Positions 1 to 64,000 of a stretch of 64,000 nt of DNA are shown here, in pieces. How positions within the stretch are numbered: the stretch's first letter is position 1; every line of letters starts with the position of its first letter. A program made the translations under genes and the position numbers. A model generated the notes under the pieces. The model had not been told where the DNA came from, searched no databases, and saw only the letters and a list, made by a program, of their open reading frames with translations. The DNA is from Candidatus Edwardsbacteria bacterium. Lineage in GTDB: Bacteria; Edwardsbacteria; AC1; EtOH8. The stretch lies in assembly GCA_020053305.1 (NCBI GenBank), contig JAGVNJ010000074.1, positions 7,348-71,347 on the forward strand, given 5' to 3'.

Positions 1-135
1 CCGCACGGCAAGGTGTACGGCGGCCAGGTGGCGGCGCCCATCTGCCGCAATATAATGAAGCGGATCATCAGCCTGCCGGGAGGTTTCGCCCAGGACCTGA
101 TGACCAACAATGCGGGGTTAAATACGAAATTGTGA
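1..135 (+). CDS. 3' end of a penicillin-binding protein transpeptidase (FtsI-like), partial
   Basis: In-frame from nt 1 to TGA at 133-135. The peptide ...YGGQVAAPICRNIMKRII... resembles a PBP C-terminus, and its position just upstream of murE is the canonical dcw order. Confidence 0.5.
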   Translation, partial: PHGKVYGGQVAAPICRNIMKRIISLPGGFAQDLMTNNAGLNTKL

Positions 136-1598
136 TGAAGGTAAAAGAGCTCATAAAATCCTGCCCCGATCAGATCGTCTCCCGGTCAGCGCTGCCGGAG
201 GGGATGGAGATCAGCGGGATGCATTATGATTCCCGGAGGATAGAGGCGGGAAATTTGTTCTTCGCCATCTCCGGCTACCAGTCCGACGGCAACCAGTTCG
301 TCGGACAGGCCCTGGCCAACGGGGCCGGCCTGGTCGTCAGCGAGAGCAACAGAATATCGGACGATATCCCCTGGATCAAAGTGGCCAATTGCCGCCGGGC
401 CATGGCCCTGATGTCGGCGGCCTTTCTGGGCCGGCCGGCGGACCAGCTGGATATGATCGCGGTGACCGGCACCGCCGGGAAGACCACCACCACCTATCTG
501 CTGCGCTCCATAATGGAATCGGCCGGCAGGAAGACCGGTCTTTTGGGCACCATCAGCTACTGGATACGGGATGAAAAATTCTCGGCCCCCAACACCACTC
601 CGGAATCGCTGGACCTCCAGGATCTGCTGTCCCGGATGGTCAGAGCCGGAGCCGATACCGCCATCATGGAGGCCTCGTCGCACGGCATCGAGCTGGACAG
701 GGTGGCAGGCATAAATTTTTCCACGGCAGTTTTCACCAACTTCTCCCAGGACCACCTGGATTTCCACAGGGATATGGAAAGCTACCTGAAAGCCAAGCTG
801 AAGCTGTTCCACAACCTGTGGGGTGAGGCCACAGCGGTGATCAACCTGGATGATCCGGCGGCCGGCCGGGTCAGGGAAGCGGTCAAAACCAAAACCCTGA
901 CCTTCGGAATAGACAGCCCGGCTGATATCAGGGCTGATAAAATTATCAGCAATCCGCAGGGTTCGGAGTTTGAATTAAAAACAAGCGATCGGACGATAGA
1001 AATAAAACTGGCTATAGCCGGCCGGCATAATATTTACAACGCTCTGGCGGCCGCGGCCGCGGCTTTGTCCCGCGGCAGATCGCCGGAGGATATCAAAGCC
1101 GGGCTGGAGAAGGTCAACAGCGTGGCCGGGAGGTTCGAGCCGGTGAGCCTGGGTCAGGATTTTTCGGTGATAGTGGATTATGCCCATACCCCCCAGGAGC
1201 TGGAGCACCTCCTGGATGCGGCCCGGGAGCTTAAACCCCAAAGGATCATAACCGTGTTCGGCTGCGGGGGCGACCGCGACCGCAGCAAGCGCCCCCTGAT
1301 GGGCCGGGCGGTGGCCAAAAATTCCGACATAGTGGTCGTAACTTCGGACAACCCGCGAACCGAGGACCCGGACCAGATCATCAACGATATTCTGCCCGGC
1401 CTGTCCGGCCGGGAATATATCCTGTTTCCCGATCGCAAGGAGGCCATATACAAATCCATCGAACTGGCCCAAAAAGGGGACATGGTGATCATCGCCGGCA
1501 AAGGCCACGAGGATTATCAGATACTGGGGGCAGTTAAGGTCCATTTTGACGACCGGGAGATCGCCGGGGAAGCCCTGAAGCAAAGGCTGGGCGCCTGA
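132..1598 (+). CDS. murE: UDP-N-acetylmuramoyl-L-alanyl-D-glutamate--2,6-diaminopimelate ligase
   Basis: Mur ligase P-loop GTAGKTTTT and a DNPR motif, in dcw order. The ATG at 135 forms a TGATG overlap with the upstream stop; the GTG at 132 is the alternative start. Confidence 0.9.
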   Translation: MMKVKELIKSCPDQIVSRSALPEGMEISGMHYDSRRIEAGNLFFAISGYQSDGNQFVGQALANGAGLVVSESNRISDDIPWIKVANCRRAMALMSAAFLGRPADQLDMIAVTGTAGKTTTTYLLRSIMESAGRKTGLLGTISYWIRDEKFSAPNTTPESLDLQDLLSRMVRAGADTAIMEASSHGIELDRVAGINFSTAVFTNFSQDHLDFHRDMESYLKAKLKLFHNLWGEATAVINLDDPAAGRVREAVKTKTLTFGIDSPADIRADKIISNPQGSEFELKTSDRTIEIKLAIAGRHNIYNALAAAAAALSRGRSPEDIKAGLEKVNSVAGRFEPVSLGQDFSVIVDYAHTPQELEHLLDAARELKPQRIITVFGCGGDRDRSKRPLMGRAVAKNSDIVVVTSDNPRTEDPDQIINDILPGLSGREYILFPDRKEAIYKSIELAQKGDMVIIAGKGHEDYQILGAVKVHFDDREIAGEALKQRLGA

Positions 1599-2950
1599 TG
1601 GAGAGCATGAGCCTGTCGGAGATAGCCCGGGCGGTGGGCGGGAACCTTTCCGGCCCGAATGGCCTGGCCCAAGGGGTCAGCATCGACTCCCGCACCATTA
1701 AACCGGGGGAGCTGTTCGTAGCCATAAAAGGACCCAATTTCGACGGGCAGGAATTTATAACCCAGGCAATCGGGAGCGGGGCCTCAGGGATCATAGCCTC
1801 CGGAAACATTGACCTGAAAGGCGAAAAAAATCCCGGACTGATCAAGGTGTCCGACACTCTCGGGGCGCTGAAGGAGCTGGCTTATTTTTACCGGAAAAAA
1901 TACCATCCCAAAATGATAGGCATCACCGGCACCAACGGCAAGACCTCGGTCAAGGAGATGACGGCGGCCATACTTTCCGCCAGATACAACGTCCTCAAGA
2001 ACCAAGGGAACCTGAACAACCAGTACGGCATTCCGCTGTCGCTGTTCAGACTCAGCGGAGAACACCAGATCGGGGTGATGGAGCTGGGGATGAGCGCCCT
2101 GGGCGAGATTGCCGATCTGTGCCGCCTGGTGGAGCCGGAGATCGGGATAATAACCAACGTGGGCGAGGGCCATACCCTGTTTCTGAAAGACCTGCCGACG
2201 GTGGGCCGGGCCAAGGGGGAACTGTTGGAGGCCCTTCCCAAAGGGGGGCTGGCGGTGGTCAACGGCGATGATGCCAACGTAATGCTCCAGACCGCCAGAA
2301 CCAGGGCCAAAATCATCAAGTTCGGGCTGGGCGATGATTGCCATTACAGGGCCCAGCAGATAAATTACCGCCCGGACGGGACCTCCTTCATAGTGAACGG
2401 ACAGAGGGTCATCATCAGGCAACCGGGACTGCACAATGTTTACAATTGCCTGGCGGCCATTGCTGCCGGGGAGGCCCTGGGGGTGGATATCAAAAGCGCT
2501 GCCGAAAAGCTGGCCGGGCTGAAACCAACCCCCATGCGTCTGGAGATAATACAAGCCGGCAAATTCACCATTATCAACGATGCCTATAATGCCAACCCGC
2601 CATCGATGAGGGCGGCCATCAAAGTGCTGGGTTCAATGGATGCCTCACGCCGGAAGGTTGCCATCCTGGGGGAGATGCTGGAGCTGGGGGAGATCGAAAA
2701 ATTGAGGCATCACGACATCGGGGTCTTTGCAGCGGAGCATGCCGACCTGGTGGTGGCAGTAGGCCGGCTGGGGGACCACATTCACCAGGGAGCCTCCAGC
2801 GTGAAGAAGAACAGCCGCCATTATCAGGATAATGCCGCTTTGATAGCCGAGCTGGGAACCATCTTGAAAAAGGGAGACCTGATCCTGGTAAAAGCCTCCC
2901 GGGGAGGGCATTTTGAGGAAATCGTCAACGCCATAAAAGGATTATCATAA
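1598..2950 (+). CDS. murF: UDP-N-acetylmuramoyl-tripeptide--D-alanyl-D-alanine ligase
   Basis: GITGTNGKTS P-loop and the Mur ligase middle and C-terminal domains. There is a 1-nt overlap with murE (TGATG). Confidence 0.9.
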   Translation: MESMSLSEIARAVGGNLSGPNGLAQGVSIDSRTIKPGELFVAIKGPNFDGQEFITQAIGSGASGIIASGNIDLKGEKNPGLIKVSDTLGALKELAYFYRKKYHPKMIGITGTNGKTSVKEMTAAILSARYNVLKNQGNLNNQYGIPLSLFRLSGEHQIGVMELGMSALGEIADLCRLVEPEIGIITNVGEGHTLFLKDLPTVGRAKGELLEALPKGGLAVVNGDDANVMLQTARTRAKIIKFGLGDDCHYRAQQINYRPDGTSFIVNGQRVIIRQPGLHNVYNCLAAIAAGEALGVDIKSAAEKLAGLKPTPMRLEIIQAGKFTIINDAYNANPPSMRAAIKVLGSMDASRRKVAILGEMLELGEIEKLRHHDIGVFAAEHADLVVAVGRLGDHIHQGASSVKKNSRHYQDNAALIAELGTILKKGDLILVKASRGGHFEEIVNAIKGLS

Positions 2951-4039
2951 ATGCTGTATCTGCTGTTATATCCCTTGGCCGATAAGATCCACTTCTTCAA
3001 TCTGTTCCGTTATATCACCTTCCGTTCGGCCTATGCCCTGGTGACGGCGCTGCTGATATCCTTCCTGATAGGGCCCTACATGATCCGGTGGCTTAAAAAA
3101 CTAAGGATCGGAGATACCGGCCGGGAGGACGCCCCGGACCACCATAAAAAAAAGGCCGGCACCCCCACCATGGGCGGGTTGATAATCCTGGCGGCCATAA
3201 TGATCCCGGTGCTATTATGGGCCGACTTAAGCAACCGTTACATCCAGATAGCCTCGCTGGCCACCCTGTGCCTGGGGGCCATCGGCTTCAGCGACGATTA
3301 CCTGAAGGTTGTCAAGAAACAGCCCAAGGGTCTGGTGGGCAGGAAAAAGCTGGCCGGCCAGATCGCCCTGTCGCTGGTGATAGGAGCCATTCTGGTCATC
3401 TATCCGTTGAACCCGGAGTTCGCCACCAAGACCAATTTTCTGTTCTTTAAAAATATCTTCGTCGATCTGGCCTGGTGGCTGTTCATTCCTTTTGTGGTGA
3501 TGGTCATAGTGGGGACCTCCAATGCCGTCAACCTGACCGACGGCCTGGACGGTCTGGCTATCGGGGTGGTGCTGTTCGCCGCCGCGGCCTATGCCGTGAT
3601 GTGCTATTTTGCCGGGAATTACAAGCTGGCCAGCTATCTCAACATCATATTCATGAAGGGCTCGGGAGAGCTGACCGTATTCTGTTCGGCCATTGTCGGG
3701 GCTTCGCTGGGCTTCCTGTGGTATAACGCCCATCCGGCCGAGATCATGATGGGCGACACCGGGTCGCTGGCCCTGGGCGGGGCCATAGGCACCACCGCCG
3801 TTCTGATCAAGCAGGAGATACTGCTGCTGATCGTGGGCGGGGTATTCGTGATGGAGGCCCTGTCGGTGATCCTGCAGGTGGCTTCCTTCAAACTGACCGG
3901 AAAACGGATCTTCAGAATGGCCCCCATCCACCATCATTTTACCATGAAAGGCTGGAGCGAGGAAAAGATAGTCACCCGCTTCTGGATAATAGCCCTGATC
4001 TGCGCCCTGGTGGCCCTCAGCACCCTGAAGATAAGATAG
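2951..4039 (+). CDS. mraY: phospho-N-acetylmuramoyl-pentapeptide transferase
   Basis: Polytopic membrane protein with the MraY signature stretches (NAVNLTDGLDGLA, MGDTGSLALGG), in dcw position. Confidence 0.95.
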   Translation: MLYLLLYPLADKIHFFNLFRYITFRSAYALVTALLISFLIGPYMIRWLKKLRIGDTGREDAPDHHKKKAGTPTMGGLIILAAIMIPVLLWADLSNRYIQIASLATLCLGAIGFSDDYLKVVKKQPKGLVGRKKLAGQIALSLVIGAILVIYPLNPEFATKTNFLFFKNIFVDLAWWLFIPFVVMVIVGTSNAVNLTDGLDGLAIGVVLFAAAAYAVMCYFAGNYKLASYLNIIFMKGSGELTVFCSAIVGASLGFLWYNAHPAEIMMGDTGSLALGGAIGTTAVLIKQEILLLIVGGVFVMEALSVILQVASFKLTGKRIFRMAPIHHHFTMKGWSEEKIVTRFWIIALICALVALSTLKIR

Positions 4040-4040
4040 A

Positions 4041-5405
4041 ATGAAACTCGATCTGGCAAATAAAAAAGTTTCGGTGATCGGCCTGGCCCGCAGCGGGATG
4101 GCGGCGGTGAGGCTTTTAAAAAAATCCGGGGCGGATGTCTTTGTCTCCGAGTTTAAAAACATTGCCCCCGAAGATTTGAAAGAGCTGGATAATTTGGGCG
4201 TGGTTCATGAAGCAGGAGGGCACACCGAAAAGCTGCTTGACAGCCGGATGATAGCGATCAGCCCGGGGGTCCGTACCGATATTCCGATCTTACAAAAGGC
4301 CGCCAAGATGGGCATCGAAGTGATCGGCGAAGTGGAGCTGGCTTACCGGGCCACCGGATCCCGGATCATCGCAGTCACCGGGACCAACGGCAAATCCACC
4401 ACTGTCTCCATGATCGGCAATATCCTTAAAGAATCGGGGAGGGATGTGCATATCGGCGGAAACCTGGCCCCGGGGAAACCCCTGTGCCAGCTGGCTATGG
4501 AAACCAAGCCCGATAGCATCATAGTGGCCGAGGTCAGCACTTTTCAGATAGAGACCATAAAGACATTCAAACCCTACATCGGCGTGGTGACCAATATCTC
4601 GCCGGACCACCTGGACCGGCACCCCGATTTTGAAAGCTATGCCCGGCTCAAAGGGGAGCTGTTGAAAAACCAGGATGAAACCGACCATTCGGTTCTGAAC
4701 CTGGATGATGCCAATGTTCAGAAATATTGCAGCGGGTACCGGGGAAAAAGGCTGGAATTCAGCCTGATAAAAACCGTGGATAACGGTTCTTGGTGGGACG
4801 GCCAAAACCTCAATATATCGCAGAATAAGATAAGCGATAAAGTTTTGGATACGGCAGAGCTCAAAGTTCCGGGGAAACATAACATCGCCAATGCCCTGGC
4901 GGCGATGGCCGCGACATCGGTCCTCAACGTTTCTTCGTCAGACATGGCGGCAGGGTTGGCCTCCTTCAAGGGAGTGCCGCACCGCCTGGAGGAAGTGGCG
5001 ATGATCAACGATGTCCGGTATATAAACAACTCCATGTGCACCAATAATGAGGCCGGGATAAATTCTCTGCGGGCCGTTGAAGGCCCTTTGGTGGTGATAG
5101 CCGGCGGCAAGGAGAAAGGGACCGACCTTTCCGGTTTCATGGCCGAGATTTCTAAGCGGGCCCGGGCAGCGGTGCTGATAGGCGAGGCCAGGGAAAGACT
5201 CAAAGCCGAACTGGATTCTCTGGGCTTCAGCAAGGTTATTTTGGCCGGCAATATGTCCGATGCCGTCAAGCGGGCATCCCGACAGGCCAAAGCCGGCGAT
5301 GCGGTGATACTGGCGCCGGGCTGCGCCAGCTTCGACATGTTCGTGGATTTTGAGGACCGGGGGGAGCAGTTCAAACAGGCGGTTCATGATTTGGAGAGCA
5401 GATGA
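4041..5405 (+). CDS. murD: UDP-N-acetylmuramoylalanine--D-glutamate ligase
   Basis: N-terminal Rossmann segment followed by a GTNGKSTT P-loop; Mur ligase. Confidence 0.9.
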   Translation: MKLDLANKKVSVIGLARSGMAAVRLLKKSGADVFVSEFKNIAPEDLKELDNLGVVHEAGGHTEKLLDSRMIAISPGVRTDIPILQKAAKMGIEVIGEVELAYRATGSRIIAVTGTNGKSTTVSMIGNILKESGRDVHIGGNLAPGKPLCQLAMETKPDSIIVAEVSTFQIETIKTFKPYIGVVTNISPDHLDRHPDFESYARLKGELLKNQDETDHSVLNLDDANVQKYCSGYRGKRLEFSLIKTVDNGSWWDGQNLNISQNKISDKVLDTAELKVPGKHNIANALAAMAATSVLNVSSSDMAAGLASFKGVPHRLEEVAMINDVRYINNSMCTNNEAGINSLRAVEGPLVVIAGGKEKGTDLSGFMAEISKRARAAVLIGEARERLKAELDSLGFSKVILAGNMSDAVKRASRQAKAGDAVILAPGCASFDMFVDFEDRGEQFKQAVHDLESR

Positions 5406-6637
5406 ACAGCAGGGGCGGAGAAATAGACCATTACCTATTGGTGGCGGTGCTGGTGCTGACCGGATTCGGGCTGATCATGAGCTTCAGCGCCGGGGGCTTC
5501 ATGTCCGGCAGTTCGGCCAAATTCTCCAATGACAGCCTGTTCTTTTTCAAGCGGGAGCTGATAAGGGTGGCCTTGGCCCTGGTGTTTTTCCTGGTAGCCC
5601 TCAATATCAATTACCGGAAATTAAGGAGCCTGATAGTCCCGTTCTTCGGGGCGATGCTGGGGGCGATGCTGCTTACCCTGCTTCTGGCCCAGTCGGTCAG
5701 GGGATCCCGCAGCTGGATAATGGGGATACAGCCGGTGGAGATCGCCCGGATCGCCTTGGTGTTGTTTTTGGCCGACTTCATAGACAAAAAGGGCGAAGAT
5801 TTCAAAAAAATAAAGGTCGGATATATTCCGGGGGTGGCGGCGGTGGGTTTGCTGGCGGTGATCATTGGCCTGCAGCCCGATTTCGGAAGCGCCATGGCGT
5901 TGTCGATCCTGGGCTATACCATGCTGTTCCTGGGCGGGGCCAACCTGCTGGCCTGGGCGGGCGGGCTGGGCCTGGCCTCAGTTCTTTTTGTTACCGCAGC
6001 CCTGACCCAAAAGCATGTGCTGGGCCGGCTGACCGGATTCTGGTGGGGGCTTACCAGGCCCGAGGAACTGGGGGCTTTGATCGGCTCCTCCTCCGGGCAT
6101 GTTAAAAATACCCTGATACAGGCCCATCAGTCCATCCTGGGTATCGGCTCCGGCGGGTTTTTTGGGGTGGGACTGGGACAGAGCCGGCAGAAGTTCCTGT
6201 TCGTCAGCGAGGCCCACACCGATTTCATATACTCCATCATCGGGGAGGAGGGCGGGCTTCTGTTCGCCGGGATAATCATGCTGGTCTTTCTGGTCATTCT
6301 GTGGCGGGGGATAAAACTATCGCTGCAATTGAGCGACCGGTTCGAGTCCCTGACGGTGCTGGGATTGAGCTGCGGGATATTCATCTATGCGGTCATCAAC
6401 ATCAGCGTGGCGCTGGGGATCTTTCCGATCACCGGCCTGCCCCTGCCTTTTCTAAGCTACGGCGGCTCGGCCCTGGTGGCCAATGCGGCCTCGGTGGGTT
6501 TGATACTGAACATCTCAAAGCACCGGGGGGAAAAATCCGGACAAACCTTTATCAGGAAGAACAATGGAGTTAGCGATAGCCGGTGGAGGGACGGGAGGTC
6601 ATCTCTATCCTGGTCTGGCCGTAGCCGCCGCCGTTAA
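5402..6637 (+). CDS. ftsW: peptidoglycan glycosyltransferase / cell division protein FtsW (SEDS family)
   Basis: Ten-TM SEDS-like protein between murD and murG. It has a 4-nt overlap with murD and an Arg-rich C-terminal tail that overlaps murG by 74 nt. Confidence 0.85.
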   Translation: MNSRGGEIDHYLLVAVLVLTGFGLIMSFSAGGFMSGSSAKFSNDSLFFFKRELIRVALALVFFLVALNINYRKLRSLIVPFFGAMLGAMLLTLLLAQSVRGSRSWIMGIQPVEIARIALVLFLADFIDKKGEDFKKIKVGYIPGVAAVGLLAVIIGLQPDFGSAMALSILGYTMLFLGGANLLAWAGGLGLASVLFVTAALTQKHVLGRLTGFWWGLTRPEELGALIGSSSGHVKNTLIQAHQSILGIGSGGFFGVGLGQSRQKFLFVSEAHTDFIYSIIGEEGGLLFAGIIMLVFLVILWRGIKLSLQLSDRFESLTVLGLSCGIFIYAVINISVALGIFPITGLPLPFLSYGGSALVANAASVGLILNISKHRGEKSGQTFIRKNNGVSDSRWRDGRSSLSWSGRSRRR

Positions 6638-7664
6638 GCAGGCGGATACTCAAGCCAAGATCACGTTTTATGGCACCAAGCAGGGCATAGAATCGCGGGT
6701 GCTACCGGGGATGGGCTATGATCTCAAATATATTTCTGCCAAGGGATTTTTGGGTAAAGGCTGGACAGACAAAATATTTTCCCCTCTCTGGATGGCAGCT
6801 GGCGTCTGGCAATCGCTCTTTTATATGGCCAGGAACCGCCCGGATGTGGTTCTGGGCACCGGCGGTTACGTTTCGGCCCCCCCGGTGGTGGCGGCCTGGA
6901 TGTTAAGAATCCCGGTATCCCTGCTGGCCCTGGATGTGATGCCCAGTCAAGCGGTGCGGTTCCTGGCCAGGTTTGCCGATCAGATATACGGCGGTTTTCC
7001 GGAATGCGCCCGGCACCTAATCCCCAAGTCCCAGGTGATATTCACCGGAAATCCCATCAGGCCGGAGATCGGAAGAATAACCAGAGGCCAGGGGGCGGTC
7101 CGGTTCGGGCTGGAAGAAAACAAAAAGACCATCCTGATATCCGGCGGGAGCCAGGGAGCCCACAGCATCAATATTTCGGTGCTGGATTCTTTGAAGATAC
7201 TCGATCAGGTCGGAAGGCTTAAGGAAATCCAGATAATATTTCAGACCGGCAAAAAAGATCATGGCCAGGCGACGGAAGCCGTCAAACGTTTTGCAACAAA
7301 AATAAAAGTCCTGCCCTATATCGACGAAATGCCTTACGCCCTGGCGGCCGCCGACCTGGTGATCAGCCGCTCCGGGGCCGGGATTTCGGAAACCCTGGCC
7401 TGCGGCCTGCCCTCGATACTGATACCGTATCCTTATGCCGCCAGCAATCACCAGGAATACAATGCCAAAAGTCTGGAAAAAGTCGGTGCAGCAGAAATGA
7501 TATTGGACAAGGATATGAACGGGCAAGTGTTGGCGGAAAAAATCACTAAAATTCTATTCGACCAGGACAGATATCACCAAATGGCCATCGCCTCCAAATC
7601 CCTGGCCCGGCCGGAAGCAGCAGGGAAAATTGCCGAAAATTTATTAAGAATTGCGGGAAAATAA
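6564..7664 (+). CDS. murG: undecaprenyldiphospho-muramoylpentapeptide beta-N-acetylglucosaminyltransferase
   Basis: N-terminus MELAIAGGGTGGHLYPGLAVA is the canonical MurG G-loop; GT28 family. Confidence 0.9.
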   Translation: MELAIAGGGTGGHLYPGLAVAAAVKQADTQAKITFYGTKQGIESRVLPGMGYDLKYISAKGFLGKGWTDKIFSPLWMAAGVWQSLFYMARNRPDVVLGTGGYVSAPPVVAAWMLRIPVSLLALDVMPSQAVRFLARFADQIYGGFPECARHLIPKSQVIFTGNPIRPEIGRITRGQGAVRFGLEENKKTILISGGSQGAHSINISVLDSLKILDQVGRLKEIQIIFQTGKKDHGQATEAVKRFATKIKVLPYIDEMPYALAAADLVISRSGAGISETLACGLPSILIPYPYAASNHQEYNAKSLEKVGAAEMILDKDMNGQVLAEKITKILFDQDRYHQMAIASKSLARPEAAGKIAENLLRIAGK

Positions 7665-9025
7665 TGTTCGGAAAGATCAAAAAGATACATTTCGTGGGCA
7701 TCGGCGGAATAGGCATGAGCGGGATCGCCGAGGTGCTGCTAAATCTTGGCTACCAGGTCTCCGGCTCCGACCTCAAATTTTCCGAGGTGACCGAGCACCT
7801 GCAACAGTTGGGGGCCACCATCGTGGAGGGGCACCGGGCGGAGAATGTGGGCCAGGCCGAAGTGGTGGTCACCTCGTCGGCGGTTCACGATGATAACCCC
7901 GAGGTCAGGGCGGCTCATGAGAAAAAGATCCCGGTGATCCGCCGGGCCGAGATGCTGGCGGAGCTGATGCGGCTCAAAGTGGGCATCGGGATCGCCGGGA
8001 CCCACGGCAAGACCTCCACCACCTCCATGATCGGCCAGGTGCTGACCCAGGCCGGTCTGGATCCCACCCTGGTCATCGGCGGAAAGGTCCGCTCATTAGG
8101 CAGCAACGCCAAGCTGGGCACCGGAGAATATCTGGTGGCCGAGGCCGACGAGTTCGACCGTTCTTTTTTGAAGCTGGCCCCGGTGATAGCGGTGATCACC
8201 ACCATCGAAGCGGAGCACCTGGACTGCTACAAGGATCTGGACGAGATCAAGAACGCCTTTGTGGAGTTCGCCAACAAGGTGCCGTTCTACGGCGCCATCA
8301 TCGCCTGCCTGGACGAGCGGGGGGTGCAGGCCATCATGCCGCGTCTGGAAAAAAGGTGCATAACCTACGGCCTGTCATCGCAGGCCGACCTGCAGGCCCG
8401 GGATATAAAATTCGACGGGATGAAGACCAGCTTCGAGGCGCACAACGGCAAGGGGCTTATGGGCAACATCAACCTGAACCAGCCCGGAATCCATAATGTC
8501 AAGAATTCGCTGGCCGCCATCGCGGTGGGCCTGGATATGGAGATTCCCTTTGAGAAGATCGCCCAAGCCCTGGCGGAGTTCAACGGGGTCTACCGCCGGT
8601 TTGAGATAAAGGGCGAGAGAAACGGGGTGCTGGTGATCGACGATTACGGACATCATCCCACCGAGATCGAGGCCACCCTCAAAGCCGCCAAGGACGGTTT
8701 TTCCCGCCGGGTGGTGGCGGTGTTCCAGCCCCACCTGTACAGCAGGACCAGGGATTTTCACACCGAATTCGGAGGGGCTTTCTTCCAGGCCGACCTGCTG
8801 CTGGTCACCGACATCTACCCGGCCCGGGAAGCCCCGATCCAGGGGGTAAGCGGCGAGCTGATCGCCAAAGCGGCCAGGGAAAAGGGCCACCGCAATGTCC
8901 ATTATATTGCCGATAAAAAAAATATCCCGGGCGAACTGGAAAAATTGGTCAAACCCAACGATATCGTGATCACCCTGGGGGCCGGGGATATCAATAAATA
9001 CGGGGAAGAATTTCTTAAGAAATGA
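7664..9025 (+). CDS. murC: UDP-N-acetylmuramate--L-alanine ligase
   Basis: GIAGTHGKTSTTS P-loop; Mur ligase. There is a 1-nt overlap with murG. Confidence 0.9.
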   Translation: MFGKIKKIHFVGIGGIGMSGIAEVLLNLGYQVSGSDLKFSEVTEHLQQLGATIVEGHRAENVGQAEVVVTSSAVHDDNPEVRAAHEKKIPVIRRAEMLAELMRLKVGIGIAGTHGKTSTTSMIGQVLTQAGLDPTLVIGGKVRSLGSNAKLGTGEYLVAEADEFDRSFLKLAPVIAVITTIEAEHLDCYKDLDEIKNAFVEFANKVPFYGAIIACLDERGVQAIMPRLEKRCITYGLSSQADLQARDIKFDGMKTSFEAHNGKGLMGNINLNQPGIHNVKNSLAAIAVGLDMEIPFEKIAQALAEFNGVYRRFEIKGERNGVLVIDDYGHHPTEIEATLKAAKDGFSRRVVAVFQPHLYSRTRDFHTEFGGAFFQADLLLVTDIYPAREAPIQGVSGELIAKAAREKGHRNVHYIADKKNIPGELEKLVKPNDIVITLGAGDINKYGEEFLKK

Positions 9026-9933
9026 AAATCTCATCCGATATATTGAAACAACTGGCCGCCAAGGCCAAAGGGCAGTGCCGTTTCAGCGAGCCGATGTCCC
9101 GCCATACCTCCTTCAGGATAGGCGGGCCGGCCGACCTGCTGGTGATCCCGGCCGATGAACCCGACCTGCAGAACCTGCTGGCCGGGATACATAAGTCAAG
9201 GATCCCGTATATGATCCTGGGAAACGGCACCAACCTGCTGGTGCTGGACGGCGGCATTCGGGGCGTGGTGATCAAGATGACCTCAGGGTTCCGGCAGCTG
9301 GACAGAAAGGAAAACACCCTTAAGGTCGGCGCCGGATACGCCCTTCCCCGCCTGGTGGAGGGGGCGGCCGAAATGAGCCTGGCTGGGCTGGAGTGGGGAG
9401 TGGGCATCCCGGGTTCGCTGGGCGGGGCGCTGGTGATGAATGCCGGGGCCTACGGCGGCCAGATGTCCGACATAGTCAAAAAGGTCTGGGGATACACCCC
9501 CTCCGGCGACCGGCTGACCCTGCGGCCCGGCCAGATAAATTTCGGCTACCGGCATTCCGAATATCCCGATGGTTTTGTGATCGCCGGCGCCGAACTGGAG
9601 ATGCAGGCGGGCAAAAAGACCAGGATAAAATCCGCCATGGAACAGTGGATGGGAAAAAGGCAGAGGAACCAGCCGCTGAGCCTGCCCTCGGCCGGCTGCA
9701 TCTTCAAAAATCCCGCCAACGACTCCGCCCGCCGGCTGATAGGGGTGGCCGGACTTAAGGGCAAAAAGGCAGGCGGGGCAAAGGTCTCCAGCAAGCATGC
9801 CAACTTCATTATCAATGATGGCGGGGCCAAAGCGGCCGATGTATTGAAGCTGATCGATATCATAAAGGAAAGAACCCATAAATCTGTCGGAATTGAACTG
9901 ACCCCCGAGGTCAAGACCGTCGGGGAGCCATGA
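9022..9933 (+). CDS. murB: UDP-N-acetylenolpyruvoylglucosamine reductase
   Basis: FAD-binding PCMH-type N-terminus and a MurB C-terminal domain. It sits where ddl usually lies. Confidence 0.85.
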   Translation: MKISSDILKQLAAKAKGQCRFSEPMSRHTSFRIGGPADLLVIPADEPDLQNLLAGIHKSRIPYMILGNGTNLLVLDGGIRGVVIKMTSGFRQLDRKENTLKVGAGYALPRLVEGAAEMSLAGLEWGVGIPGSLGGALVMNAGAYGGQMSDIVKKVWGYTPSGDRLTLRPGQINFGYRHSEYPDGFVIAGAELEMQAGKKTRIKSAMEQWMGKRQRNQPLSLPSAGCIFKNPANDSARRLIGVAGLKGKKAGGAKVSSKHANFIINDGGAKAADVLKLIDIIKERTHKSVGIELTPEVKTVGEP

Positions 9934-10721
9934 CCGCCTATTTCGACCGGAAGAGCGCCGGGCGGCTGCGTAAAAAACGCCGGCAAAAAGGGAAGCTGAA
10001 AGCCATATTGGTTCTGATCATCTTTTCGGTAATGCTGGCCGCCGGATTCTACGGGTATAAGCAGGGCCTCAAAAAAGGCATCTTTAATATCAAACAGGTC
10101 AATGTCAAAGGAAATCGGATGGCCGATACCGGCGGGATCATGGAAATAGTTGGAGACCTGAACGGCCGAGTCCTCTGGAGGGCAGGGTATAAAAAGATCG
10201 CGGCCCGGGTCCGCCAAAAATATCCGGCGGTAAAAAGATCCACATTCACAGTGTGGCCCTGGAGGATAGTGGATCTCCGTATCACCGAGCGGAAGCCCCT
10301 GGCCGAACTGCAGCACGATGGCCAGCTGGTTATAGACGCTGAAGGAGTGGTCTTCAGGACCAGTCTGATGCCCGCTGACAGCTACAGGGAAAAGCTTCCC
10401 CGGTTAAGGACCAGCGGCGCTGGCCCGGAGGGCATCTGGCGGGCCCTGCGTCTGATAGAATCGGCTCCCTGGGTGGAGAGCCAGTGGCTGTTCGATCCGT
10501 CCGACCAGAACGATATAAAACTGTGGCTGCCGGGAGGGGTGGCTGTTCATTTCGGCAACGGTCACTTCAAAAGGGAATGGCAGAAGCTGGGAGAGGTGCT
10601 GGAAAACCTGAAGAACGAAAATCTTACTGTTACCGAGATAGACCTGCGTTTCAACGGACAGGCTATCATCAAAGGACAGGCGCTGGTCCAGGGACAAAAA
10701 GATAAAACGGGAAGCAATTAA
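9930..10721 (+). CDS. ftsQ: cell division protein FtsQ/DivIB
   Basis: Basic N-terminus, a single TM segment, then a POTRA-like domain; located between murB and ftsA. Confidence 0.7.
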   Translation: MTAYFDRKSAGRLRKKRRQKGKLKAILVLIIFSVMLAAGFYGYKQGLKKGIFNIKQVNVKGNRMADTGGIMEIVGDLNGRVLWRAGYKKIAARVRQKYPAVKRSTFTVWPWRIVDLRITERKPLAELQHDGQLVIDAEGVVFRTSLMPADSYREKLPRLRTSGAGPEGIWRALRLIESAPWVESQWLFDPSDQNDIKLWLPGGVAVHFGNGHFKREWQKLGEVLENLKNENLTVTEIDLRFNGQAIIKGQALVQGQKDKTGSN

Positions 10722-10771
10722 AAATATTTTTCATAAATAAATACTCAAGATCATCATTAAGGAGGCCGGAA

Positions 10772-12001
10772 ATGGCTAATACAATCGTGGGTTTAGATCT
10801 GGGCACCACCAAGATCGCCTGCATAATCGCCGAGGTCGACAGGGATCAGCTTAAAATAGTAGGGGTGGGCACCTGCTCCTCGGAGGAGGGTCTGCGGCGG
10901 GGGGTGGTGGTCAACCTGGAGAAGACCGCCCGGTCCATAGAGAAGGCGGTCTCCGAGGCCGAGCTGATGGCCGGGGTCAAGATAAACTCGGTCTATGCCG
11001 GCATCGCCGGGGATCATATCCGCTCCATCAATTCGCGGGGGGTGATCGCGGTCTCCCGGGGGGGCAACGAGATCTCCCAGGCCGACGTGGACCGGGTGAT
11101 CGACGCCGCCCAGGCGGTGGCCATCCCCATGGATCGGGAGATCCTGCACGTGATTCCCCAGGGCTTCATCGTCGACGATCAGAAGGGCATCAAGGATCCC
11201 ATCGGAATGGCCGGGGTGCGGCTGGAGGTGGAGGTCCATATAGTCACCGGGGCGGTGGCCTCGGCCGAGAACATCTACAAAAGCATCAAACGGGCGGGGC
11301 TCAAGGTGGACGACCTGGTGCTGCAGCCGCTGGCCTCCAGCTATGCGGTGCTGACCCCGGACGAGAAGGCCCTGGGGGTGGCGCTGCTGGACATCGGGGG
11401 CGGGACCACCGACATCGCCATGTTTTTCGAGGATTCCATCCGCCACACCGCGGTGATAGGACTGGGCGGCAACAACCTGACCAGCGATATCGCCATCGGC
11501 CTCCGGACCCCCACCGATCAGGCCGAGAGCATCAAAAAGAAATACGGCTGCGCCACCCTGTCGCAGGTCAAGGAGGACGAGATGATCGGGGTGTTCGGGG
11601 TGGCCGGGCGCGAGGAGCGGGAGGTGTCCCGCCAGGTGCTGGCCCAGATAATCGAACCCCGGATGGAGGAGATATTCAGCCTGGCCAGCCGGGAGATCAA
11701 GCGCTCCGACTACGGCGAGATGCTGGGGGCCGGGGTGGTCCTGACCGGCGGGGCGGCCAAGCTTCCCGGGTGCGCCTCCCTGGCGGAGCAGGTGTTCAAC
11801 CAACCGGCCAGGGTGGGCGAGCCGCGCGGCATCAGCGGGGTGGTGGACCTGATCAAGGACCCGATGTACGCCACCGGGGTGGGGCTGGTGCTCTACGGCT
11901 ACGAGCGGAGGTTCAAGAATGACTCGATAGACGAGAGCAATCCCTTCGAATCGATCCTGAGCAAGATGAAGGGCTGGTTCGGCGACCTTTTCAACGGTTA
12001 A
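10772..12001 (+). CDS. ftsA: cell division protein FtsA
   Basis: Actin/Hsp70-fold ATPase motifs (VGLDLGTTKI, DIGGGTTD). An AGGAGG Shine-Dalgarno sits at 10757-10762. Confidence 0.9.
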   Translation: MANTIVGLDLGTTKIACIIAEVDRDQLKIVGVGTCSSEEGLRRGVVVNLEKTARSIEKAVSEAELMAGVKINSVYAGIAGDHIRSINSRGVIAVSRGGNEISQADVDRVIDAAQAVAIPMDREILHVIPQGFIVDDQKGIKDPIGMAGVRLEVEVHIVTGAVASAENIYKSIKRAGLKVDDLVLQPLASSYAVLTPDEKALGVALLDIGGGTTDIAMFFEDSIRHTAVIGLGGNNLTSDIAIGLRTPTDQAESIKKKYGCATLSQVKEDEMIGVFGVAGREEREVSRQVLAQIIEPRMEEIFSLASREIKRSDYGEMLGAGVVLTGGAAKLPGCASLAEQVFNQPARVGEPRGISGVVDLIKDPMYATGVGLVLYGYERRFKNDSIDESNPFESILSKMKGWFGDLFNG

Positions 12002-12056
12002 AATAAAATCATATATAATCCGTTATCAGGGAAAACGAAAATCAGGAGGTCCGATC

Positions 12057-13331
12057 ATGGCCGAGCAGATAAAACTTTTGGAACAGCAGATCGCCGAGGC
12101 GATCGCCGAGCCCTTGTACGGCATCATTCAGAACGAACCCAAGAAATCAAATAAAGGAGAAGAGAGTATGCTGGAATTCGAAGAGGATGTTATCAGCGAA
12201 CGCTGCAACATCAAGGTGGTGGGAGTGGGCGGCGGAGGCGGCAACGCCGTCAACCGGATGGTGGAGGCCGGCCTGAACGGGGTGGACTTCATCGCCGTCA
12301 ATACCGACCTGCAGGTGCTGAGGAAATCCCTGGCCGGCCAGAAACTGCAGATCGGGCACAAGCTGACCAGGGGCCTGGGATCGGGCGGCAATCCCGAGAT
12401 CGGGCGCCGGGCCTTCGAGGAGGACAAGGCCCGGGTGGCCGAGATGATCTCGGGCAGCGACATGCTGTTCATCACCGCCGGGATGGGCGGGGGCACCGGA
12501 ACCGGGGCCGCCCCGATGGTGGCCGATCTGGCCCGGGAGATGAACATCCTGACTGTGGCGGTGGTCACCAAGCCCTTCGAATGGGAGGGCCGCAAGAGGA
12601 TCCTGCAGTCCGAGGAGGGCATCCGGGACCTGAAGGAACGGGTGGACACCCTGATCGTCATCCCCAACCAGCGGGTGCTGTCAGTGGTGGGCAAACAGAC
12701 CAAGCTGACCGAATCTTTCCGAATCATAGACGACGTGCTGCTCAAGGCCACCCGCGGCATCTCCGACCTGATCACCGTTCCCGGACTGGTCAACGTGGAC
12801 TTCGCCGACGTCCGCGCGGTGATGCTGGAGCGGGGCGACGCCCTGATGGGGGTGGGAATCGGCACCGGCGAGAACCGCTCCATCACTGCGGCCGAGGAGG
12901 CCATCGCCAACACCCTGCTGGAGGGGGTTTCCATCAAGGGGGCCAAGGCCATTTTGCTGAACATCTCGGCCTCGGATGAGATGACTCTGACCGAGGTCAA
13001 CGAGGTGGCCTCGGTTATCCGCAGCGCGGCCGGCGAGGAGGCCAACCTGATCTTCGGAACGGTGATAGATCCCGAGGCCGGGGACAATATGAGCGTGACG
13101 GTGATAGCCACCGGCCTGGGCAACGGCGCACCCAAGATGGAGAAGGATCTTCCCGACAACAACCGGATAGATTTCCCCCAGTCCTTCCGCAAGGAGAACC
13201 TGGCTCCGGGGACCTTCCAGCGCAAGGAACAGCGCTCCAACATCCAGACCATTGTCACCAAAGGCCAGGTCAGCGCGGTAAAGCAGGACGATTTGGAGAT
13301 ACCCACCTACATGCGCCGCCTGATGGACTGA
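12057..13331 (+). CDS. ftsZ: cell division GTPase FtsZ
   Basis: Tubulin signature GGGTGTG, the NTDLQ motif and a C-terminal FtsA-binding peptide (DLEIPTYMRR). A Shine-Dalgarno lies at 12044-12049. An alternative ATG at 12168 is also preceded by GGAG. Confidence 0.95.
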   Translation: MAEQIKLLEQQIAEAIAEPLYGIIQNEPKKSNKGEESMLEFEEDVISERCNIKVVGVGGGGGNAVNRMVEAGLNGVDFIAVNTDLQVLRKSLAGQKLQIGHKLTRGLGSGGNPEIGRRAFEEDKARVAEMISGSDMLFITAGMGGGTGTGAAPMVADLAREMNILTVAVVTKPFEWEGRKRILQSEEGIRDLKERVDTLIVIPNQRVLSVVGKQTKLTESFRIIDDVLLKATRGISDLITVPGLVNVDFADVRAVMLERGDALMGVGIGTGENRSITAAEEAIANTLLEGVSIKGAKAILLNISASDEMTLTEVNEVASVIRSAAGEEANLIFGTVIDPEAGDNMSVTVIATGLGNGAPKMEKDLPDNNRIDFPQSFRKENLAPGTFQRKEQRSNIQTIVTKGQVSAVKQDDLEIPTYMRRLMD

Positions 13332-13424
13332 TCCCGGTTCACGGATAACGGATAATAGGGTAAAGATGTAATAATCCAGGGCTGTCTGCTATCTCTTCGG
13401 CAGACGGCCGGAAGTGGTTTGATC

Positions 13425-13515
13425 TCTTCTTTATTTGACCTCACCCCTCCGCCATTAGCAGGTGGTCCATATAGGCGGGCAAGCTGCCCCTCTTCTATTA
13501 AAACAGGAGAGGGGT
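13425..13515. repeat. gene-less copy of DUF559-module end (TTGACCTCACCCCT + CCCCTCT..AGAGGGG hairpin)
   Basis: The 14-mer TTGACCTCACCCCT is identical at 13425 and 53745. The hairpin CCCCTCT(14 nt)AGAGGGG at 13477-13504 matches those flanking the DUF559 genes. Confidence 0.5.
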
Positions 13516-13636
13516 TTTGTATGCCCGGTGGTTTGACCACCCCCGTCCCTCCCCGCAACGGAGAGGGCTTTTGTATTCCCTTCCCGAGGCGGGAAGAGGC
13601 AGGGGTTGGGTCCGTATCACCACGACCGCCAAACGA

Positions 13637-13664
13637 GTCATTCCTGTGCAAACAGGAATCCAGG
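13637..13664. repeat. dispersed hairpin GTCATTCC-N12-GGAATCCAGG (copy 1)
   Basis: GTCATTCCTGTGCAAACAGGAATCCAGG; a second copy is at 28649-28676. Confidence 0.5.
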
Positions 13665-13722
13665 CCTATATCATTGCCAATTTATAGGGGTGATTAGTGA
13701 GTCGCCCGTACCACCAATTACC

Positions 13723-13752
13723 GTAGGGACACGGCATGCCGTTCGTCCCTAC
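13723..13752. repeat. REP-like palindrome GTAGGGACACGGCATGCCGTTCGTCCCTAC
   Basis: 8-bp terminal arms GTAGGGAC/GTCCCTAC with an internal palindromic core ACGGCATGCCGT. Confidence 0.6.
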
Positions 13753-13921
13753 ATGCATGCCCGGCAGGTTTGACCGCCCCCCTCCCCATGGGGAAGTATT
13801 TTTATTTCCCCCTTGATCTCCCCAAAAATATTTAAAAAATCTTCATATGGGTCATTGACAAATTTTAATAAATTGTATTAGTATAATTACCTGGCAATGT
13901 CTATATCATACATCTGAATTT

Positions 13922-13949
13922 GCAGGGGCAGGATGCATACTGCCCCTGC
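13922..13949. repeat. REP-like palindrome GCAGGGGCAGGATGCATACTGCCCCTGC
   Basis: Near-perfect 28-nt palindrome centred on ATGCAT; a 37-nt near-identical copy lies inside the RAYT gene. Confidence 0.7.
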
Positions 13950-14026
13950 GGGTACAAAACATAGAAATCAAATTGTCATGTCCGTAAACAATTCCAAACA
14001 TAAACGTCGTTCTATCCGCCTGCCAA

Positions 14027-14076
14027 CCTCACCCATCTCCCTCTCCTAATGCTTTAGGAGAGGGAGATGGGTGAGG
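14027..14076. repeat. 50-nt perfect hairpin (23-bp stem) of the CCTCACCC..CCCTCTCC family, inserted at RAYT 5' end
   Basis: CCTCACCCATCTCCCTCTCCTAA-tgct-TTAGGAGAGGGAGATGGGTGAGG. A TAA inside the right arm terminates the in-frame upstream RAYT reading frame. Confidence 0.75.
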
Positions 14077-14148
14077 TAAGGGGCGTATTACATAACAATC
14101 TGCGCCCAAGACCGCAAATGTATATTTGGTGCAATCGCCGATGGGCGG

Positions 14149-14583
14149 ATGGTATTAAACCCATTCGGCGAAATTGCCCGAAACGAATGGGTTAAAACCG
14201 GCGAATTACGGCCCTATGTCATTCCGGATGTATTTGTGATTATGCCGAATCATATTCATGGAATATTGATAATAACCGATGATGACCATTGTAGGGGCAC
14301 GATGCATCGTGCCCCTACGGGTACGACCGAACGTTTTGGCAAACCTGTCGCCGGATCATTGCCGACCATCATCCGTTGTTACACCGCGGCGGTGACCCGC
14401 CAGATAAATAAATTGCGCAATACCCCGGGCCATAAAATATGGCAACGTAATTATTACGAACACATCATCCGCAACGATAAATCATACGATAAAATCAGAC
14501 AATACATCATGGAAAACCCGCTGTATTGGCCGCAGGATGAGGAAAATCCCAACCGAGCAATTCCTAAAAACGCCATATCATAA
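14149..14583 (+). CDS. REP-associated tyrosine transposase (RAYT / IS200-like HUH Y1), probably 5'-truncated
   Basis: HUH motif (IMPNHIHGILII) and a C-terminal catalytic Tyr region (NYYEHIIRNDKSYDKIRQYIMENPLYW). The first beta-strand (..AYYITICAQDRKCIFG) is encoded in-frame upstream of the ATG but is cut off by a stop inside an inserted 50-bp hairpin. Confidence 0.7.
   Translation: MVLNPFGEIARNEWVKTGELRPYVIPDVFVIMPNHIHGILIITDDDHCRGTMHRAPTGTTERFGKPVAGSLPTIIRCYTAAVTRQINKLRNTPGHKIWQRNYYEHIIRNDKSYDKIRQYIMENPLYWPQDEENPNRAIPKNAIS
14291..14318. repeat. perfect 28-nt REP-like palindrome GTAGGGGCACGATGCATCGTGCCCCTAC inside RAYT coding sequence
   Basis: Perfect palindrome. It is translated as ..HCRGTMHRAPTGT.. 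between the HUH and Tyr motifs. Confidence 0.75.
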
Positions 14584-14589
14584 CAGGTC

Positions 14590-15870
14590 GTGAAAACCTT
14601 AATATTCATAATATTTACGGTCCTTTCTCTTCCCACCTTAGCCGTTGCCTCCTTTGAAGAGATCCAGACCGATGCCCGGCTCTACGGCCTGGCCGGGGCC
14701 GGGGTAGCGCTATCCGATATGACCGGCAGCGACCTGTATAATCCGGCCCTTCCGGCTCTGGCAGGCGACCTCTCGGCCTCCAGCGGCAGTTCGATTCCCT
14801 TCGGCTTGATGGACCTGACGGCTTTCTCCGGCGCCTATGCCCATCGTAAAGATAAAATAGGTGTGGGCGCAATGCTGGCTACTATGGGCGGCCGTCTTTA
14901 CCGGGAAAATATTTTAAAAGGGGCCTTCTCCTGCCTCCTGATAGATGAAGCGGCGGTGGGAGTTTCCCTTAACTGCTATCAGCTGAACATCGAAAGGTAC
15001 GGCTCGGCGGCCGGAATGGGGCTGGACCTGGGATTGCTGGGCAAACCGGCAGAATGGCTGGCGCTGGGAATGAAGGCCGCAAACGTGAACCGGCCGACCA
15101 TCGGCCAAAATGGTGAGGAGATCTCGCAAAGCCTTTCGCTGGGCGGGGCGGTGGAGCCCTTGGATGAAATTACATTATCCTGGGAACTGTATTGCCAGCG
15201 GGATTGGCCCTGCCAGGTCCGCATCGGGCAGGAATACCGCTATCGTAATCTGTTAGTCCTTCGGGCCGGATTCTGCGATCGGCCCAATGCGTCCAGCCTG
15301 GGCTTCGGGGTGATCCATAGGAATTTAAGGCTGGATTATGCCGTCAGGACCCACCCCGATCTGGGGCTATCGCACTGCCTGAGCCTGAACTATATCACCC
15401 AGAGGATATTTGCCAGACCGGAGGAGGTCAGGATAGAGGAGGCCCCAACCGTAAAAATCCTCGAAAAGATAGACCCCAACAGCGCTTCGTTCGATGACCT
15501 CAGTCTTTTGCCGGGCATCGGGCCCCAATCGGCCGCGGATATCATCTCTTTTCGCGACAGCATCGGGCCGTTCAAATATCTAGATGACCTGGCCGAAGTC
15601 AAGGGAATCGGCCGGGCGATGCTGGAGAGAATGGCTCCGTATGTGACGCTGGAATACAAACCCTACATCCCGCTCATTATCAACATCAACCAGGCATCGG
15701 CCCGGGAATTGGCCGCCCTGCCGGGCATCGGGCCCAAAGCTGCCGGGGACATTGCCGCCTACCGCCAGGAGAACGGACCATTCCGGAACCTGGAGGATAT
15801 AATGAACGTCAAAGGCATCGGGCGGAGGACCTACGAAGCGATAAAGAATCTTATCACCATCGGGCCATGA
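14590..15870 (+). CDS. secreted/outer-membrane beta-barrel-like protein with two C-terminal ComEA-type helix-hairpin-helix DNA-binding motifs
   Basis: Signal peptide and a Gly/aromatic-rich N-terminal domain. Two HhH motifs (LLPGIGPQSAADIISFR...VKGIGRAMLERM and LPGIGPKAAGDIAAYR...VKGIGRRTYEAI) are typical of ComEA. Confidence 0.6.
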   Translation: MKTLIFIIFTVLSLPTLAVASFEEIQTDARLYGLAGAGVALSDMTGSDLYNPALPALAGDLSASSGSSIPFGLMDLTAFSGAYAHRKDKIGVGAMLATMGGRLYRENILKGAFSCLLIDEAAVGVSLNCYQLNIERYGSAAGMGLDLGLLGKPAEWLALGMKAANVNRPTIGQNGEEISQSLSLGGAVEPLDEITLSWELYCQRDWPCQVRIGQEYRYRNLLVLRAGFCDRPNASSLGFGVIHRNLRLDYAVRTHPDLGLSHCLSLNYITQRIFARPEEVRIEEAPTVKILEKIDPNSASFDDLSLLPGIGPQSAADIISFRDSIGPFKYLDDLAEVKGIGRAMLERMAPYVTLEYKPYIPLIININQASARELAALPGIGPKAAGDIAAYRQENGPFRNLEDIMNVKGIGRRTYEAIKNLITIGP

Positions 15871-17741
15871 ATAAATTCCTGAAGGGCCTGGCGATGCTGG
15901 CAATTTACTTGAATGCCGGGGCTCAGGAGATGCCCGACATCGAGGACGAGCAGGCTTCGCAGGACCTTGCCGAGCAGATGATCTATCTGCAGGAGCACCC
16001 GGTAAATCTCGATCATGCCGATCTTGAACAGCTGATGGCCATTCCGGCGATCACTCCCTATCAGGCCCTCCGTCTGGACCGATACTTAAAAAGCCATCCC
16101 AAATTGAGCGATCCGTTCATTCTGGTCAGGGATTCCATTTTGGACCTGCGGACCGTGGAATCCTTGCTGCCTTATATCTGCCTTGATTCCTATTCCCCGG
16201 CCCAAAGCGCCAAATTAAAGTTCTCCACCAGGCTGCAGCGAAAGTGGCCGGACGCCGAGGGCATTGCCGACGGCAGTTTTCACGGTTCGCCGCTGGAGAG
16301 CCACACCCGGATGCGGTTTCGCCCGGATAAAAACTGGGAGGTATTCGGACAATGCCAGCATGATGTGGGCGAGCCGGCCTGGAACGATTATTGTTCGGGC
16401 AATCTATGGTGGTCGGCTGGCGGGGGTAAGAGGCAAATAATACTTGGGGATTATCAGATGAGGATCGGGGAGGGGCTGCTGTTCGGCGGCAGCTCGCCCC
16501 GCATATTCTCCAGCCACTGGTCCGGCTCGGCCCGGATTGACGCGGCAGAGGTTCGCCCGTATTTTTCCTCTCATGAATACAGGGGTTTACGGGGGCTCTG
16601 CCTAAAATATCCATTAGGTGATAACCTAAACGTCATTGGTTTTGTCTCCCGGCGGCAGATGGATGCCAAAACAGATTCGCTGGGCCAGATAACCGGCATC
16701 TATGACGACGGATATCACCGCAGCGATGGGGAGCTGGAAAGGAAAAACAATTCGGCCGAAACCATCTTTGGCGGACGGGTGGGCCTAAGTGCCAACCGCT
16801 CCTGCGATATCGGGATAACCGGCTATAACCGGTCCTTTGATAAAACGACGGTCGAAGGGTTATATAACTCTTTCCTGATAAGCCTGGATGCCAGGACCGT
16901 AAGGGATAAAAACCGAGTCTCGCTTGAACTGGCCAAGGGAGAGGGGGCGGTCGGCGGGTATAGCGGGGAGATCGGTTTTATGGTGCGGGATTATGCCGGC
17001 CGAATCAATTTTTACGGATATTCCCCGGAATTCAAGCCCCCCCGCTTTAATTCGGACAATTATTTCGGCGGTGATGATGAAAAGGGGGTCACCATCGCCG
17101 GATCGTATCGGGCTCCGTTGGGCTTTGATATTTCGGCCATATATAACCAATTCCATCCCTGGCAGCCGTTTCCCATTTCATCCCAGGGTTATCGGGGTTT
17201 TCGCTACGAAGCCAGGCTGGATAAAAAAATATTCCAAGGTCTTCTGGCCGATCTTCGGATCAGATCCCTGCAGAAAGAATATTTTAACGATGGACAATCC
17301 GTCGATCCGTTACACCATACCTCGAACTTTACCCTCAAGACCGGGTTGCGTTGGCAATTGGCAAAAAATTACAGCGCCGGCAGCAGGTACCAAACATCCT
17401 TTTTCGGGGATTCCCGGTACGATGCCAAGAGCCGCGGCGAAATAATATCCTTAGCTGTAAAAGCCCAGCTGCCTAATGATCTCACAATCCAAATGCAATC
17501 GGTTTTTCATCACGCACCCAGTTACGATGCCAGACTCTACCTGGCGGAGCCGGAGCTTAGGTCCGGGGGGAGCTTTCACGGCTACTGGGGCCTGGGGCGG
17601 CGGGATGTTTTATTTTTGAGATATGCTTTGGGCCGTACCGGGGCTTTTTATCTGAAAATAGCCAGGCAGATAAGGGATTACCAGGGCCAGATTACTAAAA
17701 ACACTGAGCTGGGAATCGAACTGGAATTTTTGTTAAAATAG
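15867..17741 (+). CDS. helix-hairpin-helix domain protein with large predicted outer-membrane beta-barrel
   Basis: Signal-like N-terminus, then a ComEA-like HhH (VNLDHADLEQLMAIPAITPYQALRLDRY), then about 500 aa rich in Y/G/R alternating strands. It has a 4-nt overlap with the upstream gene. Confidence 0.55.
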   Translation: MNKFLKGLAMLAIYLNAGAQEMPDIEDEQASQDLAEQMIYLQEHPVNLDHADLEQLMAIPAITPYQALRLDRYLKSHPKLSDPFILVRDSILDLRTVESLLPYICLDSYSPAQSAKLKFSTRLQRKWPDAEGIADGSFHGSPLESHTRMRFRPDKNWEVFGQCQHDVGEPAWNDYCSGNLWWSAGGGKRQIILGDYQMRIGEGLLFGGSSPRIFSSHWSGSARIDAAEVRPYFSSHEYRGLRGLCLKYPLGDNLNVIGFVSRRQMDAKTDSLGQITGIYDDGYHRSDGELERKNNSAETIFGGRVGLSANRSCDIGITGYNRSFDKTTVEGLYNSFLISLDARTVRDKNRVSLELAKGEGAVGGYSGEIGFMVRDYAGRINFYGYSPEFKPPRFNSDNYFGGDDEKGVTIAGSYRAPLGFDISAIYNQFHPWQPFPISSQGYRGFRYEARLDKKIFQGLLADLRIRSLQKEYFNDGQSVDPLHHTSNFTLKTGLRWQLAKNYSAGSRYQTSFFGDSRYDAKSRGEIISLAVKAQLPNDLTIQMQSVFHHAPSYDARLYLAEPELRSGGSFHGYWGLGRRDVLFLRYALGRTGAFYLKIARQIRDYQGQITKNTELGIELEFLLK

Positions 17742-17796
17742 ATCCGATTTTATGTTATAATAACGCACTTAGTTAAAGACCGAAAGGGACCGGTTT

Positions 17797-18993
17797 ATGA
17801 CAGAAGACAGGAGACAAATAGAAGGCAAAGAGCATGAGCTGAGAGAGGCGGAGGCCAGGCTCGGTCCGAACAATCCCGAATTGCTTCCCTTGCTAAAAGA
17901 ACTAGCGGAAACCTATACCCACTGGGGAAGGTTTTCTTTGGCCGATCGCCTGTACCGCAAAGCCCTGAAGATAACCATCACGGAATCAGGCCCGGAGAGC
18001 CTGGAGGTTGCCTCTTGTTTTAATAATGTGGCCGTTTTGTGCAGCATTCAGGGGCGTTATTATGAGGCTCTGCCGTTTTATGAGAAATCCCTCAAGCTGA
18101 ATAAAAAACTGGCCGAACGCGATGTCTTGGCACAGGCCAGATTGATGGCCAATATCGGGACGGTCTACAAAATCCTGGGGCGGAACGCCCAGGCCGAGGA
18201 AATTTTGCTGAAAGCCAGGGAAATCTTCCAAAAGGAATCCGGCGGCAATAATCCAATGCTGGCGGGAATACTGATAAATCTGGCCGGGCTGTATCGCGAT
18301 CTGAACCGTCTGCCGGCGGCCGAGTCCCTATGTAATACCACCATCGAGATGTCATTGAATGCCTACGGCCCCGAGCATCCACAAATAGCCTTATGTTATA
18401 ATAACCTGGCCGAGGTTTACGCGGCCCAGGGAAGGATGAACGAGGCCGAGGAGCTGTATCTGAAAGCCATAGAAATCAAGGAAAAGGTACAGGGCCCTGA
18501 GCATCCGGAGATCGCAATGTATCTCAACAACCTGGGCGACCTCTACCGATCGCAGCAAAAATTTATGGAGGCCGAAACCATCTACCGCCGGGCTTTGGAG
18601 ATAGACGAGATCCATTTGCCCCAGGAAAGCCCGACCATGGCCACCACCTATAAAAACCTGGCCACCCTTTCTTCGGTCCAGGGTTATTATGATAAAGCCG
18701 AGGCCTATTATCTCCGGGCCATCTCCATTTATGAACGCACTTTGGGGCCGGATCATCCCGAGGTGGCGGAGCCCCTGGTTCGGCTGGCGGAGTTGATGCA
18801 CGGGCAGGGCCGGAACAACGAGGCCGAGGCCCTGTGCTACCGTTCGATGGCCATCTGGCAGAAGGGGTATGGGCCCAAACACATCAAGGTGGGGGAGATG
18901 CTGAAGATGCTGTCCAAATTGTGCTTTGCCCAGGAAAAGATGTCCGAGGGAGAGGCGTTTTTAAAGCAGGCCTTTGAGATAAAAACAAACTAA
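17797..18993 (+). CDS. tetratricopeptide (TPR_10/TPR_12-like) repeat protein
   Basis: At least eight tandem 42-aa repeats of the form ..A.CYNNLA.VY..QGRY.EAE.LY.KALEI. Confidence 0.8.
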   Translation: MTEDRRQIEGKEHELREAEARLGPNNPELLPLLKELAETYTHWGRFSLADRLYRKALKITITESGPESLEVASCFNNVAVLCSIQGRYYEALPFYEKSLKLNKKLAERDVLAQARLMANIGTVYKILGRNAQAEEILLKAREIFQKESGGNNPMLAGILINLAGLYRDLNRLPAAESLCNTTIEMSLNAYGPEHPQIALCYNNLAEVYAAQGRMNEAEELYLKAIEIKEKVQGPEHPEIAMYLNNLGDLYRSQQKFMEAETIYRRALEIDEIHLPQESPTMATTYKNLATLSSVQGYYDKAEAYYLRAISIYERTLGPDHPEVAEPLVRLAELMHGQGRNNEAEALCYRSMAIWQKGYGPKHIKVGEMLKMLSKLCFAQEKMSEGEAFLKQAFEIKTN

Positions 18994-19012
18994 AGCTTTT
19001 AAGGAGGTTCCC

Positions 19013-19759
19013 ATGCACCGAGTCTTGATGTCGGCGTTGATTTTCCTCATTATTGTTTTGTCTCCATACAGCAAAGCATATTCACAAACTGTAGCACCCG
19101 ATAGCGGTTCTATCCAGCAAATAGAAACAGAGGGTTTAAATCCCGAACCTCAAGCGCCAGTTGCCGCAATAGCCGATAGCATTGCCGTTATCAAACCTTT
19201 CGCACCCTCCCTGCGGTTGGAGGGTTTCAGTATGTATAATTTTGCCGCGGCCTACTTCTACAGTCGCCAGAAAATGACCGGGCTTGTTTGGTGGGACGAG
19301 ACCAGCTATGAGTACACCTATACCACAACGATTTTTGCAGCCGGGGCGAGCTGGAATTACCTGATAAATAACGGGCTTTCTTTGGGCGGCAGCTTGGGGC
19401 TTGTCAACATCGGGACATCCAGATCCGGCGGGCCGGAATCATATTACTATTCCGATTATTCCAACAACTCCTCCATGACCCTGATCGGGCCGAGAATTGC
19501 CCAGTATTTTGGAAACAAGAACAGCAAATTCATGCCCTTCGTGGCCGGCGAGATGGATATCATTACAACCTCATATGGAAGCTATGGCGACAGCGAGACT
19601 ATTTTTCGAGTGGGCGGCGGCGTGATCATCAAACTTGTTCCCAGCGTGGGTCTGTCTATCGGCCTGGATTATCTTAAAATAGAGGATCAGAAGAACACCG
19701 TGAATGTAATGGGCACTATGGGGTTGGTCTGCATGCCTTTCGACCTAAAAAATCAATAA
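19013..19759 (+). CDS. putative outer-membrane beta-barrel protein
   Basis: Signal peptide, alternating hydrophobic and aromatic beta-strands, Gly-rich loops, and a C-terminus ending CMPF. Confidence 0.5.
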   Translation: MHRVLMSALIFLIIVLSPYSKAYSQTVAPDSGSIQQIETEGLNPEPQAPVAAIADSIAVIKPFAPSLRLEGFSMYNFAAAYFYSRQKMTGLVWWDETSYEYTYTTTIFAAGASWNYLINNGLSLGGSLGLVNIGTSRSGGPESYYYSDYSNNSSMTLIGPRIAQYFGNKNSKFMPFVAGEMDIITTSYGSYGDSETIFRVGGGVIIKLVPSVGLSIGLDYLKIEDQKNTVNVMGTMGLVCMPFDLKNQ

Positions 19760-19774
19760 TCAGGAGTCGTAATA

Positions 19775-21121
19775 GTGATAACAATTCTGGCTACGTTATT
19801 CGTTCTGGGGATCATGGTGTTTGTCCACGAGCTGGGCCATTTCTATGTGGCCAAGAAGGTGGGCATCAGGGTATTAAAATTCTCCCTGGGGTTCGGTCCC
19901 AAATTGTTCGGATTCAAAAAAGGCGACACCCAATATCTGATCTCGGCCCTCCCCCTGGGAGGATATGTGAAACTGGACGGGGAGGAGGCTTTTGAAGAAA
20001 ATTATATCGCCAAGCCGGGCGATTATATGGCCGCCCCCTGGTGGGGCCGGGTGCTGATGGCCCTGGCCGGACCGATGGCCAACCTGCTTACGGCCTTTCT
20101 GATATTCATCATGCTGGGGCTGGTGGGATTCAACGCTCCGGATTATTCCACTTCGGTCGGCAAGGTGGAACTCGGCAGCCTGGCCCAGCAGGCGGGCATA
20201 AGCGAAGGCGATCGGATTATCGCCGTAAGCGATCGGGAAATTAAAACCTGGCACGGCCTGTGGCAGGAACTGCAGACCGAGAGTACAGCAGACTCGTTAT
20301 CCCTCACCTTGGACCGGGCGGGAGAAAGGAAAGTTCTTAATATTCCCTCATCCCGACGGATGAAATTTTTAGAGGGTATCGAGCCGGCGGTGCCGGCTCA
20401 ATTGGGAGAGGTCTATCCCAGCCTGCCGGCCTACCAGGCCGGGCTTAACGCCGGGGACATCATCCTGGCCATTGATGATAAGCCGGTAAAGACCTGGGAC
20501 GGCATGAGGGAGATCATCAACCAGAATGCCGGGCGGGAGACCAAGCTGCTGGTCGAGAGGGGCTCAGATACCTTCAGTGTCAGGATCACACCGGTGGAAC
20601 AGGATTATCCGGGGCAGGGTTCCGTCGGGGTGATTGGAGTCACCGCCCCGGTGTTCGGGAGCTATAAGCTGCGGCTGGGACTTTGGGCCTCGATCGCCAA
20701 TGCCACGGTCAGCACCGGAAGCTTGGTGGCCCGGACTTACGGCGTATTGTACAAGATCGTGGTAAAGCCCTCCTCGGCCAAACAGCTGGGCGGCATTCTG
20801 ATGATAGGAGAGATGGCCGGGAGCACCGCCAAAAAAGGCTTCAGCGACCTGATGCTGCTGGTGGCGCTACTTTCCATCAGTTTGATGGTTCTCAATCTCC
20901 TGCCTCTGCCGGTGTTGGACGGGGGCGTGATATTCTTCAGCCTGCTGGAGGGAATAAGAAAAAAGACCCTGCCGGTCAAGGTGCAGGTGGTCATCCAGCA
21001 GATCGGGATCGCCATTCTGATCATGCTGATGCTGTTCACCATTCTTAACGACGGAATGAAGATATTCAGCCGGCACTCGGCGGTCAAGAAGAACAGCCTG
21101 CAGATCGAACAGACCAAATAA
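19775..21121 (+). CDS. rseP: site-2 zinc metalloprotease RseP (M50 family)
   Basis: HELGHF zinc motif in TM1, two PDZ segments, and a C-terminal LDGG motif. Confidence 0.85.
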   Translation: MITILATLFVLGIMVFVHELGHFYVAKKVGIRVLKFSLGFGPKLFGFKKGDTQYLISALPLGGYVKLDGEEAFEENYIAKPGDYMAAPWWGRVLMALAGPMANLLTAFLIFIMLGLVGFNAPDYSTSVGKVELGSLAQQAGISEGDRIIAVSDREIKTWHGLWQELQTESTADSLSLTLDRAGERKVLNIPSSRRMKFLEGIEPAVPAQLGEVYPSLPAYQAGLNAGDIILAIDDKPVKTWDGMREIINQNAGRETKLLVERGSDTFSVRITPVEQDYPGQGSVGVIGVTAPVFGSYKLRLGLWASIANATVSTGSLVARTYGVLYKIVVKPSSAKQLGGILMIGEMAGSTAKKGFSDLMLLVALLSISLMVLNLLPLPVLDGGVIFFSLLEGIRKKTLPVKVQVVIQQIGIAILIMLMLFTILNDGMKIFSRHSAVKKNSLQIEQTK

Positions 21122-21196
21122 ATAGGCCGGGAGCGGCCAATAGCAGCCGACTGCGCCAAGGCTGTTTATTATTGGTAAACGTTAAAAGAGCATGTA

Positions 21197-23146
21197 ATGA
21201 AAGATTTATTGAAAATTCTGGAAAAGAAAAAAATTACTTTGCCGGATGACATTTTCGCTCTGCTCAACAATTGCAAAAACATCTCTGTTTTCGATTCTGT
21301 TGAGCAATTGGCAAGTGCTGCCGTTGGCGGCGAGAACAACAAAACTTTTGAAGTTAAGTACGACATTCCAGGGAAAGGGGAATACATCGAAGCAATAATC
21401 CACCGGGTAACCAATGGTATTTCCGCTAATTATATAGAGCCCTATATGCGCCGGCGGGACCCCGGCACCATGTCCATAGCAGATGCCCTGCCCAGCGATA
21501 AAAAGAGGTTTAAAGAGGAATTTGGGTATGAATTTCAATTGCTTAAATCAGAAACATTAAATTGGCTAAGAAAGCAGGACTTGGCCGTTTTTTTCTATTT
21601 TGCCGGAAGGGAAAAAATCGGCGTGGGAGGAATGGCCATTGCCCCGGCAAATGCCGGTTTTTTTGCCATGGGGTTAGCGATGTTGCAAAGCATCACTCCT
21701 GTTGTCAATTTACCGGAGGATTTTGCTATTGATTCTGTAATATATGTTGCCCCGACTTTTAGGCACACCCATTTTAAAGGCAGGCAGGTAGTTGTTCACA
21801 ACCGATCAGAAAACCGGCACGAAATTTATGCCTATAACCTATATCCGGGGCCAAGCGCCAAGAAAGGGTTGTATGGAGTATTATTGACAAAAGGGGAGAA
21901 AGAAGGATGGATCACTGCCCATTGCTCCACAGTTCAAGTAGTGAGCCCCTACGACAATTTAACAACTTTTATGCATGAAGGGGCAAGCGGCGGAGGAAAG
22001 AGCGAAATGCTGCAGCATATAGTAAGGGAGCAGGATGGTCAGGTTTTAATCGGGCAAAATATAGTGACCGGTGAAAAAAGGCTTATCAACCTGCCCCTTT
22101 TCTGCTTGTTTAATCCTGTTACCGATGATATGGCCCTCTGTCATCCATCAATCCAGTCGGATAGCGGAAAATTGACGGTTTTAGACGCAGAGAATGCTTG
22201 GTTTATTCGGGTTGACAGCATTAATGAATATGGAGACGATCCTTTCCTTGAAAAAATAACCATCAACCCCAAAAAGCCGTTGTTATTTTTGAATATTAAA
22301 TCTAAACCAGAGTGTACGGCGTTGATATGGGACCATATCGAAGATGAACCAGGAAAAAGATGCCCCAACCCCAGGGTAATTCTTCCAAGGGATGTTGTGC
22401 CCGGCGTTATCAGTAAACCCATTACAGTGGATGTCCGGAGTTTTGGCGTGCGCACTCCTCCCTGTTCAAAGGTTAGCCCCAGCTATGGTATTATCGGATT
22501 ATTCCATATCCTGCCGCCGTCATTAGCCTGGTTATGGAGGCTCGTTTCGCCCAGAGGCCATGCAAATCCGAGCATTGTGGGAGGCGGGGGAATGGAATCG
22601 GAAGGAGTCGGTTCGTATTGGCCTTTTGCGACCGGCAAGAGGGCGACCCATGCAAATATAATTCTTGAACAGATTATACAAACCCCGCGGATGAGATATA
22701 TTTTAGTGCCTAATCAGCACATTGGCGTTTGGAAGGTAGGCTTCAAACCACAGCTTTTAATGCGCGAATACCTCACACGCAGGGGAAATGCAAAATTAAG
22801 GAGCGACCAGTACCAAGAGGCCAGATGCCCCCTGTTGGGTTATGAATTGAACTATCTTACCATTGAAGGGGCAAAAATACCTTCGCGGTTTCTTCAGGTT
22901 CACCGGCAGAGCGAAGTCGGTAATGAAGGGTATGATGCCGGAGCACGGGTTTTATATGATTTTTTTAAAAATGAGTTGCAGAACTATCTGACGCCGGAAT
23001 TATCTGTTACCGGAAGAATGATAATTGAGGCATGTATGTCGGGCGCAACAGCTGAAGACTACAATTCGATAATACCAATGCATTACCAGTACTCATTCTT
23101 AACAATGGATGATTATGAACTTAGCAATAACAATACTTGGTACTAA
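21197..23146 (+). CDS. hypothetical P-loop protein with HprK/PEPCK-like Walker A (GASGGGKSE) and an LIG motif
   Basis: Markedly lower GC than its surroundings. The GxSGxGKSE motif matches the HPr kinase P-loop, and the spacing to a following VLIGQN resembles the PEPCK kinase-2 LIGDDEH motif. Confidence 0.5.
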   Translation: MKDLLKILEKKKITLPDDIFALLNNCKNISVFDSVEQLASAAVGGENNKTFEVKYDIPGKGEYIEAIIHRVTNGISANYIEPYMRRRDPGTMSIADALPSDKKRFKEEFGYEFQLLKSETLNWLRKQDLAVFFYFAGREKIGVGGMAIAPANAGFFAMGLAMLQSITPVVNLPEDFAIDSVIYVAPTFRHTHFKGRQVVVHNRSENRHEIYAYNLYPGPSAKKGLYGVLLTKGEKEGWITAHCSTVQVVSPYDNLTTFMHEGASGGGKSEMLQHIVREQDGQVLIGQNIVTGEKRLINLPLFCLFNPVTDDMALCHPSIQSDSGKLTVLDAENAWFIRVDSINEYGDDPFLEKITINPKKPLLFLNIKSKPECTALIWDHIEDEPGKRCPNPRVILPRDVVPGVISKPITVDVRSFGVRTPPCSKVSPSYGIIGLFHILPPSLAWLWRLVSPRGHANPSIVGGGGMESEGVGSYWPFATGKRATHANIILEQIIQTPRMRYILVPNQHIGVWKVGFKPQLLMREYLTRRGNAKLRSDQYQEARCPLLGYELNYLTIEGAKIPSRFLQVHRQSEVGNEGYDAGARVLYDFFKNELQNYLTPELSVTGRMIIEACMSGATAEDYNSIIPMHYQYSFLTMDDYELSNNNTWY

Positions 23147-23347
23147 AGGCGATTTTGAACATGGTAAAAGAGGAAAATAAAATTCAGAAACAGGCATAGC
23201 TGTTGCAGACAGAGTTGTCTCGGCAGACACTGGCTTAAACAATTCGTCGGCTTTGATTATTGTTGACTTTTATATATCAAGATTGTTATAATTCAAATCC
23301 TGTTTACTTTATAAAACAACAAAATTACATATATCGGGAGGGATGTT

Positions 23348-25432
23348 TTGAAGAATTATACTGCGGACAAGATCCACAACATTGTATTGGCCGGCCACGG
23401 CGGTTGCGGTAAGACCACCCTGGCCGAGGCCATGGTTCATGTCGGCAACCCCACCGGGCGCCTGGGACGGGTGGACGACGGCAACTCCATCTTTGATTTC
23501 GACATCGATGAGACCACCCGCAAGATATCCATCTTCTCATCCCTGGCGGCCTGCGAACACCAGGACCACAAGCTGAATGTGATAGACACCCCGGGCTATG
23601 CCGATTTTGCCGGCGAGGTCAAGGCCGGAATGCGGGTGGCCGACTGCGTGATCATCGTGGCCCAGGGGGTGGCCGGGATAGAGGTGGGCACCGACAAGTG
23701 CTGGAAGTATTCGGACGAGCTGAAGCTTCCCCGGGCCATCTTTCTGACCCGCCTGCTGAAGGAGCATTCCGATTTTTATAAATCGCTGGACCAGGCCCGC
23801 GATATGTTCGGCCATCAGGCGGTGCCCCTGACCCTGCCCATCGGCGACCAGCTGAACCTGAAGGGAGTGGTCGATCTCACGATTATGAAAGCCTTTCTCG
23901 AGAGTGAGGGAAAATCCACCATCGGCGAGATACCGGGCGAGATGGCCGGCAAAGCCAAGGAATATCGTGACAAGCTGGTGGAGGCGGTGGCCGAATCCGA
24001 TGATAACCTGATGGAGAAATTTTTGAACGGCGATAGCCTGACCGACCAGGAAGTATCCGATGGTTTAAAAACAGCCATTAGAAAAGGGAGCCTGATCCCG
24101 GTGTTCGCCGGCGACGGTTACTTCCAGGTGGGGGTCAACGCCCTGTTGAACTCCATTGCGGCCTTCTTCCCGACGGCGGCCGATACCGAAGAAGTGGTTG
24201 CCAAAAAAGCCGGCAGCGATGAGGAAATAATCATCAAGTGCGATTCGGCCGGAACCCCGGTGCTGTTCATGTTCAAGACCTTTATCGAACCCCATGCCGG
24301 AAATCTGAATTATTTCCGGATGTATTCCGGCACGCTGGAGCCGGGGATAGAGCTTTATAACGCCTCACTCAGCAAGGCGGAAAAATTCGGACAGTTCTAC
24401 TTTCCCAACGGAAAAGACCGCATCGACGCCCCCAAGATCAGTTGCGGCGATATCGGCATCGCCGTAAAACTGAAGGAATCGGGCACCGGCGACACCATCA
24501 GCACCAAGAATAACCAGATAATTCTGCCGGAGACCGTACTGCCCAAGCCGTCGATATCGGTGGCGGTGGAGGCAAAATCCAAGGACGACGAGGGCAAGAT
24601 ATCGGTGGGCCTGTCCCGCCTTAATGAGGAGGATCCCACCTTCACCTACGGCTTTGTCCCCGAGATCCGGCAGACCCTGATCAACGGCCTGGGCGAACTG
24701 CATTTGGACATCATGGTGGGGCGGTTGAAGAGGAAGTTCGGGGTGGAGGTCACCATCATCAAGCCCCGGATACCCTACCGCGAGACCATCTCCAAGAAAG
24801 TGGAGATCCAGGGCAAGCACAAGAAACAATCGGGCGGACACGGCCAGTACGGGGACGTCTGGCTGCGCCTGGAGCCGCTGCCCCGGGGCGGAGGCTTCGA
24901 GTTCGTGGACGAGGTGGTGGGCGGGGTGGTGCCCGGCAACTTCATTCCCTCGGTGGAGAAGGGCGTCAAGGCGGCCATGCTGGAAGGGGCGGTGGCGGGC
25001 TACCACATCGTGGACCTGAAGGCGGCCATATATTTCGGCTCCTATCACCCGGTGGACTCCTCCGGAACCAGCTTCGAGATCGCCGGTTCCATGGCCCTCA
25101 AGAAGGGCGTGCTGGACGCCTCTCCGGTTCTGCTGGAGCCCATCATGAAACTGGAGGTGGCCATCCCCGAGGAATTCGCCGGACAGGTGATGGGCGACCT
25201 CAACTCCCGCCGGGGCCGCATCAGCGGCATGGATTCGGCCAAGGGCATGCAGGTGATCAAAGCCACCGTGCCTCAGGGCGAGATGTACAAGTATTCCACC
25301 TCTCTGCGCTCCATGACCCAGGGCCGGGGCAACTTCGAGATGGAGTTTTCTCATTACGACCCGGTGCCTTTCGAGGCCACCCAGAAGATCATAGAAGAGG
25401 CCAAGAAGGAAAAGGAAGAGAAGCAAAAATAA
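23348..25432 (+). CDS. elongation factor G family protein (EF-G paralog with degenerate G motifs)
   Basis: Full EF-G domain layout. The motifs diverge from canon: G1 is AGHGGCGKTT, G3 is DTPGY (catalytic His to Tyr), G4 NKxD is replaced by TRLL, and G5 SAK is lost. Confidence 0.8.
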   Translation: MKNYTADKIHNIVLAGHGGCGKTTLAEAMVHVGNPTGRLGRVDDGNSIFDFDIDETTRKISIFSSLAACEHQDHKLNVIDTPGYADFAGEVKAGMRVADCVIIVAQGVAGIEVGTDKCWKYSDELKLPRAIFLTRLLKEHSDFYKSLDQARDMFGHQAVPLTLPIGDQLNLKGVVDLTIMKAFLESEGKSTIGEIPGEMAGKAKEYRDKLVEAVAESDDNLMEKFLNGDSLTDQEVSDGLKTAIRKGSLIPVFAGDGYFQVGVNALLNSIAAFFPTAADTEEVVAKKAGSDEEIIIKCDSAGTPVLFMFKTFIEPHAGNLNYFRMYSGTLEPGIELYNASLSKAEKFGQFYFPNGKDRIDAPKISCGDIGIAVKLKESGTGDTISTKNNQIILPETVLPKPSISVAVEAKSKDDEGKISVGLSRLNEEDPTFTYGFVPEIRQTLINGLGELHLDIMVGRLKRKFGVEVTIIKPRIPYRETISKKVEIQGKHKKQSGGHGQYGDVWLRLEPLPRGGGFEFVDEVVGGVVPGNFIPSVEKGVKAAMLEGAVAGYHIVDLKAAIYFGSYHPVDSSGTSFEIAGSMALKKGVLDASPVLLEPIMKLEVAIPEEFAGQVMGDLNSRRGRISGMDSAKGMQVIKATVPQGEMYKYSTSLRSMTQGRGNFEMEFSHYDPVPFEATQKIIEEAKKEKEEKQK

Positions 25433-25451
25433 TTCCACACAATCAAAAAAA

Positions 25452-25480
25452 CGGGGCGATAAGATCGCCTCGTTTTTTCT
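25452..25480 (+). terminator. rho-independent terminator after EF-G paralog
   Basis: Stem GGGGCGAT/ATCGCCTC followed by TTTTTT. A second small hairpin with a T-run lies at 25485-25500. Confidence 0.7.
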
Positions 25481-25563
25481 TGAAAGCCGGGCTTTTTTGC
25501 AGTAATATTCAATAAGGTGGATAGCAGAGAAATAATGGTTGTGGTAGTTTTAATGAGGCGTAA

Positions 25564-26082
25564 ATGAAAAATAAGATCGCCATAGTTGCTTCGGAAATGA
25601 TAGAACGCTCTATTTTTGTAATAAGAGGGCATAAAGTGATGTTGGATGCCGATCTGGCCAAACTTTACGGGGTGGAGACAAAAGCGCTTAACCGGGCCGT
25701 GAAAAGGAACATTGAACGTTTTCCCGGCGATTTCCTGTTCAGACTTACTACCGCCGAAACTGATAATTTGAGGAGCCAAATTGGCACCTCAAGTTGGGGT
25801 GGCAAAAGATACTTACCCCATGCCTTTACCGAGCAGGGAGTAGCCATGCTTTCAGGTGTTCTTAAAAGCAAAAGAGCCGTAAACGTAAATATTGAAATAA
25901 TGCGGGCATTTGTAAAAATGCGTAAAATGCTTATCTCTCACGATGAACTTGCTCAAAAAGTGACGGACATGGAAAAGCGGTACGACGGAAATTTCAGAAT
26001 GGTTTTCAACGCCATAAAACAATTGATAGAACCTCCGGCCATAAAAAGAAACCCCATCGGATTCAGGTCCGATAAAAAGTAA
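25564..26082 (+). CDS. ORF6N (KilA-N-like) domain DNA-binding protein
   Basis: Conserved ORF6N stretch ..VMLDADLAKLYGVETKALNRAVKRNIERFPGDFLFRLT..SQ.GTSSWGGKRYLPHAFTEQGVAMLSGVLKS.. Confidence 0.75.
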   Translation: MKNKIAIVASEMIERSIFVIRGHKVMLDADLAKLYGVETKALNRAVKRNIERFPGDFLFRLTTAETDNLRSQIGTSSWGGKRYLPHAFTEQGVAMLSGVLKSKRAVNVNIEIMRAFVKMRKMLISHDELAQKVTDMEKRYDGNFRMVFNAIKQLIEPPAIKRNPIGFRSDKK

Positions 26083-26098
26083 TCAAAATGGACAGTAA

Positions 26099-27097
26099 AT
26101 GATCAAACCCAAAATAGCCATCATCTTCACCGGCGGGACCATCTCCATGAAGTCCAGCAAAAAAAGCGGGGGCGCGGTGCCGGCCTTCAAGGGGCGGGAC
26201 ATTCTAAAGCTCCTGCCGGTGATAAATAAAAGCTTCAAGATAGAGGTCCATGACTTCGGGCAATATCCCGGCCCTCATATCACCCCGGAGATGATGCTGG
26301 AGATATCCCGGATCGCCAAGAAATATCTGGTCCGGCCCGATATCAAAGGCCTGGTCGTCACCCACGGTACCGATACCCTGGAGGAGACGGCCTACTTTTT
26401 AGACCTGGCCATATTCTCTCCCAAGCCGGTGGTGGTGGTGGGGGCCATGAAGGACTGCACCGAGCTGGGCTGGGACGGACCGGCCAACCTGATGGGCGCC
26501 GCCCGGACGGCGATTTCGCCCGATGCCCGAAACAAAGGGATCCTGGTATTTCTGAACAACACCATCAATTCGGCCGGGGAGGTCACCAAGACCAGCACCG
26601 ATTCCTTCGAGACCTTCCGCAGCCCCGACCTGGGGCCATTGGGCTGGGTGGACCAGGACCGGGTGCTGTTCTACCGCCAGCCGATGTACCGCGAGCATTA
26701 CGAAGTCAAAAAGATACAGCCCCGGGTGGATCTTTTTAAAATGGCGGTGGGAATGGACTCCCGCCTTGTCAAATACGCGGTCGATTCCGGGGCCAAAGGG
26801 CTGGTGATCGAGGGCATGGGCCGGGGGAATATTCCGCCCGATGTAGTGCCCGGGATAGAGTACGCCATTGCTAAAAAGATCCCGGTCATCCTTTGTTCCC
26901 GCTGCATCGGGGGAAGGGTGCTGGGAACTTATGCCTACCCAGGCGGCGGTGCCCAGCTGATCAAGAAAGGCGTCATCCTGGGAGGGCACCTGCCGGGGCA
27001 GAAGGCCCGGATAAAATTGATGATCCTACAGGGGAAAGATATGTCAATACTTCAGATCAAGAAGGCCTTTGAATGCCGGGAATATTTCTGCGCTTAA
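26099..27097 (+). CDS. L-asparaginase (type I) / asparaginase-glutaminase family
   Basis: The N-terminal IAIIFTGGTISM matches the asparaginase threonine motif (TGGTI); the length is typical. Confidence 0.8.
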   Translation: MIKPKIAIIFTGGTISMKSSKKSGGAVPAFKGRDILKLLPVINKSFKIEVHDFGQYPGPHITPEMMLEISRIAKKYLVRPDIKGLVVTHGTDTLEETAYFLDLAIFSPKPVVVVGAMKDCTELGWDGPANLMGAARTAISPDARNKGILVFLNNTINSAGEVTKTSTDSFETFRSPDLGPLGWVDQDRVLFYRQPMYREHYEVKKIQPRVDLFKMAVGMDSRLVKYAVDSGAKGLVIEGMGRGNIPPDVVPGIEYAIAKKIPVILCSRCIGGRVLGTYAYPGGGAQLIKKGVILGGHLPGQKARIKLMILQGKDMSILQIKKAFECREYFCA

Positions 27098-27104
27098 GGA
27101 GAGA

Positions 27105-28505
27105 ATGGATTATAACCAGGTAAATAACCATATTCTAAAAAAAATGGTTTCTATCGTCGGAGAGAAATATCTGATAACCCTGGACGGCGACAAGGAGCCC
27201 TATTCCCACGACGAGACACTGCACCACAAATTCATGCCGGCGGTGGTGGTCAAACCGGGAAATACGGCAGAGGTATCAGCCATAATGAAACTGGCCAATG
27301 CCGAAAAGATCCCGCTTACCCCCAGGGGCGCCGGCACCGGATTGTCGGGCGGGGCTCTGCCGGTGTGCGGCGGCATCCTTCTGTCACTGGAGAGGTTCGA
27401 CAAGATTCTGGAGATCGACGAAGAGAACCTGATGGCGGTTACCCAGCCGGCGGTGATCACCGGGCAGTTGCAGAAGGCGGTCGAGGAGAAGGGACTGTTC
27501 TACCCGCCGGATCCGGCCAGTTTGGATTCCTGTTCCATCGGCGGCAATATCGCCGAGAACGCCGGGGGTGCCAGAGCCTTCAAGTACGGGGTCACTCGCC
27601 ATTATCTCTGCGGCCTGGAGGCGGTCTGGCCCAACGGCGATATCTCCCGGCTGGGGGGCAGGATCATCAAGGATGTTTCTGGCTACGACCTGATGCATCT
27701 AATATGCGGATCGGAGGGGACCCTGGCCATCATTACCGAGATCACCTTGAGGCTGCTGCCAAAGCCGAAGGTCCAGGCTGACCTCCTGATCCCATTCTCA
27801 TCCATCGAGGATGCGGTTAAAGCCACCAATGCCGTGATTCGGGAAAGGATAATCCCCGCCACCATGGAATTCATGGAAAAGAAGGCCATTTTGGCAGCCG
27901 AAGCCTTTTTGGAGAAGAAGGCGCCCTACCGGGAAGCCGAGGCTCATCTGCTGGTCCAGCTGGACGGCGAGGCCCGGGAGGACCTGCAGAAGATCTACGA
28001 AAGGATAGGGGAGATAGTCTCCGACTACGGCGCACTGGATGTGCTGGTGGCCGAGGACCGGCCGTCACAGGAACGGCTGTGGGATATCCGCCGCTCCCTG
28101 TCAGAAGCGCTGACCGCCAAAAGCCCGGTCCGGGAGCGGGAGGACGTGGTGGTACCCAAGTCAAAAATACCGCAGCTTTTTAAGGAACTGGAACTTTTGC
28201 AGAAGAAATATTCCATGGAAATCGTTTCCTTCGGGCACATCGGAGACGGCAATATCCATGTAAACATCCTCAAAGGGGAATCTCAGACAGAAAAATGGCA
28301 GGAGATTCTGCCCGGTCTGCTTGACGAAATGTTCAAAAAGGTGGTGGAACTGGGGGGGACCATCTCCGGGGAGCACGGCATCGGCTATGTCAAGAAAAAA
28401 TACCTGCCTTTGGCGGTGGATGCCCCGGCCTTGGCCATGATGAAAGCCGTTAAACGGGCCATTGACCCGCAGAATATATTGAATCCGGAGAAGATATTTC
28501 TTTAA
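27105..28505 (+). CDS. FAD-linked oxidase (GlcD / D-lactate dehydrogenase family)
   Basis: PCMH-type FAD-binding domain (PRGAGTGLSGGA) and a C-terminal FAD-oxidase domain. The start is placed at the ATG at 27105, preceded by AAGGAGAG; the ORF-track start at 27069 would overlap the asparaginase gene. Confidence 0.75.
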   Translation: MDYNQVNNHILKKMVSIVGEKYLITLDGDKEPYSHDETLHHKFMPAVVVKPGNTAEVSAIMKLANAEKIPLTPRGAGTGLSGGALPVCGGILLSLERFDKILEIDEENLMAVTQPAVITGQLQKAVEEKGLFYPPDPASLDSCSIGGNIAENAGGARAFKYGVTRHYLCGLEAVWPNGDISRLGGRIIKDVSGYDLMHLICGSEGTLAIITEITLRLLPKPKVQADLLIPFSSIEDAVKATNAVIRERIIPATMEFMEKKAILAAEAFLEKKAPYREAEAHLLVQLDGEAREDLQKIYERIGEIVSDYGALDVLVAEDRPSQERLWDIRRSLSEALTAKSPVREREDVVVPKSKIPQLFKELELLQKKYSMEIVSFGHIGDGNIHVNILKGESQTEKWQEILPGLLDEMFKKVVELGGTISGEHGIGYVKKKYLPLAVDAPALAMMKAVKRAIDPQNILNPEKIFL

Positions 28506-28648
28506 TACCTTTCCCCACGCTTGCGCCCCGCCACACTTCGACTATGACTTTGGCCAACTCTGTCCGGCGGCTCAGTGCCCGGCGGGGCTACAGCGCGCAG
28601 GCACGAAAGACGCGGAACGACGCGAAAAATATTTTCCGTTGCCCAATC

Positions 28649-28676
28649 GTCATTCCCATGAAAATGGGAATCCAGG
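28649..28676. repeat. dispersed hairpin GTCATTCC-N12-GGAATCCAGG (copy 2)
   Basis: GTCATTCCCATGAAAATGGGAATCCAGG, immediately upstream of the AT-rich beta-propeller gene. Confidence 0.5.
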
Positions 28677-28709
28677 TAAAAGATGTTTATAAATAATAAG
28701 GGATAGACC

Positions 28710-29951
28710 ATGATCCAAATATTAAAATATCTCAGTTTAGCAACAATACTTGGCATTTGGAGCCTTTATGGCAATAATTATCTTTTTGCGGCCGAACAGC
28801 CTGATAGCGAAGCCGTTCATACAGTTTGGACCAGCCCGGAGTTGGACGGGGATGTGTTGGAGTTGTTCTTTAGTCCTGATACAAATATTCTATATCCCAA
28901 TAAAGCATTGATATTTAGAGAAACATATTGGTATAAGTTAGTTTATTTTAACAGTGGTGGCGGCATAGTTAAAACGACAACATTAGCAACAAGAAGCGAA
29001 AAATCTTGGGATATACCATGGGCAATTAGCTGGACGCCTGATGGTAAGAAGTTCTGCGTTTCAAGTCAATATATAGGCTCAGCAAGCAGGTATGATATAC
29101 GATACAAATATATTGTTTATGACGAAGCTGGTACGGAATTGCTTTTTAAAAGTAATGCAGGTATCACCAATGAAATCAGCCCTGACGGGAAATACATATT
29201 GACCGTTAACGGGGGTAAGGGAATGGTTGAATTATATGACGACAAAGGCAGGTTGATAAAAGCCATTGATAAACCGATTGGATATGGTGAAGGTATTGGT
29301 CCTACGGGCAAGGTACAATTTGCTGGCAATAAAATATTCGTCTTAATGGAAGATATGAAACCGAAGTATAGTTTTTATGCTATAGATCAAAAAGGAAAAT
29401 TATTATTCAAATTAGAGAATATTAATGGTCGTGAAGAAGTCGCTGATTTCATAGCCTCAAACAAAGGTGATTTTATTGTTTTAAATTCGGGGAATCCCTA
29501 TAAGGGGGATTTAAGAAAATATAATAATAACGGTAAAATGGTGTGGCAAATAAATACGGAAGTAGGGCAACTAGGACTTGTGCTAAGTGCTAATGATAAA
29601 TACCTTTTTGCATATACTGACGGTGTTTGTTTTATGGTCAATACGGATACAGGTGAATTTGTACGAATACAGGATAGAAGAATTGGTACCAGCGGAAGAA
29701 AGGTAATAGTTTTTGATAATGGTACTGCGATGTTCACTCAAAATGAAAATAATTTGGCATTTATTAATAAAGATGGGCAATTTGAAATGGAAGAAATGCC
29801 GGGTTTGCCATTTTCAAGATATATTAATTTAAAAAGGGGCATATTTATTAGTATAGAATCCAAATACGATGAGCTTCAAAAAATGATAATTAAAAAAGCA
29901 GGCTCGAAATATATTGATAGGTTAAAGAAAGTAAGCGGTGACTCAAAATAG
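28710..29951 (+). CDS. secreted beta-propeller-like repeat protein (PD40/WD40-like), hypothetical
   Basis: Signal peptide and repeated ..SPDGKY..V.. blades; AT-rich relative to flanks. Confidence 0.5.
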   Translation: MIQILKYLSLATILGIWSLYGNNYLFAAEQPDSEAVHTVWTSPELDGDVLELFFSPDTNILYPNKALIFRETYWYKLVYFNSGGGIVKTTTLATRSEKSWDIPWAISWTPDGKKFCVSSQYIGSASRYDIRYKYIVYDEAGTELLFKSNAGITNEISPDGKYILTVNGGKGMVELYDDKGRLIKAIDKPIGYGEGIGPTGKVQFAGNKIFVLMEDMKPKYSFYAIDQKGKLLFKLENINGREEVADFIASNKGDFIVLNSGNPYKGDLRKYNNNGKMVWQINTEVGQLGLVLSANDKYLFAYTDGVCFMVNTDTGEFVRIQDRRIGTSGRKVIVFDNGTAMFTQNENNLAFINKDGQFEMEEMPGLPFSRYINLKRGIFISIESKYDELQKMIIKKAGSKYIDRLKKVSGDSK

Positions 29952-30579
29952 AGATAAAATAAAAATCCCTGAATCGGCCATTCGCCGCCTGTCTATGTAT
30001 TTCCATCACCTGGCCTCCCTGAAGGAGCTGGGCGTGGTCACCATCTCATCCCGGGAGATCGCCTCGGTATATGGACTAGAACCGTTCCAGGTGAGAAAGG
30101 ATCTATCCTATTTCGGGGCCTTTGGCCGCCGGGGCCGGGGGTACAATGTCGCCAAACTGATGGACAAACTGGGCGCTATCCTGGGATTGGATCGCAGTTG
30201 GAATATGTGCCTGGTGGGGGCCGGCAATATCGGACTGGCCATGTACCGCTATCAGGACTTCAAACAGCGGGGCTTCAACATCGTGGCGGTGTTTGATTCC
30301 GATCCCAAAAAGGAGGGTCAGACACTCAAACCGGGGATGACCATTCAACCGATGGACCAGATCGAACAGACCGTCAGCCAAAAAAAGATCCAAATAGGCA
30401 TTATAGCCGTGCCGCCCCAGGCCGCCCAGGCGGCGGTCGACAGGCTGATCAATGCCGGTATTAAAGCCATCCTGTTCTTCCCCTCCAGCCAGGTTTCGGT
30501 AACAAAGGGGATCGCTTTACGGAGGGTCAACCTGGGTCTGGATCTGGAATTTCTCAGTTATTCGCTTACCAATAATTAA
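29938..30579 (+). CDS. rex: redox-sensing transcriptional repressor Rex
   Basis: N-terminal winged helix (IPESAIRRLSMYFHHL) and a Rossmann motif GAGNIG. Confidence 0.85.
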   Translation: MTQNRDKIKIPESAIRRLSMYFHHLASLKELGVVTISSREIASVYGLEPFQVRKDLSYFGAFGRRGRGYNVAKLMDKLGAILGLDRSWNMCLVGAGNIGLAMYRYQDFKQRGFNIVAVFDSDPKKEGQTLKPGMTIQPMDQIEQTVSQKKIQIGIIAVPPQAAQAAVDRLINAGIKAILFFPSSQVSVTKGIALRRVNLGLDLEFLSYSLTNN

Positions 30580-30590
30580 ATATAAGGATT

Positions 30591-31976
30591 TTGCATCAAA
30601 TGGATCAGCATATCGTCATCATCGGCGGGGGCCCGGCGGGATACGTGGGGGCCATCAGGGCCGCCCAGCTGGGGGCCAAGGTTACTTTGATTGAAAAAGA
30701 CACTTTGGGCGGAACCTGCCTTAACGTGGGCTGTATCCCCACCAAGGCCCTGCTGGCATCGGCCGCTATCATGCAGCATATCAAGACCGCCGGGCAGTTC
30801 GGGATCAAATCGGAAGGCATCAGTTTCAATTGGGCTGAGATCCAAAAACGGAAGGACCGGGTGGTCAAAAAAGCCACTGCCGGGGTGGGCATGCTCCTGA
30901 GATCCCGGCAGGTGGAGGTCATAAAAGACTCGGCCCGCCTTTCAGGAACGGGAAAGATACTGCTGGAATCCGAAGGCCGAGAGGTCAAATACGATAAATT
31001 ACTGATAGCCACCGGCTCACAGCCGGTGACACCGCCCATCCCCGGAATCGACCTGCCCGGCGTCTTGGACAGCACCGGATCCCTGGCGTTGGATGAAATA
31101 CCGGAAAATATTTTGATCATCGGCGGCGGGGTGATCGGCTGTGAGATGGCTGAGATATTCAGCACTTTCGGCTCGAAGGTGACCATGGTCGAGATGATGC
31201 CCCAGCTGATCCCAGGGGAGGACTTGGAGGCAGTGGAAGTGCTGTATAAAGCGCTGGTCAAAAAAGGGATGGATATTAAGCTGGGCACCCGGGTGAACGG
31301 CCTTATACAAAAAGGACATTTGCTCACTGCCGAAGTGATCGAAAAAGATGGAAGCAAAATAAATATTGAGGCCGCCAAGGTGTTGGTTTCAGTGGGCCGC
31401 AAAGCATCGATTCAGGGCCTGGGGTTGGAGGAGGCCGGGATCGCCCTTGAAAAAGGCTACATCAAGGTCAACGACCGGATGGAATCCAATGTTCCCGGCG
31501 TATATGCGGCCGGGGACTGCATCGGCGGATGGCTGCTGGCCCATGTGGCTTCACGCGAAGCGGAGATAGCGGTGGAGAACATGCTGGGGCATGATACCAT
31601 CATGCAATACCATGCCGTGCCCCGCTGCGTCTATACCCATCCGGAGATAGCCTCGGCGGGTGGGCCGGCCGCCCGGCAGGCGGATAAAGATATCCTAACC
31701 GGCAAGTTTCCCTTCTCGGCCAGCGGCAAGGCCAGCTGTATTGGAGAACTGGAGGGTTTTGTCAAGATCATGGCCGACAGGGAAACCCATCAACTTCTGG
31801 GGTGCGTTATCGCCGGGCCCAATGCCACCGAGCTGATCTCCGAGGCCTCGCTGGCCATATCCAGCAGGCTCAAGCTTGAGGACATGATCCAAACCATACA
31901 TTCCCACCCCACCCTCCACGAGTCGCTCCAGGAGGCGGCGCTCAATGCGCTGGGCCGGGCCATTCACCTGCCCTGA
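30591..31976 (+). CDS. lpdA: dihydrolipoyl dehydrogenase
   Basis: GGGPAGY FAD motif, the redox-active disulfide GGTCLNVGCIPTK, and the HPT dimerisation motif. Confidence 0.9.
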   Translation: MHQMDQHIVIIGGGPAGYVGAIRAAQLGAKVTLIEKDTLGGTCLNVGCIPTKALLASAAIMQHIKTAGQFGIKSEGISFNWAEIQKRKDRVVKKATAGVGMLLRSRQVEVIKDSARLSGTGKILLESEGREVKYDKLLIATGSQPVTPPIPGIDLPGVLDSTGSLALDEIPENILIIGGGVIGCEMAEIFSTFGSKVTMVEMMPQLIPGEDLEAVEVLYKALVKKGMDIKLGTRVNGLIQKGHLLTAEVIEKDGSKINIEAAKVLVSVGRKASIQGLGLEEAGIALEKGYIKVNDRMESNVPGVYAAGDCIGGWLLAHVASREAEIAVENMLGHDTIMQYHAVPRCVYTHPEIASAGGPAARQADKDILTGKFPFSASGKASCIGELEGFVKIMADRETHQLLGCVIAGPNATELISEASLAISSRLKLEDMIQTIHSHPTLHESLQEAALNALGRAIHLP

Positions 31977-31991
31977 AGACAAAGGAGTCCC

Positions 31992-33476
31992 ATGAAAAAG
32001 AACATCCTGGCATTTTCCCTGCTGGCCTTTTTTTCCTGCAGCAGCCCGCAGCAGCAGACCTTGCGGATAGCCATCAGCGAAGGACTGATCAGCTTTGACC
32101 CCCATACCCAGGACGAGCTGGTCACCATGGAGGTTCTGGGCAATGTCTACGAAACCCTGGTATCTTTCGATGTCGACATGCAATTCGTGCCGATGCTGTG
32201 CACCGGATACAGCAACGTCACCGACCGGGCCTGGCGTTTTTATATCAGGCCGGGGGTGAAATTCCATAACGGTAAATCCCTGTCGGCGGCGGATGTCATC
32301 TACAGCCTGGGCCGGGCCAGGAACCACCGGGCATCGGTCTTTAAAAGCATGCTGGCCGGGATCGATAGTATACAAAAAGTGGACAGCCTGACCGTCGAGA
32401 TATCAACCGCCAAACCGCGCCCCAACCTGATAAACACCCTGGCCATGATAAGCATCATCCCCGCCCAATCCGATCCGGCAAAACAGCCGGTAGGCACCGG
32501 GCCCTATTCCGTCGCTGTATTCAATGGCCGGGATATCCTGTATCTGGACAAGTTCAAGAGTTATTGGGGCGAGGAGCCGTTCTTCAATAAAGCGGAGTTC
32601 CATATAATCCCGGAGGATTCCCTGCGGGTGGAAAAACTGCTGAGCGGCAAGATGGATATCGATGCCAATGTCATGGAAAACTACCGCACCAGGCTGTCCG
32701 GCGATGACAAGATAAACCTGGTGACCAAGCCGGGCGCCACCATTACCATCTTAGGGTTGAATACCTCTGGCAAATTCAATGACAATCCTCTATCCGATAT
32801 CCGGCTGCGCCAGGCGATATCCCTGGCCCTAAACCGCCGGGAGATGGTCGCCAAAGCCTGCCACGGACACGCTGTTCCCGCCAACCAGATAGCAACCCAG
32901 GCCATATTCGGCTATGATCCGGACCTTCCTGAAATTGAGCAGAATATTGAAAAAGCCCGCCTGCTTATTCGCCACTTGAAAGCGCCCGATCCGATCGAAC
33001 TGACCATAATGGTATCGACCGCCGCCTGGTTCGAAGGACAGATCCTGGCGGAATTCCTGGCGCCCATAGGAGTAAAGCTGACGGTAGACACACTATCGTG
33101 GACGGAATTGTATAATTCCATCGAGTCCGGGCAGGCAAAATTTTATCTGATGGGTTTTGCTTACAGTTTCGGAGATGCCAGCGAACTGTTAAACGATATG
33201 GTCCATTCCAAAAGCGGCACCCAGGATTTCGGCATCCGCAACCTGGCGGGGTACATTAATCCCAAACTTGATCAAATCATCGAACAGGCCGACCGCGAGT
33301 TTGATCCGGCCAGGCGTAAGCAGTTACTGCAGGAGGCCATCAGGATAACGACCAACGACCTTCCCTTTATCCCCCTGTATATCCGGGACAGCAGCTACGG
33401 ATTGCGCCAGGGCCTGGCCTGGCAGCAGAAGACAGCTTCGGTTATGCTGGTCAAAGAGATCCACCCTCAAAAATAA
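31992..33476 (+). CDS. ABC-type periplasmic solute-binding protein, family 5 (peptide/nickel type), lipoprotein
   Basis: Lipobox (FFSC) and the SBP_bac_5 architecture. No adjacent permease or ATPase genes. Confidence 0.8.
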   Translation: MKKNILAFSLLAFFSCSSPQQQTLRIAISEGLISFDPHTQDELVTMEVLGNVYETLVSFDVDMQFVPMLCTGYSNVTDRAWRFYIRPGVKFHNGKSLSAADVIYSLGRARNHRASVFKSMLAGIDSIQKVDSLTVEISTAKPRPNLINTLAMISIIPAQSDPAKQPVGTGPYSVAVFNGRDILYLDKFKSYWGEEPFFNKAEFHIIPEDSLRVEKLLSGKMDIDANVMENYRTRLSGDDKINLVTKPGATITILGLNTSGKFNDNPLSDIRLRQAISLALNRREMVAKACHGHAVPANQIATQAIFGYDPDLPEIEQNIEKARLLIRHLKAPDPIELTIMVSTAAWFEGQILAEFLAPIGVKLTVDTLSWTELYNSIESGQAKFYLMGFAYSFGDASELLNDMVHSKSGTQDFGIRNLAGYINPKLDQIIEQADREFDPARRKQLLQEAIRITTNDLPFIPLYIRDSSYGLRQGLAWQQKTASVMLVKEIHPQK

Positions 33477-33496
33477 TCTGTGATGGAGTTAGACCG

Positions 33497-34972
33497 ATGT
33501 TGAGAAGAATCACGGCAATATTACTAATAGGCCTGCTATGCACCTGCGCCAGGAGCAACAACCATGGCGGGCTTCTGCTTTTGGCCATGGAGGACGAGCT
33601 GATAACCCTTGATCCCTATCTGCATGATGACAGCATCGCTCATTCGATACTCGGTAATATTTATGATGCTTTGGTCAGCTTCGACCAGGATATGAAGGTG
33701 GAGCCGGCCCTGGCCATCGGATGGGAAAATCCCGACGACCTCACTTGGAGGTTCATCCTTCGTCCGGGGGTTTACTTTCATAACGGCCGGGAATTCACGT
33801 CAGCGGATGTCAAATACAGCCTGGAAAGGGCCAGACAGGGCAAGGTCTGTCATTACCTCTCCACAATCCAGGGCATCACTGTCATTGATAAATTGACCAT
33901 AGAAATAAAAACCAGCAAACCATCGCCGATCTTATTGAATAAACTGACCTTCATCGCCATTATGCCGGTGAATACCGAGACCCCGGTTACCAGGCCGACC
34001 GGAACGGGGCCCTATCATTTTATAAAACAACTGGCCGGGGACCAGATAGAATTGAAAGCCAACGAAAAATACTGGAAAGGAAAACCGGTGGTTAAACGGG
34101 CGGTTTTCAAGATCATTCCCGACGAACAGACTCGTTTACAGGCTCTGCTTGACGGCCGGGTGCAATTGATCCGTGATGTGGACAAGAACAAGGCCGAACA
34201 AAACCGCGCCAATCCAAAAATATATTTTGTCACCAGCCCCGGCCTGGGGGTCAGCATGCTGGGCATTAATTTCCTTGGGAAAGGCGCCCTATCGAACCGG
34301 AAAGCACGGGAGGCCATTTATTGGGCGATAGATCCGGAGGAGGCCGTAAGAGCCTCCGGCTGGGACGCCCTGCCGATAGATCAGCTGGTTTCACCATACA
34401 TCGTAGGATATAACCCCGACATCGCGGCCCAACGCCCCGACATTGGCAGGGCAAAAAAGTGCTTGGCTGCGGCGGGGTATCCTGACGGGTTTTCGATCAC
34501 CCTGGAAATGTCAAAAACGGCCGCTGCCACCACCGGGGACATTCTGGTCCAGCAGCTGGGCGGGATCGGGATTAAAGTAAAGCTGGTTGGATTGGATTGG
34601 TCCGATTTATCCGGGCGCCTTTACCAAAAGAAGATTCCCTTCTTTCTGGTGGGCTGGTCCTGCGGTTCGGGGGATGCTTCGGATTTTTTTGACGCCTGCC
34701 TGCACAGCTCGGATGAAAAAAATTACGGAAGCGCCAACTGGGGGAACTATCGCAACCGCAAACTTGACGAGATAATAGAAAAAAGCAATCAGGTATTGGA
34801 CAATAAGGAACGGATAGAATTGTTGAAAAAAGCCATGACTATGGCTATGGCTGATTACCCGTTCATTCCGATATTTGCCAGGAACAGGGTCTATGGCGCT
34901 GATAAAAACATCGTGTTTATCCCCAGACAGGACGGGAGGATCAAACTGTTCGAAATATATTACAAGTTATAA
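33497..34972 (+). CDS. ABC-type periplasmic solute-binding protein, family 5 (paralog)
   Basis: Lipobox LLCTC. It is collinear with the upstream SBP (shared segments such as LTWRFILRPGVYFHNG and GTGPY). Confidence 0.8.
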   Translation: MLRRITAILLIGLLCTCARSNNHGGLLLLAMEDELITLDPYLHDDSIAHSILGNIYDALVSFDQDMKVEPALAIGWENPDDLTWRFILRPGVYFHNGREFTSADVKYSLERARQGKVCHYLSTIQGITVIDKLTIEIKTSKPSPILLNKLTFIAIMPVNTETPVTRPTGTGPYHFIKQLAGDQIELKANEKYWKGKPVVKRAVFKIIPDEQTRLQALLDGRVQLIRDVDKNKAEQNRANPKIYFVTSPGLGVSMLGINFLGKGALSNRKAREAIYWAIDPEEAVRASGWDALPIDQLVSPYIVGYNPDIAAQRPDIGRAKKCLAAAGYPDGFSITLEMSKTAAATTGDILVQQLGGIGIKVKLVGLDWSDLSGRLYQKKIPFFLVGWSCGSGDASDFFDACLHSSDEKNYGSANWGNYRNRKLDEIIEKSNQVLDNKERIELLKKAMTMAMADYPFIPIFARNRVYGADKNIVFIPRQDGRIKLFEIYYKL

Positions 34973-35009
34973 AATTATTATACTGGCTACATATCTATAA
35001 ACACAGACG

Positions 35010-36509
35010 ATGTTTAAAAGCATAAAAATAAAACTGGCCATAGCTGCCAGCCTGCTGGTGATAATAATCATATCGGTGTACTCGCTGGTTTCTGTCATGA
35101 CCCGGCGGGAGCAGTTGAAAAAAGAGATACAGGCCGGGGTTGTCTCCTTTGCCCAGATGACCGTGGCTCCCATCTGCCAGAACTATTATGTTTATTATAC
35201 CTCCGGGTACTTCAAGTTCAGGGGCTTATTGGCCAATTATTTCAAGATGAACGACAACATTGTCGAAATCCAGATCATAGATGTTAGCGGCGTGGTTATG
35301 TTCGATTCCCGGCAGATGGATATGGAGCGTTCCGGCATCATTCGGAAGCCCGAATCATATGAACCGGACCTGATGGAGAGGGTGAAAAGGCTGGACCTGA
35401 GCCATAAAATAATCCGCTCTGCCGACAACCAGGAGATAATTTCGGTGGTTATGCCCTATATTGAAGAATGGGGCCGCCATAGATTATCGGTAAGGTTTGT
35501 GGGATCCTTCGCGGCCCTGGGCTATCTGGCCCGTAGCAGTTTAAATCAGGTTTTGATTACCGGCATTATATTTGTATTGCTGGGGAGCCTGCTGGCATAT
35601 TTTATGGCCAAGAGCATTACCGATCCCATCCACCAGCTTACGGTTGCGGCCCGGGATATCGGCGCCGGAAAGCTGGACCATGAAGTGGCGGTCAAAACAG
35701 ATGATGAGATCGGTTCCCTGGCCGATAATTTTAATATCATGACCAGGCAGCTGAAAGGCAATCTGGAGGCCCTGTCCGAGTCCTACGATCGTTTGTCCCA
35801 GGCCAATGCCGAACTGATGGAGCTGGACCGGTTGAAAAGCAACTTCATCGCCAATGTTTCCCATGAGCTTAAAACCCCCCTGACCACTATTTCGGGATAT
35901 GCCGATTATCTGGCCATGGAAAAACTGGGCCCCCTGACCGAGACCCAGCGCAAGGGCATCGATGTAATGAGAAGGAACATCAGGCGGCTGACCAGACAGA
36001 TTAAGGACCTGCTGGATTTCATTACCATCGAGTCCGGACACTTCATCATCGAACAAAAGCCATTCGATATTCGAGCGCTTTTCGAGGAGACGGCCGCCAA
36101 TTACCAGGCGGAGCTGGACAAGAAAAAACTGGAGCTGATCATCGTGGCACCGGAAGCGGTGAATGTCATAGGCGACCGGGAAAGGATACTGCAGGTGGTG
36201 GATAATCTGGTAATGAATGCCCTAAAATTCACTTCTAAGGGGCACATAAAACTAACTGCCGAGGCTGGGCCGGACGGCAAAGCCCGAATCGAAGTATCCG
36301 ATACCGGTGTCGGTATCCCCCAGGAATCGGTCCCCCGGATATTTGAGAGGTTTCACCAGCTGGACGGCTCATCCACCAGGAAATATGGCGGAGTGGGTTT
36401 GGGTCTGGCCATCGTCAAATCTATTCTGGATGCCCATCAAAGCGCCGTCGAAGTCACCAGCCGGTCCGGGAAGGGCAGCAGTTTTACTTTTAAATTGCCG
36501 TTAGAATAA
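35010..36509 (+). CDS. sensor histidine kinase (TM-sensor-TM-HAMP-HisKA-HATPase_c)
   Basis: H-box SHELKTPLTTI and the N, G1 and G2 boxes (DTGVGIP, GGVGLGLAI), with a HAMP domain after TM2. Confidence 0.85.
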   Translation: MFKSIKIKLAIAASLLVIIIISVYSLVSVMTRREQLKKEIQAGVVSFAQMTVAPICQNYYVYYTSGYFKFRGLLANYFKMNDNIVEIQIIDVSGVVMFDSRQMDMERSGIIRKPESYEPDLMERVKRLDLSHKIIRSADNQEIISVVMPYIEEWGRHRLSVRFVGSFAALGYLARSSLNQVLITGIIFVLLGSLLAYFMAKSITDPIHQLTVAARDIGAGKLDHEVAVKTDDEIGSLADNFNIMTRQLKGNLEALSESYDRLSQANAELMELDRLKSNFIANVSHELKTPLTTISGYADYLAMEKLGPLTETQRKGIDVMRRNIRRLTRQIKDLLDFITIESGHFIIEQKPFDIRALFEETAANYQAELDKKKLELIIVAPEAVNVIGDRERILQVVDNLVMNALKFTSKGHIKLTAEAGPDGKARIEVSDTGVGIPQESVPRIFERFHQLDGSSTRKYGGVGLGLAIVKSILDAHQSAVEVTSRSGKGSSFTFKLPLE

Positions 36510-36525
36510 TCAATGGAGGAGCGCT

Positions 36526-36924
36526 ATGCCACCAGATGCTTTGGGTAGGTCCATCATTTTAGCAGTGGACGACGAAGAAGATATTTTAGGGCTGGTTAAA
36601 ATGGTATTGGAGGAAGCCGGTTACACGGTGATAACCGCGCTTTCGGGCCACCAGGCCCTGCAGACACTATACCATACCAAGCCGGACCTGATATTGCTGG
36701 ATATCATGATGCCGGAGCTGGACGGCATGGAATTGATCAAGATACTGAAGATCATGGATTTCTCAGCTATGATTCCGATAGCCATGCTGACGGCCAAAAC
36801 AGATTTCAGCGATCGTATGGCAGCCATTCAGGAGAATGCCGTAGATTACATCTGCAAACCATTTACTCCCCCCGAATTGGTTAAAAGGGTGAAAGAAATC
36901 CTAAAAGGTGGAAACAACAAATAA
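36526..36924 (+). CDS. single-domain response regulator (CheY-like receiver)
   Basis: REC motifs: LAVDDEEDI, the phospho-acceptor in LLDIMMPELDG, and a conserved K in ICKPF. Confidence 0.8.
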   Translation: MPPDALGRSIILAVDDEEDILGLVKMVLEEAGYTVITALSGHQALQTLYHTKPDLILLDIMMPELDGMELIKILKIMDFSAMIPIAMLTAKTDFSDRMAAIQENAVDYICKPFTPPELVKRVKEILKGGNNK

Positions 36925-37109
36925 CGGTATCCAGTTTTGGTTCCTGAATTGGTATTAAATATGCATATAATATGATTTTGGCAGTTATAAATAAATATCT
37001 CCCAAATATTATCTATCAAGCTAACTGGGTGTTTCATTAAGTTTTGCCGGGAATATAATTATTAACAATAAATCTTATTTATAATAAAATGATATAAAAA
37101 GCGATAACT

Positions 37110-37131
37110 CGAATATAGATATTTATATTCG
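37110..37131. promoter_or_regulatory. candidate operator: 8-bp inverted repeat CGAATATA-N6-TATATTCG about 30 bp upstream of the c-di-GMP gene
   Basis: Perfect 8-bp arms inside an AT-rich spacer. Confidence 0.35.
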
Positions 37132-37159
37132 CAAATCACATGATTTAAGGCAGACAACT

Positions 37160-39829
37160 ATGTCCAAAGCTCAGATATTGGTAGTAGAGGATGAGCGAAT
37201 TGTAGCTTCCGACATCGAAAAACGATTGAAAAAGCTGGGCTACAATGTGCTGGAGTTGGTTACATCCGGCGAAGAGGCTGTGGAAAAGGCAAAAAATATC
37301 CTGCCGGATCTGGTGTTGATGGATATAGTCTTAAAGGGGGGTATGGATGGGATCTCAGCGGCAGATACAATCCATACCCTTCTTAATATTCCGGTGATCT
37401 TTTTGACGGCTTACGCCGATCCCGATACATTGTCCAGGGCTAAAAAATCCGAGCCTTACGGATATCTGATCAAGCCATTCGAGGAACGGGAGCTGATCGC
37501 GGTAATAGAGATTGCCTTAGAAAGGCACAGGAATGTCTCCAAGCTGAAGGACAAGGAAAAGCATTTTCGTTTCCTGATAGAGAACGGCTCGGATATCATA
37601 CTGGTTATTGACAGCAATGGGGTCTTTGAATACGGCTCTCCTTCAATCGAAAATATTCTGGGCTATAAGCCTGAGGACTACCTGGGCAAAGGGGGGAGGG
37701 ACTTCATCCATCCCGACGATGCCGACGGCATCAGAAGCACCCTGGAGAAAAGGAAAAAGACCCCCGGCGTTTCCCCGGCCTTCGAAGTGAGGGCCAGGCA
37801 CAAGAATGGGAGCTGGCGATTTTTCGAAGCTATTGCCAACAATATGTTGAACGATCCCGAGGTCTCGGGGATCGTGATAAACGCCAGGGATATCACCGAC
37901 AGAAAAATAGCCGAGGAGGGCCTCAGCAAGGCCCATCAGGAGCTTAAGGCAATATTTGAAGCCCTGCCCGACATGTTCTTCCTGCTGGATAATGAGGGCA
38001 CCATCCTGGACTACAACACCAGCCGGCTTTCGGATCTGCTGGTGCCGCCCGAGAGATTTCTGGGCAAGATGATCCGGGAGATCCTGCCGGAACCTGCCGC
38101 CGGGATCGTCGGGCAGGCCCTGCGTGAGGTAAGGGAGAAGGGCGTGTTGACGGTCACGGAGTATTCCCTGACCAAGGATGGTGAGCAGGACTTCTACGAG
38201 GCCCGGCTGTTGCCCCTGCAGGCTTCACAGATCATCGCCATAGTGAGGAAGATCACCGACCGGAAGAGGGCGGAGGAAAAACAGCGCAAATACTCCGGCA
38301 ACCTGGATTTTCTGTCCAAAACGGCCATGGATTTCGTCAGGATGCCGGCCGAGCAGGACCTTTTCAGATATATCGCCCAAAAGGTGAAATCGGTAACCGG
38401 AAACTCCTTAGTGATAGCCAGTTCCTTCGACGAGGCCTCGGGGATGCTTCAGGTAAAACATATCATGGGAATAGAGGAGCATTATCACGATATTTTGAAA
38501 CTCATCAAGGCGGACCCGGTAGGCATGTTCTTCAAGATCAGCCGTGAAGCAAAGGAGGCCTATCTCTCCGGCAAGGTGATCGATGCCCCGATAAACCTGT
38601 ATGAACTTAGCTTCAGAAAAATATCTAAAAAAGTTTGCAGCAAAATCGAATCCCTGTTGGCCATAAAGAACATCTTTACCATAGGATTGTGTCATAGCGA
38701 TGTTCTGTTCGGCAATATCGCCATATTGTCATCCAACCCTGCCCCGCTGTTTGATGCCAGCCTGGTGGAAACATTCTCCAATCAGGCGTCGGTCGCACTG
38801 CAGAGGCGCAAGGCCGAGGACCAGCTTAAATATATCAGCCTGCACGATCCTCTGACCGGGCTCTATAACCGGGCCTTTTTTGAGGAGGAGATGCGCCGGC
38901 TGGATATGGAAAGGATTAACTCGGTGGGCCTGATAATGTGCGACGTGGACGGTCTGAAACTGGTCAACGATATCATGGGCCACAAGACCGGCGACGGTCT
39001 GTTGATGGCGGTCTCCGGCATAATCAGGGACGCCTGCCGGAAGGGCGACTTAGTGTCCCGGCTGGGCGGGGATGAATTTGCGGTATTGCTGCCTAATATC
39101 ACTCCGGCTGTTCTGGACGGCATATGTCACAGGATAAAGCATACCATCCATACCTACAACGCCGAAAATCCCGAACTTCCCTTAAGCCTGTCAATCGGCC
39201 ACACCTTGCGCAGCCAGGATAATGTGAGCATTACCGACCTTTTCAAGGAAGCTGATAATATCATGTACCGGCAGAAGCTGGACAACCACGATCTGCTGAT
39301 CCAGAACTTCATCAAGGCCCTCAAGACCCGGGGAGTGATCTCCGAAGGAAAGGTGGCCCGGCTGGAGAACCTGATAACCCATTTCGCCATGACCATGGGG
39401 TTGTCGGAGATCGACATCAAAGGGTTGAAACTGCTGGCCCGCTTCTCCGATATCGGCAAGATAGGAATTTCCGACAGGATATTGTTGAAATCCAAGTCGC
39501 TGGTGCCCGGCGAGACGGCTGAAATGAAGCGGCATTGCGAGATAGGTTACCATGTGGCCCTGTTCTCCCCGGACCTGATCCCGGTGGCCGAACTGATCCT
39601 GAAACATCATGAATGGTGGAACGGGCAGGGGTATCCCCTGGGCTTGTCCGGCGGGGATATTCCCCTGGAGTGCCGGATGCTGGCCATAACGGAAGCCTAC
39701 GAAGCCATGACCAGAGACAGGCCGCATAGCAAGGCTATGAGCCACGAAGAGTCTCTTGCCGAACTGAAGAAATTTGCCGGGACCCAGTTCGATCCCTTCC
39801 TGGTCGAAAAATTCATCGATATATTCTGA
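37160..39829 (+). CDS. response regulator with REC-PAS-PAS-GAF-like-GGDEF-HD-GYP domains (c-di-GMP turnover)
   Basis: REC (VVEDE..LMDI), PAS segments, GGDEF (RLGGDEFAVLL) and HD-GYP (HHEWWNGQGYPLGL). Confidence 0.85.
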   Translation: MSKAQILVVEDERIVASDIEKRLKKLGYNVLELVTSGEEAVEKAKNILPDLVLMDIVLKGGMDGISAADTIHTLLNIPVIFLTAYADPDTLSRAKKSEPYGYLIKPFEERELIAVIEIALERHRNVSKLKDKEKHFRFLIENGSDIILVIDSNGVFEYGSPSIENILGYKPEDYLGKGGRDFIHPDDADGIRSTLEKRKKTPGVSPAFEVRARHKNGSWRFFEAIANNMLNDPEVSGIVINARDITDRKIAEEGLSKAHQELKAIFEALPDMFFLLDNEGTILDYNTSRLSDLLVPPERFLGKMIREILPEPAAGIVGQALREVREKGVLTVTEYSLTKDGEQDFYEARLLPLQASQIIAIVRKITDRKRAEEKQRKYSGNLDFLSKTAMDFVRMPAEQDLFRYIAQKVKSVTGNSLVIASSFDEASGMLQVKHIMGIEEHYHDILKLIKADPVGMFFKISREAKEAYLSGKVIDAPINLYELSFRKISKKVCSKIESLLAIKNIFTIGLCHSDVLFGNIAILSSNPAPLFDASLVETFSNQASVALQRRKAEDQLKYISLHDPLTGLYNRAFFEEEMRRLDMERINSVGLIMCDVDGLKLVNDIMGHKTGDGLLMAVSGIIRDACRKGDLVSRLGGDEFAVLLPNITPAVLDGICHRIKHTIHTYNAENPELPLSLSIGHTLRSQDNVSITDLFKEADNIMYRQKLDNHDLLIQNFIKALKTRGVISEGKVARLENLITHFAMTMGLSEIDIKGLKLLARFSDIGKIGISDRILLKSKSLVPGETAEMKRHCEIGYHVALFSPDLIPVAELILKHHEWWNGQGYPLGLSGGDIPLECRMLAITEAYEAMTRDRPHSKAMSHEESLAELKKFAGTQFDPFLVEKFIDIF

Positions 39830-39850
39830 ATCGCCCCGCATCCTTTTTTA

Positions 39851-39884
39851 GCGCGGCCCTGCCATACCAGGGGCCGCTTTTTTC
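39851..39884 (+). terminator. rho-independent terminator
   Basis: Stem GCGGCCCTG....CAGGGGCCGC followed by TTTTTT. Confidence 0.65.
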
Positions 39885-39980
39885 AGTGATATGTTTTAAG
39901 GATTGAATAAATACGGAAATATATTGTATAATGCTTAAGATAAACATCCCCTTAACCAGACTGCAAAACGGAGGAAGAAA

Positions 39981-40892
39981 ATGACGGTCAGCAATTATTA
40001 TCTTGAGCATTGGATAGACGAGATCCACCTGCACGGTGTTAAAAAGACGGTGGTCAGCACCCAGACCAAGTACCAGAAAATTGACATCGTGGACACCCAT
40101 AATTACGGGCGCTGCCTGTTCCTTGACGAAAGGATGCAGAGCTCGGAGCGCGATTCCTTCATCTACCACGAGGCGCTGGTACACCCTCCTCTGTTGCTGC
40201 ATCCCGATCCCAGGAAGGTGATGATCGTGGGCGGCGGCGAGGGCGAGACCCTGCGTGACATACTAAAGCACAAATCGGTCAAACAGGTGGTGATGGTGGA
40301 CATCGACAAGGAACTGGTGGAGTTCTGCAAGAAGGAGTTGCCGCAGTGGGCCGGTGGGGCTTTCAAGGACCGTCGCTCCCAGGTGCGTTATATGGATGCC
40401 CGGGCCTACCTGCAGAAGACCAGGGAGACCTTCGATGCGATAATCATCGACCTGACCGAGCCCATAGAGGGCGGGCCTTCGTTCAAGCTTTACACCCGGG
40501 AGTTCTACCGGTTGCTGAACCGGCGGCTTTCGCCGCAGGGCCTGATCTCCCTGCAGGCCGGCACCACCCGCAGCGGCGATACCCAGATGCTGACCTCCAT
40601 CGCCCGCACCATCTCCGGCGCCTTCCCGGTCACCAGGATATACCAGGTGATAATCCCCTCCTTCGGCCTGCCCTGGGGGTTTATTTTGGGATCCAAAGGC
40701 GCCGATCCCCTGGTCTATTCCCCGGCCCAGATCGACACTTTGATAAAAAAACGGGGGCTTAAAAAACTGGATTACTATGACGGCATCACCCATTTAAGCA
40801 TGTTCGCTTTGCCGAAATACCTGCGCAAAGATTTCGATAAACAGCAGAGAGTGATAACCGACAAGAACCTGCTGACCGCCAAGTTCGCCTAA
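39981..40892 (+). CDS. speE: spermidine synthase (polyamine aminopropyltransferase)
   Basis: SAM-binding motif VMIVGGGEGETLRD and acidic motifs DIDKELVEFCKK and IIIDLTEP. Confidence 0.85.
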   Translation: MTVSNYYLEHWIDEIHLHGVKKTVVSTQTKYQKIDIVDTHNYGRCLFLDERMQSSERDSFIYHEALVHPPLLLHPDPRKVMIVGGGEGETLRDILKHKSVKQVVMVDIDKELVEFCKKELPQWAGGAFKDRRSQVRYMDARAYLQKTRETFDAIIIDLTEPIEGGPSFKLYTREFYRLLNRRLSPQGLISLQAGTTRSGDTQMLTSIARTISGAFPVTRIYQVIIPSFGLPWGFILGSKGADPLVYSPAQIDTLIKKRGLKKLDYYDGITHLSMFALPKYLRKDFDKQQRVITDKNLLTAKFA

Positions 40893-40990
40893 TCTTTAAA
40901 CCATAAAAACACTAAGGCCCAAAAGTAATTATTAAAAAGAATGATATAATAATTCAGTATTGTCTTGTTGGCAAAATAAAATATCTGAAA

Positions 40991-42466
40991 ATGAAACACC
41001 GCACATCGCCACATAATTCGCCCCAAAGCCGGGCGCCGCTGTTCGACGCCCTGGCAAAATACATCAAACAGCCCAAGGTGCCGTTCCACACCCCCGGCCA
41101 CAAGCAGGGTAAGGGGATTGATAAGGCCTGGCGCCGGCTGGTGGGCGATGACATCTTCAGGATGGACCTGACGGTGCTGCCCGAGACAGACTGTTTGTTC
41201 CACCCCACCGGTGTCATCAAGCAGGCCCAGGCCTTGGCGGCCGGGGCCTATCATGCCGATAAAAGCTATTTTCTTATCAACGGCTCCACCGGCGGCAACC
41301 TGAGCATGCTGATGGGGGTGCTGTTTCCCGGAGACAGGATCATCGTTCCCCGCCATACCCATAAATCGGTGATAGCCGGGCTGATTATGTCCGGAGCCCT
41401 GCCCATCTACATCCATCCCGAGGTCAATCAGGAATGGGGCCTTATCCTGAACGTCTCGCCCGAAGTGGTGGAGAAGGCCCTGATCAAAAATCCCGATGCC
41501 CGGGCGGTATTCGTCTCCTCGCCCACCTATCATGGCATATGCTGCGACCTGGGGAAGATTGTCAAGCTCTCCCATCTCAACGACCGGATAGTGATGGTGG
41601 ATCAGGCTCATGGGCCGCACCTGTTGTTTCATCCCTCACTGCCCGCCTCGGCCATGGAGGCCGGGGCCGATATCTGCGTGGAGAGCTCGCACAAGATAAT
41701 CTCTGGGCTGACCCAGGCCTCCATGCTGCACGTCAAGGGCCCCAACATTGATATCCGCGATCTGGAGGAGGTGCTGCTGCTGACGCAGAGCACCAGCCCA
41801 TCATACCTGCTGCTGACCTCGCTGGACCTGGCTCGGCGCCAGATGGCCCTGGAGGGGCGGAATCTTTTGGAAAAATCCATCGCCATCTCTGTCAAACTGC
41901 GCAGCTCCATCAATAAGATAAAAGGACTGTACTGCCTGAATCCCGAGGACGTCAAGCCGTTCAAGCTTGATCCCACCAAACTCACCGTCTTTGTGGACAA
42001 GCTCGGGCTTACCGGATACCAAGCCAGCAAGATATTAAATCAAAAGTACGACATCCAGGCCGAGATGGCCGACTGGGACCATGTGGCCTTCATCTTCTCC
42101 ATAGCCGACGGGCAGTCCGAGGCCGATAGTTTGTTGCGGGCCCTGAAAGCCCTGGCCTCGTCGCACTATGGCCGCGGTCCGCTGCAAAAACTCGATATCC
42201 AGTTTCCCTCCAATTATCCCGCCATGTCGCTGACCCCGCGCGAAGCCTTTTTCGCTACTTACAAGATGGTCAAACTGAAAGAAGCGGTGGGGGAGATATC
42301 CACCGAGTTCTTCACCGTTTACCCGCCGGGGATCCCGGTGATCGTTCCCGGTGAGCGCATTACCCACGAGGCGGTGGAATATCTGGAAACCATGAAGCGT
42401 TTGGGAGCGATACTGGTGGGCCCGGAATCCGGCCAGCCGGGGAGGATCAGGGTGGTGGCGCAATAA
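40991..42466 (+). CDS. Orn/Lys/Arg decarboxylase family-1 PLP enzyme, probably arginine decarboxylase (Bacillus SpeA type)
   Basis: The N-terminal ..PLFDAL..VPFHTPGHKQGKG matches the OKR_DC_1 family, and SSHK is a PLP-lysine context. Being adjacent to speE supports a polyamine role. Confidence 0.8.
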   Translation: MKHRTSPHNSPQSRAPLFDALAKYIKQPKVPFHTPGHKQGKGIDKAWRRLVGDDIFRMDLTVLPETDCLFHPTGVIKQAQALAAGAYHADKSYFLINGSTGGNLSMLMGVLFPGDRIIVPRHTHKSVIAGLIMSGALPIYIHPEVNQEWGLILNVSPEVVEKALIKNPDARAVFVSSPTYHGICCDLGKIVKLSHLNDRIVMVDQAHGPHLLFHPSLPASAMEAGADICVESSHKIISGLTQASMLHVKGPNIDIRDLEEVLLLTQSTSPSYLLLTSLDLARRQMALEGRNLLEKSIAISVKLRSSINKIKGLYCLNPEDVKPFKLDPTKLTVFVDKLGLTGYQASKILNQKYDIQAEMADWDHVAFIFSIADGQSEADSLLRALKALASSHYGRGPLQKLDIQFPSNYPAMSLTPREAFFATYKMVKLKEAVGEISTEFFTVYPPGIPVIVPGERITHEAVEYLETMKRLGAILVGPESGQPGRIRVVAQ

Positions 42467-42537
42467 GGATAATGGGGACAGGATTATGGGAGATGGGGAT
42501 CTTATTTAAGGAAATAGAGATTATTGGGATTGGATAG
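42467..42537. repeat. three copies of GGAT(A/T)AT(T)GGGA motif upstream of promoter
   Basis: GGATAATGGGGA (42467), GGATTATGGGAGA (42481) and AGATTATTGGGATTGGATAG (42518). Confidence 0.4.
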
Positions 42538-42556
42538 TCTGAAAACAGGAGGGGGC

Positions 42557-42585
42557 TTGACAAATCGGGATTTTGGAGCGATAAT
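42557..42585 (+). promoter_or_regulatory. consensus sigma70-type promoter: TTGACA, 17-nt spacer, GATAAT
   Basis: Exact -35 TTGACA (42557-42562), 17-nt spacer, -10 GATAAT (42580-42585). Confidence 0.6.
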
Positions 42586-42627
42586 TCAGCTGTGCGACAA
42601 AACGAAAACAAAAAAAAGGAGATTAAA

Positions 42628-42738
42628 ATGTGTAATTCCTGCGGATGCGGCAGCAAGCTGACCTATAAGTGTGAAAAATGCGGCCAAACATCCAATCTGC
42701 CCAAGGAATGTTGCGGCCAGCCTATGAAAAAACAGTAA
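42628..42738 (+). CDS. 36-aa cysteine-rich small protein (zinc-ribbon-like, CxxCxC..CxxC..CC); missed by ORF track
   Basis: AGGAG 6 nt upstream of the ATG. Translation: MCNSCGCGSKLTYKCEKCGQTSNLPKECCGQPMKKQ. It is preceded by a consensus promoter and followed by an intrinsic terminator. Confidence 0.5.
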   Translation: MCNSCGCGSKLTYKCEKCGQTSNLPKECCGQPMKKQ

Positions 42739-42751
42739 GATCGGCATTTTT

Positions 42752-42787
42752 AAAGCGATAGCTGAATTTTCGGCTATCGCTTTTTTC
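42752..42787 (+). terminator. rho-independent terminator
   Basis: Stem GCGATAGC/GCTATCGC with a 10-nt loop, followed by TTTTTT. Confidence 0.7.
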
Positions 42788-42801
42788 ATTCCAGTTAACA
42801 C

Positions 42802-42830
42802 TTGACAATTAATGTAATTTGGTATAACAT
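42802..42830 (+). promoter_or_regulatory. sigma70-like promoter: TTGACA, 17-nt spacer, TAACAT
   Basis: TTGACA at 42802-42807; the -10 candidate is TAACAT (or an overlapping TATAAC). Confidence 0.45.
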
Positions 42831-42865
42831 TCGAACCTTGAGTTTTAACCGCAGATGAGGACCAC

Positions 42866-43087
42866 ATGGATAAGATCACCAAGGATATGACCATCATGGA
42901 AGTGGTCAACAAATATCCCCAGAGTATAAAGGTGTTTTTCGAGCACGGACTTTTCTGCATAGGCTGCAACGTGGCCTACCGCGAGACAGTGGAACAGGGG
43001 GCGATGGCTCATGGCTTGGACGTCAGCGAACTGATGGACAGGCTGAACGAGACGGTCAATAATCCCGATCCGGCGGAGAAGAAGTAG
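42866..43087 (+). CDS. DUF1858 (hybrid-cluster-protein-associated redox disulfide) domain protein
   Basis: Conserved ..TIMEVVNKYPQ...F..HGL.CIGC....ETVEQGA..HG.D of DUF1858 over 73 aa. Confidence 0.7.
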   Translation: MDKITKDMTIMEVVNKYPQSIKVFFEHGLFCIGCNVAYRETVEQGAMAHGLDVSELMDRLNETVNNPDPAEKK

Positions 43088-43101
43088 TCTGATATCATTG
43101 T

Positions 43102-43134
43102 AAAAAGCAGCCTGTGAAACAGGCTGCTTTTTTG
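43102..43134 (+). terminator. rho-independent terminator
   Basis: Stem GCAGCCTGT/ACAGGCTGC followed by a T-run. Confidence 0.7.
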
Positions 43135-43195
43135 TTTGACTTAAACTGTAGAATACTTTAAAATAAAAGACACAAACAGTAATGGAAAGGCGAGT

Positions 43196-44224
43196 ATGAA
43201 AAAAGTAAAAATACTTCCAATATTATTATTTCTATTTCTGTCACCTGCTGCCGGACTGGCCCAGGTTTTGGATGCGGAAGGCCGGGTCCAGGAGGTTGAT
43301 TCGGTCAGGATATTGATACTCCGAGCCGACAAGGCATATAACGATAAGGATTACGAGGGATCGGCCCAAGCCTACATAGCCCTGTTGCTGCATAAGCCCG
43401 GTTACGGGATGGCAGCTTATAGCGTAGCCTGCAACTACAGTTTGATGAACAGGAAAAAAGAAGCCATTAAATGGCTGGAACAGGCGGTGGAATGGGGTTT
43501 TTACGGTTTTGAAAAGGATACTGATCTTAATAACATCAGCAACACCGGACAATATAAGAAAATCCTGGCTCGGGCCCGCAAGTTGATAGCAGAATTGAGA
43601 CCCAAGATTGACAAGCCGGTGGTGGAACTTCCTCAAGACTACGACTCCACTAAAACCTATGGCCTGCTGGTATGCCTGCACGGTTACAGCGATAATCCCA
43701 GCTACTTCATACAAACCCTGGCCGGAGTTCCCCAGCAGTTGGGCTATATTGTAGCGGCGCCTTATGGGCAGGAAATCCTGGGCAAGGAGAGTTTTGGTTG
43801 GGGCAACTCGGAGGAAACAGAAAGGAACGTGCTGGCAGCAGTAACGGAGGTACAGGCCAAATATAAGATTGATCCCGCCAAGATAATACTAATGGGCTTT
43901 TCCCAGGGCGCATCCCGGACCTACTACACCGGCACAAAAAATGCCGGCCTTTTCAAGGGCATTATTCCTATAGCCGGGCGCTATGATTATGATTCGACAG
44001 TGGTCCAGTTCCTGCCCCGCAGCCGGGTGAACGGACTTAAAGTCTTTATCATGGTAGGGCAGCTGGATAATGAGAAGTTTATCAGCGCTAACCAATTAGC
44101 AGTGAAGTTTTTCATGACGGCTGGGGTCACTGTCAGTTTGAACGTCTACGCCGGAATTGGGCATACCCTGTTACCCAATAAAAAGGAGGAACTGCAGCGA
44201 GCCATCGAGTGGGTGGAGAAGTGA
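43196..44224 (+). CDS. secreted alpha/beta-hydrolase (phospholipase/carboxylesterase-type) with N-terminal TPR-like segment
   Basis: Signal peptide; LVCLHGYSDN and the nucleophile elbow GFSQGAS (GxSxG); a His near the C-terminus (GIGHTL). Confidence 0.65.
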   Translation: MKKVKILPILLFLFLSPAAGLAQVLDAEGRVQEVDSVRILILRADKAYNDKDYEGSAQAYIALLLHKPGYGMAAYSVACNYSLMNRKKEAIKWLEQAVEWGFYGFEKDTDLNNISNTGQYKKILARARKLIAELRPKIDKPVVELPQDYDSTKTYGLLVCLHGYSDNPSYFIQTLAGVPQQLGYIVAAPYGQEILGKESFGWGNSEETERNVLAAVTEVQAKYKIDPAKIILMGFSQGASRTYYTGTKNAGLFKGIIPIAGRYDYDSTVVQFLPRSRVNGLKVFIMVGQLDNEKFISANQLAVKFFMTAGVTVSLNVYAGIGHTLLPNKKEELQRAIEWVEK

Positions 44225-44322
44225 TGAAAGTTTCCAAGGACTGCTGAGGCAAGCCGATGAGTTGATTGCCAAGCTAAACCAAGCTCTGCCCGAGGAGGCG
44301 GCAAAAAAATGATCCAGGATTT

Positions 44323-44360
44323 AAAAAGCCCGGTCCTTTTGGGACCGGGCTTTTTGTTTT
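44323..44360. terminator. bidirectional rho-independent terminator between convergent genes
   Basis: AAAAAGCCCGGTCC-TTTT-GGGACCGGGCTTTTT: a perfect 13-bp stem with A-runs and T-runs on both sides. Confidence 0.75.
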
Positions 44361-44366
44361 AATCAT

Positions 44367-45092
44367 TCAGATTTTATCCAAAACCTCTGGCAGTTCGGCA
44401 ATGCTTTTTATGACTGGGCAATCACCCGATCCTTGGCCCTCAGGGGAGATCCAAACCGCCTTGATCCCGGCCGCCTGCGCCCCCAGAATGTCATTCTCCC
44501 AGCTGTCCCCCGCATGTACCGTCTGCCTCCGATCGGCCCCCAGCTCCCGGAGGGCCGTTTCAAAAATTGCGGCATCGGGCTTACGGATGATGGTCTCGTC
44601 AGAGAACAGGGCGCTCTTAAAATATCCTAATATATCATAATCCCCGAGAAGTTTCCGGAGCGTAATTCCCGGGGTTCTTCCGGTATTACAGATCAATCCC
44701 ATCTTATAACCGCGGGAAGCCAACTGATCCAAGGTCTCCCGGGCGCCTGCGATCAGCCGGGGGCGGAATTGCAGAACGGCACCGGAGTAGATCTCTGCAA
44801 TTGACTGGAACTGGCTTTGGTTCAGGGAGGTCAATAAATTGTCATTTATCAACCCGATAAAAAGCCGGGCTTGATCAGTAAAGGCCAGGTCCCGGGCTTT
44901 ACCCCATAAGGTCGAACACTCCCGCCAGATTTTTTCGTGGGCGCAGTGAATATTATTGATATCGATCCCGGGCTGTATTTGCGACAGCAAAGAATGGATG
45001 TTTTTCACCCGGTATTCGGTCCGCCTGCTGTCCAGCTCCGGAGAATCGGCGATCAATGTTTCCCATAGATCAAAGGTGATGAACCTGCCCAT
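44367..45092 (-). CDS. HAD-superfamily hydrolase (subfamily IA, haloacid-dehalogenase-like)
   Basis: Motif I FITFDLWETLI, motif II ICNTGRT, motif III K, motif IV GDSWENDI. The start is at ATG 45090-45092 (MGRFITFD), 1 nt after the upstream gene's TAG; the ORF-track start at TTG 45197 is unlikely. Confidence 0.7.
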   Translation of the reverse strand: MGRFITFDLWETLIADSPELDSRRTEYRVKNIHSLLSQIQPGIDINNIHCAHEKIWRECSTLWGKARDLAFTDQARLFIGLINDNLLTSLNQSQFQSIAEIYSGAVLQFRPRLIAGARETLDQLASRGYKMGLICNTGRTPGITLRKLLGDYDILGYFKSALFSDETIIRKPDAAIFETALRELGADRRQTVHAGDSWENDILGAQAAGIKAVWISPEGQGSGDCPVIKSIAELPEVLDKI

Positions 45093-45093
45093 G

Positions 45094-47001
45094 CTAGGCC
45101 AGGCCCTCCAAAACCGAGGAAAGGGCCTTGACCTTGGCGGGGCCCAAGGGGGCGGAGTTGGCGGTAAGATTGAAAAGCAGCAGGGTGATATCCTCAAAAT
45201 CCGTCCGGCAGACGGAGTTGGCCTGGTATTTTTTTACGGCCTCAAATATCCCTTTCAACCGGCCCTGGTTGTACCTGAAAGCCACGGCCAGGGCCGTGAA
45301 ACTGGGGTCGTTATCGGTCAGTTTCATCTCCTGGAAAATAACGGAGATCGGCCGCCCGGAGAGGACATCGTTATGGACCTTATATTCCAGCTTGACCTGG
45401 GCGAAGATGGCGTCGTTGGTGACCTCCGGGTTGAGCAGACAGCGGTCCCCGATGCTGTAAAAGAGGGATTTTATCTGATCTCCGGGGATGTTCAGTTTTT
45501 CAGCCAGTTCGGAGACGGCCTTCAGGCGCATCTGGCGCAGGGCCCGGCTGGTGCGGTCGAATATCCGGAGCTTGGGTCCGAACCCGGGGATGGTCTTGAT
45601 GGCCTGTTCGATCCGGTTGTATATCTCCTCGTCATTCCAATTCTCCCGTTTGATTCCGAACAGGGTCTTGCGGTCGATCCAGATATCAATGATCGATATC
45701 TCCTGCTGCTGTTCCTTGCCGTTCTGGATATTGGTCATGATGTTGGGCTTGTCCGGCATGGCGGCCGAGAATCCCGGCACCGAGGTCAGGGCCCCCACCA
45801 CCTCCAGCCCGAAACCCTTGTCGTTGCCGGAGGCCACAATTATAACTTTGAAATGGTCCGGGGCGTGGGGGTGGATATAGCCCTGGGGGATCTTAATATC
45901 CTTCTCCTCGTCTATCATCAGCGGGACTATTTTGCGGCGGATCAGCTCCACTCCCGGGGTAGGGCCCAGGGTCTCCTTTTGCGAGGGGATCTCCCGGATA
46001 GCTTCAGCCAGTTTATCCTGAAGATCCCGGGCTATCGGCCTCTCCTGCTGATCGGTCAGTTCTATGTGAAAGACCGACAGTTTGTCGGCGGTGAAGTAGG
46101 CATAATCGTCATAACGGTGGTTCTGGGCCACCAGCTCGTTTATCAATCTCATCAATCGTTCGAAGGTGATGCTCTGTTCCTTGGTGATGACCGTCACTCC
46201 GGTCAGGGTCTTGCTGTTGTATTGCACCTGTTGGAAAGAAATTTCCAGCGAAGATCGCCCGGCCCGGATATTCTTCTTCATGACATAATTGCTCAGGATC
46301 TGTTCGGCCACGGATTCCAGGGTGCGTTGGTTGATGTATGATTCATGCCGTGACATGAAGAATTTCAGGGCCTCGCCGCTGTCGCCCATGATCTCCTTCA
46401 GGTCATCGGCCGGCAGCTTGCCCCGCAGCTGGTCGGTGACGGTGGTGAAAGCATAGAGCTTCCTGGCCTCCTGGCGCTGCAGGGTCCTTTTGGCGGCATC
46501 CTCGGAGGCGATGATGCTCAGCCTTTCCTGGATCTTGGCCCGGGCGATATCCAGGGCCTTCTGGGTCAAATGGGGCGACAATTCCACCTCCATCAGCACC
46601 ACCCCCAGTTTCTCCCGGTTCCTCCGCAGAATAAAACCATGGGTGTAAGCAATGTTCAACCCGGCCTCATGCACCGTCCCCAAGCAGGCATCAGCCAGCC
46701 CGGCCCAGTCGGGGGCCAGCACTCCGAACAACAGGGACGGCAGATCGTTATCGCTCTTTTCCACCGATACTTTCTCGGTTATCACATGGGACATACCGGG
46801 CAGCATATCCTCCTCGCGCAGCAGGCGTATCAGAATCGCCCTCTCCTGGGCGGTCAGCCTTCCGGCATAGGCGGTGCCGCGGGTGATCATCCGGTTAAAA
46901 CCGGCTATCTGCCTGTGGGTCAGGGACAGATGGGACAGATGGGAAAAAATCTGTGATAATCTCATATGGGTCAATGATACCATCTTATATTTTAAAGTCA
47001 A
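45094..47001 (-). CDS. hypothetical protein with about four ACT-like regulatory domains
   Basis: Repeated beta-alpha-beta-beta-alpha-beta ACT-like blocks, e.g. LLFGVLAPDWAGLADACLGTVHEAGLNIAYTHGF, KVIIVASGNDKGFGLEVVGAL and ISVIFQEM..FTALAVAF. No catalytic motif was recognised. Confidence 0.45.
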   Translation of the reverse strand: MTLKYKMVSLTHMRLSQIFSHLSHLSLTHRQIAGFNRMITRGTAYAGRLTAQERAILIRLLREEDMLPGMSHVITEKVSVEKSDNDLPSLLFGVLAPDWAGLADACLGTVHEAGLNIAYTHGFILRRNREKLGVVLMEVELSPHLTQKALDIARAKIQERLSIIASEDAAKRTLQRQEARKLYAFTTVTDQLRGKLPADDLKEIMGDSGEALKFFMSRHESYINQRTLESVAEQILSNYVMKKNIRAGRSSLEISFQQVQYNSKTLTGVTVITKEQSITFERLMRLINELVAQNHRYDDYAYFTADKLSVFHIELTDQQERPIARDLQDKLAEAIREIPSQKETLGPTPGVELIRRKIVPLMIDEEKDIKIPQGYIHPHAPDHFKVIIVASGNDKGFGLEVVGALTSVPGFSAAMPDKPNIMTNIQNGKEQQQEISIIDIWIDRKTLFGIKRENWNDEEIYNRIEQAIKTIPGFGPKLRIFDRTSRALRQMRLKAVSELAEKLNIPGDQIKSLFYSIGDRCLLNPEVTNDAIFAQVKLEYKVHNDVLSGRPISVIFQEMKLTDNDPSFTALAVAFRYNQGRLKGIFEAVKKYQANSVCRTDFEDITLLLFNLTANSAPLGPAKVKALSSVLEGLA

Positions 47002-47111
47002 GAAAAAAACGGAAATTAAAAAATCTTGCGGGCTTTGTTGCCGGGACTTTTTTGCTTGATTTTTATGCCGTTTTAGTGTATTCTATCAAGAGATTTTAGT
47101 TTCGTAATTGA

Positions 47112-47984
47112 ATGACAGATTTGTATTTAGCCCGAAATCAAAACAAAACAATCTTTGAGGCGATAAAAGATATGAATACCGAGAAAGTCACCACCCGGAC
47201 CCTGCTCAAGATGAAGAAAAAGGGTGAAAAGATAGCCTGTCTTACGGCTTATGATTATCTGACGGCCCGGCTGCTGGACGAGTGCGGGATAGACCTGATC
47301 CTGGTGGGTGATTCGGCGGCCATGGTCTTCGCCGGGTACGAGAACACCCTGCCGATAACCATGGAGGCCATGCTCTACCATACCGCCGCGGTCAAGCGGG
47401 GCGTCAAGCGGGCCATGGTGGTGGCCGACATGCCGTTCCTCTCCTACCAGACCTCGATAGCTGACGCCGCCCAGAATGCCGGACGATTCCTCAAGGAATC
47501 CGGGGCCGAGGCGGTCAAGATCGAGGGCGGCCGGGTGGCGGCCCCCATCGTCAAGAATCTGGTGGAGCGCGGCATACCGGTGATGGGCCACCTGGGGCTG
47601 ACCCCCCAGTCCATCCACAAGTTCGGGGGCTACCAGCTGCAGGCCAAGGACAAGGAGTCGGCCGAGCGCCTGATGGCGGCGGCCAAGGCCCTGGAGAACG
47701 CCGGGTGTTTCGCCATCGTGCTGGAGAAGATCCCCTATCAGGTGGCCCAGGAGGTCAGCCGGGAGCTGAGCATTCCCACCATCGGCATCGGGGCCGGGCC
47801 GTACTGCGACGGGCAGATACTGGTGGTGGACGACATGGAGGGACGCTACGAGGGCTTCGAGGCCAAGTTCGTCCGCAGGTATGCCGACCTGGCCGGACAG
47901 ATGAGGACGGCCTTTAAGGCCTATCACAAGGACGTCAAGGAGAAATCCTTCCCCTCGCTGGACGAGAGCTTTTCCCAGGAATAG
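47112..47984 (+). CDS. panB: 3-methyl-2-oxobutanoate hydroxymethyltransferase
   Basis: LTAYDY..A.L.DE.GID.ILVGDS and GHLGLTPQS motifs. The start may be the internal ATG at 47172. Confidence 0.9.
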   Translation: MTDLYLARNQNKTIFEAIKDMNTEKVTTRTLLKMKKKGEKIACLTAYDYLTARLLDECGIDLILVGDSAAMVFAGYENTLPITMEAMLYHTAAVKRGVKRAMVVADMPFLSYQTSIADAAQNAGRFLKESGAEAVKIEGGRVAAPIVKNLVERGIPVMGHLGLTPQSIHKFGGYQLQAKDKESAERLMAAAKALENAGCFAIVLEKIPYQVAQEVSRELSIPTIGIGAGPYCDGQILVVDDMEGRYEGFEAKFVRRYADLAGQMRTAFKAYHKDVKEKSFPSLDESFSQE

Positions 47985-48030
47985 ATCCGACCCCTCCCTG
48001 CCCTCCCCCGGTGGGAGAGGGATTGTTATT

Positions 48031-48882
48031 GTGAGTATGAAAATAATTAAAACTATAAAACAACTCCGGCAGGCCATCGCTATTCAGAAAAAACGGGGTA
48101 GGCGAATAGGCTTTGTGCCCACCATGGGGGCCTTGCACGAGGGGCATCTGTCACTGATCCGGCTGGCTAAGAAGAATTCCGACTTCGTCGTAGTCTCCAT
48201 CTTCGTTAACCCCACCCAGTTCGGGCCCAAAGAAGATTTCAAAAAATATCCCCGCGATCTGAAGAAGGATGCGGCGCTCTGCCAGACCGCCGGGGCCGAC
48301 CTGATATTTTCGCCCTTCACTGAAGAGATCTATCCCAAAGGGTTTTCCACCTATGTCAACGTGGAAGGCCTGACCCAAGGGTTGTGCGGGGCTTCGCGGC
48401 CCGGGCATTTTAAGGGCGTGGCCACGGTGGTCAGCAAGTTGTTCAACATCGTTCAGCCGGATGTGGCTGTCTTCGGGCAGAAGGACGCCCAGCAGCTGGC
48501 GGTGATCAGACGAATGACGGCGGACCTGGACCTGTCGGTGAAGATCATTGGCGCGCCCATAATCCGGGAGCGGGACGGCCTGGCCATGAGCTCGCGCAAT
48601 GCGTATCTGACGCTGGAAGAACGAGCGGAGGCGACGACGCTGTATAGGGCTCTTCAGTTGGCGGGAAGCATGGCACAAAGCGGAAAGCGAAAAGCGGATA
48701 GCGTGAAGCGGGAAATGGCGAAATTGTTATACCGCGATGCGCCGCTGGGGGAGATTGATTATATCGAGATAGTGGATAATGAGACTTTGAAGCCTGTGAA
48801 ACAGGTTCAGAAAAATACATTGGTCGCGCTAGCAGTGAAATTTCCGAATGCAAGATTAATTGACAACATCGTACTTGCCTGA
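48031..48882 (+). CDS. panC: pantoate--beta-alanine ligase
   Basis: GFVPTMGALHEGHLSLI HIGH-type motif, and FGQKDAQQ. Confidence 0.9.
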   Translation: MSMKIIKTIKQLRQAIAIQKKRGRRIGFVPTMGALHEGHLSLIRLAKKNSDFVVVSIFVNPTQFGPKEDFKKYPRDLKKDAALCQTAGADLIFSPFTEEIYPKGFSTYVNVEGLTQGLCGASRPGHFKGVATVVSKLFNIVQPDVAVFGQKDAQQLAVIRRMTADLDLSVKIIGAPIIRERDGLAMSSRNAYLTLEERAEATTLYRALQLAGSMAQSGKRKADSVKREMAKLLYRDAPLGEIDYIEIVDNETLKPVKQVQKNTLVALAVKFPNARLIDNIVLA

Positions 48883-48902
48883 TGACGGGATGAATTCATT
48901 CT

Positions 48903-48996
48903 GTCATTGCGAGAAAACTTCAAAGCAGAGCAGACGAAGCAATCTGGACAATAGGGGATTGCTTCATCAGTCGGATAAAAGTCGGTTCGCAATGAC
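48903..48996. mobile_element. 94-bp gene-less MITE-like copy of the GIY-YIG element termini
   Basis: GTCATTGCGAG-N-CGAAGCAATC-N11-GGATTGCTTCA-N-TCGCAATGAC: two nested perfect inverted repeats identical to the ends flanking both GIY-YIG genes. Confidence 0.65.
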
Positions 48997-49029
48997 CACT
49001 GGTAAATTATAAATCAACAAAAGGATAAT

Positions 49030-49392
49030 ATGTTTCGTATCCTCTGTAAATCCAAGATCCACCGGGCCACCCTAAGCGGGGCCAACCTGCATTACGAGGG
49101 TTCCATCGCCATAGATGAGGCGCTGATCGAGGCGGCTGATATCCTGCCCAACGAGATCGTGCAGGTGGTGAACATCAACAACGGGAACCGTTTTGAGACC
49201 TATGTGATCAAGGCTCCCAGAAGGTCCGGCACCATCACCCTTAACGGGGCGGCGGCCCGCTTGGGCCTGCCCGGCGACAAGGTTATCGTCATCTCCTCCT
49301 GCTACAAAGAGGATGCCGAGGCCAGAAAGCACCAGCCGAAGATCGTCTGCGTGGACGACAGGAATCGCATCGCCAAAAAGACCAAGCTATGA
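49030..49392 (+). CDS. panD: aspartate 1-decarboxylase
   Basis: The N-terminal [30 protein letters not shown] includes the self-processing G-S site. Confidence 0.9.
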
Positions 49393-50129
49393 CCAGGGAC
49401 TGCATCTGCCTGATCTTGGCGGCGGGCCAGGGCACCCGGATGAAGTCCGACCTGGCCAAGGTGCTGCATCCCCTGTGCGGAAAGCCGTTGGTGGAGCATG
49501 TGGTACGCTCGGCCCAGAAGGCCGGTGTGGCCAGGACCGTGGTCATCGTCGGCCACCAGGCCGACCAGGTCAAAGCGGCGCTGAAGGATTTGGACATAGA
49601 GTTCGTACTTCAGGCCGAGCAGAAGGGCACCGGCCACGCAGTGATGCAGGCCCTGCCCATCATAGAGAAATTTGCCGGCGAACTGCTGGTGCTTTACGGC
49701 GACGTGCCGATGATCAAACCCGAGACCATTGTCTCATTGCTGAAAAGTCATAGAGATGAGCGCAACGCCTGCACCATGCTAAGCACGGTCATAGACCAGC
49801 CCGGGGGCTACGGCCGGGTGATCCGGGATGCCGATGGCTTCGTCACCAAGATAGTGGAGGCCAGGGACGCTTCGCCGGAAGAGCTGGCGGTCAAGGAGAT
49901 CAACCCGGCCATCTATTCCTTCGAGAACCAGAAATTGGTGGCGGCCCTGGGCGAATTGGCACCCAACAACAAGCAGGGCGAATATTACCTGACCGACGTG
50001 ATCGGGATATTCAGGTCAAAGGAAATGAAGATCGCGGCCCAGGTGGTGGCCGACAGCCGGGAGGTGCTGGGCATCAATACCCCCCAAGAGCTGGCGGAGT
50101 GCGAGGAATACCTTCGTCGTCAACAATAG
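49389..50129 (+). CDS. sugar-phosphate nucleotidyltransferase resembling the GlmU N-terminal uridyltransferase domain (no LbH acetyltransferase domain)
   Basis: [31 protein letters not shown] closely matches the GlmU N-terminus. At 246 aa it ends before any hexapeptide-repeat domain. There is a 4-nt overlap with panD. Confidence 0.75.
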
Positions 50130-50147
50130 CAATCAACCCGACTTTTA

Positions 50148-50530
50148 GTCATTGTGTAACGAAGCAATCTTCTTGTTGACTTTCAAACCATGGGACGCGA
50201 GTATTATTTCTATATAATGTCAAACAAATGGAACTCGGCATTATATTCAGGCGTGACCAACAATCTCAAGCGCCGCATAGTGGAGCATAAGCAAAAGCGT
50301 CCCGGAAGTTTTACTTCGCGTTATAATATTACAAAACTTGTTTATTTTGAGATATTCAATAATCCCAGGGATGCCATCAAAAGAGAGAAGCAGATCAAGG
50401 CTGGCCCGCGAAAGCAGAAGCAAGAGTTGATCGAAAGCATCAATCCGAAATACAGTGATCTATCAGAGAACCTATAAATAGCCCGGCGGGGATTGCTTCG
50501 TCGCATTCTTTTGAAGCTCCTCGCAATGAC
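50148..50530. mobile_element. TIR-bounded GIY-YIG mini-element, copy 1
   Basis: Left end GTCATTGTGTAACGAAGCAATC (50148-50169); right end GGATTGCTTCG..(20 nt)..TCGCAATGAC (50490-50530). The extended match CTTTTAGTCATTG/CAATGACTAAAAG makes the termini inverted repeats. Confidence 0.65.
50190..50477 (+). CDS. GIY-YIG nuclease domain protein (COG2827/UPF0213-like)
   Basis: YYFYIM...LYSGVTNNLKRRIVEH...KLVYFE.F......REKQIK: GIY-YIG motifs with the catalytic Arg and Glu. Confidence 0.8.
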   Translation: MGREYYFYIMSNKWNSALYSGVTNNLKRRIVEHKQKRPGSFTSRYNITKLVYFEIFNNPRDAIKREKQIKAGPRKQKQELIESINPKYSDLSENL

Positions 50531-50551
50531 TAAAAGCGATAAAATAAAGAG

Positions 50552-51022
50552 ATGTCAACAGCAGATTTGAAAAACCGTCCGGCCAAGACCGGCCGCAACA
50601 GATACCTGCCTCTGGCGGTGATATTCCTGGTCGTCGTCCTGGCGGTCATCGGCGGCTCGGTCTACATGCGCTGGCGGCAGAACCGGCAGGCCGATCTCAA
50701 GCAGAGAAAGGCCCAGATCCGGATAGAGGTGCTTAACGGCACCAAGAAAAGCGGGCTGGCCCAGGAAGTGGCCCAGCAGCTGCGGGACAGCGGCTTCGAC
50801 GTGGTGGACATCGCCAATGCCGAGAACGACAGCTTCCCGGAGACGGTGGTGGTGGACCGGGCCGACGACGGCCAGAGCAACGCCATTTTGGTGGCCAAAG
50901 AACTCAAATGCAAAAACATAATACCACAAATAGAACCAACATCATTATTGGAGGTTACAGTAATAATTGGCCAAGATCATCTTAAAGAAAAGAAAAAAGG
51001 CTTCCTCGGCATCAGTTTCTGA
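50552..51022 (+). CDS. LytR_C (LytR/CpsA/Psr C-terminal) domain protein, membrane-anchored
   Basis: N-terminal TM segment, then IRIEVLNGTKKSGLAQEVAQQLRDSGFDVVDIANAEN...TVVV. Confidence 0.7.
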   Translation: MSTADLKNRPAKTGRNRYLPLAVIFLVVVLAVIGGSVYMRWRQNRQADLKQRKAQIRIEVLNGTKKSGLAQEVAQQLRDSGFDVVDIANAENDSFPETVVVDRADDGQSNAILVAKELKCKNIIPQIEPTSLLEVTVIIGQDHLKEKKKGFLGISF

Positions 51023-51491
51023 TGTCTTGAAGAAGAAGCCCGCAGCAAGGTCCAAGATCAAACCCGGCACCGCCAAGGCCAAGAGCCTGGCCCGGGAAAA
51101 GCCGGCGGCGCCCAAAGCGAAAGCCCCGGCCAAGGCCCGGGTGGTCAGCCCCGGGCAGCAGCTGGCCCGGGAAATAGCCCAGCTGACCCTCAACCGGAAG
51201 GCTTTCGATGTGACGGTGCTGGACGTCAGGGGGCTTTCCACCGCCACCGACTTCTTCGTGATCGCCTCCGGCGCCACCGACATCCAGATCCGGGCCATCC
51301 GCCGGGCCATCGAGGAGGGTCTGCTTCCCAAGGGCATCAAGGCCCTGCATATCGAGGGCGAGAAGACGGCCTCCTGGCTGCTGATGGATTACGTGGACGT
51401 GGTGGTGCACATCATGCAGCCCCGGGTGCGCGACTATTACAACCTGGAAGCCCTATGGGGCGACGCGCCCAGCGAAGAGATAAAAGATTAG
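50967..51491 (+). CDS. rsfS: ribosomal silencing factor RsfS (Iojap) with Lys/Ala-rich N-terminal extension
   Basis: The C-terminal 115 aa match RsfS (DVTVLDVRGLSTATDFFVIASG...SWLLMDYVDVVVHIMQP). The first 58 aa are K/A/P-rich and overlap the LytR_C gene; a GTG at 51141 would give a canonical-length RsfS. Confidence 0.75.
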   Translation: MAKIILKKRKKASSASVSDVLKKKPAARSKIKPGTAKAKSLAREKPAAPKAKAPAKARVVSPGQQLAREIAQLTLNRKAFDVTVLDVRGLSTATDFFVIASGATDIQIRAIRRAIEEGLLPKGIKALHIEGEKTASWLLMDYVDVVVHIMQPRVRDYYNLEALWGDAPSEEIKD

Positions 51492-51569
51492 CTTTTACTG
51501 ATAACCGCTGCCAGCCTTACTTCTTTGAGGCACTGATAAAGCGATCCAGTTATAAGTAAAGCACGAAAA

Positions 51570-51969
51570 GTCATTGCGAGTATACTTCCCTGATAAACAA
51601 ATGAAGCAATCCATTTATCATGTTTGGCAAAAAATATTTTGTATATATTCTGGCCAGCAAGAAAAACGGGACTTTGTATGTCGGGGTTACAAACGATCTT
51701 AAGCGCAGGGTGGCCGAACACAGAAACGGAGTGATCCCTGGCTTTGCGAAAAGATATAAAACCTTTTTACTGGTTCATTTTGAAGCGTTTGATGAACCGA
51801 GATTTGCTATTGCTATGGAAAAGCAGTTGAAGGCCGGGTCACGGGCAAATAAAATAAGACTTGTAGAACGGGATAATCCCGATTGGCTCGATCTGTTTGA
51901 AAAGATATAATACAAAGTTGTTATTTGTGGATTGCTTCGTTAGCTATATAAAATCATTCTCGCAATGAC
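51570..51969. mobile_element. TIR-bounded GIY-YIG mini-element, copy 2
   Basis: Left end GTCATTGCGAG..(21)..GAAGCAATC (51570-51611); right end GGATTGCTTCG..(20)..TCGCAATGAC (51929-51969). Confidence 0.65.
51620..51910 (+). CDS. GIY-YIG nuclease domain protein (paralog)
   Basis: KYFVYILASKKNGTLYVGVTNDLKRRVAEH...REKQLK; divergent from copy 1 but collinear with it. Confidence 0.8.
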   Translation: MFGKKYFVYILASKKNGTLYVGVTNDLKRRVAEHRNGVIPGFAKRYKTFLLVHFEAFDEPRFAIAMEKQLKAGSRANKIRLVERDNPDWLDLFEKI

Positions 51970-52038
51970 AGAGGGACAATTTATTTATTATACCCAGAAT
52001 AATATTTCACAAAGACAAAATAGATTGTTTCACAAGTA

Positions 52039-52064
52039 GGGCAATGATGTCGTTTCGCAATGAC
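52039..52064. repeat. solo remnant of GIY-YIG element end (GGGCAATGAtgtcgtTTCGCAATGAC)
   Basis: Matches the right-end motif TCGCAATGAC; lies 15 bp upstream of argS. Confidence 0.4.
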
Positions 52065-52078
52065 GAAAAAGAAAGTTT

Positions 52079-53725
52079 ATGATAAAAGACTACCTGCGTA
52101 AAAATATTTCCCAAACCATCGAGCAGACTCTGGGACTAACGATCGATCCTTCCCAGATCGGGCTGGAGAAGCCCAAACAGGACGGCCACGGCGACTGGTC
52201 CACCAATATCGCCCTGAACCTGTCCAAAAGCCTGAAGGAGAACCCCCGGAAGCTGGCCGACCAGATCACGGCCTCCCTGAAGCTTGATCCCGAGCTGGTG
52301 TCCCAGACGGAGGTGGCCGGGCCGGGATTCATAAACTTCAAGCTGGCTTCGGGCTGGCTGTACAGCGAGCTGGTGACCCTGCTGGACAAGAAAAATTCCT
52401 TCGGCTGCTGTGATCACGGGAAAGGGGAAAAGGTTCAGGTGGAGTTCGTCTCGGTAAATCCCACCGGGCCGTTGCACGTGGGCCACGGGCGGGGAGCCTT
52501 CGTGGGCGATGCCATCGCCCGGCTTCTGCAGTGCGTGGGCTACCAGGTCCACCGGGAGTATTACATAAACGACGCCGGCAACCAGATAGACAAGCTGGGC
52601 CGCTCGGTGCTGGCCCGTTTGAACGAGCGGTGGGGTCGGCCCTTTGAATTTCCCGAGGGCGGCTACCAGGGCGAGTATCTAAAAGGTTTTGCCGACCAGC
52701 TGGATTCCGAACAGGGGGACCGGCTAAAAGCCCTTTCATCAGACGAACTGCTGGCAGAGGTCACCAGGATCTCACGGGACGGCATGCTGGAGAACCTGAA
52801 GCTGTCGTTAAAGGACCTGAAGGTGGAGTTCGATGAATGGTTTTCCGAGGTCGGCCTGGTGGAATCCGGGGCCATCAGTAGATCATTGGAAGAACTGAAG
52901 AAGAAGGGCTACCTCTACGAGCAGGATGGAGCGCAGTTCTTCAAGGCCAGCGAGTTCGGGGACGAGAAGGACCGGGTGGTGATCAAGTCCACAGGGGAAC
53001 ACACCTATTTTGCCGCCGACATCGCCTATCTGCTGAATAAGTTCGGCCGGGGCTTTAAAAGACTGATCTACGTCTGGGGGGCCGACCATCACGGCGACGT
53101 TCCCCGCATGAAGGGCGCGGCCCAGGCGCTGGGGCATGATCCCGATTCGCTGGAGTTCATCCTGATGCAGATGGTCCGCCTGATCGAGGAGGGCCGGGAG
53201 GTCAAGTTCTCCAAACGCAGCGGGGTGATAGTCACCCTGGATGAACTGCGGGACGAGGTGGGGCCGGACGTGATGCGGTATTTCTTTCTGATGCGGCGCA
53301 GCGAAAGCCAGTTCGATTTCGACCTGGACCTGGCCCGCAAGCACTCCGACGAGAACCCGGTCTTTTACGTTCAGTACGCCCACGCCCGGATCTGCAGCAT
53401 CATCGACCACGCCCGGGAGAAGGGCATCAACCGGGCCAAGAGCGACCTGGCTCTGCTGAAGGAGAAGGAGGAGATCAACCTGATCAAGGCCCTGCTGGAA
53501 TTTTCCGAGGTGGTGCTGGGGGCGGCCATGGCCCGGGAGCCGCACCGCCTGCCGACCTACCTGCAGGACCTGGCCGGGGTGTTCCATACTTTTTATCACC
53601 AGCACCGGGTGGTGACCGAAGACGCCGGACTGACCCAGGCCCGGCTTGACCTGTGCGACGCCGCCCGGATAGTGTTCGCCAACGGGTTGAGTCTGCTGGG
53701 GGTCAGCGCCCCGGAGAAGATGTGA
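52079..53725 (+). CDS. argS: arginine--tRNA ligase
   Basis: Class-I HIGH motif (PTGPLHVGHGRG), an ArgS N-terminal domain, and a C-terminal DALR anticodon-binding region. Confidence 0.9.
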   Translation: MIKDYLRKNISQTIEQTLGLTIDPSQIGLEKPKQDGHGDWSTNIALNLSKSLKENPRKLADQITASLKLDPELVSQTEVAGPGFINFKLASGWLYSELVTLLDKKNSFGCCDHGKGEKVQVEFVSVNPTGPLHVGHGRGAFVGDAIARLLQCVGYQVHREYYINDAGNQIDKLGRSVLARLNERWGRPFEFPEGGYQGEYLKGFADQLDSEQGDRLKALSSDELLAEVTRISRDGMLENLKLSLKDLKVEFDEWFSEVGLVESGAISRSLEELKKKGYLYEQDGAQFFKASEFGDEKDRVVIKSTGEHTYFAADIAYLLNKFGRGFKRLIYVWGADHHGDVPRMKGAAQALGHDPDSLEFILMQMVRLIEEGREVKFSKRSGVIVTLDELRDEVGPDVMRYFFLMRRSESQFDFDLDLARKHSDENPVFYVQYAHARICSIIDHAREKGINRAKSDLALLKEKEEINLIKALLEFSEVVLGAAMAREPHRLPTYLQDLAGVFHTFYHQHRVVTEDAGLTQARLDLCDAARIVFANGLSLLGVSAPEKM

Positions 53726-53744
53726 CCAGAATCCCAGCCCAAAG

Positions 53745-54266
53745 TTGACCTCACCCCTGCCCCTCTCCAAAGGCATTTGGAGAGGGAGGTTGTAATGAGT
53801 AAAAGCATTTATGGCAAGTACAAAGAATTTTGGTGTCAGCACCGGCCGCCGGATCAAGAACGAAAAACTAGAAATGGCCAAACAAATGCGGCGGGAGATG
53901 ACCTATGCCGAGCGGTGTTTTTGGAACGGGGTCAGGGGCCGCAAACTGCATGGCTTGAAGTTCCGCCGCCAGCAGATCATAGACGGGTTTATAGCTGATT
54001 TCTATTGTAATGAGTTAAGGCTGATTGTTGAGATAGACGGCGGTGTTCATGAGACCCAGAAGGATTACGATAAACTGCGCGACAGGATAATCAGCCGGAA
54101 TGAAATTAAAGTGATCCGGTTTTCCAACGAGTTAGTCGTAGACCAGTTTGATACTGTGGCCAGACGTATTGGTGAACTACGTCCTCCCTCGCCAGGTTTA
54201 CCTGGAGAGAGCCTGCACCGAGATGGCCACAATAAATGACAAACGAAAGTGGGCAGGGGTGAGGTC
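53745..54266. mobile_element. DUF559 endonuclease module bounded by 16-bp inverted repeats and hairpins
   Basis: TTGACCTCACCCCTGCCC (53745-53762) and its reverse complement GGGCAGGGGTGAGGTC (54251-54266). Internal hairpins CCCCTCTCCAAAggcaTTTGGAGAGGG and CCTCCCTCgCCAGGtttaCCTGGAGAGAG sit at the two ends of the gene. Confidence 0.55.
53874..54239 (+). CDS. DUF559 (Vsr/PD-(D/E)xK-like) endonuclease domain protein
   Basis: ..AKQMRREMTYAERCFWNGVRGRKLHGLKFRRQQIIDGFIADFYCNELRLIVEIDGGVHE.. is canonical DUF559. The start is set at the internal ATG 53874; the ORF-track start is 53811. The C-terminal tail PPSPGLPGESLHRDGHNK is encoded by hairpin DNA. Confidence 0.75.
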   Translation: MAKQMRREMTYAERCFWNGVRGRKLHGLKFRRQQIIDGFIADFYCNELRLIVEIDGGVHETQKDYDKLRDRIISRNEIKVIRFSNELVVDQFDTVARRIGELRPPSPGLPGESLHRDGHNK

Positions 54267-54947
54267 GAAACCATGAGCTTAAAAACCAATTACATAGGCC
54301 ACGACTCCCAGTACAAACGTTTCAAGGCCGAGGGAATGAACGGCTGGAACGACGAGGAGACCTGGCAGGCGTGGAAGACGGAAATACTTGCACTGATCGC
54401 TTCGGATGGTTTCCCGAAGTCTGGCAAAGTACTGGAGTTGGGATGCGGGGCCGGAGATGTGGCCCTGTTGTTTGCGGAAAAGGGATATCAGGTCTCGGGC
54501 ATTGACATCGCTCCAACTGCCATCGAGTGGGCCAGGGAGAAAGCTATCAGGGCAGGCCTGAGAGCGGAGTTTGAAGTTGGTGACGTTACGAATTTGGGAA
54601 GATGGGAAAACGGGACGTTTGATATTGTGGTCGACGGGCATTGTCTGCATTGCATAATCGGGAAGGACAGGTCCGAGGTCCTGAAAGAAACATACCGGGT
54701 ATTGAAACCGGGCGGGATATTCTATGTAAGCACCATGTGCGGGGAGCCCAAGGAACCGGAAGTGTTGAAGAATTATGATCCAGAATCACGTTGCATGGTA
54801 TATAGTGGTGTGGCCGGAAGGTATTTCGGCAGGGCGGAGGATATCATCAAAGAGATAGAGAAAGCAGGGTTCAAGATCAGACGGCACGAAGTACGGGGAA
54901 ATAACGATACGCAGGACGATTTGATCGTGCTTGCGATAAAACAATAA
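54249..54947 (+). CDS. class I SAM-dependent methyltransferase
   Basis: Motif I VLELGCGAGDVA, motif II DIVVD, and a post-I acidic residue (GIDIA). Confidence 0.75.
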   Translation: MGRGEVETMSLKTNYIGHDSQYKRFKAEGMNGWNDEETWQAWKTEILALIASDGFPKSGKVLELGCGAGDVALLFAEKGYQVSGIDIAPTAIEWAREKAIRAGLRAEFEVGDVTNLGRWENGTFDIVVDGHCLHCIIGKDRSEVLKETYRVLKPGGIFYVSTMCGEPKEPEVLKNYDPESRCMVYSGVAGRYFGRAEDIIKEIEKAGFKIRRHEVRGNNDTQDDLIVLAIKQ

Positions 54948-54976
54948 TTCTTAAGTCATTTTTGGGGAGATAAAAA

Positions 54977-56290
54977 TTGACCCAAAAGAACATTAAATGG
55001 ATTTCTGAAGAAATGCCATTGTTGGTCGAAAAGGGCATAGTATCCGACCAGCAATCAAAGGCGATACTGGAACACTTCGCCCAACAGAACATTAAAAAAC
55101 CCAACACCGCAATTGTGGCCTTCAGCATAATCGGTTCAACTTTGCTGGCAGCAGGCATAATTCTAATATTAGCGCATAACTGGTCTAATTTATCTCGGGC
55201 AATCAGGATATGTATTTCTTATCTTCCATTAGTTGTTTCACAAATAATTGGCTTTTGGGTAATCATCAAAAAGAGGGATTCAATCGCCTGGACAGAGGGA
55301 ATTGCTGCCTTTGGATTTTTATCTATTGGCGCGACATTATCCCTTGTAAGCCAAACCTATCATATCCAAGGTGATTTCAGATCCTTTATATTTAATTGGA
55401 TGTTACTTGGCTTTCCACTGGTATATTTATACCGGTCAACTACAGCAGCTGTTTTCTACATAGTGAGCCTAACTGCCTGGGCAATAGCAGAGAAAGTTGC
55501 ACTCCATGGTTCATTAGGGTACTGGCCTTTGATCGCGTTGATAGTACCATACTATATAATGAGATTTAATAATGATATTCACAGTAAGATTGTAACAATA
55601 ATTGGTTGGTTCCTTTCTATAAGTTTAATATTCGGCGTATTTTGGGCAATTAACGATATAACTGAGGGTTTTAAAGTAATTTCACTAATAGCGCTGTTTC
55701 TGGGTTTTCTTTCAATCGGGCTGTTGTATTTTAAAGACGAAGAATCGTTTTGGATGGTACCTTTTTCAAGGGTTGGATTACTTGGTTTGTCGGTAGTTTA
55801 TGTGGTCTTGTCATATAGAGATGTCTGGAAGCACCTATCTTTTACGCAAAGACCTGAAGTAATGAATGCTGTTGGATTATTGAAAACAGGAAATATAACA
55901 ATCTCGATATTATTGCCGATCTTATCAATAATTCTAATTTACAAATCAGTTAAAATAAAGAAATGGCCCATTCTATTGTACTCTATTGGCTTGCCAGTTG
56001 CCTTAATTGGTTTTACCTTATCAGACAATGATTTGGGCAGAGTTATAATTACATCAGGATTCAATTTGTATGTATTGCTTTGCGGTCTTTTGTATTTGAT
56101 TCGAGGCATAAAATACAATTCAGGAAAATCAATGAATTATGGCTTTGTAATGATTGCAGCAATTGTAATACTCAGATTTTTTGATGCGGATCTAACTTTC
56201 ATTGCACGGGGTTTAGTATTTATTGTACTAGGCATAAGTTTTCTTGGGGCAAATATCTACCTGGCCAAGAGAAAGGCGAGAATAAAATGA
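54977..56290 (+). CDS. polytopic membrane protein (DUF2157-like, possibly fused to DUF4401-like)
   Basis: Soluble N-terminal helix pair (..LLVEKGIVSDQQSKAILEHF) followed by about 11 TM segments; AT-rich. Confidence 0.45.
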   Translation: MTQKNIKWISEEMPLLVEKGIVSDQQSKAILEHFAQQNIKKPNTAIVAFSIIGSTLLAAGIILILAHNWSNLSRAIRICISYLPLVVSQIIGFWVIIKKRDSIAWTEGIAAFGFLSIGATLSLVSQTYHIQGDFRSFIFNWMLLGFPLVYLYRSTTAAVFYIVSLTAWAIAEKVALHGSLGYWPLIALIVPYYIMRFNNDIHSKIVTIIGWFLSISLIFGVFWAINDITEGFKVISLIALFLGFLSIGLLYFKDEESFWMVPFSRVGLLGLSVVYVVLSYRDVWKHLSFTQRPEVMNAVGLLKTGNITISILLPILSIILIYKSVKIKKWPILLYSIGLPVALIGFTLSDNDLGRVIITSGFNLYVLLCGLLYLIRGIKYNSGKSMNYGFVMIAAIVILRFFDADLTFIARGLVFIVLGISFLGANIYLAKRKARIK

Positions 56291-56838
56291 AAAACAAAAT
56301 TTTTGTTGTTATTTTGACGATAGTGTCCATTGCGCAGCTATACATTCCCGCAACAATAATATTTAAAAGCGAGGCCATCCTTAAAAAAGGATCAAAATAT
56401 CTTTTCAAGACCGCTCCGATAGATCCAACGGATGCATTCCGAGGCAAGTATGTCCAGCTTGCATTTGAAGCAGACAGTCTGATTGTTGAAGATTGGAGGA
56501 AAAATAATTATAATCGTATTCAATATTTAAACATTGTTAAAGATGACTTAGGATATGTCAAACTGACAGGGTTAGCAGAAAAAATACCAAGCGCCGGCGA
56601 CTACATTAAAGTGAAAATCCGTTATATTGCTAATAGTGTAGCTTACTTCAATTATCCATTTGATAGATTTTACCTGGAAGAAGGAATGGCTGAAAAAGCG
56701 GAAGAATTATACAGGAAGGACAACATCAGTGGTAAGCAAGATAGTTACGCAGTAGTGAGAGTCCAGTCAGGTTCTGCACTGATCGAAGATCTTTGGATAG
56801 GCGGGAAACCAATCAAGGAATCGTTAAAAGAGAAATAA
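56287..56838 (+). CDS. GDYXXLXY-like domain protein, secreted/membrane-anchored
   Basis: N-terminal TM or signal segment, and GDYIKVKIRY near the centre. It overlaps the upstream membrane protein by 4 nt; this pairing is known for DUF2157/GDYXXLXY. Confidence 0.4.
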   Translation: MKNKIFVVILTIVSIAQLYIPATIIFKSEAILKKGSKYLFKTAPIDPTDAFRGKYVQLAFEADSLIVEDWRKNNYNRIQYLNIVKDDLGYVKLTGLAEKIPSAGDYIKVKIRYIANSVAYFNYPFDRFYLEEGMAEKAEELYRKDNISGKQDSYAVVRVQSGSALIEDLWIGGKPIKESLKEK

Positions 56839-56842
56839 AGCC

Positions 56843-57868
56843 ATGCGTTACAAAGATGCGGGCGTCAACATTGACGCCGGGACCGAATCGGTCCAAAGAA
56901 TAAAAAAACTGGTCCGCTCCACCTTCACCAAGAATGTGCTGACCGACATCGGCGGGTTTGGGGCCCTGTTCGACGGCTCGCTGAAGGGCTACCGGGAGCC
57001 GGTGCTGGTCTCCTCCTGTGACGGGGTGGGCACCAAACTCAAAGTGGCCCTGATGGCCAACAAGCACGACACGGTGGGGCAGGACCTGGTCAACCACTGC
57101 GTCAACGATATATTGGTGCAGGGGGCCAGGCCGCTGTTCTTCCTGGACTACGCCGCCTTCGGCCGGCTGGACCCCAGGATCCTGGAGCAGGTGGTAAAGG
57201 GTTTTGCCAAGGCCTGCCAGGAGAACGGCTGTTCGCTGATCGGCGGGGAGACCGCCGAGATGCCCGGCATGTATGCCATCGGGGATTACGACCTGGCGGG
57301 GTTCATCGTGGGGGTGGTGGAGAAGAAGACGCTGATCACCGGGAGGAGCATCAAACCCGGCGACGTGGTGGTCGGACTGTCCACCAACGGTCTGCAGACC
57401 AACGGCTATTCGCTGGCCCGCAAGGTCCTTTTTGAAAAATGCAGATACCAGACCAACACTTATCTTCCGGAAATAAAATCCACCGTGGGAGAGGCCTTGC
57501 TCAAGGTTCATCCGTCCTTCCTGGGGCCTGTCTCTCCGCTGTTGGACAAGGACCTGATCAAGGGCATGTCCCATATCACCGGCGGGGGATTTTTGGACAA
57601 CATCCCCCGGGTTCTGCCGGAGAAATGCGGAGTGGAGATATCCCTCGGCTCCTGGCCGGCCCTGCCGATATTCGAGCTTCTCCAGAAAAAGGGGAGAGTC
57701 CCGCAGGATGACATGTACCGGACGTTCAACATGGGGATCGGGTTTATTTTGATAGTGGCCGAGCGGGATGCCAACGAAACGTTAAAAATGTTGAAAAGGT
57801 TTAAAATGTTCAAGCCGTATGTGATCGGCCGGGTGGTAAAGGGAAACAAGAAAGTGAAGTTGGTGTAG
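56843..57868 (+). CDS. purM: phosphoribosylformylglycinamidine cyclo-ligase (AIR synthetase)
   Basis: MRYKDAGVNIDAG..., DIGGFGALF and SSCDGVGTKL. Confidence 0.9.
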   Translation: MRYKDAGVNIDAGTESVQRIKKLVRSTFTKNVLTDIGGFGALFDGSLKGYREPVLVSSCDGVGTKLKVALMANKHDTVGQDLVNHCVNDILVQGARPLFFLDYAAFGRLDPRILEQVVKGFAKACQENGCSLIGGETAEMPGMYAIGDYDLAGFIVGVVEKKTLITGRSIKPGDVVVGLSTNGLQTNGYSLARKVLFEKCRYQTNTYLPEIKSTVGEALLKVHPSFLGPVSPLLDKDLIKGMSHITGGGFLDNIPRVLPEKCGVEISLGSWPALPIFELLQKKGRVPQDDMYRTFNMGIGFILIVAERDANETLKMLKRFKMFKPYVIGRVVKGNKKVKLV

Positions 57869-57941
57869 CCCTAATTCGTTTACAGTATTCAAGGCAAAAA
57901 CAATATCCGCTATCTGCAAAATTAGATGAAAGGGATAATAC

Positions 57942-58565
57942 GTGAAGCATTGGCAGTTTGCTTTAATAAGCAGCATAGTAGGTATGCTTATAGTGTATTT
58001 TATAATGCCATACGTTGACAAAATAACCCAGAATCTAATGAAGATGATAATTAATAATGTTAAACCTATACGCATCCAATTTTTTGGGAATTTAAGAAAA
58101 AAGAAATTATTCAAGCCAAATATATTTATTATTGAATTGTTTGTTTTTATTTGTATATTTATAAGCATATTTTCATATATGAATCTGAAGGAACTTAAAA
58201 CACGTACACAATTGGCACAAAGCAAGTATAACAGCAGCGATTCAATTGGGGTCTTTCTAAACAAATCATTGCCCAGTATGATGGATAGCTTATATGGAAC
58301 AGCCACAAAGATTTTGGCTATAAATATTGTTCTGTTACTATTATTCATCTATCAAAGAGCCGTGGCGTTATTGCTTCTAACAATGCTAAACAACTTTAAA
58401 AATAAAAAACTAGAGTTACTTAAAACCGCTATTAGCGAAAAAGATTTCGTTGTGTTTGATTTTAAGTGGGGGTCAATTAATAGTTTCGACGACTATAATA
58501 ATTTATGCGGAGAATTAGATATTTATATAAGTAAATTTCCAAATAATGAAACGCCCAGTGTTTAA
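57942..58565 (+). CDS. hypothetical membrane protein (AT-rich island)
   Basis: Long ORF with about three TM helices. GC is far below neighbours and there are no recognisable motifs. Confidence 0.35.
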   Translation: MKHWQFALISSIVGMLIVYFIMPYVDKITQNLMKMIINNVKPIRIQFFGNLRKKKLFKPNIFIIELFVFICIFISIFSYMNLKELKTRTQLAQSKYNSSDSIGVFLNKSLPSMMDSLYGTATKILAINIVLLLLFIYQRAVALLLLTMLNNFKNKKLELLKTAISEKDFVVFDFKWGSINSFDDYNNLCGELDIYISKFPNNETPSV

Positions 58566-58571
58566 TATTTA

Positions 58572-59450
58572 ATGCCCATGAAAATCCTCGTCAACGAAAA
58601 AGCCCAGGAAATAGCAACCGGTTCGCTGGTGTCCGATGCCGCCCGGCTTTACAAGGACAACGCCGATATCTTTATCCGCAACGGATTTCCTTGCGGCCAG
58701 GACATCAAACTGGAGGACGGCGACCGGTTGGTGCTGATCAAAAAGGGCGAGATGCCCAAGCGTGAGGAGCTGGAGCATCTCTTAATGGCCCGGCATACTC
58801 CCGGCGTCCACGAGCGGTTGAAGAACGCCACAGTGGGCATCGCTGGGTGCGGCGGGCTGGGATCCACCGCCGCTGTGGCCCTGGCCCGGGCGGGGATCGG
58901 CAAACTGATCATTGCCGATCATGATGTGGTGGAGCCGTCCAACCTAAACCGCCAGCAGTATTTTGTGGAGCACATCGGGAAACCCAAGGTGGAGGCTCTC
59001 AAGGAGATCATCCAAAAGGCCAATCCCTTCGCCGTGGTGGAGTGCCATCAGGTGAAAATAACCACGGCCAATGTGGCCGAGCTTTTCAGTACGGCAGGCG
59101 TTATCGTGGAGGCCTTCGACCTGGCCGACCAGAAGCTGATGCTGGCCGAGGCGGTCCAGAAACAAATGCCGAACAAACCGCTGGTGATCGGCAACGGCAT
59201 GGCCGGCTGGGGCGACAACAATCTTTTGAAGACCAGAAAAGCGGGAAATATCCACATCTGCGGGGACGAGATCAGCGAGGCCGGGCCGGGCATGGGCCTG
59301 ATGGCTCCCCGGGTGGGCATTGCCGCCTGCATGGAGGCCAACCAGGTGCTGGAGATACTGCTGGGGCCCGATCCCCGGATCCAAAGCTTCATAGAACAGG
59401 ATAAGCAGAATATTTTGAATATAAAAAAAGCCAAAGGTGAGAGATGCTGA
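58572..59450 (+). CDS. ThiF/MoeB-family E1-like adenylyltransferase with N-terminal ThiS/MoaD-like beta-grasp domain
   Basis: Rossmann motif GIAGCGGLGS, and ..DHDVVEPSNLNRQ. The first 60 aa or so (KILVNEKAQEI..LEDGDRLVLIKKG) resemble ThiS but lack the terminal GG. Confidence 0.8.
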   Translation: MPMKILVNEKAQEIATGSLVSDAARLYKDNADIFIRNGFPCGQDIKLEDGDRLVLIKKGEMPKREELEHLLMARHTPGVHERLKNATVGIAGCGGLGSTAAVALARAGIGKLIIADHDVVEPSNLNRQQYFVEHIGKPKVEALKEIIQKANPFAVVECHQVKITTANVAELFSTAGVIVEAFDLADQKLMLAEAVQKQMPNKPLVIGNGMAGWGDNNLLKTRKAGNIHICGDEISEAGPGMGLMAPRVGIAACMEANQVLEILLGPDPRIQSFIEQDKQNILNIKKAKGERC

Positions 59451-59641
59451 AGGTCAACGGGCAGGACCATCCCTGGCACCCTGGGCTGACCGTGGCCCGG
59501 CTGTTAAAGGAGAAGAATTACATATTCCACGCCATCATCGTCAGGGTCAACGATAAATATGTTCCCAGCGAGGAATACGACAAGACCGCCATCAACGACG
59601 GCGACGACATCCAGGCCATACATCTGATAACCGGCGGCTGA
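59444..59641 (+). CDS. ThiS/MoaD-family sulfur-carrier protein (ends -GG)
   Basis: 65 aa, MLKVNGQD...INDGDDIQAIHLITGG. It overlaps the E1-like gene by 7 nt. Confidence 0.7.
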   Translation: MLKVNGQDHPWHPGLTVARLLKEKNYIFHAIIVRVNDKYVPSEEYDKTAINDGDDIQAIHLITGG

Positions 59642-59648
59642 TCGCATC

Positions 59649-60812
59649 ATGCGCTCTTGGATGATCTTCATATTCATTTCCCTGGCCATACTGATATACG
59701 CCCTGGTCAATTTCTATATTTTCACCAAGGGATGGCAGTCATTGGATGGCGTCCGGCGGGAATGGCGGCTGGCCTACGCGATCGTCTTCATCACCTTGGC
59801 TTTGTCATTGATCGCCGGACGGTTTTTGGAGCGGGCCGGCAGTAATGCCTTCAATGATGTCCTGATCTGGATCGGCTCGTTCTGGCTGGCGGTGATGCTG
59901 TATGGGTTCCTGGCCTCGGCGTTGTCCGATGTCCTGGTTTTGGCGGCAAACCTGTTTAAGGTTAAGACACTCCAGTTTCTGCTGACCGGTACCGCCGGAA
60001 AATTGTGGACATTCATTGCTGTAGCCGGGCTGATATTGGTCATAACCGTTGCCGGATTTTTCAACGCCTGCAATGTCCGGGTCAAAAAGCTGAAACTGGA
60101 CATACCTAAAAGTGCCGGACAGTTCAAACAGCTGAACATCACCATGGCCTCGGACATCCACCTGGGCACCATCATCGGCAACGGGCGGCTGGGAAGGCTG
60201 GTGGACAAGATCAACGCCACCGATCCGGACCTGGTCATTTTAGCCGGGGATATCGTGGACGAGGACATCGGTCCGGTGATCCGCCGGGACATGGGAAAGA
60301 AGCTCAAGGAAATAAAAGCCCGCTACGGGGTGATCGGCATCACCGGCAACCACGAGTATATCGGCGGGGTGAAAAAGGCGGGGGAATATCTGGAGGCCCA
60401 CGGCATCAAAATGCTGCTGGACGACAAGGTGCAGATCGCCGATGCCCTGTGGATCGTGGGTCGCAAGGACCGCAGCGGCGCCCGGTTCGACGGAAGCCCC
60501 AGAAAACCGCTCAAGGATATTCTCTCCGGCAGCGATCAAAAATTGCCGGTGATCCTGCTGGACCATCAGCCGTTCGAACTGCAGGATGCCTCAGCCAACG
60601 GAATCGACCTTCAGCTGTCGGGCCACACCCATCACGGCCAGCTGTGGCCGTTGAATTTCATCACCAACCGGGTCTATGAAAAGAGCTGGGGATATCTAAA
60701 GAAAGCAAACACCCATTATTACATCTCCAGCGGGGTCGGCACCTGGGGTCCGCCGGTGCGGACCGGGAACCACCCGGAGATCATCAGCATTAAAATAAAT
60801 TTCACCAAATAA
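59649..60812 (+). CDS. membrane-anchored calcineurin-like metallophosphoesterase
   Basis: About five N-terminal TM helices, then MASDIHLG, LAGDIVDE, GNHEY and SGHTHHGQ motifs. Confidence 0.8.
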   Translation: MRSWMIFIFISLAILIYALVNFYIFTKGWQSLDGVRREWRLAYAIVFITLALSLIAGRFLERAGSNAFNDVLIWIGSFWLAVMLYGFLASALSDVLVLAANLFKVKTLQFLLTGTAGKLWTFIAVAGLILVITVAGFFNACNVRVKKLKLDIPKSAGQFKQLNITMASDIHLGTIIGNGRLGRLVDKINATDPDLVILAGDIVDEDIGPVIRRDMGKKLKEIKARYGVIGITGNHEYIGGVKKAGEYLEAHGIKMLLDDKVQIADALWIVGRKDRSGARFDGSPRKPLKDILSGSDQKLPVILLDHQPFELQDASANGIDLQLSGHTHHGQLWPLNFITNRVYEKSWGYLKKANTHYYISSGVGTWGPPVRTGNHPEIISIKINFTK

Positions 60813-60835
60813 TAAATCGGGGATTTTTCAGACAG

Positions 60836-61810
60836 ATGTTATCAGACCAATTCGGCAGAAAAGTGAACTACCTCCGGGTGTCGGTCACCGACCGCTGTAA
60901 CCTGCGTTGCCGCTACTGCATCCCGGCGGAAGGAGTGTCATTAAAGAAGCACGAAGACCTGCTGAGCTTCGAGGAGATAGAGACCATCGTCCGGGCGGGG
61001 GTGGGACTGGGCATCAACAAGGTCAGGCTGACCGGTGGCGAGCCTCTGTTGCGCAAGGGTTTTTCGGAGCTGGTGAAAAAACTGGCGGCCATCGAGGGTC
61101 TCGAGGACCTGGCCCTGACCACCAACGGCATTTTACTTGGAGCCATGGCCTGGGAACTGAAGAAGACCGGCATCAAGAGGGTCAACGTCAGCCTGGACAC
61201 CTTAAGGCCCGAACGTTTCAATCGGATGACCGGCAGCGACCAGTGGCAGCAGGCCAAGGAGGGGTTCGAGACGGTCCTGGCGGCAGGGTTCGAACAGGTC
61301 AAGCTGAATGTGGTGGTCATCGCCGGCTACAACGACGACGAGATCGATGATTTCGTGGAATATATCATGGTTAAAAAGGCACAACTCAGGTTCATAGAAT
61401 TCATGCCGGTGGGAAACCATCACTGGAAAAATGAAATGGTGCTGCCCTCCAAGGGGATCATCGAAAGGATCAACCAGAAGCACCATATCGTATCATTGCC
61501 GCCTCTGAAAAATTCGATCGTCGAGGAATATCAGATAGTAGGCAGCCCGGCCACGGTGGGATTCATTTCCCCCATGTCTCATTCCTTCTGCCACGGCTGC
61601 AATCGCCTGCGTTTGACCGCGGACGGCTTCCTGAAACCCTGCCTGGCCTCCAAATATGAGGTCAATATCAAGGTCCCGGTAAGGGCCGGGCACGCCGGAA
61701 ACGAACTGCGGCGGGTGTTCTACGAGGCCATGAGATTGAAGCCCAAGGCCCACAAGATGGACCAGGGGTTCTCGGACAATACCCGCCATATGGCCGAGGT
61801 GGGAGGGTGA
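60836..61810 (+). CDS. moaA: GTP 3',8-cyclase (molybdenum cofactor biosynthesis protein A)
   Basis: Radical-SAM CNLRCRYC cluster, a second C-terminal Cys cluster ([18 protein letters not shown]) and GGEPLL. Confidence 0.9.
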
Positions 61811-62322
61811 TTTTGAAAAGCAAAAATAAAAAATTAAATATTAAAAACAAACGGAGCTTGTCGCATATCGACAAAAAAGGCCAGGCCAAGATGGTGGATG
61901 TCACCAAAAAAGTTAAGACCCAGCGGACGGCCGTGGCCTCCGGCCGGGTGAAGATGAAGCCGGCCACATTGGACCTGATCGCAAAAAACAAATTGACCAA
62001 GGGCGATGTGCTGGGCGTGGCCCGGATCGCCGGCATTCAGGCGGCCAAGAGGACCCATGAGCTGATCCCGCTCTGCCACCCGCTGGCTTTGACCCAGGTG
62101 GACGTGGAATGCAAATTGGACAGGAAAAGGTCAATAGTCGAAGTGACCAGCACCGTGCGCTGCGCCGACCGCACCGGGGTGGAGATGGAGGCCCTGACCG
62201 CGGCGGCGGTGGCCTGCCTGACCATCTACGACATGGCCAAGGCGGCGGACAAGGGGATGGTGATCTCGGAGATCAAACTGCTGGTGAAACGGGGAGGGAA
62301 GAGTGGGGATTGGAAGATATGA
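61807..62322 (+). CDS. moaC: cyclic pyranopterin monophosphate synthase
   Basis: [21 protein letters not shown] and IPLCHP..L motifs. Confidence 0.9.
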
Positions 62323-62326
62323 AAGT

Positions 62327-62786
62327 CCCCTCTGGGCAAGAGGGGATTTAGGGGTGTGTTCATGAAAATCTACTACAATGCCAAACTAAAAGAGAAAGCC
62401 CGCCAGCTGCGGAATAACAGCACTAAAGCAGAGATCCGGCTTTGGCAGCATCTCAGAGGCAAAAAGGTAATGGGCTATGATTTTCACCGGCAAAAGCCGA
62501 TAGGCAATTATATTGCCGATTTTTTCTGTCCCAAATTGAATTTAGCAATAGAGGTTGACGGATACACCCATAGTTTTGAAGAGGTCGTTAAGAAGGATCA
62601 TAAAAAACAGGGCTATCTTGAGGATCTGGGTCTAACAGTTATGCGTTTTAAGGATGAAGAGGTTTTTTATGATATCGATTCGGTGTTGAATGGGATCAAG
62701 CAGTACATAATTGGACACACCCCTCGTTCCCCTCTTTGTAGAGGGGAGGAACACACCCCTAACCCCTCTTATTAGAGGGGAATAGA
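62327..62786. mobile_element. DUF559 endonuclease module with 11-bp inverted repeats and CCCCTCT/AGAGGGG hairpins
   Basis: Left end: CCCCTCTgggcaAGAGGGG followed by AGGGGTGTGTT (62350-62360). Right end: AACACACCCCT (62750-62760), flanked by CCCCTCTttgtAGAGGGG and CCCCTCTtattAGAGGGG. The stop codon lies inside the last hairpin. Confidence 0.55.
62356..62775 (+). CDS. DUF559 (Vsr/PD-(D/E)xK-like) endonuclease domain protein (paralog)
   Basis: ..AKLKEKARQLRNNSTKAEIRLWQHLRGKKVMGYDFHRQKPIGNYIADFFCPKLNLAIEVDGYTH..; the ATG at 62362 is the probable start. The C-terminal tail GHTPRSPLCRGEEHTPNPSY is encoded by hairpins. Confidence 0.75.
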   Translation: MFMKIYYNAKLKEKARQLRNNSTKAEIRLWQHLRGKKVMGYDFHRQKPIGNYIADFFCPKLNLAIEVDGYTHSFEEVVKKDHKKQGYLEDLGLTVMRFKDEEVFYDIDSVLNGIKQYIIGHTPRSPLCRGEEHTPNPSY

Positions 62787-62792
62787 AAGCAT

Positions 62793-63227
62793 ATGGGCAA
62801 AATAATTTCCATAAATATCAGCACCCATAAAGGGCAGAAGAAACATCAGATTGATTTCGCTGTCCTGAAAGAGAACCACGGGATAGAGGGCGATGCCCAT
62901 GCCGGGGACTGGCACCGCCAGGTGAGCCTTTTGGCACAGGAGAGCGTGGATAAGATGCGGGGCAAGGGAGTGGAACTGCATCCCGGGGATTTTGCCGAGA
63001 ACCTGACGGTGGAGAATATTGAACTAAGTAATTTGAAAATTGGACAAAGATTGAAAATCGGTTCGGAGGTAATTTTGGTGATAACCCAAATAGGCAAGGA
63101 GTGCCATAACGACTGCGCTATAAAACAGCAGGTGGGCGATTGCGTGATGCCGCGGGAGGGCGTGTTTGCCAGGGTGATAAAAGGCGGGGAGATCAAAACA
63201 GGCAACCAAATCAATTTTGAAATTTAA
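62793..63227 (+). CDS. MOSC domain protein
   Basis: ..HKGQKK....A.L...GIEGDAHAG.WHRQVSLLA.E.. beta-barrel with a conserved Cys (CHNDC). Confidence 0.75.
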   Translation: MGKIISINISTHKGQKKHQIDFAVLKENHGIEGDAHAGDWHRQVSLLAQESVDKMRGKGVELHPGDFAENLTVENIELSNLKIGQRLKIGSEVILVITQIGKECHNDCAIKQQVGDCVMPREGVFARVIKGGEIKTGNQINFEI

Positions 63228-63732
63228 AATGCAAAATTTAAAATTTAAAACAGCTATACTTACCATCAGCGATAAAGGCGCAGCCGGACAGCGGGAGGAC
63301 CTTTCCGGCCCGGCCATCAAAGAAATGCTGTCCAGCCTGGATGCCGAGATCGTGGCCGCCGAGATCATTCCCGATGAAAGAATACTGATCTCCGAAAGGT
63401 TGATGCACTACGCCGACAAGGCCTGCTGCGATCTGGTGCTGACCACCGGGGGCACCGGCTTTTCGCCCCGTGATGTCACTCCCGAGGCCACCCGGGAGGT
63501 GATCGACCGCCTGGTGCCGGGAATTCCCGAGGCCATGCGGGCGGCCGGTCTGTCCCAGACCCCGATGGCCATGATCTCCCGGGCGGCGGCCGGCATCCGG
63601 GGCCGGACCCTGATCATCAACCTTCCCGGCAGCGTCAAGGCGGTGAAAGAGAACCTGGAGGTGATCCTGCCGGTGCTGCCCCACGCCATCGAGATCCTGC
63701 GGGGCGATGCAGGCGAGTGCGGGCGGAACTAA
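63217..63732 (+). CDS. mogA: molybdopterin adenylyltransferase MogA/MoaB
   Basis: AILTISDKGAAGQREDLSGP, the LVLTTGGTGFSPRDVTPEAT GGTG motif, and IINLPGS. Confidence 0.85.
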   Translation: MKFKMQNLKFKTAILTISDKGAAGQREDLSGPAIKEMLSSLDAEIVAAEIIPDERILISERLMHYADKACCDLVLTTGGTGFSPRDVTPEATREVIDRLVPGIPEAMRAAGLSQTPMAMISRAAAGIRGRTLIINLPGSVKAVKENLEVILPVLPHAIEILRGDAGECGRN

Positions 63733-63733
63733 A

Positions 63734-64000
63734 ATGAAAAAATGGAAGAGTTGGCCCTTTTGGTTACGTGGAATTGTAGTAGCTGAAATATTATACATTT
63801 TATTTTTTGCCACAACTATTTTTATTGATAGTAAGTATCCGTGTGGCGATCCGGTTACAATTATACCTATGGCCATTGGGGTCATAATAGCAAGTATTTT
63901 ATCGATAAGTTCAAGTAGCAATATATTTGCATTTAGCGCGCTGTTTTTTAATTTAATCATTTGTGGTCTTTTGGGTGCATTGATAGGTAAGTTTGTTTGG
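63734..64000 (+). CDS. hypothetical membrane protein, partial (runs off window)
   Basis: AT-rich ORF with hydrophobic helices; truncated at the window end. Confidence 0.3.
   Translation, partial: MKKWKSWPFWLRGIVVAEILYILFFATTIFIDSKYPCGDPVTIIPMAIGVIIASILSISSSSNIFAFSALFFNLIICGLLGALIGKFVW

Follow-up and report, generated by a model that had tools for sequence, protein, structure and literature searches.

A DUF4914 gene of Bacteroidales origin in Candidatus Edwardsbacteria encodes a predicted, deeply divergent member of the PEP carboxykinase superfamily

The window, i.e. the whole stretch of 64,000 nucleotides analysed here, carries on its plus strand an open reading frame at 21197-23146 that starts with ATG and encodes 649 amino acids. 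It lies between rseP and an EF-G paralog, as the first-pass annotation had placed it; coordinates and Pfam domains agree with this arrangement. RseP proteins 92-93% identical to the product of the left flank carry Ca. Edwardsbacteria names. On the right, the EF-G paralog has five domains (coding region 23348-25432, Pfam) and is preceded by a promoter-like TTGACT-18-TATAAT at 23263-23292 and a GGAGG Shine-Dalgarno sequence. The 88 nt of this promoter region (23260-23347) are native, being kept in relatives without the DUF4914 gene. The locus is composed as follows.

19775-21121, plus strand: native left flank with rseP, which encodes an M50 protease containing PDZ domains (Pfam)
21121-23259, no strand assigned: acquired cassette of 2139 bp (blastn breakpoints against L086, L088 and L089; copies in L081-L084)
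21166-21196, plus strand: donor-derived leader, about 30 nt 5' of the ATG (blastn alignment to L085 begins at 21166)
21197-23146, plus strand: DUF4914 (PF16260) gene, PEPCK-superfamily member
23260-25432, plus strand: EF-G paralog and its promoter region, both native, forming the right flank (Pfam, promoter-like site, Shine-Dalgarno sequence)

The protein matches Pfam DUF4914 over the full model (972.1 bits, E=1.1e-292, residues 15-626 on profile positions 1-612 of 612; gathering threshold 25.7 bits). At E<=1, hmmscan against Pfam returned this family alone and did not match PEPCK_ATP, and a scan against NCBIfam, pckA included, gave zero matches. A match to a characterised family with different chemistry, which would have spoken against the earlier reading, did not appear; the family matched is the uncharacterised DUF4914, for which PEPCK-like chemistry is predicted. 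The exact protein sequence of the window is absent from the records, and a 98% relative (P0001) stood in for it. The family, named "DUF4914 family protein" by NCBI, comprises more than 8000 homologues or sequence clusters. Identity among its Bacteroidales homologues is 76-86%, with 70-85% given for the order as a whole, and divergent full-length members amount to just about ten representatives of 50% clusters. The window protein is an ordinary member in that it is full-length, high-scoring and 84-86% identical to Bacteroidales proteins. It differs in being found in Ca. Edwardsbacteria, outside the Bacteroidales heartland, and in standing without the XRE-cupin, HAD, PurE, TsaC and carbonic-anhydrase neighbours of other copies. 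A full-text literature search on DUF4914 and PF16260 found no papers and hence no biochemistry of any member; wider queries on PEPCK, Bacteroidetes and DUFs returned nothing relevant except one review on the three PEPCK classes.

Acquisition of the gene had first been suggested by base composition. The drop in GC across the reading frame is real (0.446, the window averaging 0.528). Of the flanks described as AT-rich, 21122-21196 is not (GC 0.49), whereas 23147-23347 is (GC 0.34), though its last 88 nt are native. The GC3 of the gene, 0.465, lies 0.27-0.33 below that of rseP (0.731) and of the EF-G gene (0.790). Within the window alone, this is just about 1.4 SD under the gene mean, and several genes are lower still, so that composition by itself is suggestive and the comparative evidence decides. 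The tetranucleotide check for foreign origin agrees with acquisition: the gene correlates with the host profile at r=0.44, compared with 0.85 +/- 0.07 for host chunks of the same size and 0.77-0.82 for the gene against Bacteroidales flanks. At 75 Bacteroidales loci, the GC3 of the DUF4914 gene equals that of its flanks (difference +0.006 +/- 0.048).

One might still regard the gene as native to Edwardsbacteria, with its low GC reflecting gene-specific codon or amino-acid bias, or the contig as an assembly chimera. The heterogeneous composition of the window, with several other genes as GC-poor or poorer, fits such a reading, and the conservation of DUF4914 is so strong that constraint might in principle explain a high identity between phyla. 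Both the donor-like GC3 and tetranucleotide signature speak against it, and comparison of the locus among genomes effectively refutes it. Homology to L086, L088 and L089 in blastn stops at 21120 and restarts at 23260, giving clean breakpoints. Among the relatives L086-L092, the site between rseP and the EF-G gene is empty or otherwise occupied. The gene is missing from the syntenic site in five relatives whose RseP identity ranges from 57 to 93%, and close Edwardsbacteria relatives have at the cassette position a segment of about 605 bp with a 184-aa ORF. Four independent contigs (L081-L084) carry the cassette at 97.6% identity. Since four further assemblies, independent and from different projects, show identical junctions, a chimera is excluded. 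In a distance-based phylogeny of DUF4914, the window gene is nested deep inside Bacteroidales in 40 of 40 bootstraps. Finally, between the window and L081 the dS of the DUF4914 gene is 0.064, compared with 0.27-0.55 in the flanking genes (4-8x lower), and its dN/dS is 0.13.

Absence from the syntenic site in relatives, nesting in the donor clade and donor-like composition thus all coincide at this locus. A single-gene cassette from a Bacteroidales donor resides in the Ca. Edwardsbacteria chromosome, where it has replaced the 184-aa ORF. It came without the usual Bacteroidales operon partners, is held under purifying selection, and reached, or moved among, the host lineages later than those lineages diverged. 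Part of the donor's leader came along, as the window and the Bacteroidales-type L085 share TTATTA...TAAAAGAGCA..TAATG ahead of the gene. The presence of a Shine-Dalgarno sequence was considered as a further donor marker and dropped, since no more than about 40% of the host genes have one. Searches for a mobile-element, defence or phage origin gave zero matches in PADLOC and PHROGs, and tblastn against plasmids was also empty. No mobility genes, neither integrase nor transposase, were seen in the cassette, and direct or inverted repeats at the junctions did not exceed chance-level short matches, offering no clue to the mechanism of insertion.

Three classes of PEPCK are recognised, dependent on ATP, GTP and PPi (PMC8100219). 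The profile alignment and the predicted structure show DUF4914, at about 12-18% identity to these classes, as a fourth and deeply diverged branch of the superfamily, with the two-domain PEPCK fold (an N-terminal domain and a P-loop nucleotide-binding C-terminal domain) in a protein of about 650 aa. PEPCK structures were reached only by hmmsearch with the DUF4914 family profile, never by single-sequence search; phmmer of the window protein against the PDB did not find them. The following motifs were aligned with E. coli PckA by hhalign, and several of them also with PEPCK structures by hmmsearch; at about 18% identity, the residue mapping combines this profile alignment with the predicted structure.

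21449-21463, plus strand: RRRDP, residues 85-89; invariant R87 = PckA R65, P89 = P67 (global hhalign)
21842-21868, plus strand: YPGPSAKKG, residues 216-224; Y216, G218, K222 and K223 = PckA Y207, G209, K212 and K213
21917-21928, plus strand: AHCS, residues 241-244; H242 = PckA H232
21980-22006, plus strand: P-loop GASGGGKSE, residues 262-270; S264, K268 and S269 = PckA S250, K254 and T255
22043-22060, plus strand: VLIGQN, residues 283-288; non-catalytic, in an inserted beta-hairpin, variable in divergent members (DSSP of the model)
22115-22135, plus strand: PVTDDMA, residues 307-313; invariant D310-D311, D311 = PckA D269
22202-22216, plus strand: FIRVD, residues 336-340; near-invariant R338 = PckA K288, with E332 just upstream = E282
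22367-22378, plus strand: NPRV, residues 391-394; invariant N391 and R393 = PckA N331 and R333, also aligned in hmmsearch domain 2 against 1ii2
22757-22771, plus strand: LMREY, residues 521-525; invariant R523 = PckA R449, also aligned in hmmsearch domain 2 against 1j3b

In PckA, Arg and Tyr residues bind the substrate and CO2, Lys, His and Asp are the metal ligands, the P-loop contributes Lys and Ser/Thr, and a further Arg stacks on the adenine. The alignment indicates that this catalytic constellation is completely conserved in DUF4914, with equivalents of R65, Y207, K212, K213, H232, K254/T255, D268/D269 and R333. R87, Y216, G218, K222, K223, S264, K268, D310, D311, N391, R393 and R523 are invariant in 18 sequences extending down to 27% identity, and H242 (>=90%) and R338 nearly so. 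The pairing of D310 with D268 is deduced from strand order and invariance, as hhalign split the DD pair and placed D268 onto Q287. R523 would supply the arginine of the adenine pocket, corresponding to R449 of PckA and to the Arg of VTRALL in 1j3b. Structures of PckA mutants at Y207, K212 and G209 were among the structure records found.

The first-pass annotation had described an HprK/PEPCK-type P-loop fold. The PEPCK fold holds over the full length of the protein, but the likeness is not limited to the P-loop. Nor is the P-loop the only recognisable motif, since PEPCK catalytic motifs run along the whole protein, and the other catalytic residues reported as lacking have invariant or near-invariant equivalents across DUF4914. 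The two stretches on which the comparison had rested are both present, GASGGGKSEMLQHIV at residues 262-276 and VLIGQN at 283-288, separated by 6 residues and not by 10. VLIGQN does not pair with the P-loop: conserved as an acidic pair are D310 and D311, within NPVTDDMA. In the predicted model, DSSP assigns strands 283-288 and 294-297 to an inserted hairpin; VLIGQN was tried as a kinase-2 or Walker-B-like motif and rejected, being non-conserved and inside this insertion.

A protein kinase of the HprK/P type, or another P-loop regulator, would come close to the kinase with an unknown substrate that had been proposed. HprK/P matches just about 150 residues of the DUF4914 model. HprK/P lacks the N-terminal PEPCK domain and the OAA/PEP/Mn residues, both of which DUF4914 keeps, and the window protein has neither the length of about 300 aa nor the Hpr_kinase_N plus Hpr_kinase_C architecture, and lacks a match to the family HMM. 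We consider this identity highly improbable.

Each known PEPCK class differs from DUF4914 in its own way. Identity to the ATP-dependent enzymes (PckA, EC 4.1.1.49; E. coli 1aq2, T. thermophilus 1j3b, T. cruzi 1ii2) is just about 14-18%, and neither the Pfam PEPCK_ATP nor the NCBIfam pckA model matches DUF4914. DUF4914 exceeds PckA in length by about 110 residues and has an extension at the N-terminus, 8 residues inserted ahead of R87, the beta-hairpin 283-297 inserted after the P-loop helix and before the DD strand, and further insertions. The GTP-dependent enzymes (EC 4.1.1.32; 9e32, 2faf, rat cPEPCK) are 12-13% identical and give marginal matches to the DUF4914 profile (E 0.7-2.4). The PPi-dependent enzyme, PEP carboxytransphosphorylase (EC 4.1.1.38; P. 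freudenreichii 8e1u, 6k31), is not matched by the profile search. Its roughly 1100 aa surround the PEPCK core with extra domains (1126 aa against 649 aa in the window protein), an architecture that DUF4914, at about 650 aa and a TM-score of 0.42 normalised to the target, does not share.

By these conserved residues and the predicted structure, the DUF4914 protein is probably an active, metal-dependent phosphoryl-transfer enzyme with PEPCK-type chemistry. Its most likely reaction is predicted to be oxaloacetate + phosphoryl donor <-> PEP + CO2, with a nucleotide as the putative donor. We give a probability of roughly 55% to the joint reading that DUF4914 is a PEPCK-type enzyme, present here as a Bacteroidales-derived single-gene cassette.

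The gene neighbourhoods of other members bear on this prediction. Across 71 loci in Bacteroidales, neighbouring genes that read in the same direction encode an XRE-cupin regulator in 38 cases, Sua5/TsaC in 17, a PurE-like protein in 15 (overlapping by a median of 8 nt), an HAD-IIIA phosphatase in 14 (separated by a median of 1 nt), a beta-carbonic anhydrase in 14, an aminotransferase in 7 and malate dehydrogenase in 4 (separated by a median of 9 nt). A canonical PEPCK directly adjoins the DUF4914 gene twice, in independent lineages: an ATP-type enzyme in L012, where DUF4914 and a genuine PckA thus occur together, and a GTP-type enzyme in L093, whose DUF4914 member is 38% identical. The gene contexts of several divergent members (P0134, P0133, P0163) gave no functional pointer. 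The tightest operon partners, the HAD-IIIA phosphatase and the PurE-like protein, are not obviously accounted for by an OAA/PEP reaction. The adjacent PurE-like gene raised the idea of a PurK-like, bicarbonate-activating partner, which was given a low probability, as the residues conserved are the ones that bind OAA and PEP.

At least two genomes encode both DUF4914 and a canonical PEPCK. In these, a plain isozyme would be superfluous, so that another substrate, donor or direction is possible. The PEPCK scaffold may have been turned to a different substrate: as a kinase of small molecules, or as a carboxykinase, the protein might act on some other keto or enol acid, or on a phospho-intermediate removed afterwards by the co-transcribed HAD-IIIA phosphatase, and would then not be an enzyme of PEP and oxaloacetate. 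Besides the adjoining canonical PEPCKs, the phosphatase gene translationally coupled upstream in 13-14 loci fits this idea, as do the hairpin insertion 283-297, the roughly 110 additional residues and the further invariant residues R85, R189, Q197, H201, R453 and N457/S459, which are without an equivalent in PckA and might alter the specificity for the substrate. Yet the PckA contacts to OAA, PEP, CO2 and metal are all conserved (equivalents of R65, Y207, K213, H232, D269 and R333), the malate dehydrogenase, aminotransferase, carbonic anhydrase and PEPCK neighbours indicate the OAA/CO2 node, and the stand-alone Edwardsbacteria gene is under purifying selection without an HAD partner. A different substrate is rather unlikely. 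A PEPCK-type enzyme with a non-nucleotide donor or acceptor (PPi/Pi, polyphosphate), like PEP carboxytransphosphorylase, would account for the coexistence with ATP- and GTP-dependent PEPCKs; this we rate as improbable.

More tentatively, PEPCK-type chemistry may make DUF4914, which occurs widely in Bacteroidales and is very strongly conserved there, a fourth functional class of PEPCK, or else a carboxykinase whose substrate or phosphoryl donor is new. The enzyme would act in a CO2-handling module of Bacteroidales and bring a stand-alone benefit in an unrelated phylum. Such a module would combine DUF4914 with beta-carbonic anhydrase, malate dehydrogenase, the aminotransferase, the PurE-like carboxylase and TsaC under XRE-cupin regulation.

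PEP carboxykinase is an enzyme of the PEP-pyruvate-oxaloacetate node, where anaerobes such as Bacteroidales incorporate CO2 to form the oxaloacetate used in fermentation to succinate and propionate. DUF4914 is thus a concrete, cheaply testable gap in the central-carbon annotation of gut and sediment Bacteroidales, and "DUF4914 family protein" can become "PEP carboxykinase-like protein". Its lone transfer across phyla and the purifying selection on it suggest that the gene confers a self-contained metabolic capability, which makes heterologous expression and assay a realistic path to its function. If DUF4914 does represent a fourth class or uses a new donor, it would be an enzyme that, standing alone, was useful enough to be captured and kept by an unrelated candidate phylum.

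The open reading frame (ORF) under study begins with ATG and lies, as the first-pass annotation had described it, between rseP and a paralog of elongation factor G (EF-G); both neighbours were identified:

19775-21121, RseP protease (M50/PDZ), left neighbour
21197-23146, + strand, DUF4914 ORF, 649 aa, with GASGGGKSEMLQHIV at residues 262-276 and VLIGQN at residues 283-288
23348-25432, five-domain EF-G paralog, right neighbour

The ORF has a GC content of 0.446 and a GC3 of 0.465, compared with a GC of 0.528 for the whole window and GC3 values of 0.731 and 0.790 for rseP and EF-G, respectively. Judged against the genes of the window only, its GC3 deviation is moderate (~1.4 SD) and is exceeded by that of several other genes. 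The AT-rich flanks proposed earlier exist downstream (GC 0.34, although the final 88 nt are the native EF-G promoter region) but not upstream (GC 0.49). Overall, the initial observation was confirmed in part, and its interpretation was partly supported. Four other regions of the window deviate more in composition than the DUF4914 gene:

25564-26082, ORF6N gene, GC 0.426, found in the Edwardsbacteria relatives L086 and L089, missing from L088
28710-29951, 413-aa ORF, GC 0.354, no Pfam match
54977-56838, DUF2157 and GDYXXLXY gene pair, GC ~0.37
57942-58565, 207-aa ORF flanked by an AIRS-like gene and a ThiS-ThiF fusion, GC 0.296, no Pfam match

Nearly all genes of the 64-kb window lie on the + strand, including a complete, co-directional dcw cluster at 132-13331 (murE, murF, mraY, murD, ftsW, murG, murC, murB, ftsQ, ftsA, ftsZ). 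No tRNA or Rfam feature was found anywhere in it.

The protein is a genuine member of DUF4914 (PF16260), a family that is catalogued but uncharacterised, and it matches the Pfam model end to end (972 bits, E=1.1e-292); NCBIfam, PADLOC and PHROGs gave no match, and no homologue was found on plasmids. A word-indexed search returned at least 8000 homologues, the best 120 of which are 76-98% identical; those named in their source are Bacteroidales or Bacteroidota entries called "DUF4914 family protein". When 1.84 billion 50%-cluster representatives were searched exhaustively, only 670 matched, about 10 of them full-length and divergent (29-56% identity). The family is thus both large and compact, and its conservation is very strong. 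No mention of DUF4914 or PF16260 was found in the literature searched.

The gene was very probably acquired from Bacteroidales by horizontal transfer. RseP of the window has homologues named Candidatus Edwardsbacteria at 92-93% identity, dropping to ~40% beyond Edwardsbacteria/TA06; the DUF4914 protein is 84-86% identical to Bacteroidales proteins, and none of 80 Bacteroidales DUF4914 loci shares a neighbour with the window. Four independent metagenome contigs (L081-L084) reproduce the synteny exactly, with a 98% identical DUF4914 copy. Edwardsbacteria relatives keep the gene order ftsZ - HHH - 624 aa - TPR - 248 aa - rseP ... EF-G - asparaginase, but nucleotide homology to them ends at 21120 and restarts at 23260; the acquired segment therefore spans 21121-23259. 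A neighbour-joining tree of 95 proteins, with the most divergent member as root, places the window protein and its L081 counterpart ~19 nodes deep within the Bacteroidales radiation, a nesting recovered in 40/40 bootstrap replicates. The nearest Bacteroidales-type sequences are 86% identical to the window protein, above the median of 76% within Bacteroidales. DUF4914 genes are not low in GC as a family, because GC3 of the gene equals that of its flanks in 75 Bacteroidales loci (difference +0.006 +/- 0.048). The tetranucleotide analysis proposed in the first-pass annotation agrees with the foreign origin suspected there: for the ORF, the correlation is r=0.44 with the host profile (same-sized host chunks, 0.85 +/- 0.07) and r=0.77-0.82 with DNA flanking DUF4914 in Bacteroidales. 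Donor-like sequence extends ~30 nt 5' of the ATG and ~26 nt 3' of the stop. Directly after the rseP stop lies a GC-rich stretch of ~45 nt (21121-21165) that has no match in the Edwardsbacteria relatives lacking DUF4914 or in the Bacteroidales loci; its short stem (CAGCC...GGCTG), followed by TTTATT, might terminate rseP. Neither an integrase nor an IS element was found at the cassette, and its junctions showed no repeats.

The rseP/EF-G intergenic region is a gene-turnover hotspot, since it holds DUF4914 in the window, a conserved 184-aa ORF in the relatives L086-L090 (L086 8381-8935; no Pfam or NCBIfam match) and no gene in the more distant relatives L091 and L092. A further indel polymorphism in this neighbourhood is a TPR_12 gene (358-368 aa) that relatives carry between asparaginase and the FAD-linked oxidase; it is missing from the window, where those two genes overlap (26099-28505 vs L086 11798-15350). 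Between the window (21197-23146) and L081 (7878-9827), dS of DUF4914 is 0.064, 4-8 times lower than in five upstream genes and EF-G (0.27-0.55). The cassette is therefore younger than the split of the two host lineages and was probably spread recently between Edwardsbacteria lineages by homologous recombination. The gene is under purifying selection in Edwardsbacteria (dN/dS 0.13). Genotypes with and without it occur together in single samples: ERZ27315067 (L082, L089) and JGI 3300002220 (L083, L090).

At the level of fold and catalytic residues, the DUF4914 protein is a member of the PEP carboxykinase (PEPCK) superfamily, a homology to which we assign a probability of about 0.97. The single sequence found no match in the PDB. 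A profile of 18 family members, with identities down to 27%, gave significant matches to PEP carboxykinases only (1j3b, E=3.6e-10; 1ytm, 1.2e-7; 1ii2, 1.7e-5; E. coli PckA entries, ~0.02). A confident AlphaFold2 model built from this alignment (pLDDT 91.1, pTM 0.90) retrieved PEPCK in 50/50 of the Foldseek matches listed, among them mutant PckA structures of Y207, K212 and G209. Against E. coli PckA (reference identical to 1aq2_A over 540 residues), hhalign gave a probability of 94% in local mode; in global mode, with a two-sequence PckA profile, it gave 97.7% (E=1.1e-11) over 498 aligned columns that span the full length of both proteins. The earlier hint at a PEPCK-type fold was correct.

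Invariant among the 18 members are R85, R87, R189, Y216, G218, K222, K223, S264, G265, K268, E270, D310, D311, E332, P371, N391, R393, G417, F477, P505, G510, R523 and G548; H242 and R338 are nearly so. By hhalign, the following residues correspond:

DUF4914 residue, E. coli PckA residue
R87, R65
Y216, Y207
G218, G209
K222 / K223, K212 / K213
H242, H232
S264, S250
K268 / S269, K254 / T255
D311, D269
E332, E282
R338, K288
N391 / R393, N331 / R333
R523, R449

From strand order and invariance, we infer that D310 corresponds to PckA D268, which hhalign placed on Q287. In PEPCK enzymology, the mapped PckA residues serve OAA/PEP/CO2 binding, as Mn2+ ligands, in the P-loop and as the adenine-stacking arginine. 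Because their equivalents map onto DUF4914, the claim that the protein lacks the other catalytic residues of PEPCK was mistaken. Nor does VLIGQN pair with the P-loop as a motif: in the model it belongs to an inserted beta-hairpin (strands 283-288 and 294-297) between the P-loop helix and the DD-bearing strand, and it is not conserved among the 18 members.

Bacteroidales neighbourhoods bear on the function. Around DUF4914, a co-directional cluster recurs, counted here among the 71 loci with neighbours on both sides:

XRE-cupin regulator, 38/71, upstream
Sua5/TsaC, 17/71, passes TIGR00057
PurE-like protein, 15/71, often overlaps the DUF4914 3' end (median -8 nt)
HAD-IIIA phosphatase, 14/71, usually at -1 (median gap 1 nt)
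Beta-carbonic anhydrase, 14/71
Class I/II aminotransferase, 7/71
MFS transporter, 5/71
Malate dehydrogenase, 4/71, passes TIGR01763 (median gap 9 nt)

The regulator also occurs near a 56%-identical DUF4914 member. The PurE-like gene, TsaC and beta-carbonic anhydrase give the cluster an apparent enrichment in enzymes that use CO2/bicarbonate. The PurE-like gene overlapping the DUF4914 stop (+1 position; e.g. L023, L007 and L009) carries an SAHK motif, which we take to be typical of class II (CO2-using) PurE; its protein scores 141.8 bits, just below the NCBIfam purE cut-off of 149.6 bits.

Two loci pair DUF4914 with a canonical PEPCK on the same strand:

L012 (Bacteroidales MAG) 10226-11800, ATP-type PckA directly downstream, sharing 67% identity with E. 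coli PckA
L093 5749-7605, GTP-type PEPCK directly upstream of a DUF4914 member with 38% identity

By a rough estimate (~90 loci, with PEPCK as one gene in several thousand), ~0.05 such adjacencies would be expected by chance. This coexistence argues against DUF4914 as a purely redundant PEPCK isozyme and leaves room for another phosphoryl donor, direction or substrate. Active PEPCK-type chemistry is the slightly favoured prediction; an OAA/PEP reaction specifically is predicted only tentatively.

The protein does not match the ATP-PEPCK family models, it has neither the larger size nor the extra domains of PPi-PEPCK, and it is not an HprK/P. We class DUF4914 as a fourth PEPCK-like lineage of predicted activity. 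Its structural likeness to PEPCK may already show in structure-based databases; new here are the argument from individual residues, the evidence from gene neighbourhoods and the documentation of a transfer between phyla. Rather than a categorically new kind of system, DUF4914 is a family of highly conserved, uncharacterised enzymes that resemble those of central metabolism.

What the first reader, a model, noticed from the sequence alone, without database searches (positions are those of the whole stretch)
42467..43136. Consensus promoter driving an unannotated 36-aa Cys-rich zinc-ribbon-like ORF, plus DUF1858 redox protein, each with its own terminator
The promoter is an exact TTGACA-17-GATAAT. 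It is preceded by three GGAT(A/T)AT(T)GGGA motifs, which are candidate regulator sites. It drives MCNSCGCGSKLTYKCEKCGQTSNLPKECCGQPMKKQ, which has 8 Cys in 36 aa and a strong Shine-Dalgarno, and a clean intrinsic terminator follows. The ORF is below the ORF-track size cutoff. A second TTGACA promoter then drives a 73-aa DUF1858 protein (CIGC motif) with another terminator. Together they look like a small metal- or redox-responsive cassette. The Cys-rich peptide could be a metal chaperone, a metallothionein-like protein or a zinc-ribbon regulator.
Basis: seen in the sequence. Interest (0 to 1): 0.5.

Follow-up and report, generated by a model that had tools for sequence, protein, structure and literature searches.

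The report
Short desulforedoxin-like gene beside DUF1858
The 36-codon open reading frame is a real, strongly conserved gene for a tiny cysteine-ligated metal protein, a shortened relative of the iron protein desulforedoxin; it is paired with a small thiol-redox protein and most likely belongs to an anaerobe's defence against oxygen stress.

Summary
P1 is TTGACA-17-GATAAT, followed by an AAGGAG ribosome site, a 36-aa ORF (42628-42738) and a terminator. P2 is TTGACA-17-TAACAT, followed by a 73-aa DUF1858/TIGR03980 gene and a second terminator. Two corrections: the peptide has 7 Cys, not 8, and the GGAT..GGGA repeats are no commoner than chance and are missing from most relatives.

The small ORF is a real gene. 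Against relatives, 10-13 substitutions fall almost only on third codon positions (dN/dS 0-0.03), and P1 is invariant in 11 relatives.

It is a divergent member of the desulforedoxin (Dx) superfamily. It has the YKCxxCG...CCGQPMKK signature, with 9 residues between Cys18 and Cys28 where Dx has 15, plus a conserved N-terminal MCxxCGCG tail. Dx and Dx domains are the best sequence and fold matches. The window peptide itself stays below the Pfam threshold.

In sister lineages the peptide and DUF1858 genes form a tight operon. More distant homologues sit next to Dx-less superoxide reductases, rubrerythrin and a rubrerythrin lacking its rubredoxin domain, FMN reductases and ferredoxin.

Best reading: an Fe(Cys)4 one-electron carrier in oxidative-stress defence. 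Main rival: a Cu/Zn-binding peptide. It is a new variant of a known kind, of moderate interest.

The parts
42467..42530 (+). Three GGAT(A/T)AT(T)GGGA-like repeats (42467, 42481, 42518). Probably not functional and not part of the conserved unit.
   Evidence: Present but not enriched: 30 matches against 34 expected. Absent from most relatives that keep the promoter.
42557..42585 (+). Promoter P1: -35 TTGACA (42557-42562), 17-nt spacer, -10 GATAAT (42580-42585).
   Evidence: CTTGACAA-N16-GATAAT is invariant in all 11 relatives aligned, including the GC-rich L123, while the flanks diverge.
42616..42621 (+). Shine-Dalgarno AAGGAG, 6 nt before the start codon.
   Evidence: Read from the sequence. 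An AAGGAG or GGAG-like site lies 6-9 nt before the ATG in 9 of the 11 aligned relatives. L007 has only AAGGGAAG. L123 has GAGGGA 11 nt upstream.
42628..42738 (+). CDS of the 36-aa short-loop desulforedoxin-like protein. Residues 1-8 form the MCxxCGCG tail. The core site is C15, C18, C28, C29.
   Evidence: dN/dS 0-0.03, with substitutions at third codon positions. Family alignment A3. Dx and Dfx are the best PDB sequence and fold matches.
42752..42789 (+). Intrinsic terminator T1: 14-bp stem, 4-nt loop, T tract.
   Evidence: z = -7.95. The stem is kept by compensatory changes in L001-L006, L061 and L081.
42802..42830 (+). Promoter P2: -35 TTGACA, 17 nt, -10 TAACAT (alternatively TATAAC at 15 nt).
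   Evidence: The -35 element and TA(A/C)CAT are conserved in L001-L006.
42857..42861 (+). Shine-Dalgarno GAGGA for the DUF1858 gene.
   Evidence: Read from the sequence.
42866..43087 (+). CDS of the 73-aa DUF1858 / TIGR03980 'hybrid cluster protein-associated redox disulfide' protein, with a CIGC motif at residues 31-34.
   Evidence: Conserved directly downstream of the peptide gene in the clade.
43102..43138 (+). Intrinsic terminator T2: 14-bp stem, 3-nt loop, T tract.
   Evidence: z = -6.07.

Best explanation
The 36-aa ORF encodes a miniature metalloprotein of the desulforedoxin (Dx) superfamily.

Inferred mechanism:
- Four invariant cysteines (C15-x2-C18 and the adjacent pair C28-C29) form a Dx-type distorted tetrahedral M(Cys)4 site. 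The metal is most likely Fe, cycling between Fe(II) and Fe(III).
- The protein acts as a one-electron carrier, probably as a dimer, as Dx is.
- The loop between the two cysteine knuckles is cut from 15 to 9 residues.
- A conserved but flexible N-terminal MCxxCGCG tail adds a second thiolate cluster. This may be an accessory metal site, a metal-loading arm or an inter-subunit site.

Shown or directly read:
- The gene is driven by its own strong, conserved sigma-70-type promoter and a strong ribosome site.
- In the ancestral arrangement it is co-transcribed with a 70-aa DUF1858 CxxC redox-disulfide protein. In the window's lineage a terminator and a second promoter were inserted between the two genes.

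Inferred function: together the two proteins form a small redox relay in the oxidative or nitrosative-stress network of an uncultivated anaerobe of the UBP2-type lineage. The peptide would play the role that the fused Dx or rubredoxin domains play in desulfoferrodoxin, desulforubrerythrin and rubrerythrin.
For: Real gene:
- 10-13 differences against L001, L002 and L003 fall on third codon positions (0/0/10, 0/0/13, 1/1/13), giving dN/dS of 0-0.03.
- Peptide identity to relatives is 75-100%. In most relatives this matches or exceeds the identity of the neighbouring decarboxylase (69-90%). L050 is the exception (75% against 84%).
- P1 is invariant in 11 relatives.

Dx homology:
- Best PDB sequence hit over the core is desulforedoxin, E = 0.05 for the single sequence.
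- With the family profile, Dfx (E = 0.0042) and Dx (E = 0.0045) are the only matches that span the whole core.
- The AF2 core (residues 11-36) has pLDDT of about 93.
- The top six Foldseek PDB hits are 1dxg and the Dx domains of 1dfx, 2ji2, 2ji1 and 1vzg, with TM of about 0.6.
- The family profile grades into PF06397.
- Short- or intermediate-loop homologues P0048 and P0054 pass the PF06397 cut-off, 24.5 against 23 bits.
- The YKCExCG...CCGQPMKK signature is shared with 2Fe-SOR N-terminal domains found in the genome scan.
- hhalign of A3 against A4 gives 97.8% probability.

Context of homologues:
- P0083 lies 35 nt upstream of a 1Fe-SOR that has the PF01880 domain only, followed by ferredoxin and ferritin genes.
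- P0042 is divergent from a CsoR-like / 1Fe-SOR / peroxiredoxin operon.
- In L153 the peptide start overlaps the stop of a rubrerythrin di-iron gene that lacks its rubredoxin domain.
- P0091 lies 20 nt after a rubrerythrin gene.
- Omnitrophota members lie next to FMN reductase (twice) and ferredoxin.
- Known natural fusions are Dx-SOR (PMC3116461) and desulforubrerythrin (PMC7482061).

DUF1858 link:
- It sits directly downstream in 10 of 13 metagenome members of the clade, and in L007, L010, L050, L097 and L123. Gaps are 7-36 nt, or about 120-135 nt with a terminator and promoter; in L123 a 341-aa ORF lies between the two genes.
- DUF1858 has CxxU selenoprotein forms (PMC9312934).
- A DUF1858/ScdA-domain gene is among the genes differentially expressed in a Leptospira perRB mutant (bioRxiv 10.1101/2020.11.06.371039).
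Against: - No metal or expression data exist.
- The window peptide itself scores below the PF06397 threshold (12.6 against 23 bits).
- All E-values to Dx are weak because the protein is so small.
- Alignment A4, used for hhalign, was collected through the shared CCG[QK]PMK motif. That score is therefore partly circular.
- The shortened loop removes part of what forms the Dx dimer core, so dimerisation is an assumption.
- The SOR and rubrerythrin contexts come from distant family members, not from the window clade. In the window clade the only conserved partner is DUF1858, and no SOR, rubrerythrin or hybrid-cluster protein gene was found where looked: tblastn of the whole 64-kb window for SOR and rubrerythrin, and Pfam scans of ORFs between about 40 and 56 kb for the hybrid-cluster protein.
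- Some contexts point to thiophilic metals instead: CsoR-type x-C-H-C repressors next to P0042 and P0035, and a YHS-domain gene 3 nt after P0033.
- The function of the N-terminal Cys tail is unknown, and AF2 does not order it.
Confidence: 0.6

Rival explanations
1. The peptide is a thiophilic-metal (Cu(I), Zn or Cd) chaperone or buffer, a metallothionein-like or CopZ-like mini-protein. It would use all 7 cysteines, including the N-terminal MCxxC, to bind or hand over metal. It would not be a redox carrier.
For: - 19% Cys.
- The N-terminal MCxxCGCG tail is conserved across lineages, while the linker behind it varies.
- CsoR-family repressors with the x-C-H-C Cu-sensor fingerprint lie next to P0042 and P0035.
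- A YHS-domain gene lies 3 nt downstream of P0033.
- A ZIP transporter gene lies near P0091.
- The Dx fold is deposited with several different metals under the same sequence entry (1cfw, 1dcd, 1dhg, 2lk5, 2lk6). Which metals these are is from memory.
- The strong promoter and ribosome site would fit an abundant buffer.
Against: - No Pfam hit to bacterial metallothionein or HMA domains.
- The invariant core is exactly the Dx Fe site. The extra cysteines are variable in number, moved to the C-terminus or absent in many family members.
- The commonest neighbours are redox enzymes (SOR, rubrerythrin, FMN reductase, ferredoxin, peroxiredoxin), not metal pumps.
- No metal transporter or metal sensor lies near the window gene.
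Confidence: 0.22
2. The peptide is a structural zinc-ribbon or zinc-knuckle adaptor or regulator. It would bind another macromolecule, such as RNA polymerase, a ribosome or a partner enzyme including DUF1858, and would have no redox or metal-trafficking role.
For: - Weak Pfam and PDB similarity of the YxCxxCG knuckle to many zinc ribbons and C2H2 fingers.
- Some sources label tandem members 'RPC12/RpoP'.
- P0035 lies in an ECF sigma / anti-sigma operon, and P0051 and P0083 lie near response regulators.
Against: - The zinc-finger matches cover only the first knuckle and reach their scores by summing repeats.
- The adjacent Cys-Cys pair and the CCGxPMKK motif are Dx-specific.
- No nucleic-acid-binding neighbours recur across contexts.
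- The only conserved partner in the clade is a CxxC redox protein.
Confidence: 0.1
3. The ORF is not a protein in its own right. It would be a Cys-rich leader peptide for attenuation at T1 controlling DUF1858, a RiPP (SCIFF-like) precursor, or a chance ORF.
For: A short ORF is followed 14 nt later by an intrinsic terminator, upstream of another gene. It is Cys-rich like SCIFF-type precursors.
Against: - The amino-acid sequence is under strong purifying selection.
- It has homologues in unrelated contexts and phyla.
- In sister lineages there is no terminator between the two genes.
- A separate conserved promoter P2 follows T1.
- There is no NCBIfam hit, including SCIFF, and no radical-SAM or other maturase gene nearby.
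- AF2 folds the core confidently.
Confidence: 0.03

Closest known systems
Desulforedoxin (Desulfovibrio gigas Dx, PDB 1DXG; Pfam PF06397)
   Same: Same size (36 aa). Same ligand pattern: CxxC plus an adjacent Cys-Cys pair. Shared YKCExCGQ...CCGxxMxKQ signature: 13 identities over the 25 aligned residues. Best fold match: TM 0.62, Foldseek probability 1.0.
   Different: The loop between the knuckles is 9 residues instead of 15, so part of the Dx dimer core is missing. There is an extra conserved N-terminal MCxxCGCG tail, giving 7 Cys against 4. The window peptide is below the Pfam threshold (12.6 against 23 bits). The metal and the oligomeric state are untested.
Dx domain of 2Fe superoxide reductase (desulfoferrodoxin, PDB 1DFX/2JI1) and of desulforubrerythrin
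   Same: Identical C-terminal motif CCGQPMKK and YKCExCG knuckle. Homologues of the peptide are encoded next to Dx-less SORs, next to rubrerythrin, and next to a rubrerythrin without its rubredoxin domain. These look like 'split' versions of the known fusions.
   Different: It is stand-alone, not fused. In the window clade the conserved neighbour is DUF1858, not SOR or rubrerythrin. The loop is shorter and the Cys tail is extra.
Rubredoxin
   Same: A small Fe(Cys)4 one-electron carrier. It is the usual electron donor to SOR and rubrerythrin in anaerobes (from general knowledge; PMC3116461 mentions rubredoxin genes clustered with sor).
   Different: Rubredoxin uses two CxxC knuckles and is about 50 aa. 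Here the second knuckle is Cys-Cys. PF00301 gives no significant hit.
TIGR03980 / DUF1858 / ScdA_N domain (N-terminal domain of RIC/YtfE/ScdA iron-centre repair proteins), for the 73-aa neighbour
   Same: Passes both HMM cut-offs. The CxxC motif is present. The family has CxxU selenoprotein forms, which indicates a redox-active motif (PMC9312934).
   Different: It is stand-alone, with no hemerythrin-like di-iron domain. No hybrid-cluster protein gene lies nearby. Pairing with a Dx-like peptide turned up in none of the papers retrieved here; no literature search targeted that pairing.

Membership tests
Desulforedoxin / Desulfoferrodoxin N-terminal domain (PF06397) | Four Cys ligands arranged as CxxC plus an adjacent Cys-Cys pair | tested here: met
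   C15-E-K-C18 ... C28-C29. These are invariant in 31 family members and align to Dx C9, C12, C28, C29.
Desulforedoxin / Desulfoferrodoxin N-terminal domain (PF06397) | Score at or above the Pfam gathering threshold (23 bits) | tested here: not met
   Window peptide: 12.6 bits, E = 0.11, partial match only. Homologues P0048 and P0054 reach 24.5 bits and P0013 reaches 22.0 bits.
Desulforedoxin / Desulfoferrodoxin N-terminal domain (PF06397) | About 15 residues between the second Cys of CxxC and the Cys-Cys pair | tested here: not met
   9 residues (G19-E27) in the peptide against 15 in Dx. HMMER and hhalign place a 6-residue gap. Intermediate (12) and full-length loops exist among homologues.
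Desulforedoxin / Desulfoferrodoxin N-terminal domain (PF06397) | Dx fold (two knuckles on a small beta-sheet) | tested here: met
   AF2 core pLDDT is about 93. The top six Foldseek PDB hits are Dx or Dfx, with TM 0.59-0.63. E-values are weak (0.09-1.2) because of the small size.
Desulforedoxin / Desulfoferrodoxin N-terminal domain (PF06397) | Binds one Fe per monomer in a distorted tetrahedral site; homodimer | not testable with these tools
   Needs purified protein (UV-vis, EPR, ICP-MS, SEC). Natural tandem 2x and 3x module proteins are only indirect hints of paired modules.
DUF1858 (PF08984) / TIGR03980 redox-disulfide domain (73-aa gene) | HMM scores above the curated cut-offs | tested here: met
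   PF08984: 68.2 against 32.2 bits. TIGR03980: 85.4 against 44.95 bits.
DUF1858 (PF08984) / TIGR03980 redox-disulfide domain (73-aa gene) | Conserved CxxC (or CxxU) motif | tested here: met
   C31-I-G-C34, conserved in all relatives. CxxU forms are reported in PMC9312934.
DUF1858 (PF08984) / TIGR03980 redox-disulfide domain (73-aa gene) | Association with a hybrid-cluster protein gene (from the model's name) | tested here: not met
   No hcp among the ORFs scanned between about 40 and 56 kb of the window, nor in the relatives' loci. The rest of the genome was not seen.
Bacterial metallothionein (SmtA/BmtA type) | Match to the metallothionein HMM; Cys/His cluster pattern | tested here: not met
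   No such Pfam or NCBIfam hit at E <= 1.
SCIFF / Cys-rich RiPP precursor | TIGR SCIFF model hit and an adjacent radical-SAM maturase | tested here: not met
   No NCBIfam hit. The neighbours are a decarboxylase, DUF1858 and hydrolases.
Rubredoxin (PF00301) | Two CxxC(G) knuckles and an HMM match | tested here: not met
   The second knuckle is CC, not CxxC. There is no PF00301 hit for the window peptide.
Leader-peptide transcription attenuator | The peptide sequence is free to vary apart from the regulatory codons; a terminator is always present between the leader and the gene | tested here: not met
   Strong purifying selection on the whole peptide. Sister lineages have a 7-36 nt gap and no terminator.

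The most novel reading that the evidence does not exclude
The 7-Cys peptide is not just a trimmed desulforedoxin but a two-site metalloprotein. In a dimer, the conserved N-terminal MCxxCGCG tails (2-3 thiolates each, plus a free N-terminal Cys amine after Met removal) would build a second, inter-subunit metal or Fe-S site next to the Dx-type FeS4 centres. Together with the DUF1858 dithiol protein, this would make a minimal two-gene iron-delivery or iron-centre-repair system. That would be a 'split', di-iron-free analogue of RIC/ScdA, or a one-electron to two-electron converter that reduces disulfides.
Probability: 0.1. Interest if true: 0.7.

Novelty: new variant of a known kind. Interest (0 to 1): 0.45.

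Why it matters
Stand-alone desulforedoxin is known essentially from one organism, and its physiological role has never been settled. Here a sparse but phylogenetically wide family of even smaller Dx-like proteins appears in UBP2-type bacteria, Caldisericota, Omnitrophota, Firmicutes (as tandem forms) and Thermoplasmatota.

Their gene neighbourhoods repeatedly look like 'unfused' versions of desulfoferrodoxin and rubrerythrin. This gives a testable role: a detachable FeS4 electron-entry module for superoxide and peroxide reductases.

It also gives the poorly understood DUF1858/ScdA_N domain a first candidate partner.

In practical terms, this is a 36-aa gene family with no Pfam or NCBIfam model. 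It is named nowhere and will be missed by size cut-offs.

Tried and rejected
1. GGAT..GGGA repeats as operators. Rejected: they are not enriched and not conserved.
2. A conserved operator inside P1. Only a weak CAAA-N6-8-TTTG dyad appears in the spacer of about 7 of 11 relatives, and it is absent in L007, L097 and L123. Not convincing.
3. Riboswitch or known RNA in the leader. No Rfam hit anywhere in the window.
4. A longer 48-aa reading from the GTG at 42592. The upstream extension is not conserved, and the ATG has the ribosome site.
5. Antisense ORFs 42447-42656 and 42586-42969. Rejected by the third-position substitution pattern in the + frame.
6. Leader-peptide attenuation, SCIFF/RiPP precursor and metallothionein. 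Rejected; see the membership tests.
7. A hybrid-cluster protein, SOR or rubrerythrin gene in the window. None found.
8. The 138- and 139-aa ORFs preceding P0083 and P0051 as a shared partner. They are unrelated.
9. The top hits of the PDB profile search (C2H2 zinc fingers, albumin). These are artefacts of a repeated half-motif or of Cys-rich composition.
I worked around this with the 48-aa extension and with DNA patterns.
11. PF26408 is listed for tandem members in a precomputed table. I could not identify it with the local Pfam copy.
Full report
**1. What is in the sequence**

Reading 42000-43600, the ORF list and the consensus scan confirm the anatomy.

- P1 is TTGACA (42557-42562), a 17-nt spacer and GATAAT (42580-42585), 11 of 12 matches.
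- An A-rich leader of about 36 nt ends in AAGGAG (42616-42621), 6 nt before the ATG at 42628.
- The 36-codon ORF ends at TAA 42736-42738.
- T1 is a 14-bp hairpin (42752-42783) followed by a T run, -20.8 kcal/mol, z = -7.95 against shuffles.
- P2 is TTGACA (42802-42807), 17 nt and TAACAT (42825-42830).
- GAGGA (42857-42861) precedes a 73-codon ORF at 42866-43087.
- T2 is a hairpin at 43102-43132, -22.5 kcal/mol, z = -6.07.

The peptide is MCNSCGCGSKLTYKCEKCGQTSNLPKECCGQPMKKQ. It has seven cysteines (2, 5, 7, 15, 18, 28, 29), not eight.

The 73-aa product is a clear DUF1858 / TIGR03980 'hybrid cluster protein-associated redox disulfide' protein with a CIGC motif. It scores 68.2 bits against a cut-off of 32.2, and 85.4 bits against 44.95.

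The three GGAT(A/T)AT(T)GGGA copies exist. The motif occurs 30 times in the window at up to 2 mismatches, against 34 +/- 6 expected.

**2. The small ORF is a real gene**

The identical peptide is encoded on two other public contigs, and a two-substitution variant (P0001) on five more. All show the order speE, Orn/Lys/Arg decarboxylase, peptide, DUF1858.

In DNA alignments the peptide gene differs from these relatives at 10-13 positions. By codon position the differences are 0/0/10, 0/0/13 and 1/1/13. Nei-Gojobori dN/dS is 0-0.03 at dS of 0.7-1.6.

Across ten more distant relatives the peptide stays 75-100% identical. In most of them this matches or exceeds the identity of the adjacent decarboxylase (69-90%); L050 is the exception, at 75% against 84%.

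The antisense ORFs and the 48-aa GTG-extended reading are excluded by this pattern and by the unconserved upstream extension.

**3. Regulatory elements**

In 11 relatives CTTGACAA-N16-GATAAT is invariant while the surrounding DNA is free to change. This includes a GC-rich genome (L123) in which the upstream gene is different.

T1 keeps its stem through compensatory changes: GCGATAGC/GCTATCGC, GCGACAGC/GCTGTCGC and GCGACG../..CGTCGC. P2's -35 element and its TA(A/C)CAT -10 are conserved in L001-L006.

The GGAT repeats occur only in the window, L001 and L002. They are deleted in L003-L006 and absent in L061, whose peptide differs by one residue, and in all other relatives. They are therefore not a conserved operator. 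No other convincing operator and no Rfam element was found.

Importantly, in L007, L010, L097, L050, L151, L156, L158 and L161 the peptide and DUF1858 genes are only 7-36 nt apart, with no terminator. The ancestral state is an operon. The terminator-plus-promoter insert, a gap of about 120-135 nt, is a derived feature of the window's sub-clade.

In a metagenome-wide pattern scan, 10 of 13 clade members had DUF1858 immediately downstream. Of the remaining three, one is cut by a contig end and two belong to other sub-lineages.

**4. What the peptide is**

No Pfam or NCBIfam model reaches threshold. The best weak hit is PF06397 (desulfoferrodoxin N-terminal domain, i.e. desulforedoxin) on CCGQPMKK.

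Against PDB sequences the best hit over the core is D. gigas desulforedoxin: tYKCEkCGQ......CCGqpMkKQ, with a 6-residue gap, E = 0.05.

An exhaustive HMMER search of 1.84 billion representatives found only 12 relatives at E < 0.001. A profile search of 5.8 billion clusters found about 50 at E < 0.001. Together these reveal a roughly 24-residue module, Y-x-C-x-x-C-G-x-[TS]-S-x-x-P-x-x-C-C-G-x-P-M-K-K. It occurs singly (35-45 aa), in tandem twice or three times (52-81 aa), and at the C-terminus of a 303-aa protein.

In the alignment of 31 single-module members, Y13, C15, C18, C28, C29 and M33 are invariant. The N-terminal cysteine cluster varies. It is MCxxCGCG in the window's sub-family, where it is strictly conserved although the linker behind it varies. 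Elsewhere it is reduced to two cysteines, moved to the C-terminus (P0008, P0048) or absent.

The profile grades into bona fide PF06397 proteins. Short- or intermediate-loop members P0048 and P0054 pass the PF06397 cut-off at 24.5 against 23 bits.

A genome-wide scan for CCG[QK]PMK[KN] mostly returned 2Fe-SORs whose N-terminal Dx domain reads YKCExCGNIVEVLHGGxGELVCCGQPMKK. These are the same two motifs, separated by 15 rather than 9 residues.

- With the family profile, Dfx (E = 0.0042) and Dx (E = 0.0045) are the only PDB matches that cover the whole core. Higher-ranked C2H2 fingers match only the first knuckle, repeatedly.
- AlphaFold2 folds residues 11-36 at pLDDT of about 93 and leaves residues 1-10 disordered.
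- The six best Foldseek PDB matches are 1dxg and the Dx domains of 1dfx, 2ji2, 2ji1 and 1vzg, with TM of about 0.6.
- hhalign between the family (A3) and canonical Dx or Dfx N-termini (A4) gives 97.8% probability. A4 was assembled through the shared C-terminal motif, so this number is inflated.

Overall, homology to the Dx superfamily is well supported. Strict membership of PF06397 fails on the score and on the loop length.

**5. What it probably does**

Dx-type centres are Fe(Cys)4 redox centres with potentials around 0 mV. They occur fused to superoxide reductase (Dx-SOR, PMC3116461) and to rubrerythrin (desulforubrerythrin, PMC7482061).

The neighbourhoods of family members look like unfused versions of these enzymes:

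- P0083 (N-terminal Cys tail, long loop) lies 35 nt upstream of a 127-aa SOR that has only the PF01880 domain, followed by ferredoxin and ferritin genes.
- P0042 (N-terminal tail, short loop) is divergently transcribed from a CsoR-like / 1Fe-SOR / peroxiredoxin operon. The SOR has no Dx domain.
- In L153 a short-loop MCKSCGCG peptide starts 8 nt before the stop of a 167-aa rubrerythrin di-iron gene. That gene lacks the rubredoxin-like domain. Thioredoxin, DsbD_TM and a TlpA-like gene lie further along the same contig, transcribed on the opposite strand.
- P0091 follows a rubrerythrin gene by 20 nt.
- Omnitrophota members sit next to NADPH-dependent FMN reductases (twice), a 4Fe-4S ferredoxin and a YflT stress protein.
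- P0033 lies between FMN reductase, CMD and PNPOx genes on one side and a YHS-domain gene on the other.

I therefore infer that the peptide is a detachable FeS4 one-electron module in the oxidative-stress network.

In the window clade its conserved partner is DUF1858. That domain is related to the N-terminal domain of the RIC/ScdA iron-centre repair proteins. Its CxxC has CxxU selenoprotein variants (PMC9312934). A homologue is among the genes differentially expressed in a Leptospira perRB mutant.

The near-consensus promoter and strong ribosome site suggest high expression. The steps from 'Dx-like fold' to 'Fe', 'dimer' and 'electron transfer to or with DUF1858' are inferences; none is shown.

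**6. Rivals**

A thiophilic-metal chaperone or buffer is the main rival, at about 0.2. It rests on the conserved MCxxCGCG tail, CsoR-type (x-C-H-C) repressors beside P0042 and P0035, the YHS neighbour and a ZIP transporter.

Against it, the invariant part of the family is exactly the Dx iron site, the extra cysteines are dispensable in many members, and redox enzymes dominate the neighbourhoods.

A structural zinc-ribbon regulator (about 0.1) has only generic knuckle similarity in its favour. Leader peptide, RiPP precursor and chance ORF are effectively excluded.

**7. Context and lineage**

The window (52.8% GC) carries housekeeping genes around the pair. Upstream are speE and a PLP-dependent decarboxylase. 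Downstream are a lineage-specific secreted TPR/esterase gene, a HAD hydrolase, an uncharacterised 635-aa gene, panB, panC and argS.

No SOR or rubrerythrin gene lies in the 64 kb (tblastn), and no hybrid-cluster protein was seen among the ORFs scanned by Pfam between about 40 and 56 kb. Named genome relatives are 'bacterium UBP2_UBA4780', 'bacterium UBP2_UBA2255' and unnamed MAGs. The source is thus an uncultivated UBP2-type bacterium.

**8. Verdict**

This is a redox or metal mini-cassette, but there is no evidence for the proposed regulator sites, and the specific identity, a short-loop desulforedoxin-family protein, was missed.

It is a new variant of a known kind. It has no family model and no name, it extends the Dx superfamily to a smaller scaffold with an extra Cys tail, and it supplies a first candidate partner for DUF1858. 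Interest is moderate (0.45).

Noticed in passing
window 43136-44356: A 342-aa gene (43196-44224, +) encodes a signal peptide, TPR repeats and an alpha/beta-hydrolase or esterase domain. It has its own promoter (TTGACT-17-TAAAAT at 43136-43164) and terminator (44322-44356). It lies between DUF1858 and the HAD hydrolase only in the window. In L002-L007 and L010 the HAD hydrolase follows DUF1858 directly, so this looks like a lineage-specific insertion. L123 has a 341-aa alpha/beta-hydrolase-like ORF between the peptide and DUF1858 instead.
   Followed up: partly
window 45094-47001 (-): A 635-aa ORF with no Pfam hit at E <= 1e-5. It is conserved at the same position (623-640 aa, also with no Pfam hit on record) in all relatives examined. 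It is an uncharacterised protein specific to this clade.
   Followed up: no
L153 429-1068 (-): A short-loop MCKSCGCG peptide gene overlaps the stop of a 167-aa rubrerythrin di-iron-domain gene that lacks the rubredoxin-like domain (PF02915 only). This amounts to a 'split rubrerythrin'. Thioredoxin, DsbD_TM and a TlpA-like peroxiredoxin are encoded nearby on the opposite strand.
   Followed up: partly
L145/L146 3001-4201: In an Omnitrophota MAG a Dx-like 46-aa gene (N-terminal Cys tail, full-length loop) lies directly upstream of a Dx-less 1Fe-SOR, then ferredoxin and ferritin. The gene order mirrors the domain order of desulfoferrodoxin.
   Followed up: partly
L045, L052, L054, L062, L091, L102, L104, L134, L135 (matches listed): Thermoplasmata and other archaeal MAGs carry a 63-71-aa family. 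It has an N-terminal Dx-like knuckle pair (YxCxxCxK...CCGKPMKK) and a conserved C-terminal CLQPDHAEHSRPM..DEPCDDFRGG segment. It has no name.
   Followed up: no
L033, L034, L047, L075; L084, L088, L117, L130, L139: Two further unnamed Cys-rich Dx-motif mini-protein families. One is 46 aa: YKCQCGCG...CCGKPMKK...CECCCC. The other has an extra CGC inside the loop (YECRVCGYRVVVDEACGCAEEHVFVCCGQPMKK) and occurs in Aminicenantes and Acidobacteriota.
   Followed up: no
P0003, P0005, P0007, P0009, P0014-P0022: Tandem two-module (52-67 aa) and three-module (81 aa) versions of the short-loop module occur, mainly in Firmicutes MAGs (Thermincola, Peptococcaceae, Phosphitispora). In several members (P0003, P0005, P0014, P0016) the first module has C-H-G instead of C-C-G. 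The precomputed table lists PF26408 for two of them; the local Pfam copy does not return it.
   Followed up: partly
L160 (contig Ga0074195_1000001, 2.68 Mb): A relative carrying the P0001 peptide and DUF1858 lies on a 2.68-Mb metagenome contig, a near-complete genome. It would allow a whole-genome inventory of SOR, rubrerythrin and rubredoxin genes for this lineage.
   Followed up: no
window 42400-42412 and 42571-42583: A 13-nt direct repeat, TTTGGGAGCGATA / TTTTGGAGCGATA. One copy is inside the end of the decarboxylase gene and the other spans the P1 spacer and -10 element. With only two copies it is probably chance.
   Followed up: no

Follow-up and report, generated by a model that had tools for sequence, protein, structure and literature searches.

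Two small GIY-YIG nuclease genes, each bracketed by the same inverted repeats, stand among housekeeping genes in a 64-kb stretch of Candidatus Edwardsbacteria DNA (the window), and the question they raise is whether such an arrangement is a mobile element, as the original prediction proposed, or a resident of another kind. The arrangement itself is real: both open reading frames match Pfam PF01541, the seven repeat ends reported earlier are present together with an eighth, degenerate one that had been missed, and the neighbours panC, panD, NTP_transferase, LytR_C, RsfS and ArgS are as claimed, in agreement with the Pfam labels of syntenic relatives. We conclude, with a probability of roughly 0.85, that both genes encode Ssn-family nucleases flanked by their cognate repeat motif, and that they are old residents of the lineage, partly decaying, and not an active transposon.

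The repeats are concentrated at this one locus. At up to one mismatch, the window contains 7 copies of GTCATTGCGAG where 0.9 would be expected (7 or more being reached in 0 of 100 shuffles), 6 of these copies fall within 48903-52064, and the inner 10-mer is found together with the GTCATTGCGAG copies; a scan of the 64 kb at 2 mismatches gave no further convincing repeat copy. All eight ends lie between 48.9 and 52.1 kb (Table 1), where they bracket two intact genes. Each end is a 22-42-nt motif made of a GTC head, ATTGC, an insert, GCAAT and a C tail, and the "outer" and "inner" repeats of one end are the two halves of a single SRM-type motif, so that what had been described as nested inverted repeats is two inverted copies of one motif. 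The units and coordinates of that description hold, with the further correction that unit B has a degenerate left outer box (GTCATTGTGTA). Both genes, which are divergent paralogs 1.1 kb apart, have an SRM on either side, inverted and with the heads outward, and they have one motif type in common; in unit B the inverted repeat runs 6 nt past the heads (CTTTTA-GTCAT...ATGAC-TAAAAG). The gene-less doublet has the tail-to-tail arrangement, and as single-stranded DNA its 100-nt stretch is predicted to form a long hairpin (-17.5 kcal/mol, z -3.7). Throughout the region the genes are co-oriented and tightly packed, and the motifs are probably transcribed. Between argS and a methyltransferase gene, a DUF559 nuclease gene occupies a hairpin that is empty in relatives.

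Table 1. Features of the ssn locus, in window coordinates
Feature	Position	Strand	Length	Description
Gene-less unit	48903-48996		94 bp	panC-panD spacer
SRM-like motif, doublet left half	48903..48944	+		GTCATTGCGAG, 21-nt insert, CGAAGCAATC
SRM-like motif, doublet right half	48957..48996	-		tails of the two halves 11-12 nt apart
Unit B	50148-50530		383 bp	around ORF 50190-50477
ssn1 left SRM, short form	50148..50169	+		box 1 degenerate; GTCATTGTGTAACGAAGCAATC
ssn1	50190..50477	+	95 aa	single-domain GIY-YIG (Ssn family); Pfam PF01541, E 9e-15
ssn1 right SRM	50491..50530	-		conserved in L012 and L003; survives in L094 despite gene deletion
Outer-left SRM (L2), degenerate	51500..51549	+		box 1 lost; box 2 and tail AGCGATCCAG kept
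Unit C	51570-51969		400 bp	around ORF 51620-51910
Inner-left SRM (L1) of ssn2	51570..51611	+		repeat match, alignment with relatives
ssn2	51620..51910	+	96 aa	single-domain GIY-YIG (Ssn family); Pfam PF01541, E 1e-15
Inner-right SRM (R1) of ssn2	51930..51969	-		both boxes 100% identical in four close genomes
Outer-right SRM (R2)	52023..52064	-		14 nt before argS ATG at 52079

It had been stated that no such system was described, and this does not hold: the locus corresponds to the Ssn/SRM system published by Chenal et al. (Nat Commun 2025, PMC11893778). The Ssn nucleases consist of a single GIY-YIG domain (about 94 aa for SsnA), are site-specific and act on single-stranded DNA only; the family corresponds to CDD cd10448 (GIY-YIG_unchar_3), with homology to Neisseria SsnA defined by E < 1e-10 (PMC11893778). 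As reference we took the N. gonorrhoeae ORF L218:1501-1773, identified as SsnA by its 94-aa reading, by Y6/Y17/E64 and by the canonical NTS repeats that flank it. Against this ortholog both proteins fall well below that threshold in BLASTP, with gapless alignments of 43% identity over 84 aa for ssn1 (E 1e-22) and 49% over 86 aa for ssn2 (E 6e-30). PF01541 spans residues 5-75 of ssn1 and 5-79 of ssn2, with no other significant domain in either. The positions mutated in Nm SsnA are Y6, Y17 and E64 (PMC11893778), and the catalytic Tyr/Tyr/Glu spacings of 11 and 47 are the same in both of our proteins; in the family alignment Y8, Y19, R29, H33, E66 and N85 are intact in ssn1, and Y9, Y20, R30, H34, E67 and N86 of ssn2 are invariant, so that Arg, His and Asn are conserved along with the catalytic residues. 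NCBIfam contains no model specific to this family, the group I intron endonuclease model matches far below cut-off, and among solved structures the closest are the UPF0213 proteins 1ZG2 (E 3.5e-6) and 1YWL (E 2e-4), a distant relation. The two paralogs share 47% identity with one another, and each shares some 60-67% with proteins from other phyla, consistent with separate acquisitions; paralogs within one genome show 47-85% identity, with no near-identical pair.

The repeats themselves are a variant of the published motif. The SRM pattern HGTCWYN(0-2)YYVSBRHN(0-5)WNVSBRGN(0-2)RNCYNB (PMC11893778) matches the canonical NTS and 40 of 76 homolog loci, and matches none of the window motifs, its single match in the window being an unrelated site at 33408-33434. 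The critical nucleotides are nevertheless in place: GTC 5' of the palindrome, needed for cutting, and C just 3' of it, needed for binding (PMC11893778), are kept in 7/7 window motifs, which read GTC-ATTG(C/T)...(G/A)CAAT-C. In the variant a 5-bp ATTGC/GCAAT stem surrounds conserved GAG...(C)GAA purines and a variable insert, and is followed by a C(C) tail. Single motifs and doublet halves are predicted to fold as single-stranded DNA no better than shuffled controls (single motifs: MFE -0.5 to -3.7 kcal/mol, z -1.1 to +1.2 against insert shuffles, in an energy model that ignores sheared G.A pairs), and recognition may therefore differ from that of the canonical 8-bp hairpin. Compact metagenomic copies of the variant do fold, with ATTGC/GCAAT and a second stem whose pairing is kept while its sequence varies (GGCAC/GTGCC, GTCGGC/GCCGAC).

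The association between gene and motif recurs outside this lineage. Homology searches recovered at least 600 related stretches from different phyla, and GTC, a palindrome of at least 5 bp and C, in forward orientation before the gene and reversed after it, are present at 38 of 76 homolog loci versus 1 of 54 control windows, with the exact Neisseria NTS consensus in 11 of the 76. Three other genomes, a Rhodospirillales MAG, Rhodopseudomonas palustris and an Acinetobacter MAG, have ssn genes flanked by the window variant as a compact hairpin. Metagenomes yielded 138 copies of it in 80 loci, only 4 of which hold a GIY-YIG gene; tail-to-tail doublets, commonly with centres of 10-55 nt, make up 35 of the 46 paired arrangements.

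How long the units have been where they are can be read from the relatives. Both genes lie at the same syntenic positions in relatives, at protein identities down to 68%, and synteny extends over L001-L013 and L094-L097. Among four close genomes the boxes are 92-100% identical in 5 of 6 cases (box 1 of the inner-left motif being 77%), compared with 66-82% for the inserts and 28-68% for the spacers, which indicates a stronger constraint on the boxes than on the surrounding non-coding DNA; box 2 of L1, for instance, is 95% identical and its insert 67%. At ssn1, the left SRM is intact in L012 and L003, where it reads GTCATTGCGAG-(a/t)(g/t)taa-CGAAGCAATC, and the insert of the right SRM keeps a small stem through differing sequence (GCaTTC/GAAGC here, GTTCC/GGAAC in L003). 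The right end before argS, previously taken for a solo copy, has a decayed left partner, L2, recognised by alignment with L003 and L094, where the outer-left motif at this position is still intact; R2 is found in each of the five related genomes, and its boxes are 92-95% conserved. The ancestral layout of the rsfS-argS spacer is a nested pair, L2-L1-ssn2-R1-R2, and this layout is common to the relatives and ancient. Decay is visible as well: ssn1 is intact in the window and in L012, has lost 54 aa in frame, including the catalytic Glu, in L003, and is deleted together with its left end in L094, where the right SRM and 14 nt after the stop codon remain. The panC-panD doublet occurs at the orthologous site in L012 (3343-3436) and is absent in L003, L094 and L095. 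These comparisons show that, in this Candidatus Edwardsbacteria lineage, the units have long been in place and are passed on vertically, and that gene-less or solo ends can arise through gene deletion. The original prediction was to fall if relatives carried the same genes at identical loci with no presence/absence polymorphism and no repeat conservation; the record comes near to this, save that the repeats are conserved.

If the Neisseria and Wolbachia homologs are a guide, Ssn would bind the motif only when the DNA is single-stranded, as during replication, repair or the uptake of transforming or conjugating DNA, and the bound strand would be nicked a few nucleotides 5' of the GTC head. As the heads face outward on opposite strands, a unit would receive one cut per strand, immediately beyond its ends.

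The rival readings can be weighed against this record. In the one first proposed, an active or recently active IS- or MITE-like family, the GIY-YIG protein would act as a transposase on terminal inverted repeats and the 94-bp unit would be a transposing non-autonomous derivative. Part of it stands: the architecture is IS-like, and gene-less derivatives, often tail-to-tail doublets, predominate in many metagenomes. The nested rsfS-argS layout moreover resembles insertion into a doublet, the panC-panD doublet is restricted to the window and L012, each paralog is nearer to proteins of other phyla than to the other, and an IS-like or transposon origin, which we find plausible, was already raised by Chenal et al. 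(PMC11893778). What is not supported is movement. The loci are fixed and syntenic down to 68% identity, the nested layout is itself ancient and shared, the polymorphisms are deletions (internal in L003, short of the 14 nt after the stop codon in L094), the same-genome paralogs are at most 85% identical, and no copy lies elsewhere in the 64 kb. In the window and the relatives no unit is flanked by target-site duplications or other direct repeats, and the roughly 12 kb seen per relative and the 64 kb of this genome hold no fresh insertions, precise empty sites or near-identical copies. A single Ssn cut per strand per unit, as expected from the homologs, would also fit transposition poorly. GIY-YIG enzymes hydrolyse DNA and are not known to carry out strand transfer, which likewise counts against a transposase. 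Current or recent mobility in this lineage is not supported, and we judge this reading unlikely; by analogy with REP/RAYT, the system most likely descends from an element that was once mobile and has since been domesticated or is decaying, and an active transposon is not favoured. A wider proposal, which we put forward tentatively and with more doubt than belief, is that SRM-ssn-SRM units and gene-less doublets form a class of mobile DNA driven, now or recently in some lineages, by a GIY-YIG single-strand nickase, in the manner of REPIN/RAYT but on an unrelated hydrolytic nuclease. New copies would favour existing doublets, which would account for the nested L2-L1-ssn2-R1-R2 layout, and the Edwardsbacteria locus would be a fossil series showing autonomous units decaying into doublets and solo ends.

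A second alternative is homing: a free-standing GIY-YIG endonuclease gene would have the centre of gene-less doublets as its target and be copied in by repair, with the repeat arms serving as homology. The classical GIY-YIG homing enzymes offer a precedent, doublets with 10-55-nt centres are common, and both the rsfS-argS nesting and the DUF559 gene in its hairpin would fit; however, the characterised Ssn enzymes have no activity on double-stranded DNA (PMC11893778), the protein carries no DNA-binding domain beyond its catalytic core of about 95 aa, the homology arms measure only about 40 bp, the gaps of the nested copy do not add up to a doublet centre, and neither ssn site has an empty-doublet allele among the relatives, L094 being a deletion remnant. 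Homing is thus very improbable, and we give still less credence to the view that the repeats are RNA-level operon elements (terminators, attenuators or mRNA-stabilising hairpins) that surround GIY-YIG genes by coincidence. Such roles have been assigned to REPs generally (Di Nocera 2013, PMC3733652), the packed, co-oriented genes make transcription of the motifs probable, and one terminator-like match overlaps the ssn1 right motif; but terminator-like sites are not enriched (6 found, 4.9 expected), single motifs are not predicted to fold, Rfam gave no match, the oriented association with ssn genes is strict across phyla, and the characterised Ssn proteins bind single-stranded DNA and do not bind RNA (PMC11893778).

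Resident Ssn nucleases with their cognate motif thus remain our preferred reading, and compare as follows with known systems: (i) With the Ssn/NTS-SRM system (PMC11893778) the locus has in common a single-domain GIY-YIG protein of about 95 aa at 43-49% gapless identity, the Tyr/Tyr/Glu spacing, oriented repeats that bracket the gene, a GTC head, an AT-started palindrome and a C tail, and extra gene-less copies nearby. It differs in its stem, ATTGC/GCAAT with GAG...GAA and a 10-29-nt interior instead of ATTCCCGCG-MAV-CGCGGGAAT, in having two divergent paralogs for one motif type, in its host, a Candidatus Edwardsbacteria relative, and in an apparently very low copy number, with none outside the locus in 64 kb. 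Since all eight motifs surround the ssn genes and no genome-wide target set is visible, the function demonstrated at host level in Neisseria, where transforming DNA is restricted, may not carry over to this case. (ii) The repeats belong to the superfamily of CGTC/TGTC-tagged REPs, which includes Neisseria dRS3 and Rickettsia RPE-4/6 (Di Nocera et al., BMC Genomics 2013, PMC3733652), and with which they share the (C/T)GTC head, a stem beginning with AT, a short CC(A) tail, intergenic location and dimers; those REPs, however, have 8-9-bp stems, 4-5-nt loops and mostly head-to-head dimers (PMC3733652), whereas the window motifs have a 5-bp stem, a long interior and tail-to-tail dimers. (iii) The I-TevI-type homing endonucleases and the UPF0213/YhbQ-Slx1-like proteins have the GIY-YIG catalytic core in common with the proteins here, which carry no extension for DNA binding and lie outside any intron or intein. 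(iv) As in REP/REPIN-RAYT systems, one small nuclease gene lies between inverted short palindromic repeats, gene-less doublets are dispersed, the gene has long been inherited vertically at a fixed locus, and recognition of a single-stranded DNA hairpin would, by analogy, be shared. RAYT is a Y1 HUH transposase domesticated from IS200/IS605, a tyrosine enzyme which works through a covalent intermediate and is able to rejoin strands, whereas the gene here encodes a GIY-YIG hydrolase of unrelated catalytic fold, so that the likeness is one of architecture only. Ssn is not known to replicate SRM doublets.

The finding is therefore an addition to a family described in 2025 and no new kind of system. 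What it adds is an SRM variant that the published pattern misses, although it is widespread in metagenomes and also brackets ssn genes of several phyla; the Ssn-motif association is in consequence undercounted in the literature, and the range of single-stranded DNA specificities usable as tools is wider than reported. Two divergent paralogs with one motif type in one genome are a natural test case for how so small a protein reads its site. Finally, the Edwardsbacteria series gives a dated, stepwise picture of units that have long been inherited vertically, whose two boxes are strongly conserved and whose gene decays to leave solo or paired repeats; this picture bears on whether such units are domesticated transposons.

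The short repeats and the units around the two GIY-YIG genes of the window, here called ssn1 and ssn2, are real and lie where the original prediction had placed them: allowing up to one mismatch, the 11-mer GTCATTGCGAG matches 7 sites of the 64-kb window where 0.9 would be expected, a count reached by none of 100 shuffles, and 6 of the 7 fall within 48903-52064, every one with the 10-mer CGAAGCAATC as its partner. A looser scan of the whole window gave no further convincing copy of the motif, that is, none in the other ~61 kb, and an Rfam scan of the whole window at gathering threshold returned no family. Both ORFs match PF01541 (GIY-YIG; E 9e-15 and 1e-15), and the neighbouring genes, named from the Pfam labels of syntenic relatives, are panC, panD, a nucleotidyltransferase gene, a LytR_C protein gene, rsfS and argS.

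Repeat units of the window, and spacers holding other small genes in the pan-rsfS-argS row of its relatives
Feature	Source	Position	Length	Gene enclosed	Location
Gene-less unit	window	48903-48996	94 bp		panC/panD spacer
Unit with ssn1	window	50148-50530	383 bp	ORF 50190-50477	nucleotidyltransferase/LytR_C spacer
Unit with ssn2	window	51570-51969	400 bp	ORF 51620-51910	rsfS/argS spacer
Extra right end (R2)	window	52023-52064			14 nt upstream of argS start
Small-gene spacers	L094	2012-2395, 3299-3703			
Small-gene spacer	L095	2700-3086			
Small-gene spacer	L011/L012	1522-2409			
Small-gene spacer	L003	2916-3440			

A family of GIY-YIG genes bounded by terminal inverted repeats had been thought undescribed; it is in fact the Ssn/SRM system (Chenal et al. 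2025, Nat Commun 16:2388, PMC11893778). Literature searches linking GIY-YIG to terminal inverted repeats, REPs, UPF0213 or COG2827 gave nothing relevant, and it was the repeat sequence itself that led to this paper. There, SsnA of Neisseria meningitidis, a 94-aa single-domain GIY-YIG protein (CDD cd10448), binds the Neisseria repeat NTS (CGTCATTCCCGCGMAVGCGGGAATCYRG) only when it is single-stranded DNA, and the enzyme's strand-specific cut falls a few nucleotides upstream, with no activity on dsDNA or RNA; cutting depends most on the three nucleotides 5' of the palindrome, and binding on the C just 3' of it. Across phyla, Ssn homologs are flanked by the Ssn-related motif, or SRM (at least one in 71%, both sides in 42%), and mobility of the Ssn/SRM units was not demonstrated in that study (PMC11893778). 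The Ssn-associated repeats correspond to the CGTC-tagged REPs described by Di Nocera et al. 2013 (PMC3733652), with Neisseria dRS3 and Rickettsia RPE-4/6 among the members; at that time this superfamily was stated to 'lack a dedicated transposase'.

Our Neisseria ssnA reference is L218, a locus from an N. gonorrhoeae chromosome filed as a plasmid, whose conserved frame encodes 94 aa, including the three residues mutated in PMC11893778 (Tyr6, Tyr17 and Glu64), and is surrounded by canonical NTS repeats. The ssn2 product aligns with it without gaps at 49% identity over 86 aa (E 6e-30) and the ssn1 product, also without gaps, at 43% over 84 aa (E 1e-22); both have the same Tyr-Tyr-Glu spacing as SsnA (11 and 47 residues), and an alignment of 19 sequences shows no variation at Tyr, Tyr, Arg, His, Glu and Asn. 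On these grounds the two proteins are assigned to the Ssn family and look catalytically intact. Exact-sequence look-ups of both gave no match, and relatives were found via homologs of the window proteins. PLSDB lists two N. gonorrhoeae records of 2.17 Mb as plasmids. In L218 (NZ_CP119142.1 1880219-1883485, about 1494-1773) the conserved SsnA frame runs from 1501 and the ATG at 1494 lies in another frame; the gonococcal ssnA of this strain may therefore be 5'-frameshifted or use another start.

The repeats had been read as nested inverted repeats; the inverted repeats exist, but each pair consists of a single oriented motif present twice, heads outward. The outer and inner boxes of the window are halves of this motif, GTC-ATTGC-GAG...(C)GAA-GCAAT-C(C), and all seven copies keep the GTC head, the AT-started stem and the tail C. 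The published SRM pattern, which does match the canonical NTS and 40 of 76 homolog loci, matched no window motif, and we therefore treat these motifs as an SRM variant, not as literal SRMs. The ssDNA folding predicted for single window motifs is no stronger than for shuffles, so that no hairpin is claimed for them; among the window elements only the 94-bp doublet (two gene-less copies placed tail-to-tail) folds, its two ends pairing (z -3.7). In a Rhodospirillales MAG, Rhodopseudomonas palustris and an Acinetobacter MAG, ssn genes are flanked by a compact form of the variant, GTCATTGCGAG-CGAAG-CGAAGCAATCCAG and its relatives, which has several copies beside the ssn gene of R. palustris JSC-3b. 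In metagenomic copies the interior is a second short stem whose pairing is kept despite sequence change (GGCAC/GTGCC, GTCGGC/GCCGAC, ACC/GGT). Judged by the retained GTC, stem and C, the unmatched published pattern, the lack of folding in single copies and this compact form, the window repeats are classed as a variant SRM with unusually long, largely unstructured interiors.

Homologs of the two genes gave at least 600 matching stretches, and 80 loci encoding them, from species-representative genomes of many phyla, were compared. For most of the genes the upstream and downstream flanks share an inverted repeat far longer than in shuffles, with the recurring theme TGTCAT-TCCCGCG-AAA-CGCGGGA-ATCCAG upstream and its reverse complement downstream; each end is thus a short palindrome whose head is always GTC and whose tail is C(CAG). 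A neutral motif (GTC, a palindrome of at least 5 bp and C, forward upstream and reversed downstream) was present at 38 of 76 loci and in 1 of 54 control windows 1.6-1.9 kb away, which supports the association of the repeats with ssn genes. We also considered that motif type might track protein clade; there was no co-clustering at this resolution, the proteins adjacent to ATTGC-type motifs being 40-68% identical, about the family background. In other phyla, complete motifs beside ssn genes are preceded by short tandem arrays consisting of the head only, with CCCCCACTTGTCATCCC repeated in L068 (about 2890-3000 and the downstream flank) and CAACCCGCAATGACATCGA five times in L037 (about 2790-2900); such arrays may have been left by nicking and repair that recurred at the cut site.

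The window comes from a Candidatus Edwardsbacteria relative. In every relative examined, ssn2 lies between rsfS and argS, with protein identities of 88%, 84%, 74% and 68%; the nearest named homolog, 84% identical, is from GCA_001777935.1. Spacer alignment shows an ancestral nested layout, L2-L1-ssn2-R1-R2, of which both left ends are retained in the syntenic loci L003 and L094, the outer-left end (L2) is missing from L012 and L095, and that of the window is decayed, at 51500-51549; what had been called a solo right end (R2) is therefore the right arm of this old outer pair. An AT-rich segment of ~50 bp separates the two right motifs in the window (51970-52022) and L012 (6351-6402), where L003 and L094 have only AGAAT, indicating an insertion or a deletion. 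At the other locus ssn1 is intact in the window and L012, is reduced in L003 to a 54-aa in-frame remnant without the catalytic Glu, and is deleted in L094 together with its left end; there the right motif remains, plus the 14 nt that follow the window stop codon, and what is left is the scar of a deletion rather than an empty site. An unrelated 218-aa ORF occupies the ssn1 position in the more distant L095 and L096.

The spacers of this region hold other small genes. A DUF559 (Vsr-like endonuclease) ORF, 53811-54239, lies inside a perfect 16-bp inverted repeat, GACCTCACCCCTGCCC / GGGCAGGGGTGAGGTC (window 53747-54266), beside a small inner hairpin (53763-53784), and the argS/methyltransferase spacer of relatives has only a gene-less hairpin of ~45 bp in the same style (L003 8059-8113; L094 8056-8114); this has the look of a true polymorphism, filled against empty, of a second small nuclease unit inside a hairpin repeat. 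Different small genes are found, relative by relative, in other spacers of the pan-rsfS-argS row, with PDDEXK_3 (PF13366) in panB/panC and panC/panD, PIN_12 in panB/panC and an unannotated 174-aa ORF in panC/panD, and it seems that small nuclease genes have settled time and again in the gaps of this operon.

Among four close genomes the repeat boxes are mostly 92-100% identical, better conserved than the interiors (66-82%) and neighbouring spacers (28-68%), and are under constraint. The ssn1 and ssn2 proteins are 47% identical, against 66-85% for same-genome paralogs in other species, and each is about 60-67% identical to proteins of other phyla, closer than to its neighbour, which points to independent acquisitions. 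Homologs were absent from 50,697 phage records; the plasmid matches are mostly megaplasmids, chromids or mislabelled chromosomes (35 of 36 non-mobilizable), and the plasmid collection gives no evidence of plasmid-borne spread. A metagenome scan for the window-type motif yielded at least 120 stretches. In the 80 loci read there are 138 copies, 70 of them in 35 tail-to-tail doublets (with centres of 10-55 nt) like the 94-bp unit, the rest including 49 solo copies and, as pairs, 9 head-to-tail and 2 head-to-head. One candidate for a doublet copied inverted 3.5 kb away (L139, Ga0137414_1173597) was dropped; this 5.4-kb metagenome contig folds back on itself as a palindrome over its whole length, its dozens of inverted repeats (84-100% complementarity) mirrored around about 2.7 kb, and was discarded as an assembly or amplification artefact.

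The original prediction took these units for a mobile element. Their architecture is indeed IS-like, but mobility is not evident here. Related genomes carry the same genes at identical loci down to 68% identity, yet with the repeats conserved; given this synteny, the deletion series, the constrained boxes, the divergent paralogs, the confinement of the motif to ~3 of the 64 kb and the absence of target-site duplications or flanking direct repeats around any unit, the locus fits a long-resident, vertically inherited, partly decaying system and not a currently active insertion sequence. A mobile origin is favoured by the mostly gene-less state of the motif in metagenomes (an ssn gene in only 4 of the 80 loci) and its many doublets, by the panC/panD doublet, found only in the window and L012, and by paralogs closer to other phyla than to each other; over evolutionary time the repeat family evidently does spread. 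That the units are an active IS or MITE is nonetheless improbable, since near-identical paralogs are lacking and deletion scars stand at syntenic sites, and the IS mechanism is further opposed by the enzymes being hydrolases, for which we know of no strand-joining chemistry, and by what would be one nick per strand. A true GIY-YIG-driven, REPIN-like mobile class, inserting into existing doublets, is a doubtful reading that still deserves consideration; homing into doublets is very unlikely, and repeats acting as RNA-level elements are the least credible, no enrichment of terminator-like sites having been found.

Beside the family membership, motif anatomy, synteny, box conservation and deletion series documented here, the behaviour of characterised homologs suggests that Ssn would bind its motif in transiently single-stranded DNA and nick 5' of the GTC head; with the heads outward, the strand specificity described in PMC11893778 would mean a single nick per strand, immediately outside the unit. 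Every visible motif lies around the ssn genes themselves, and there is therefore no sign of a role across the genome, such as controlling transformation as in Neisseria. What is new is the motif variant missed by the published SRM pattern, the system itself having already been described; we infer that the units descend from a once-mobile element, now domesticated or vestigial.
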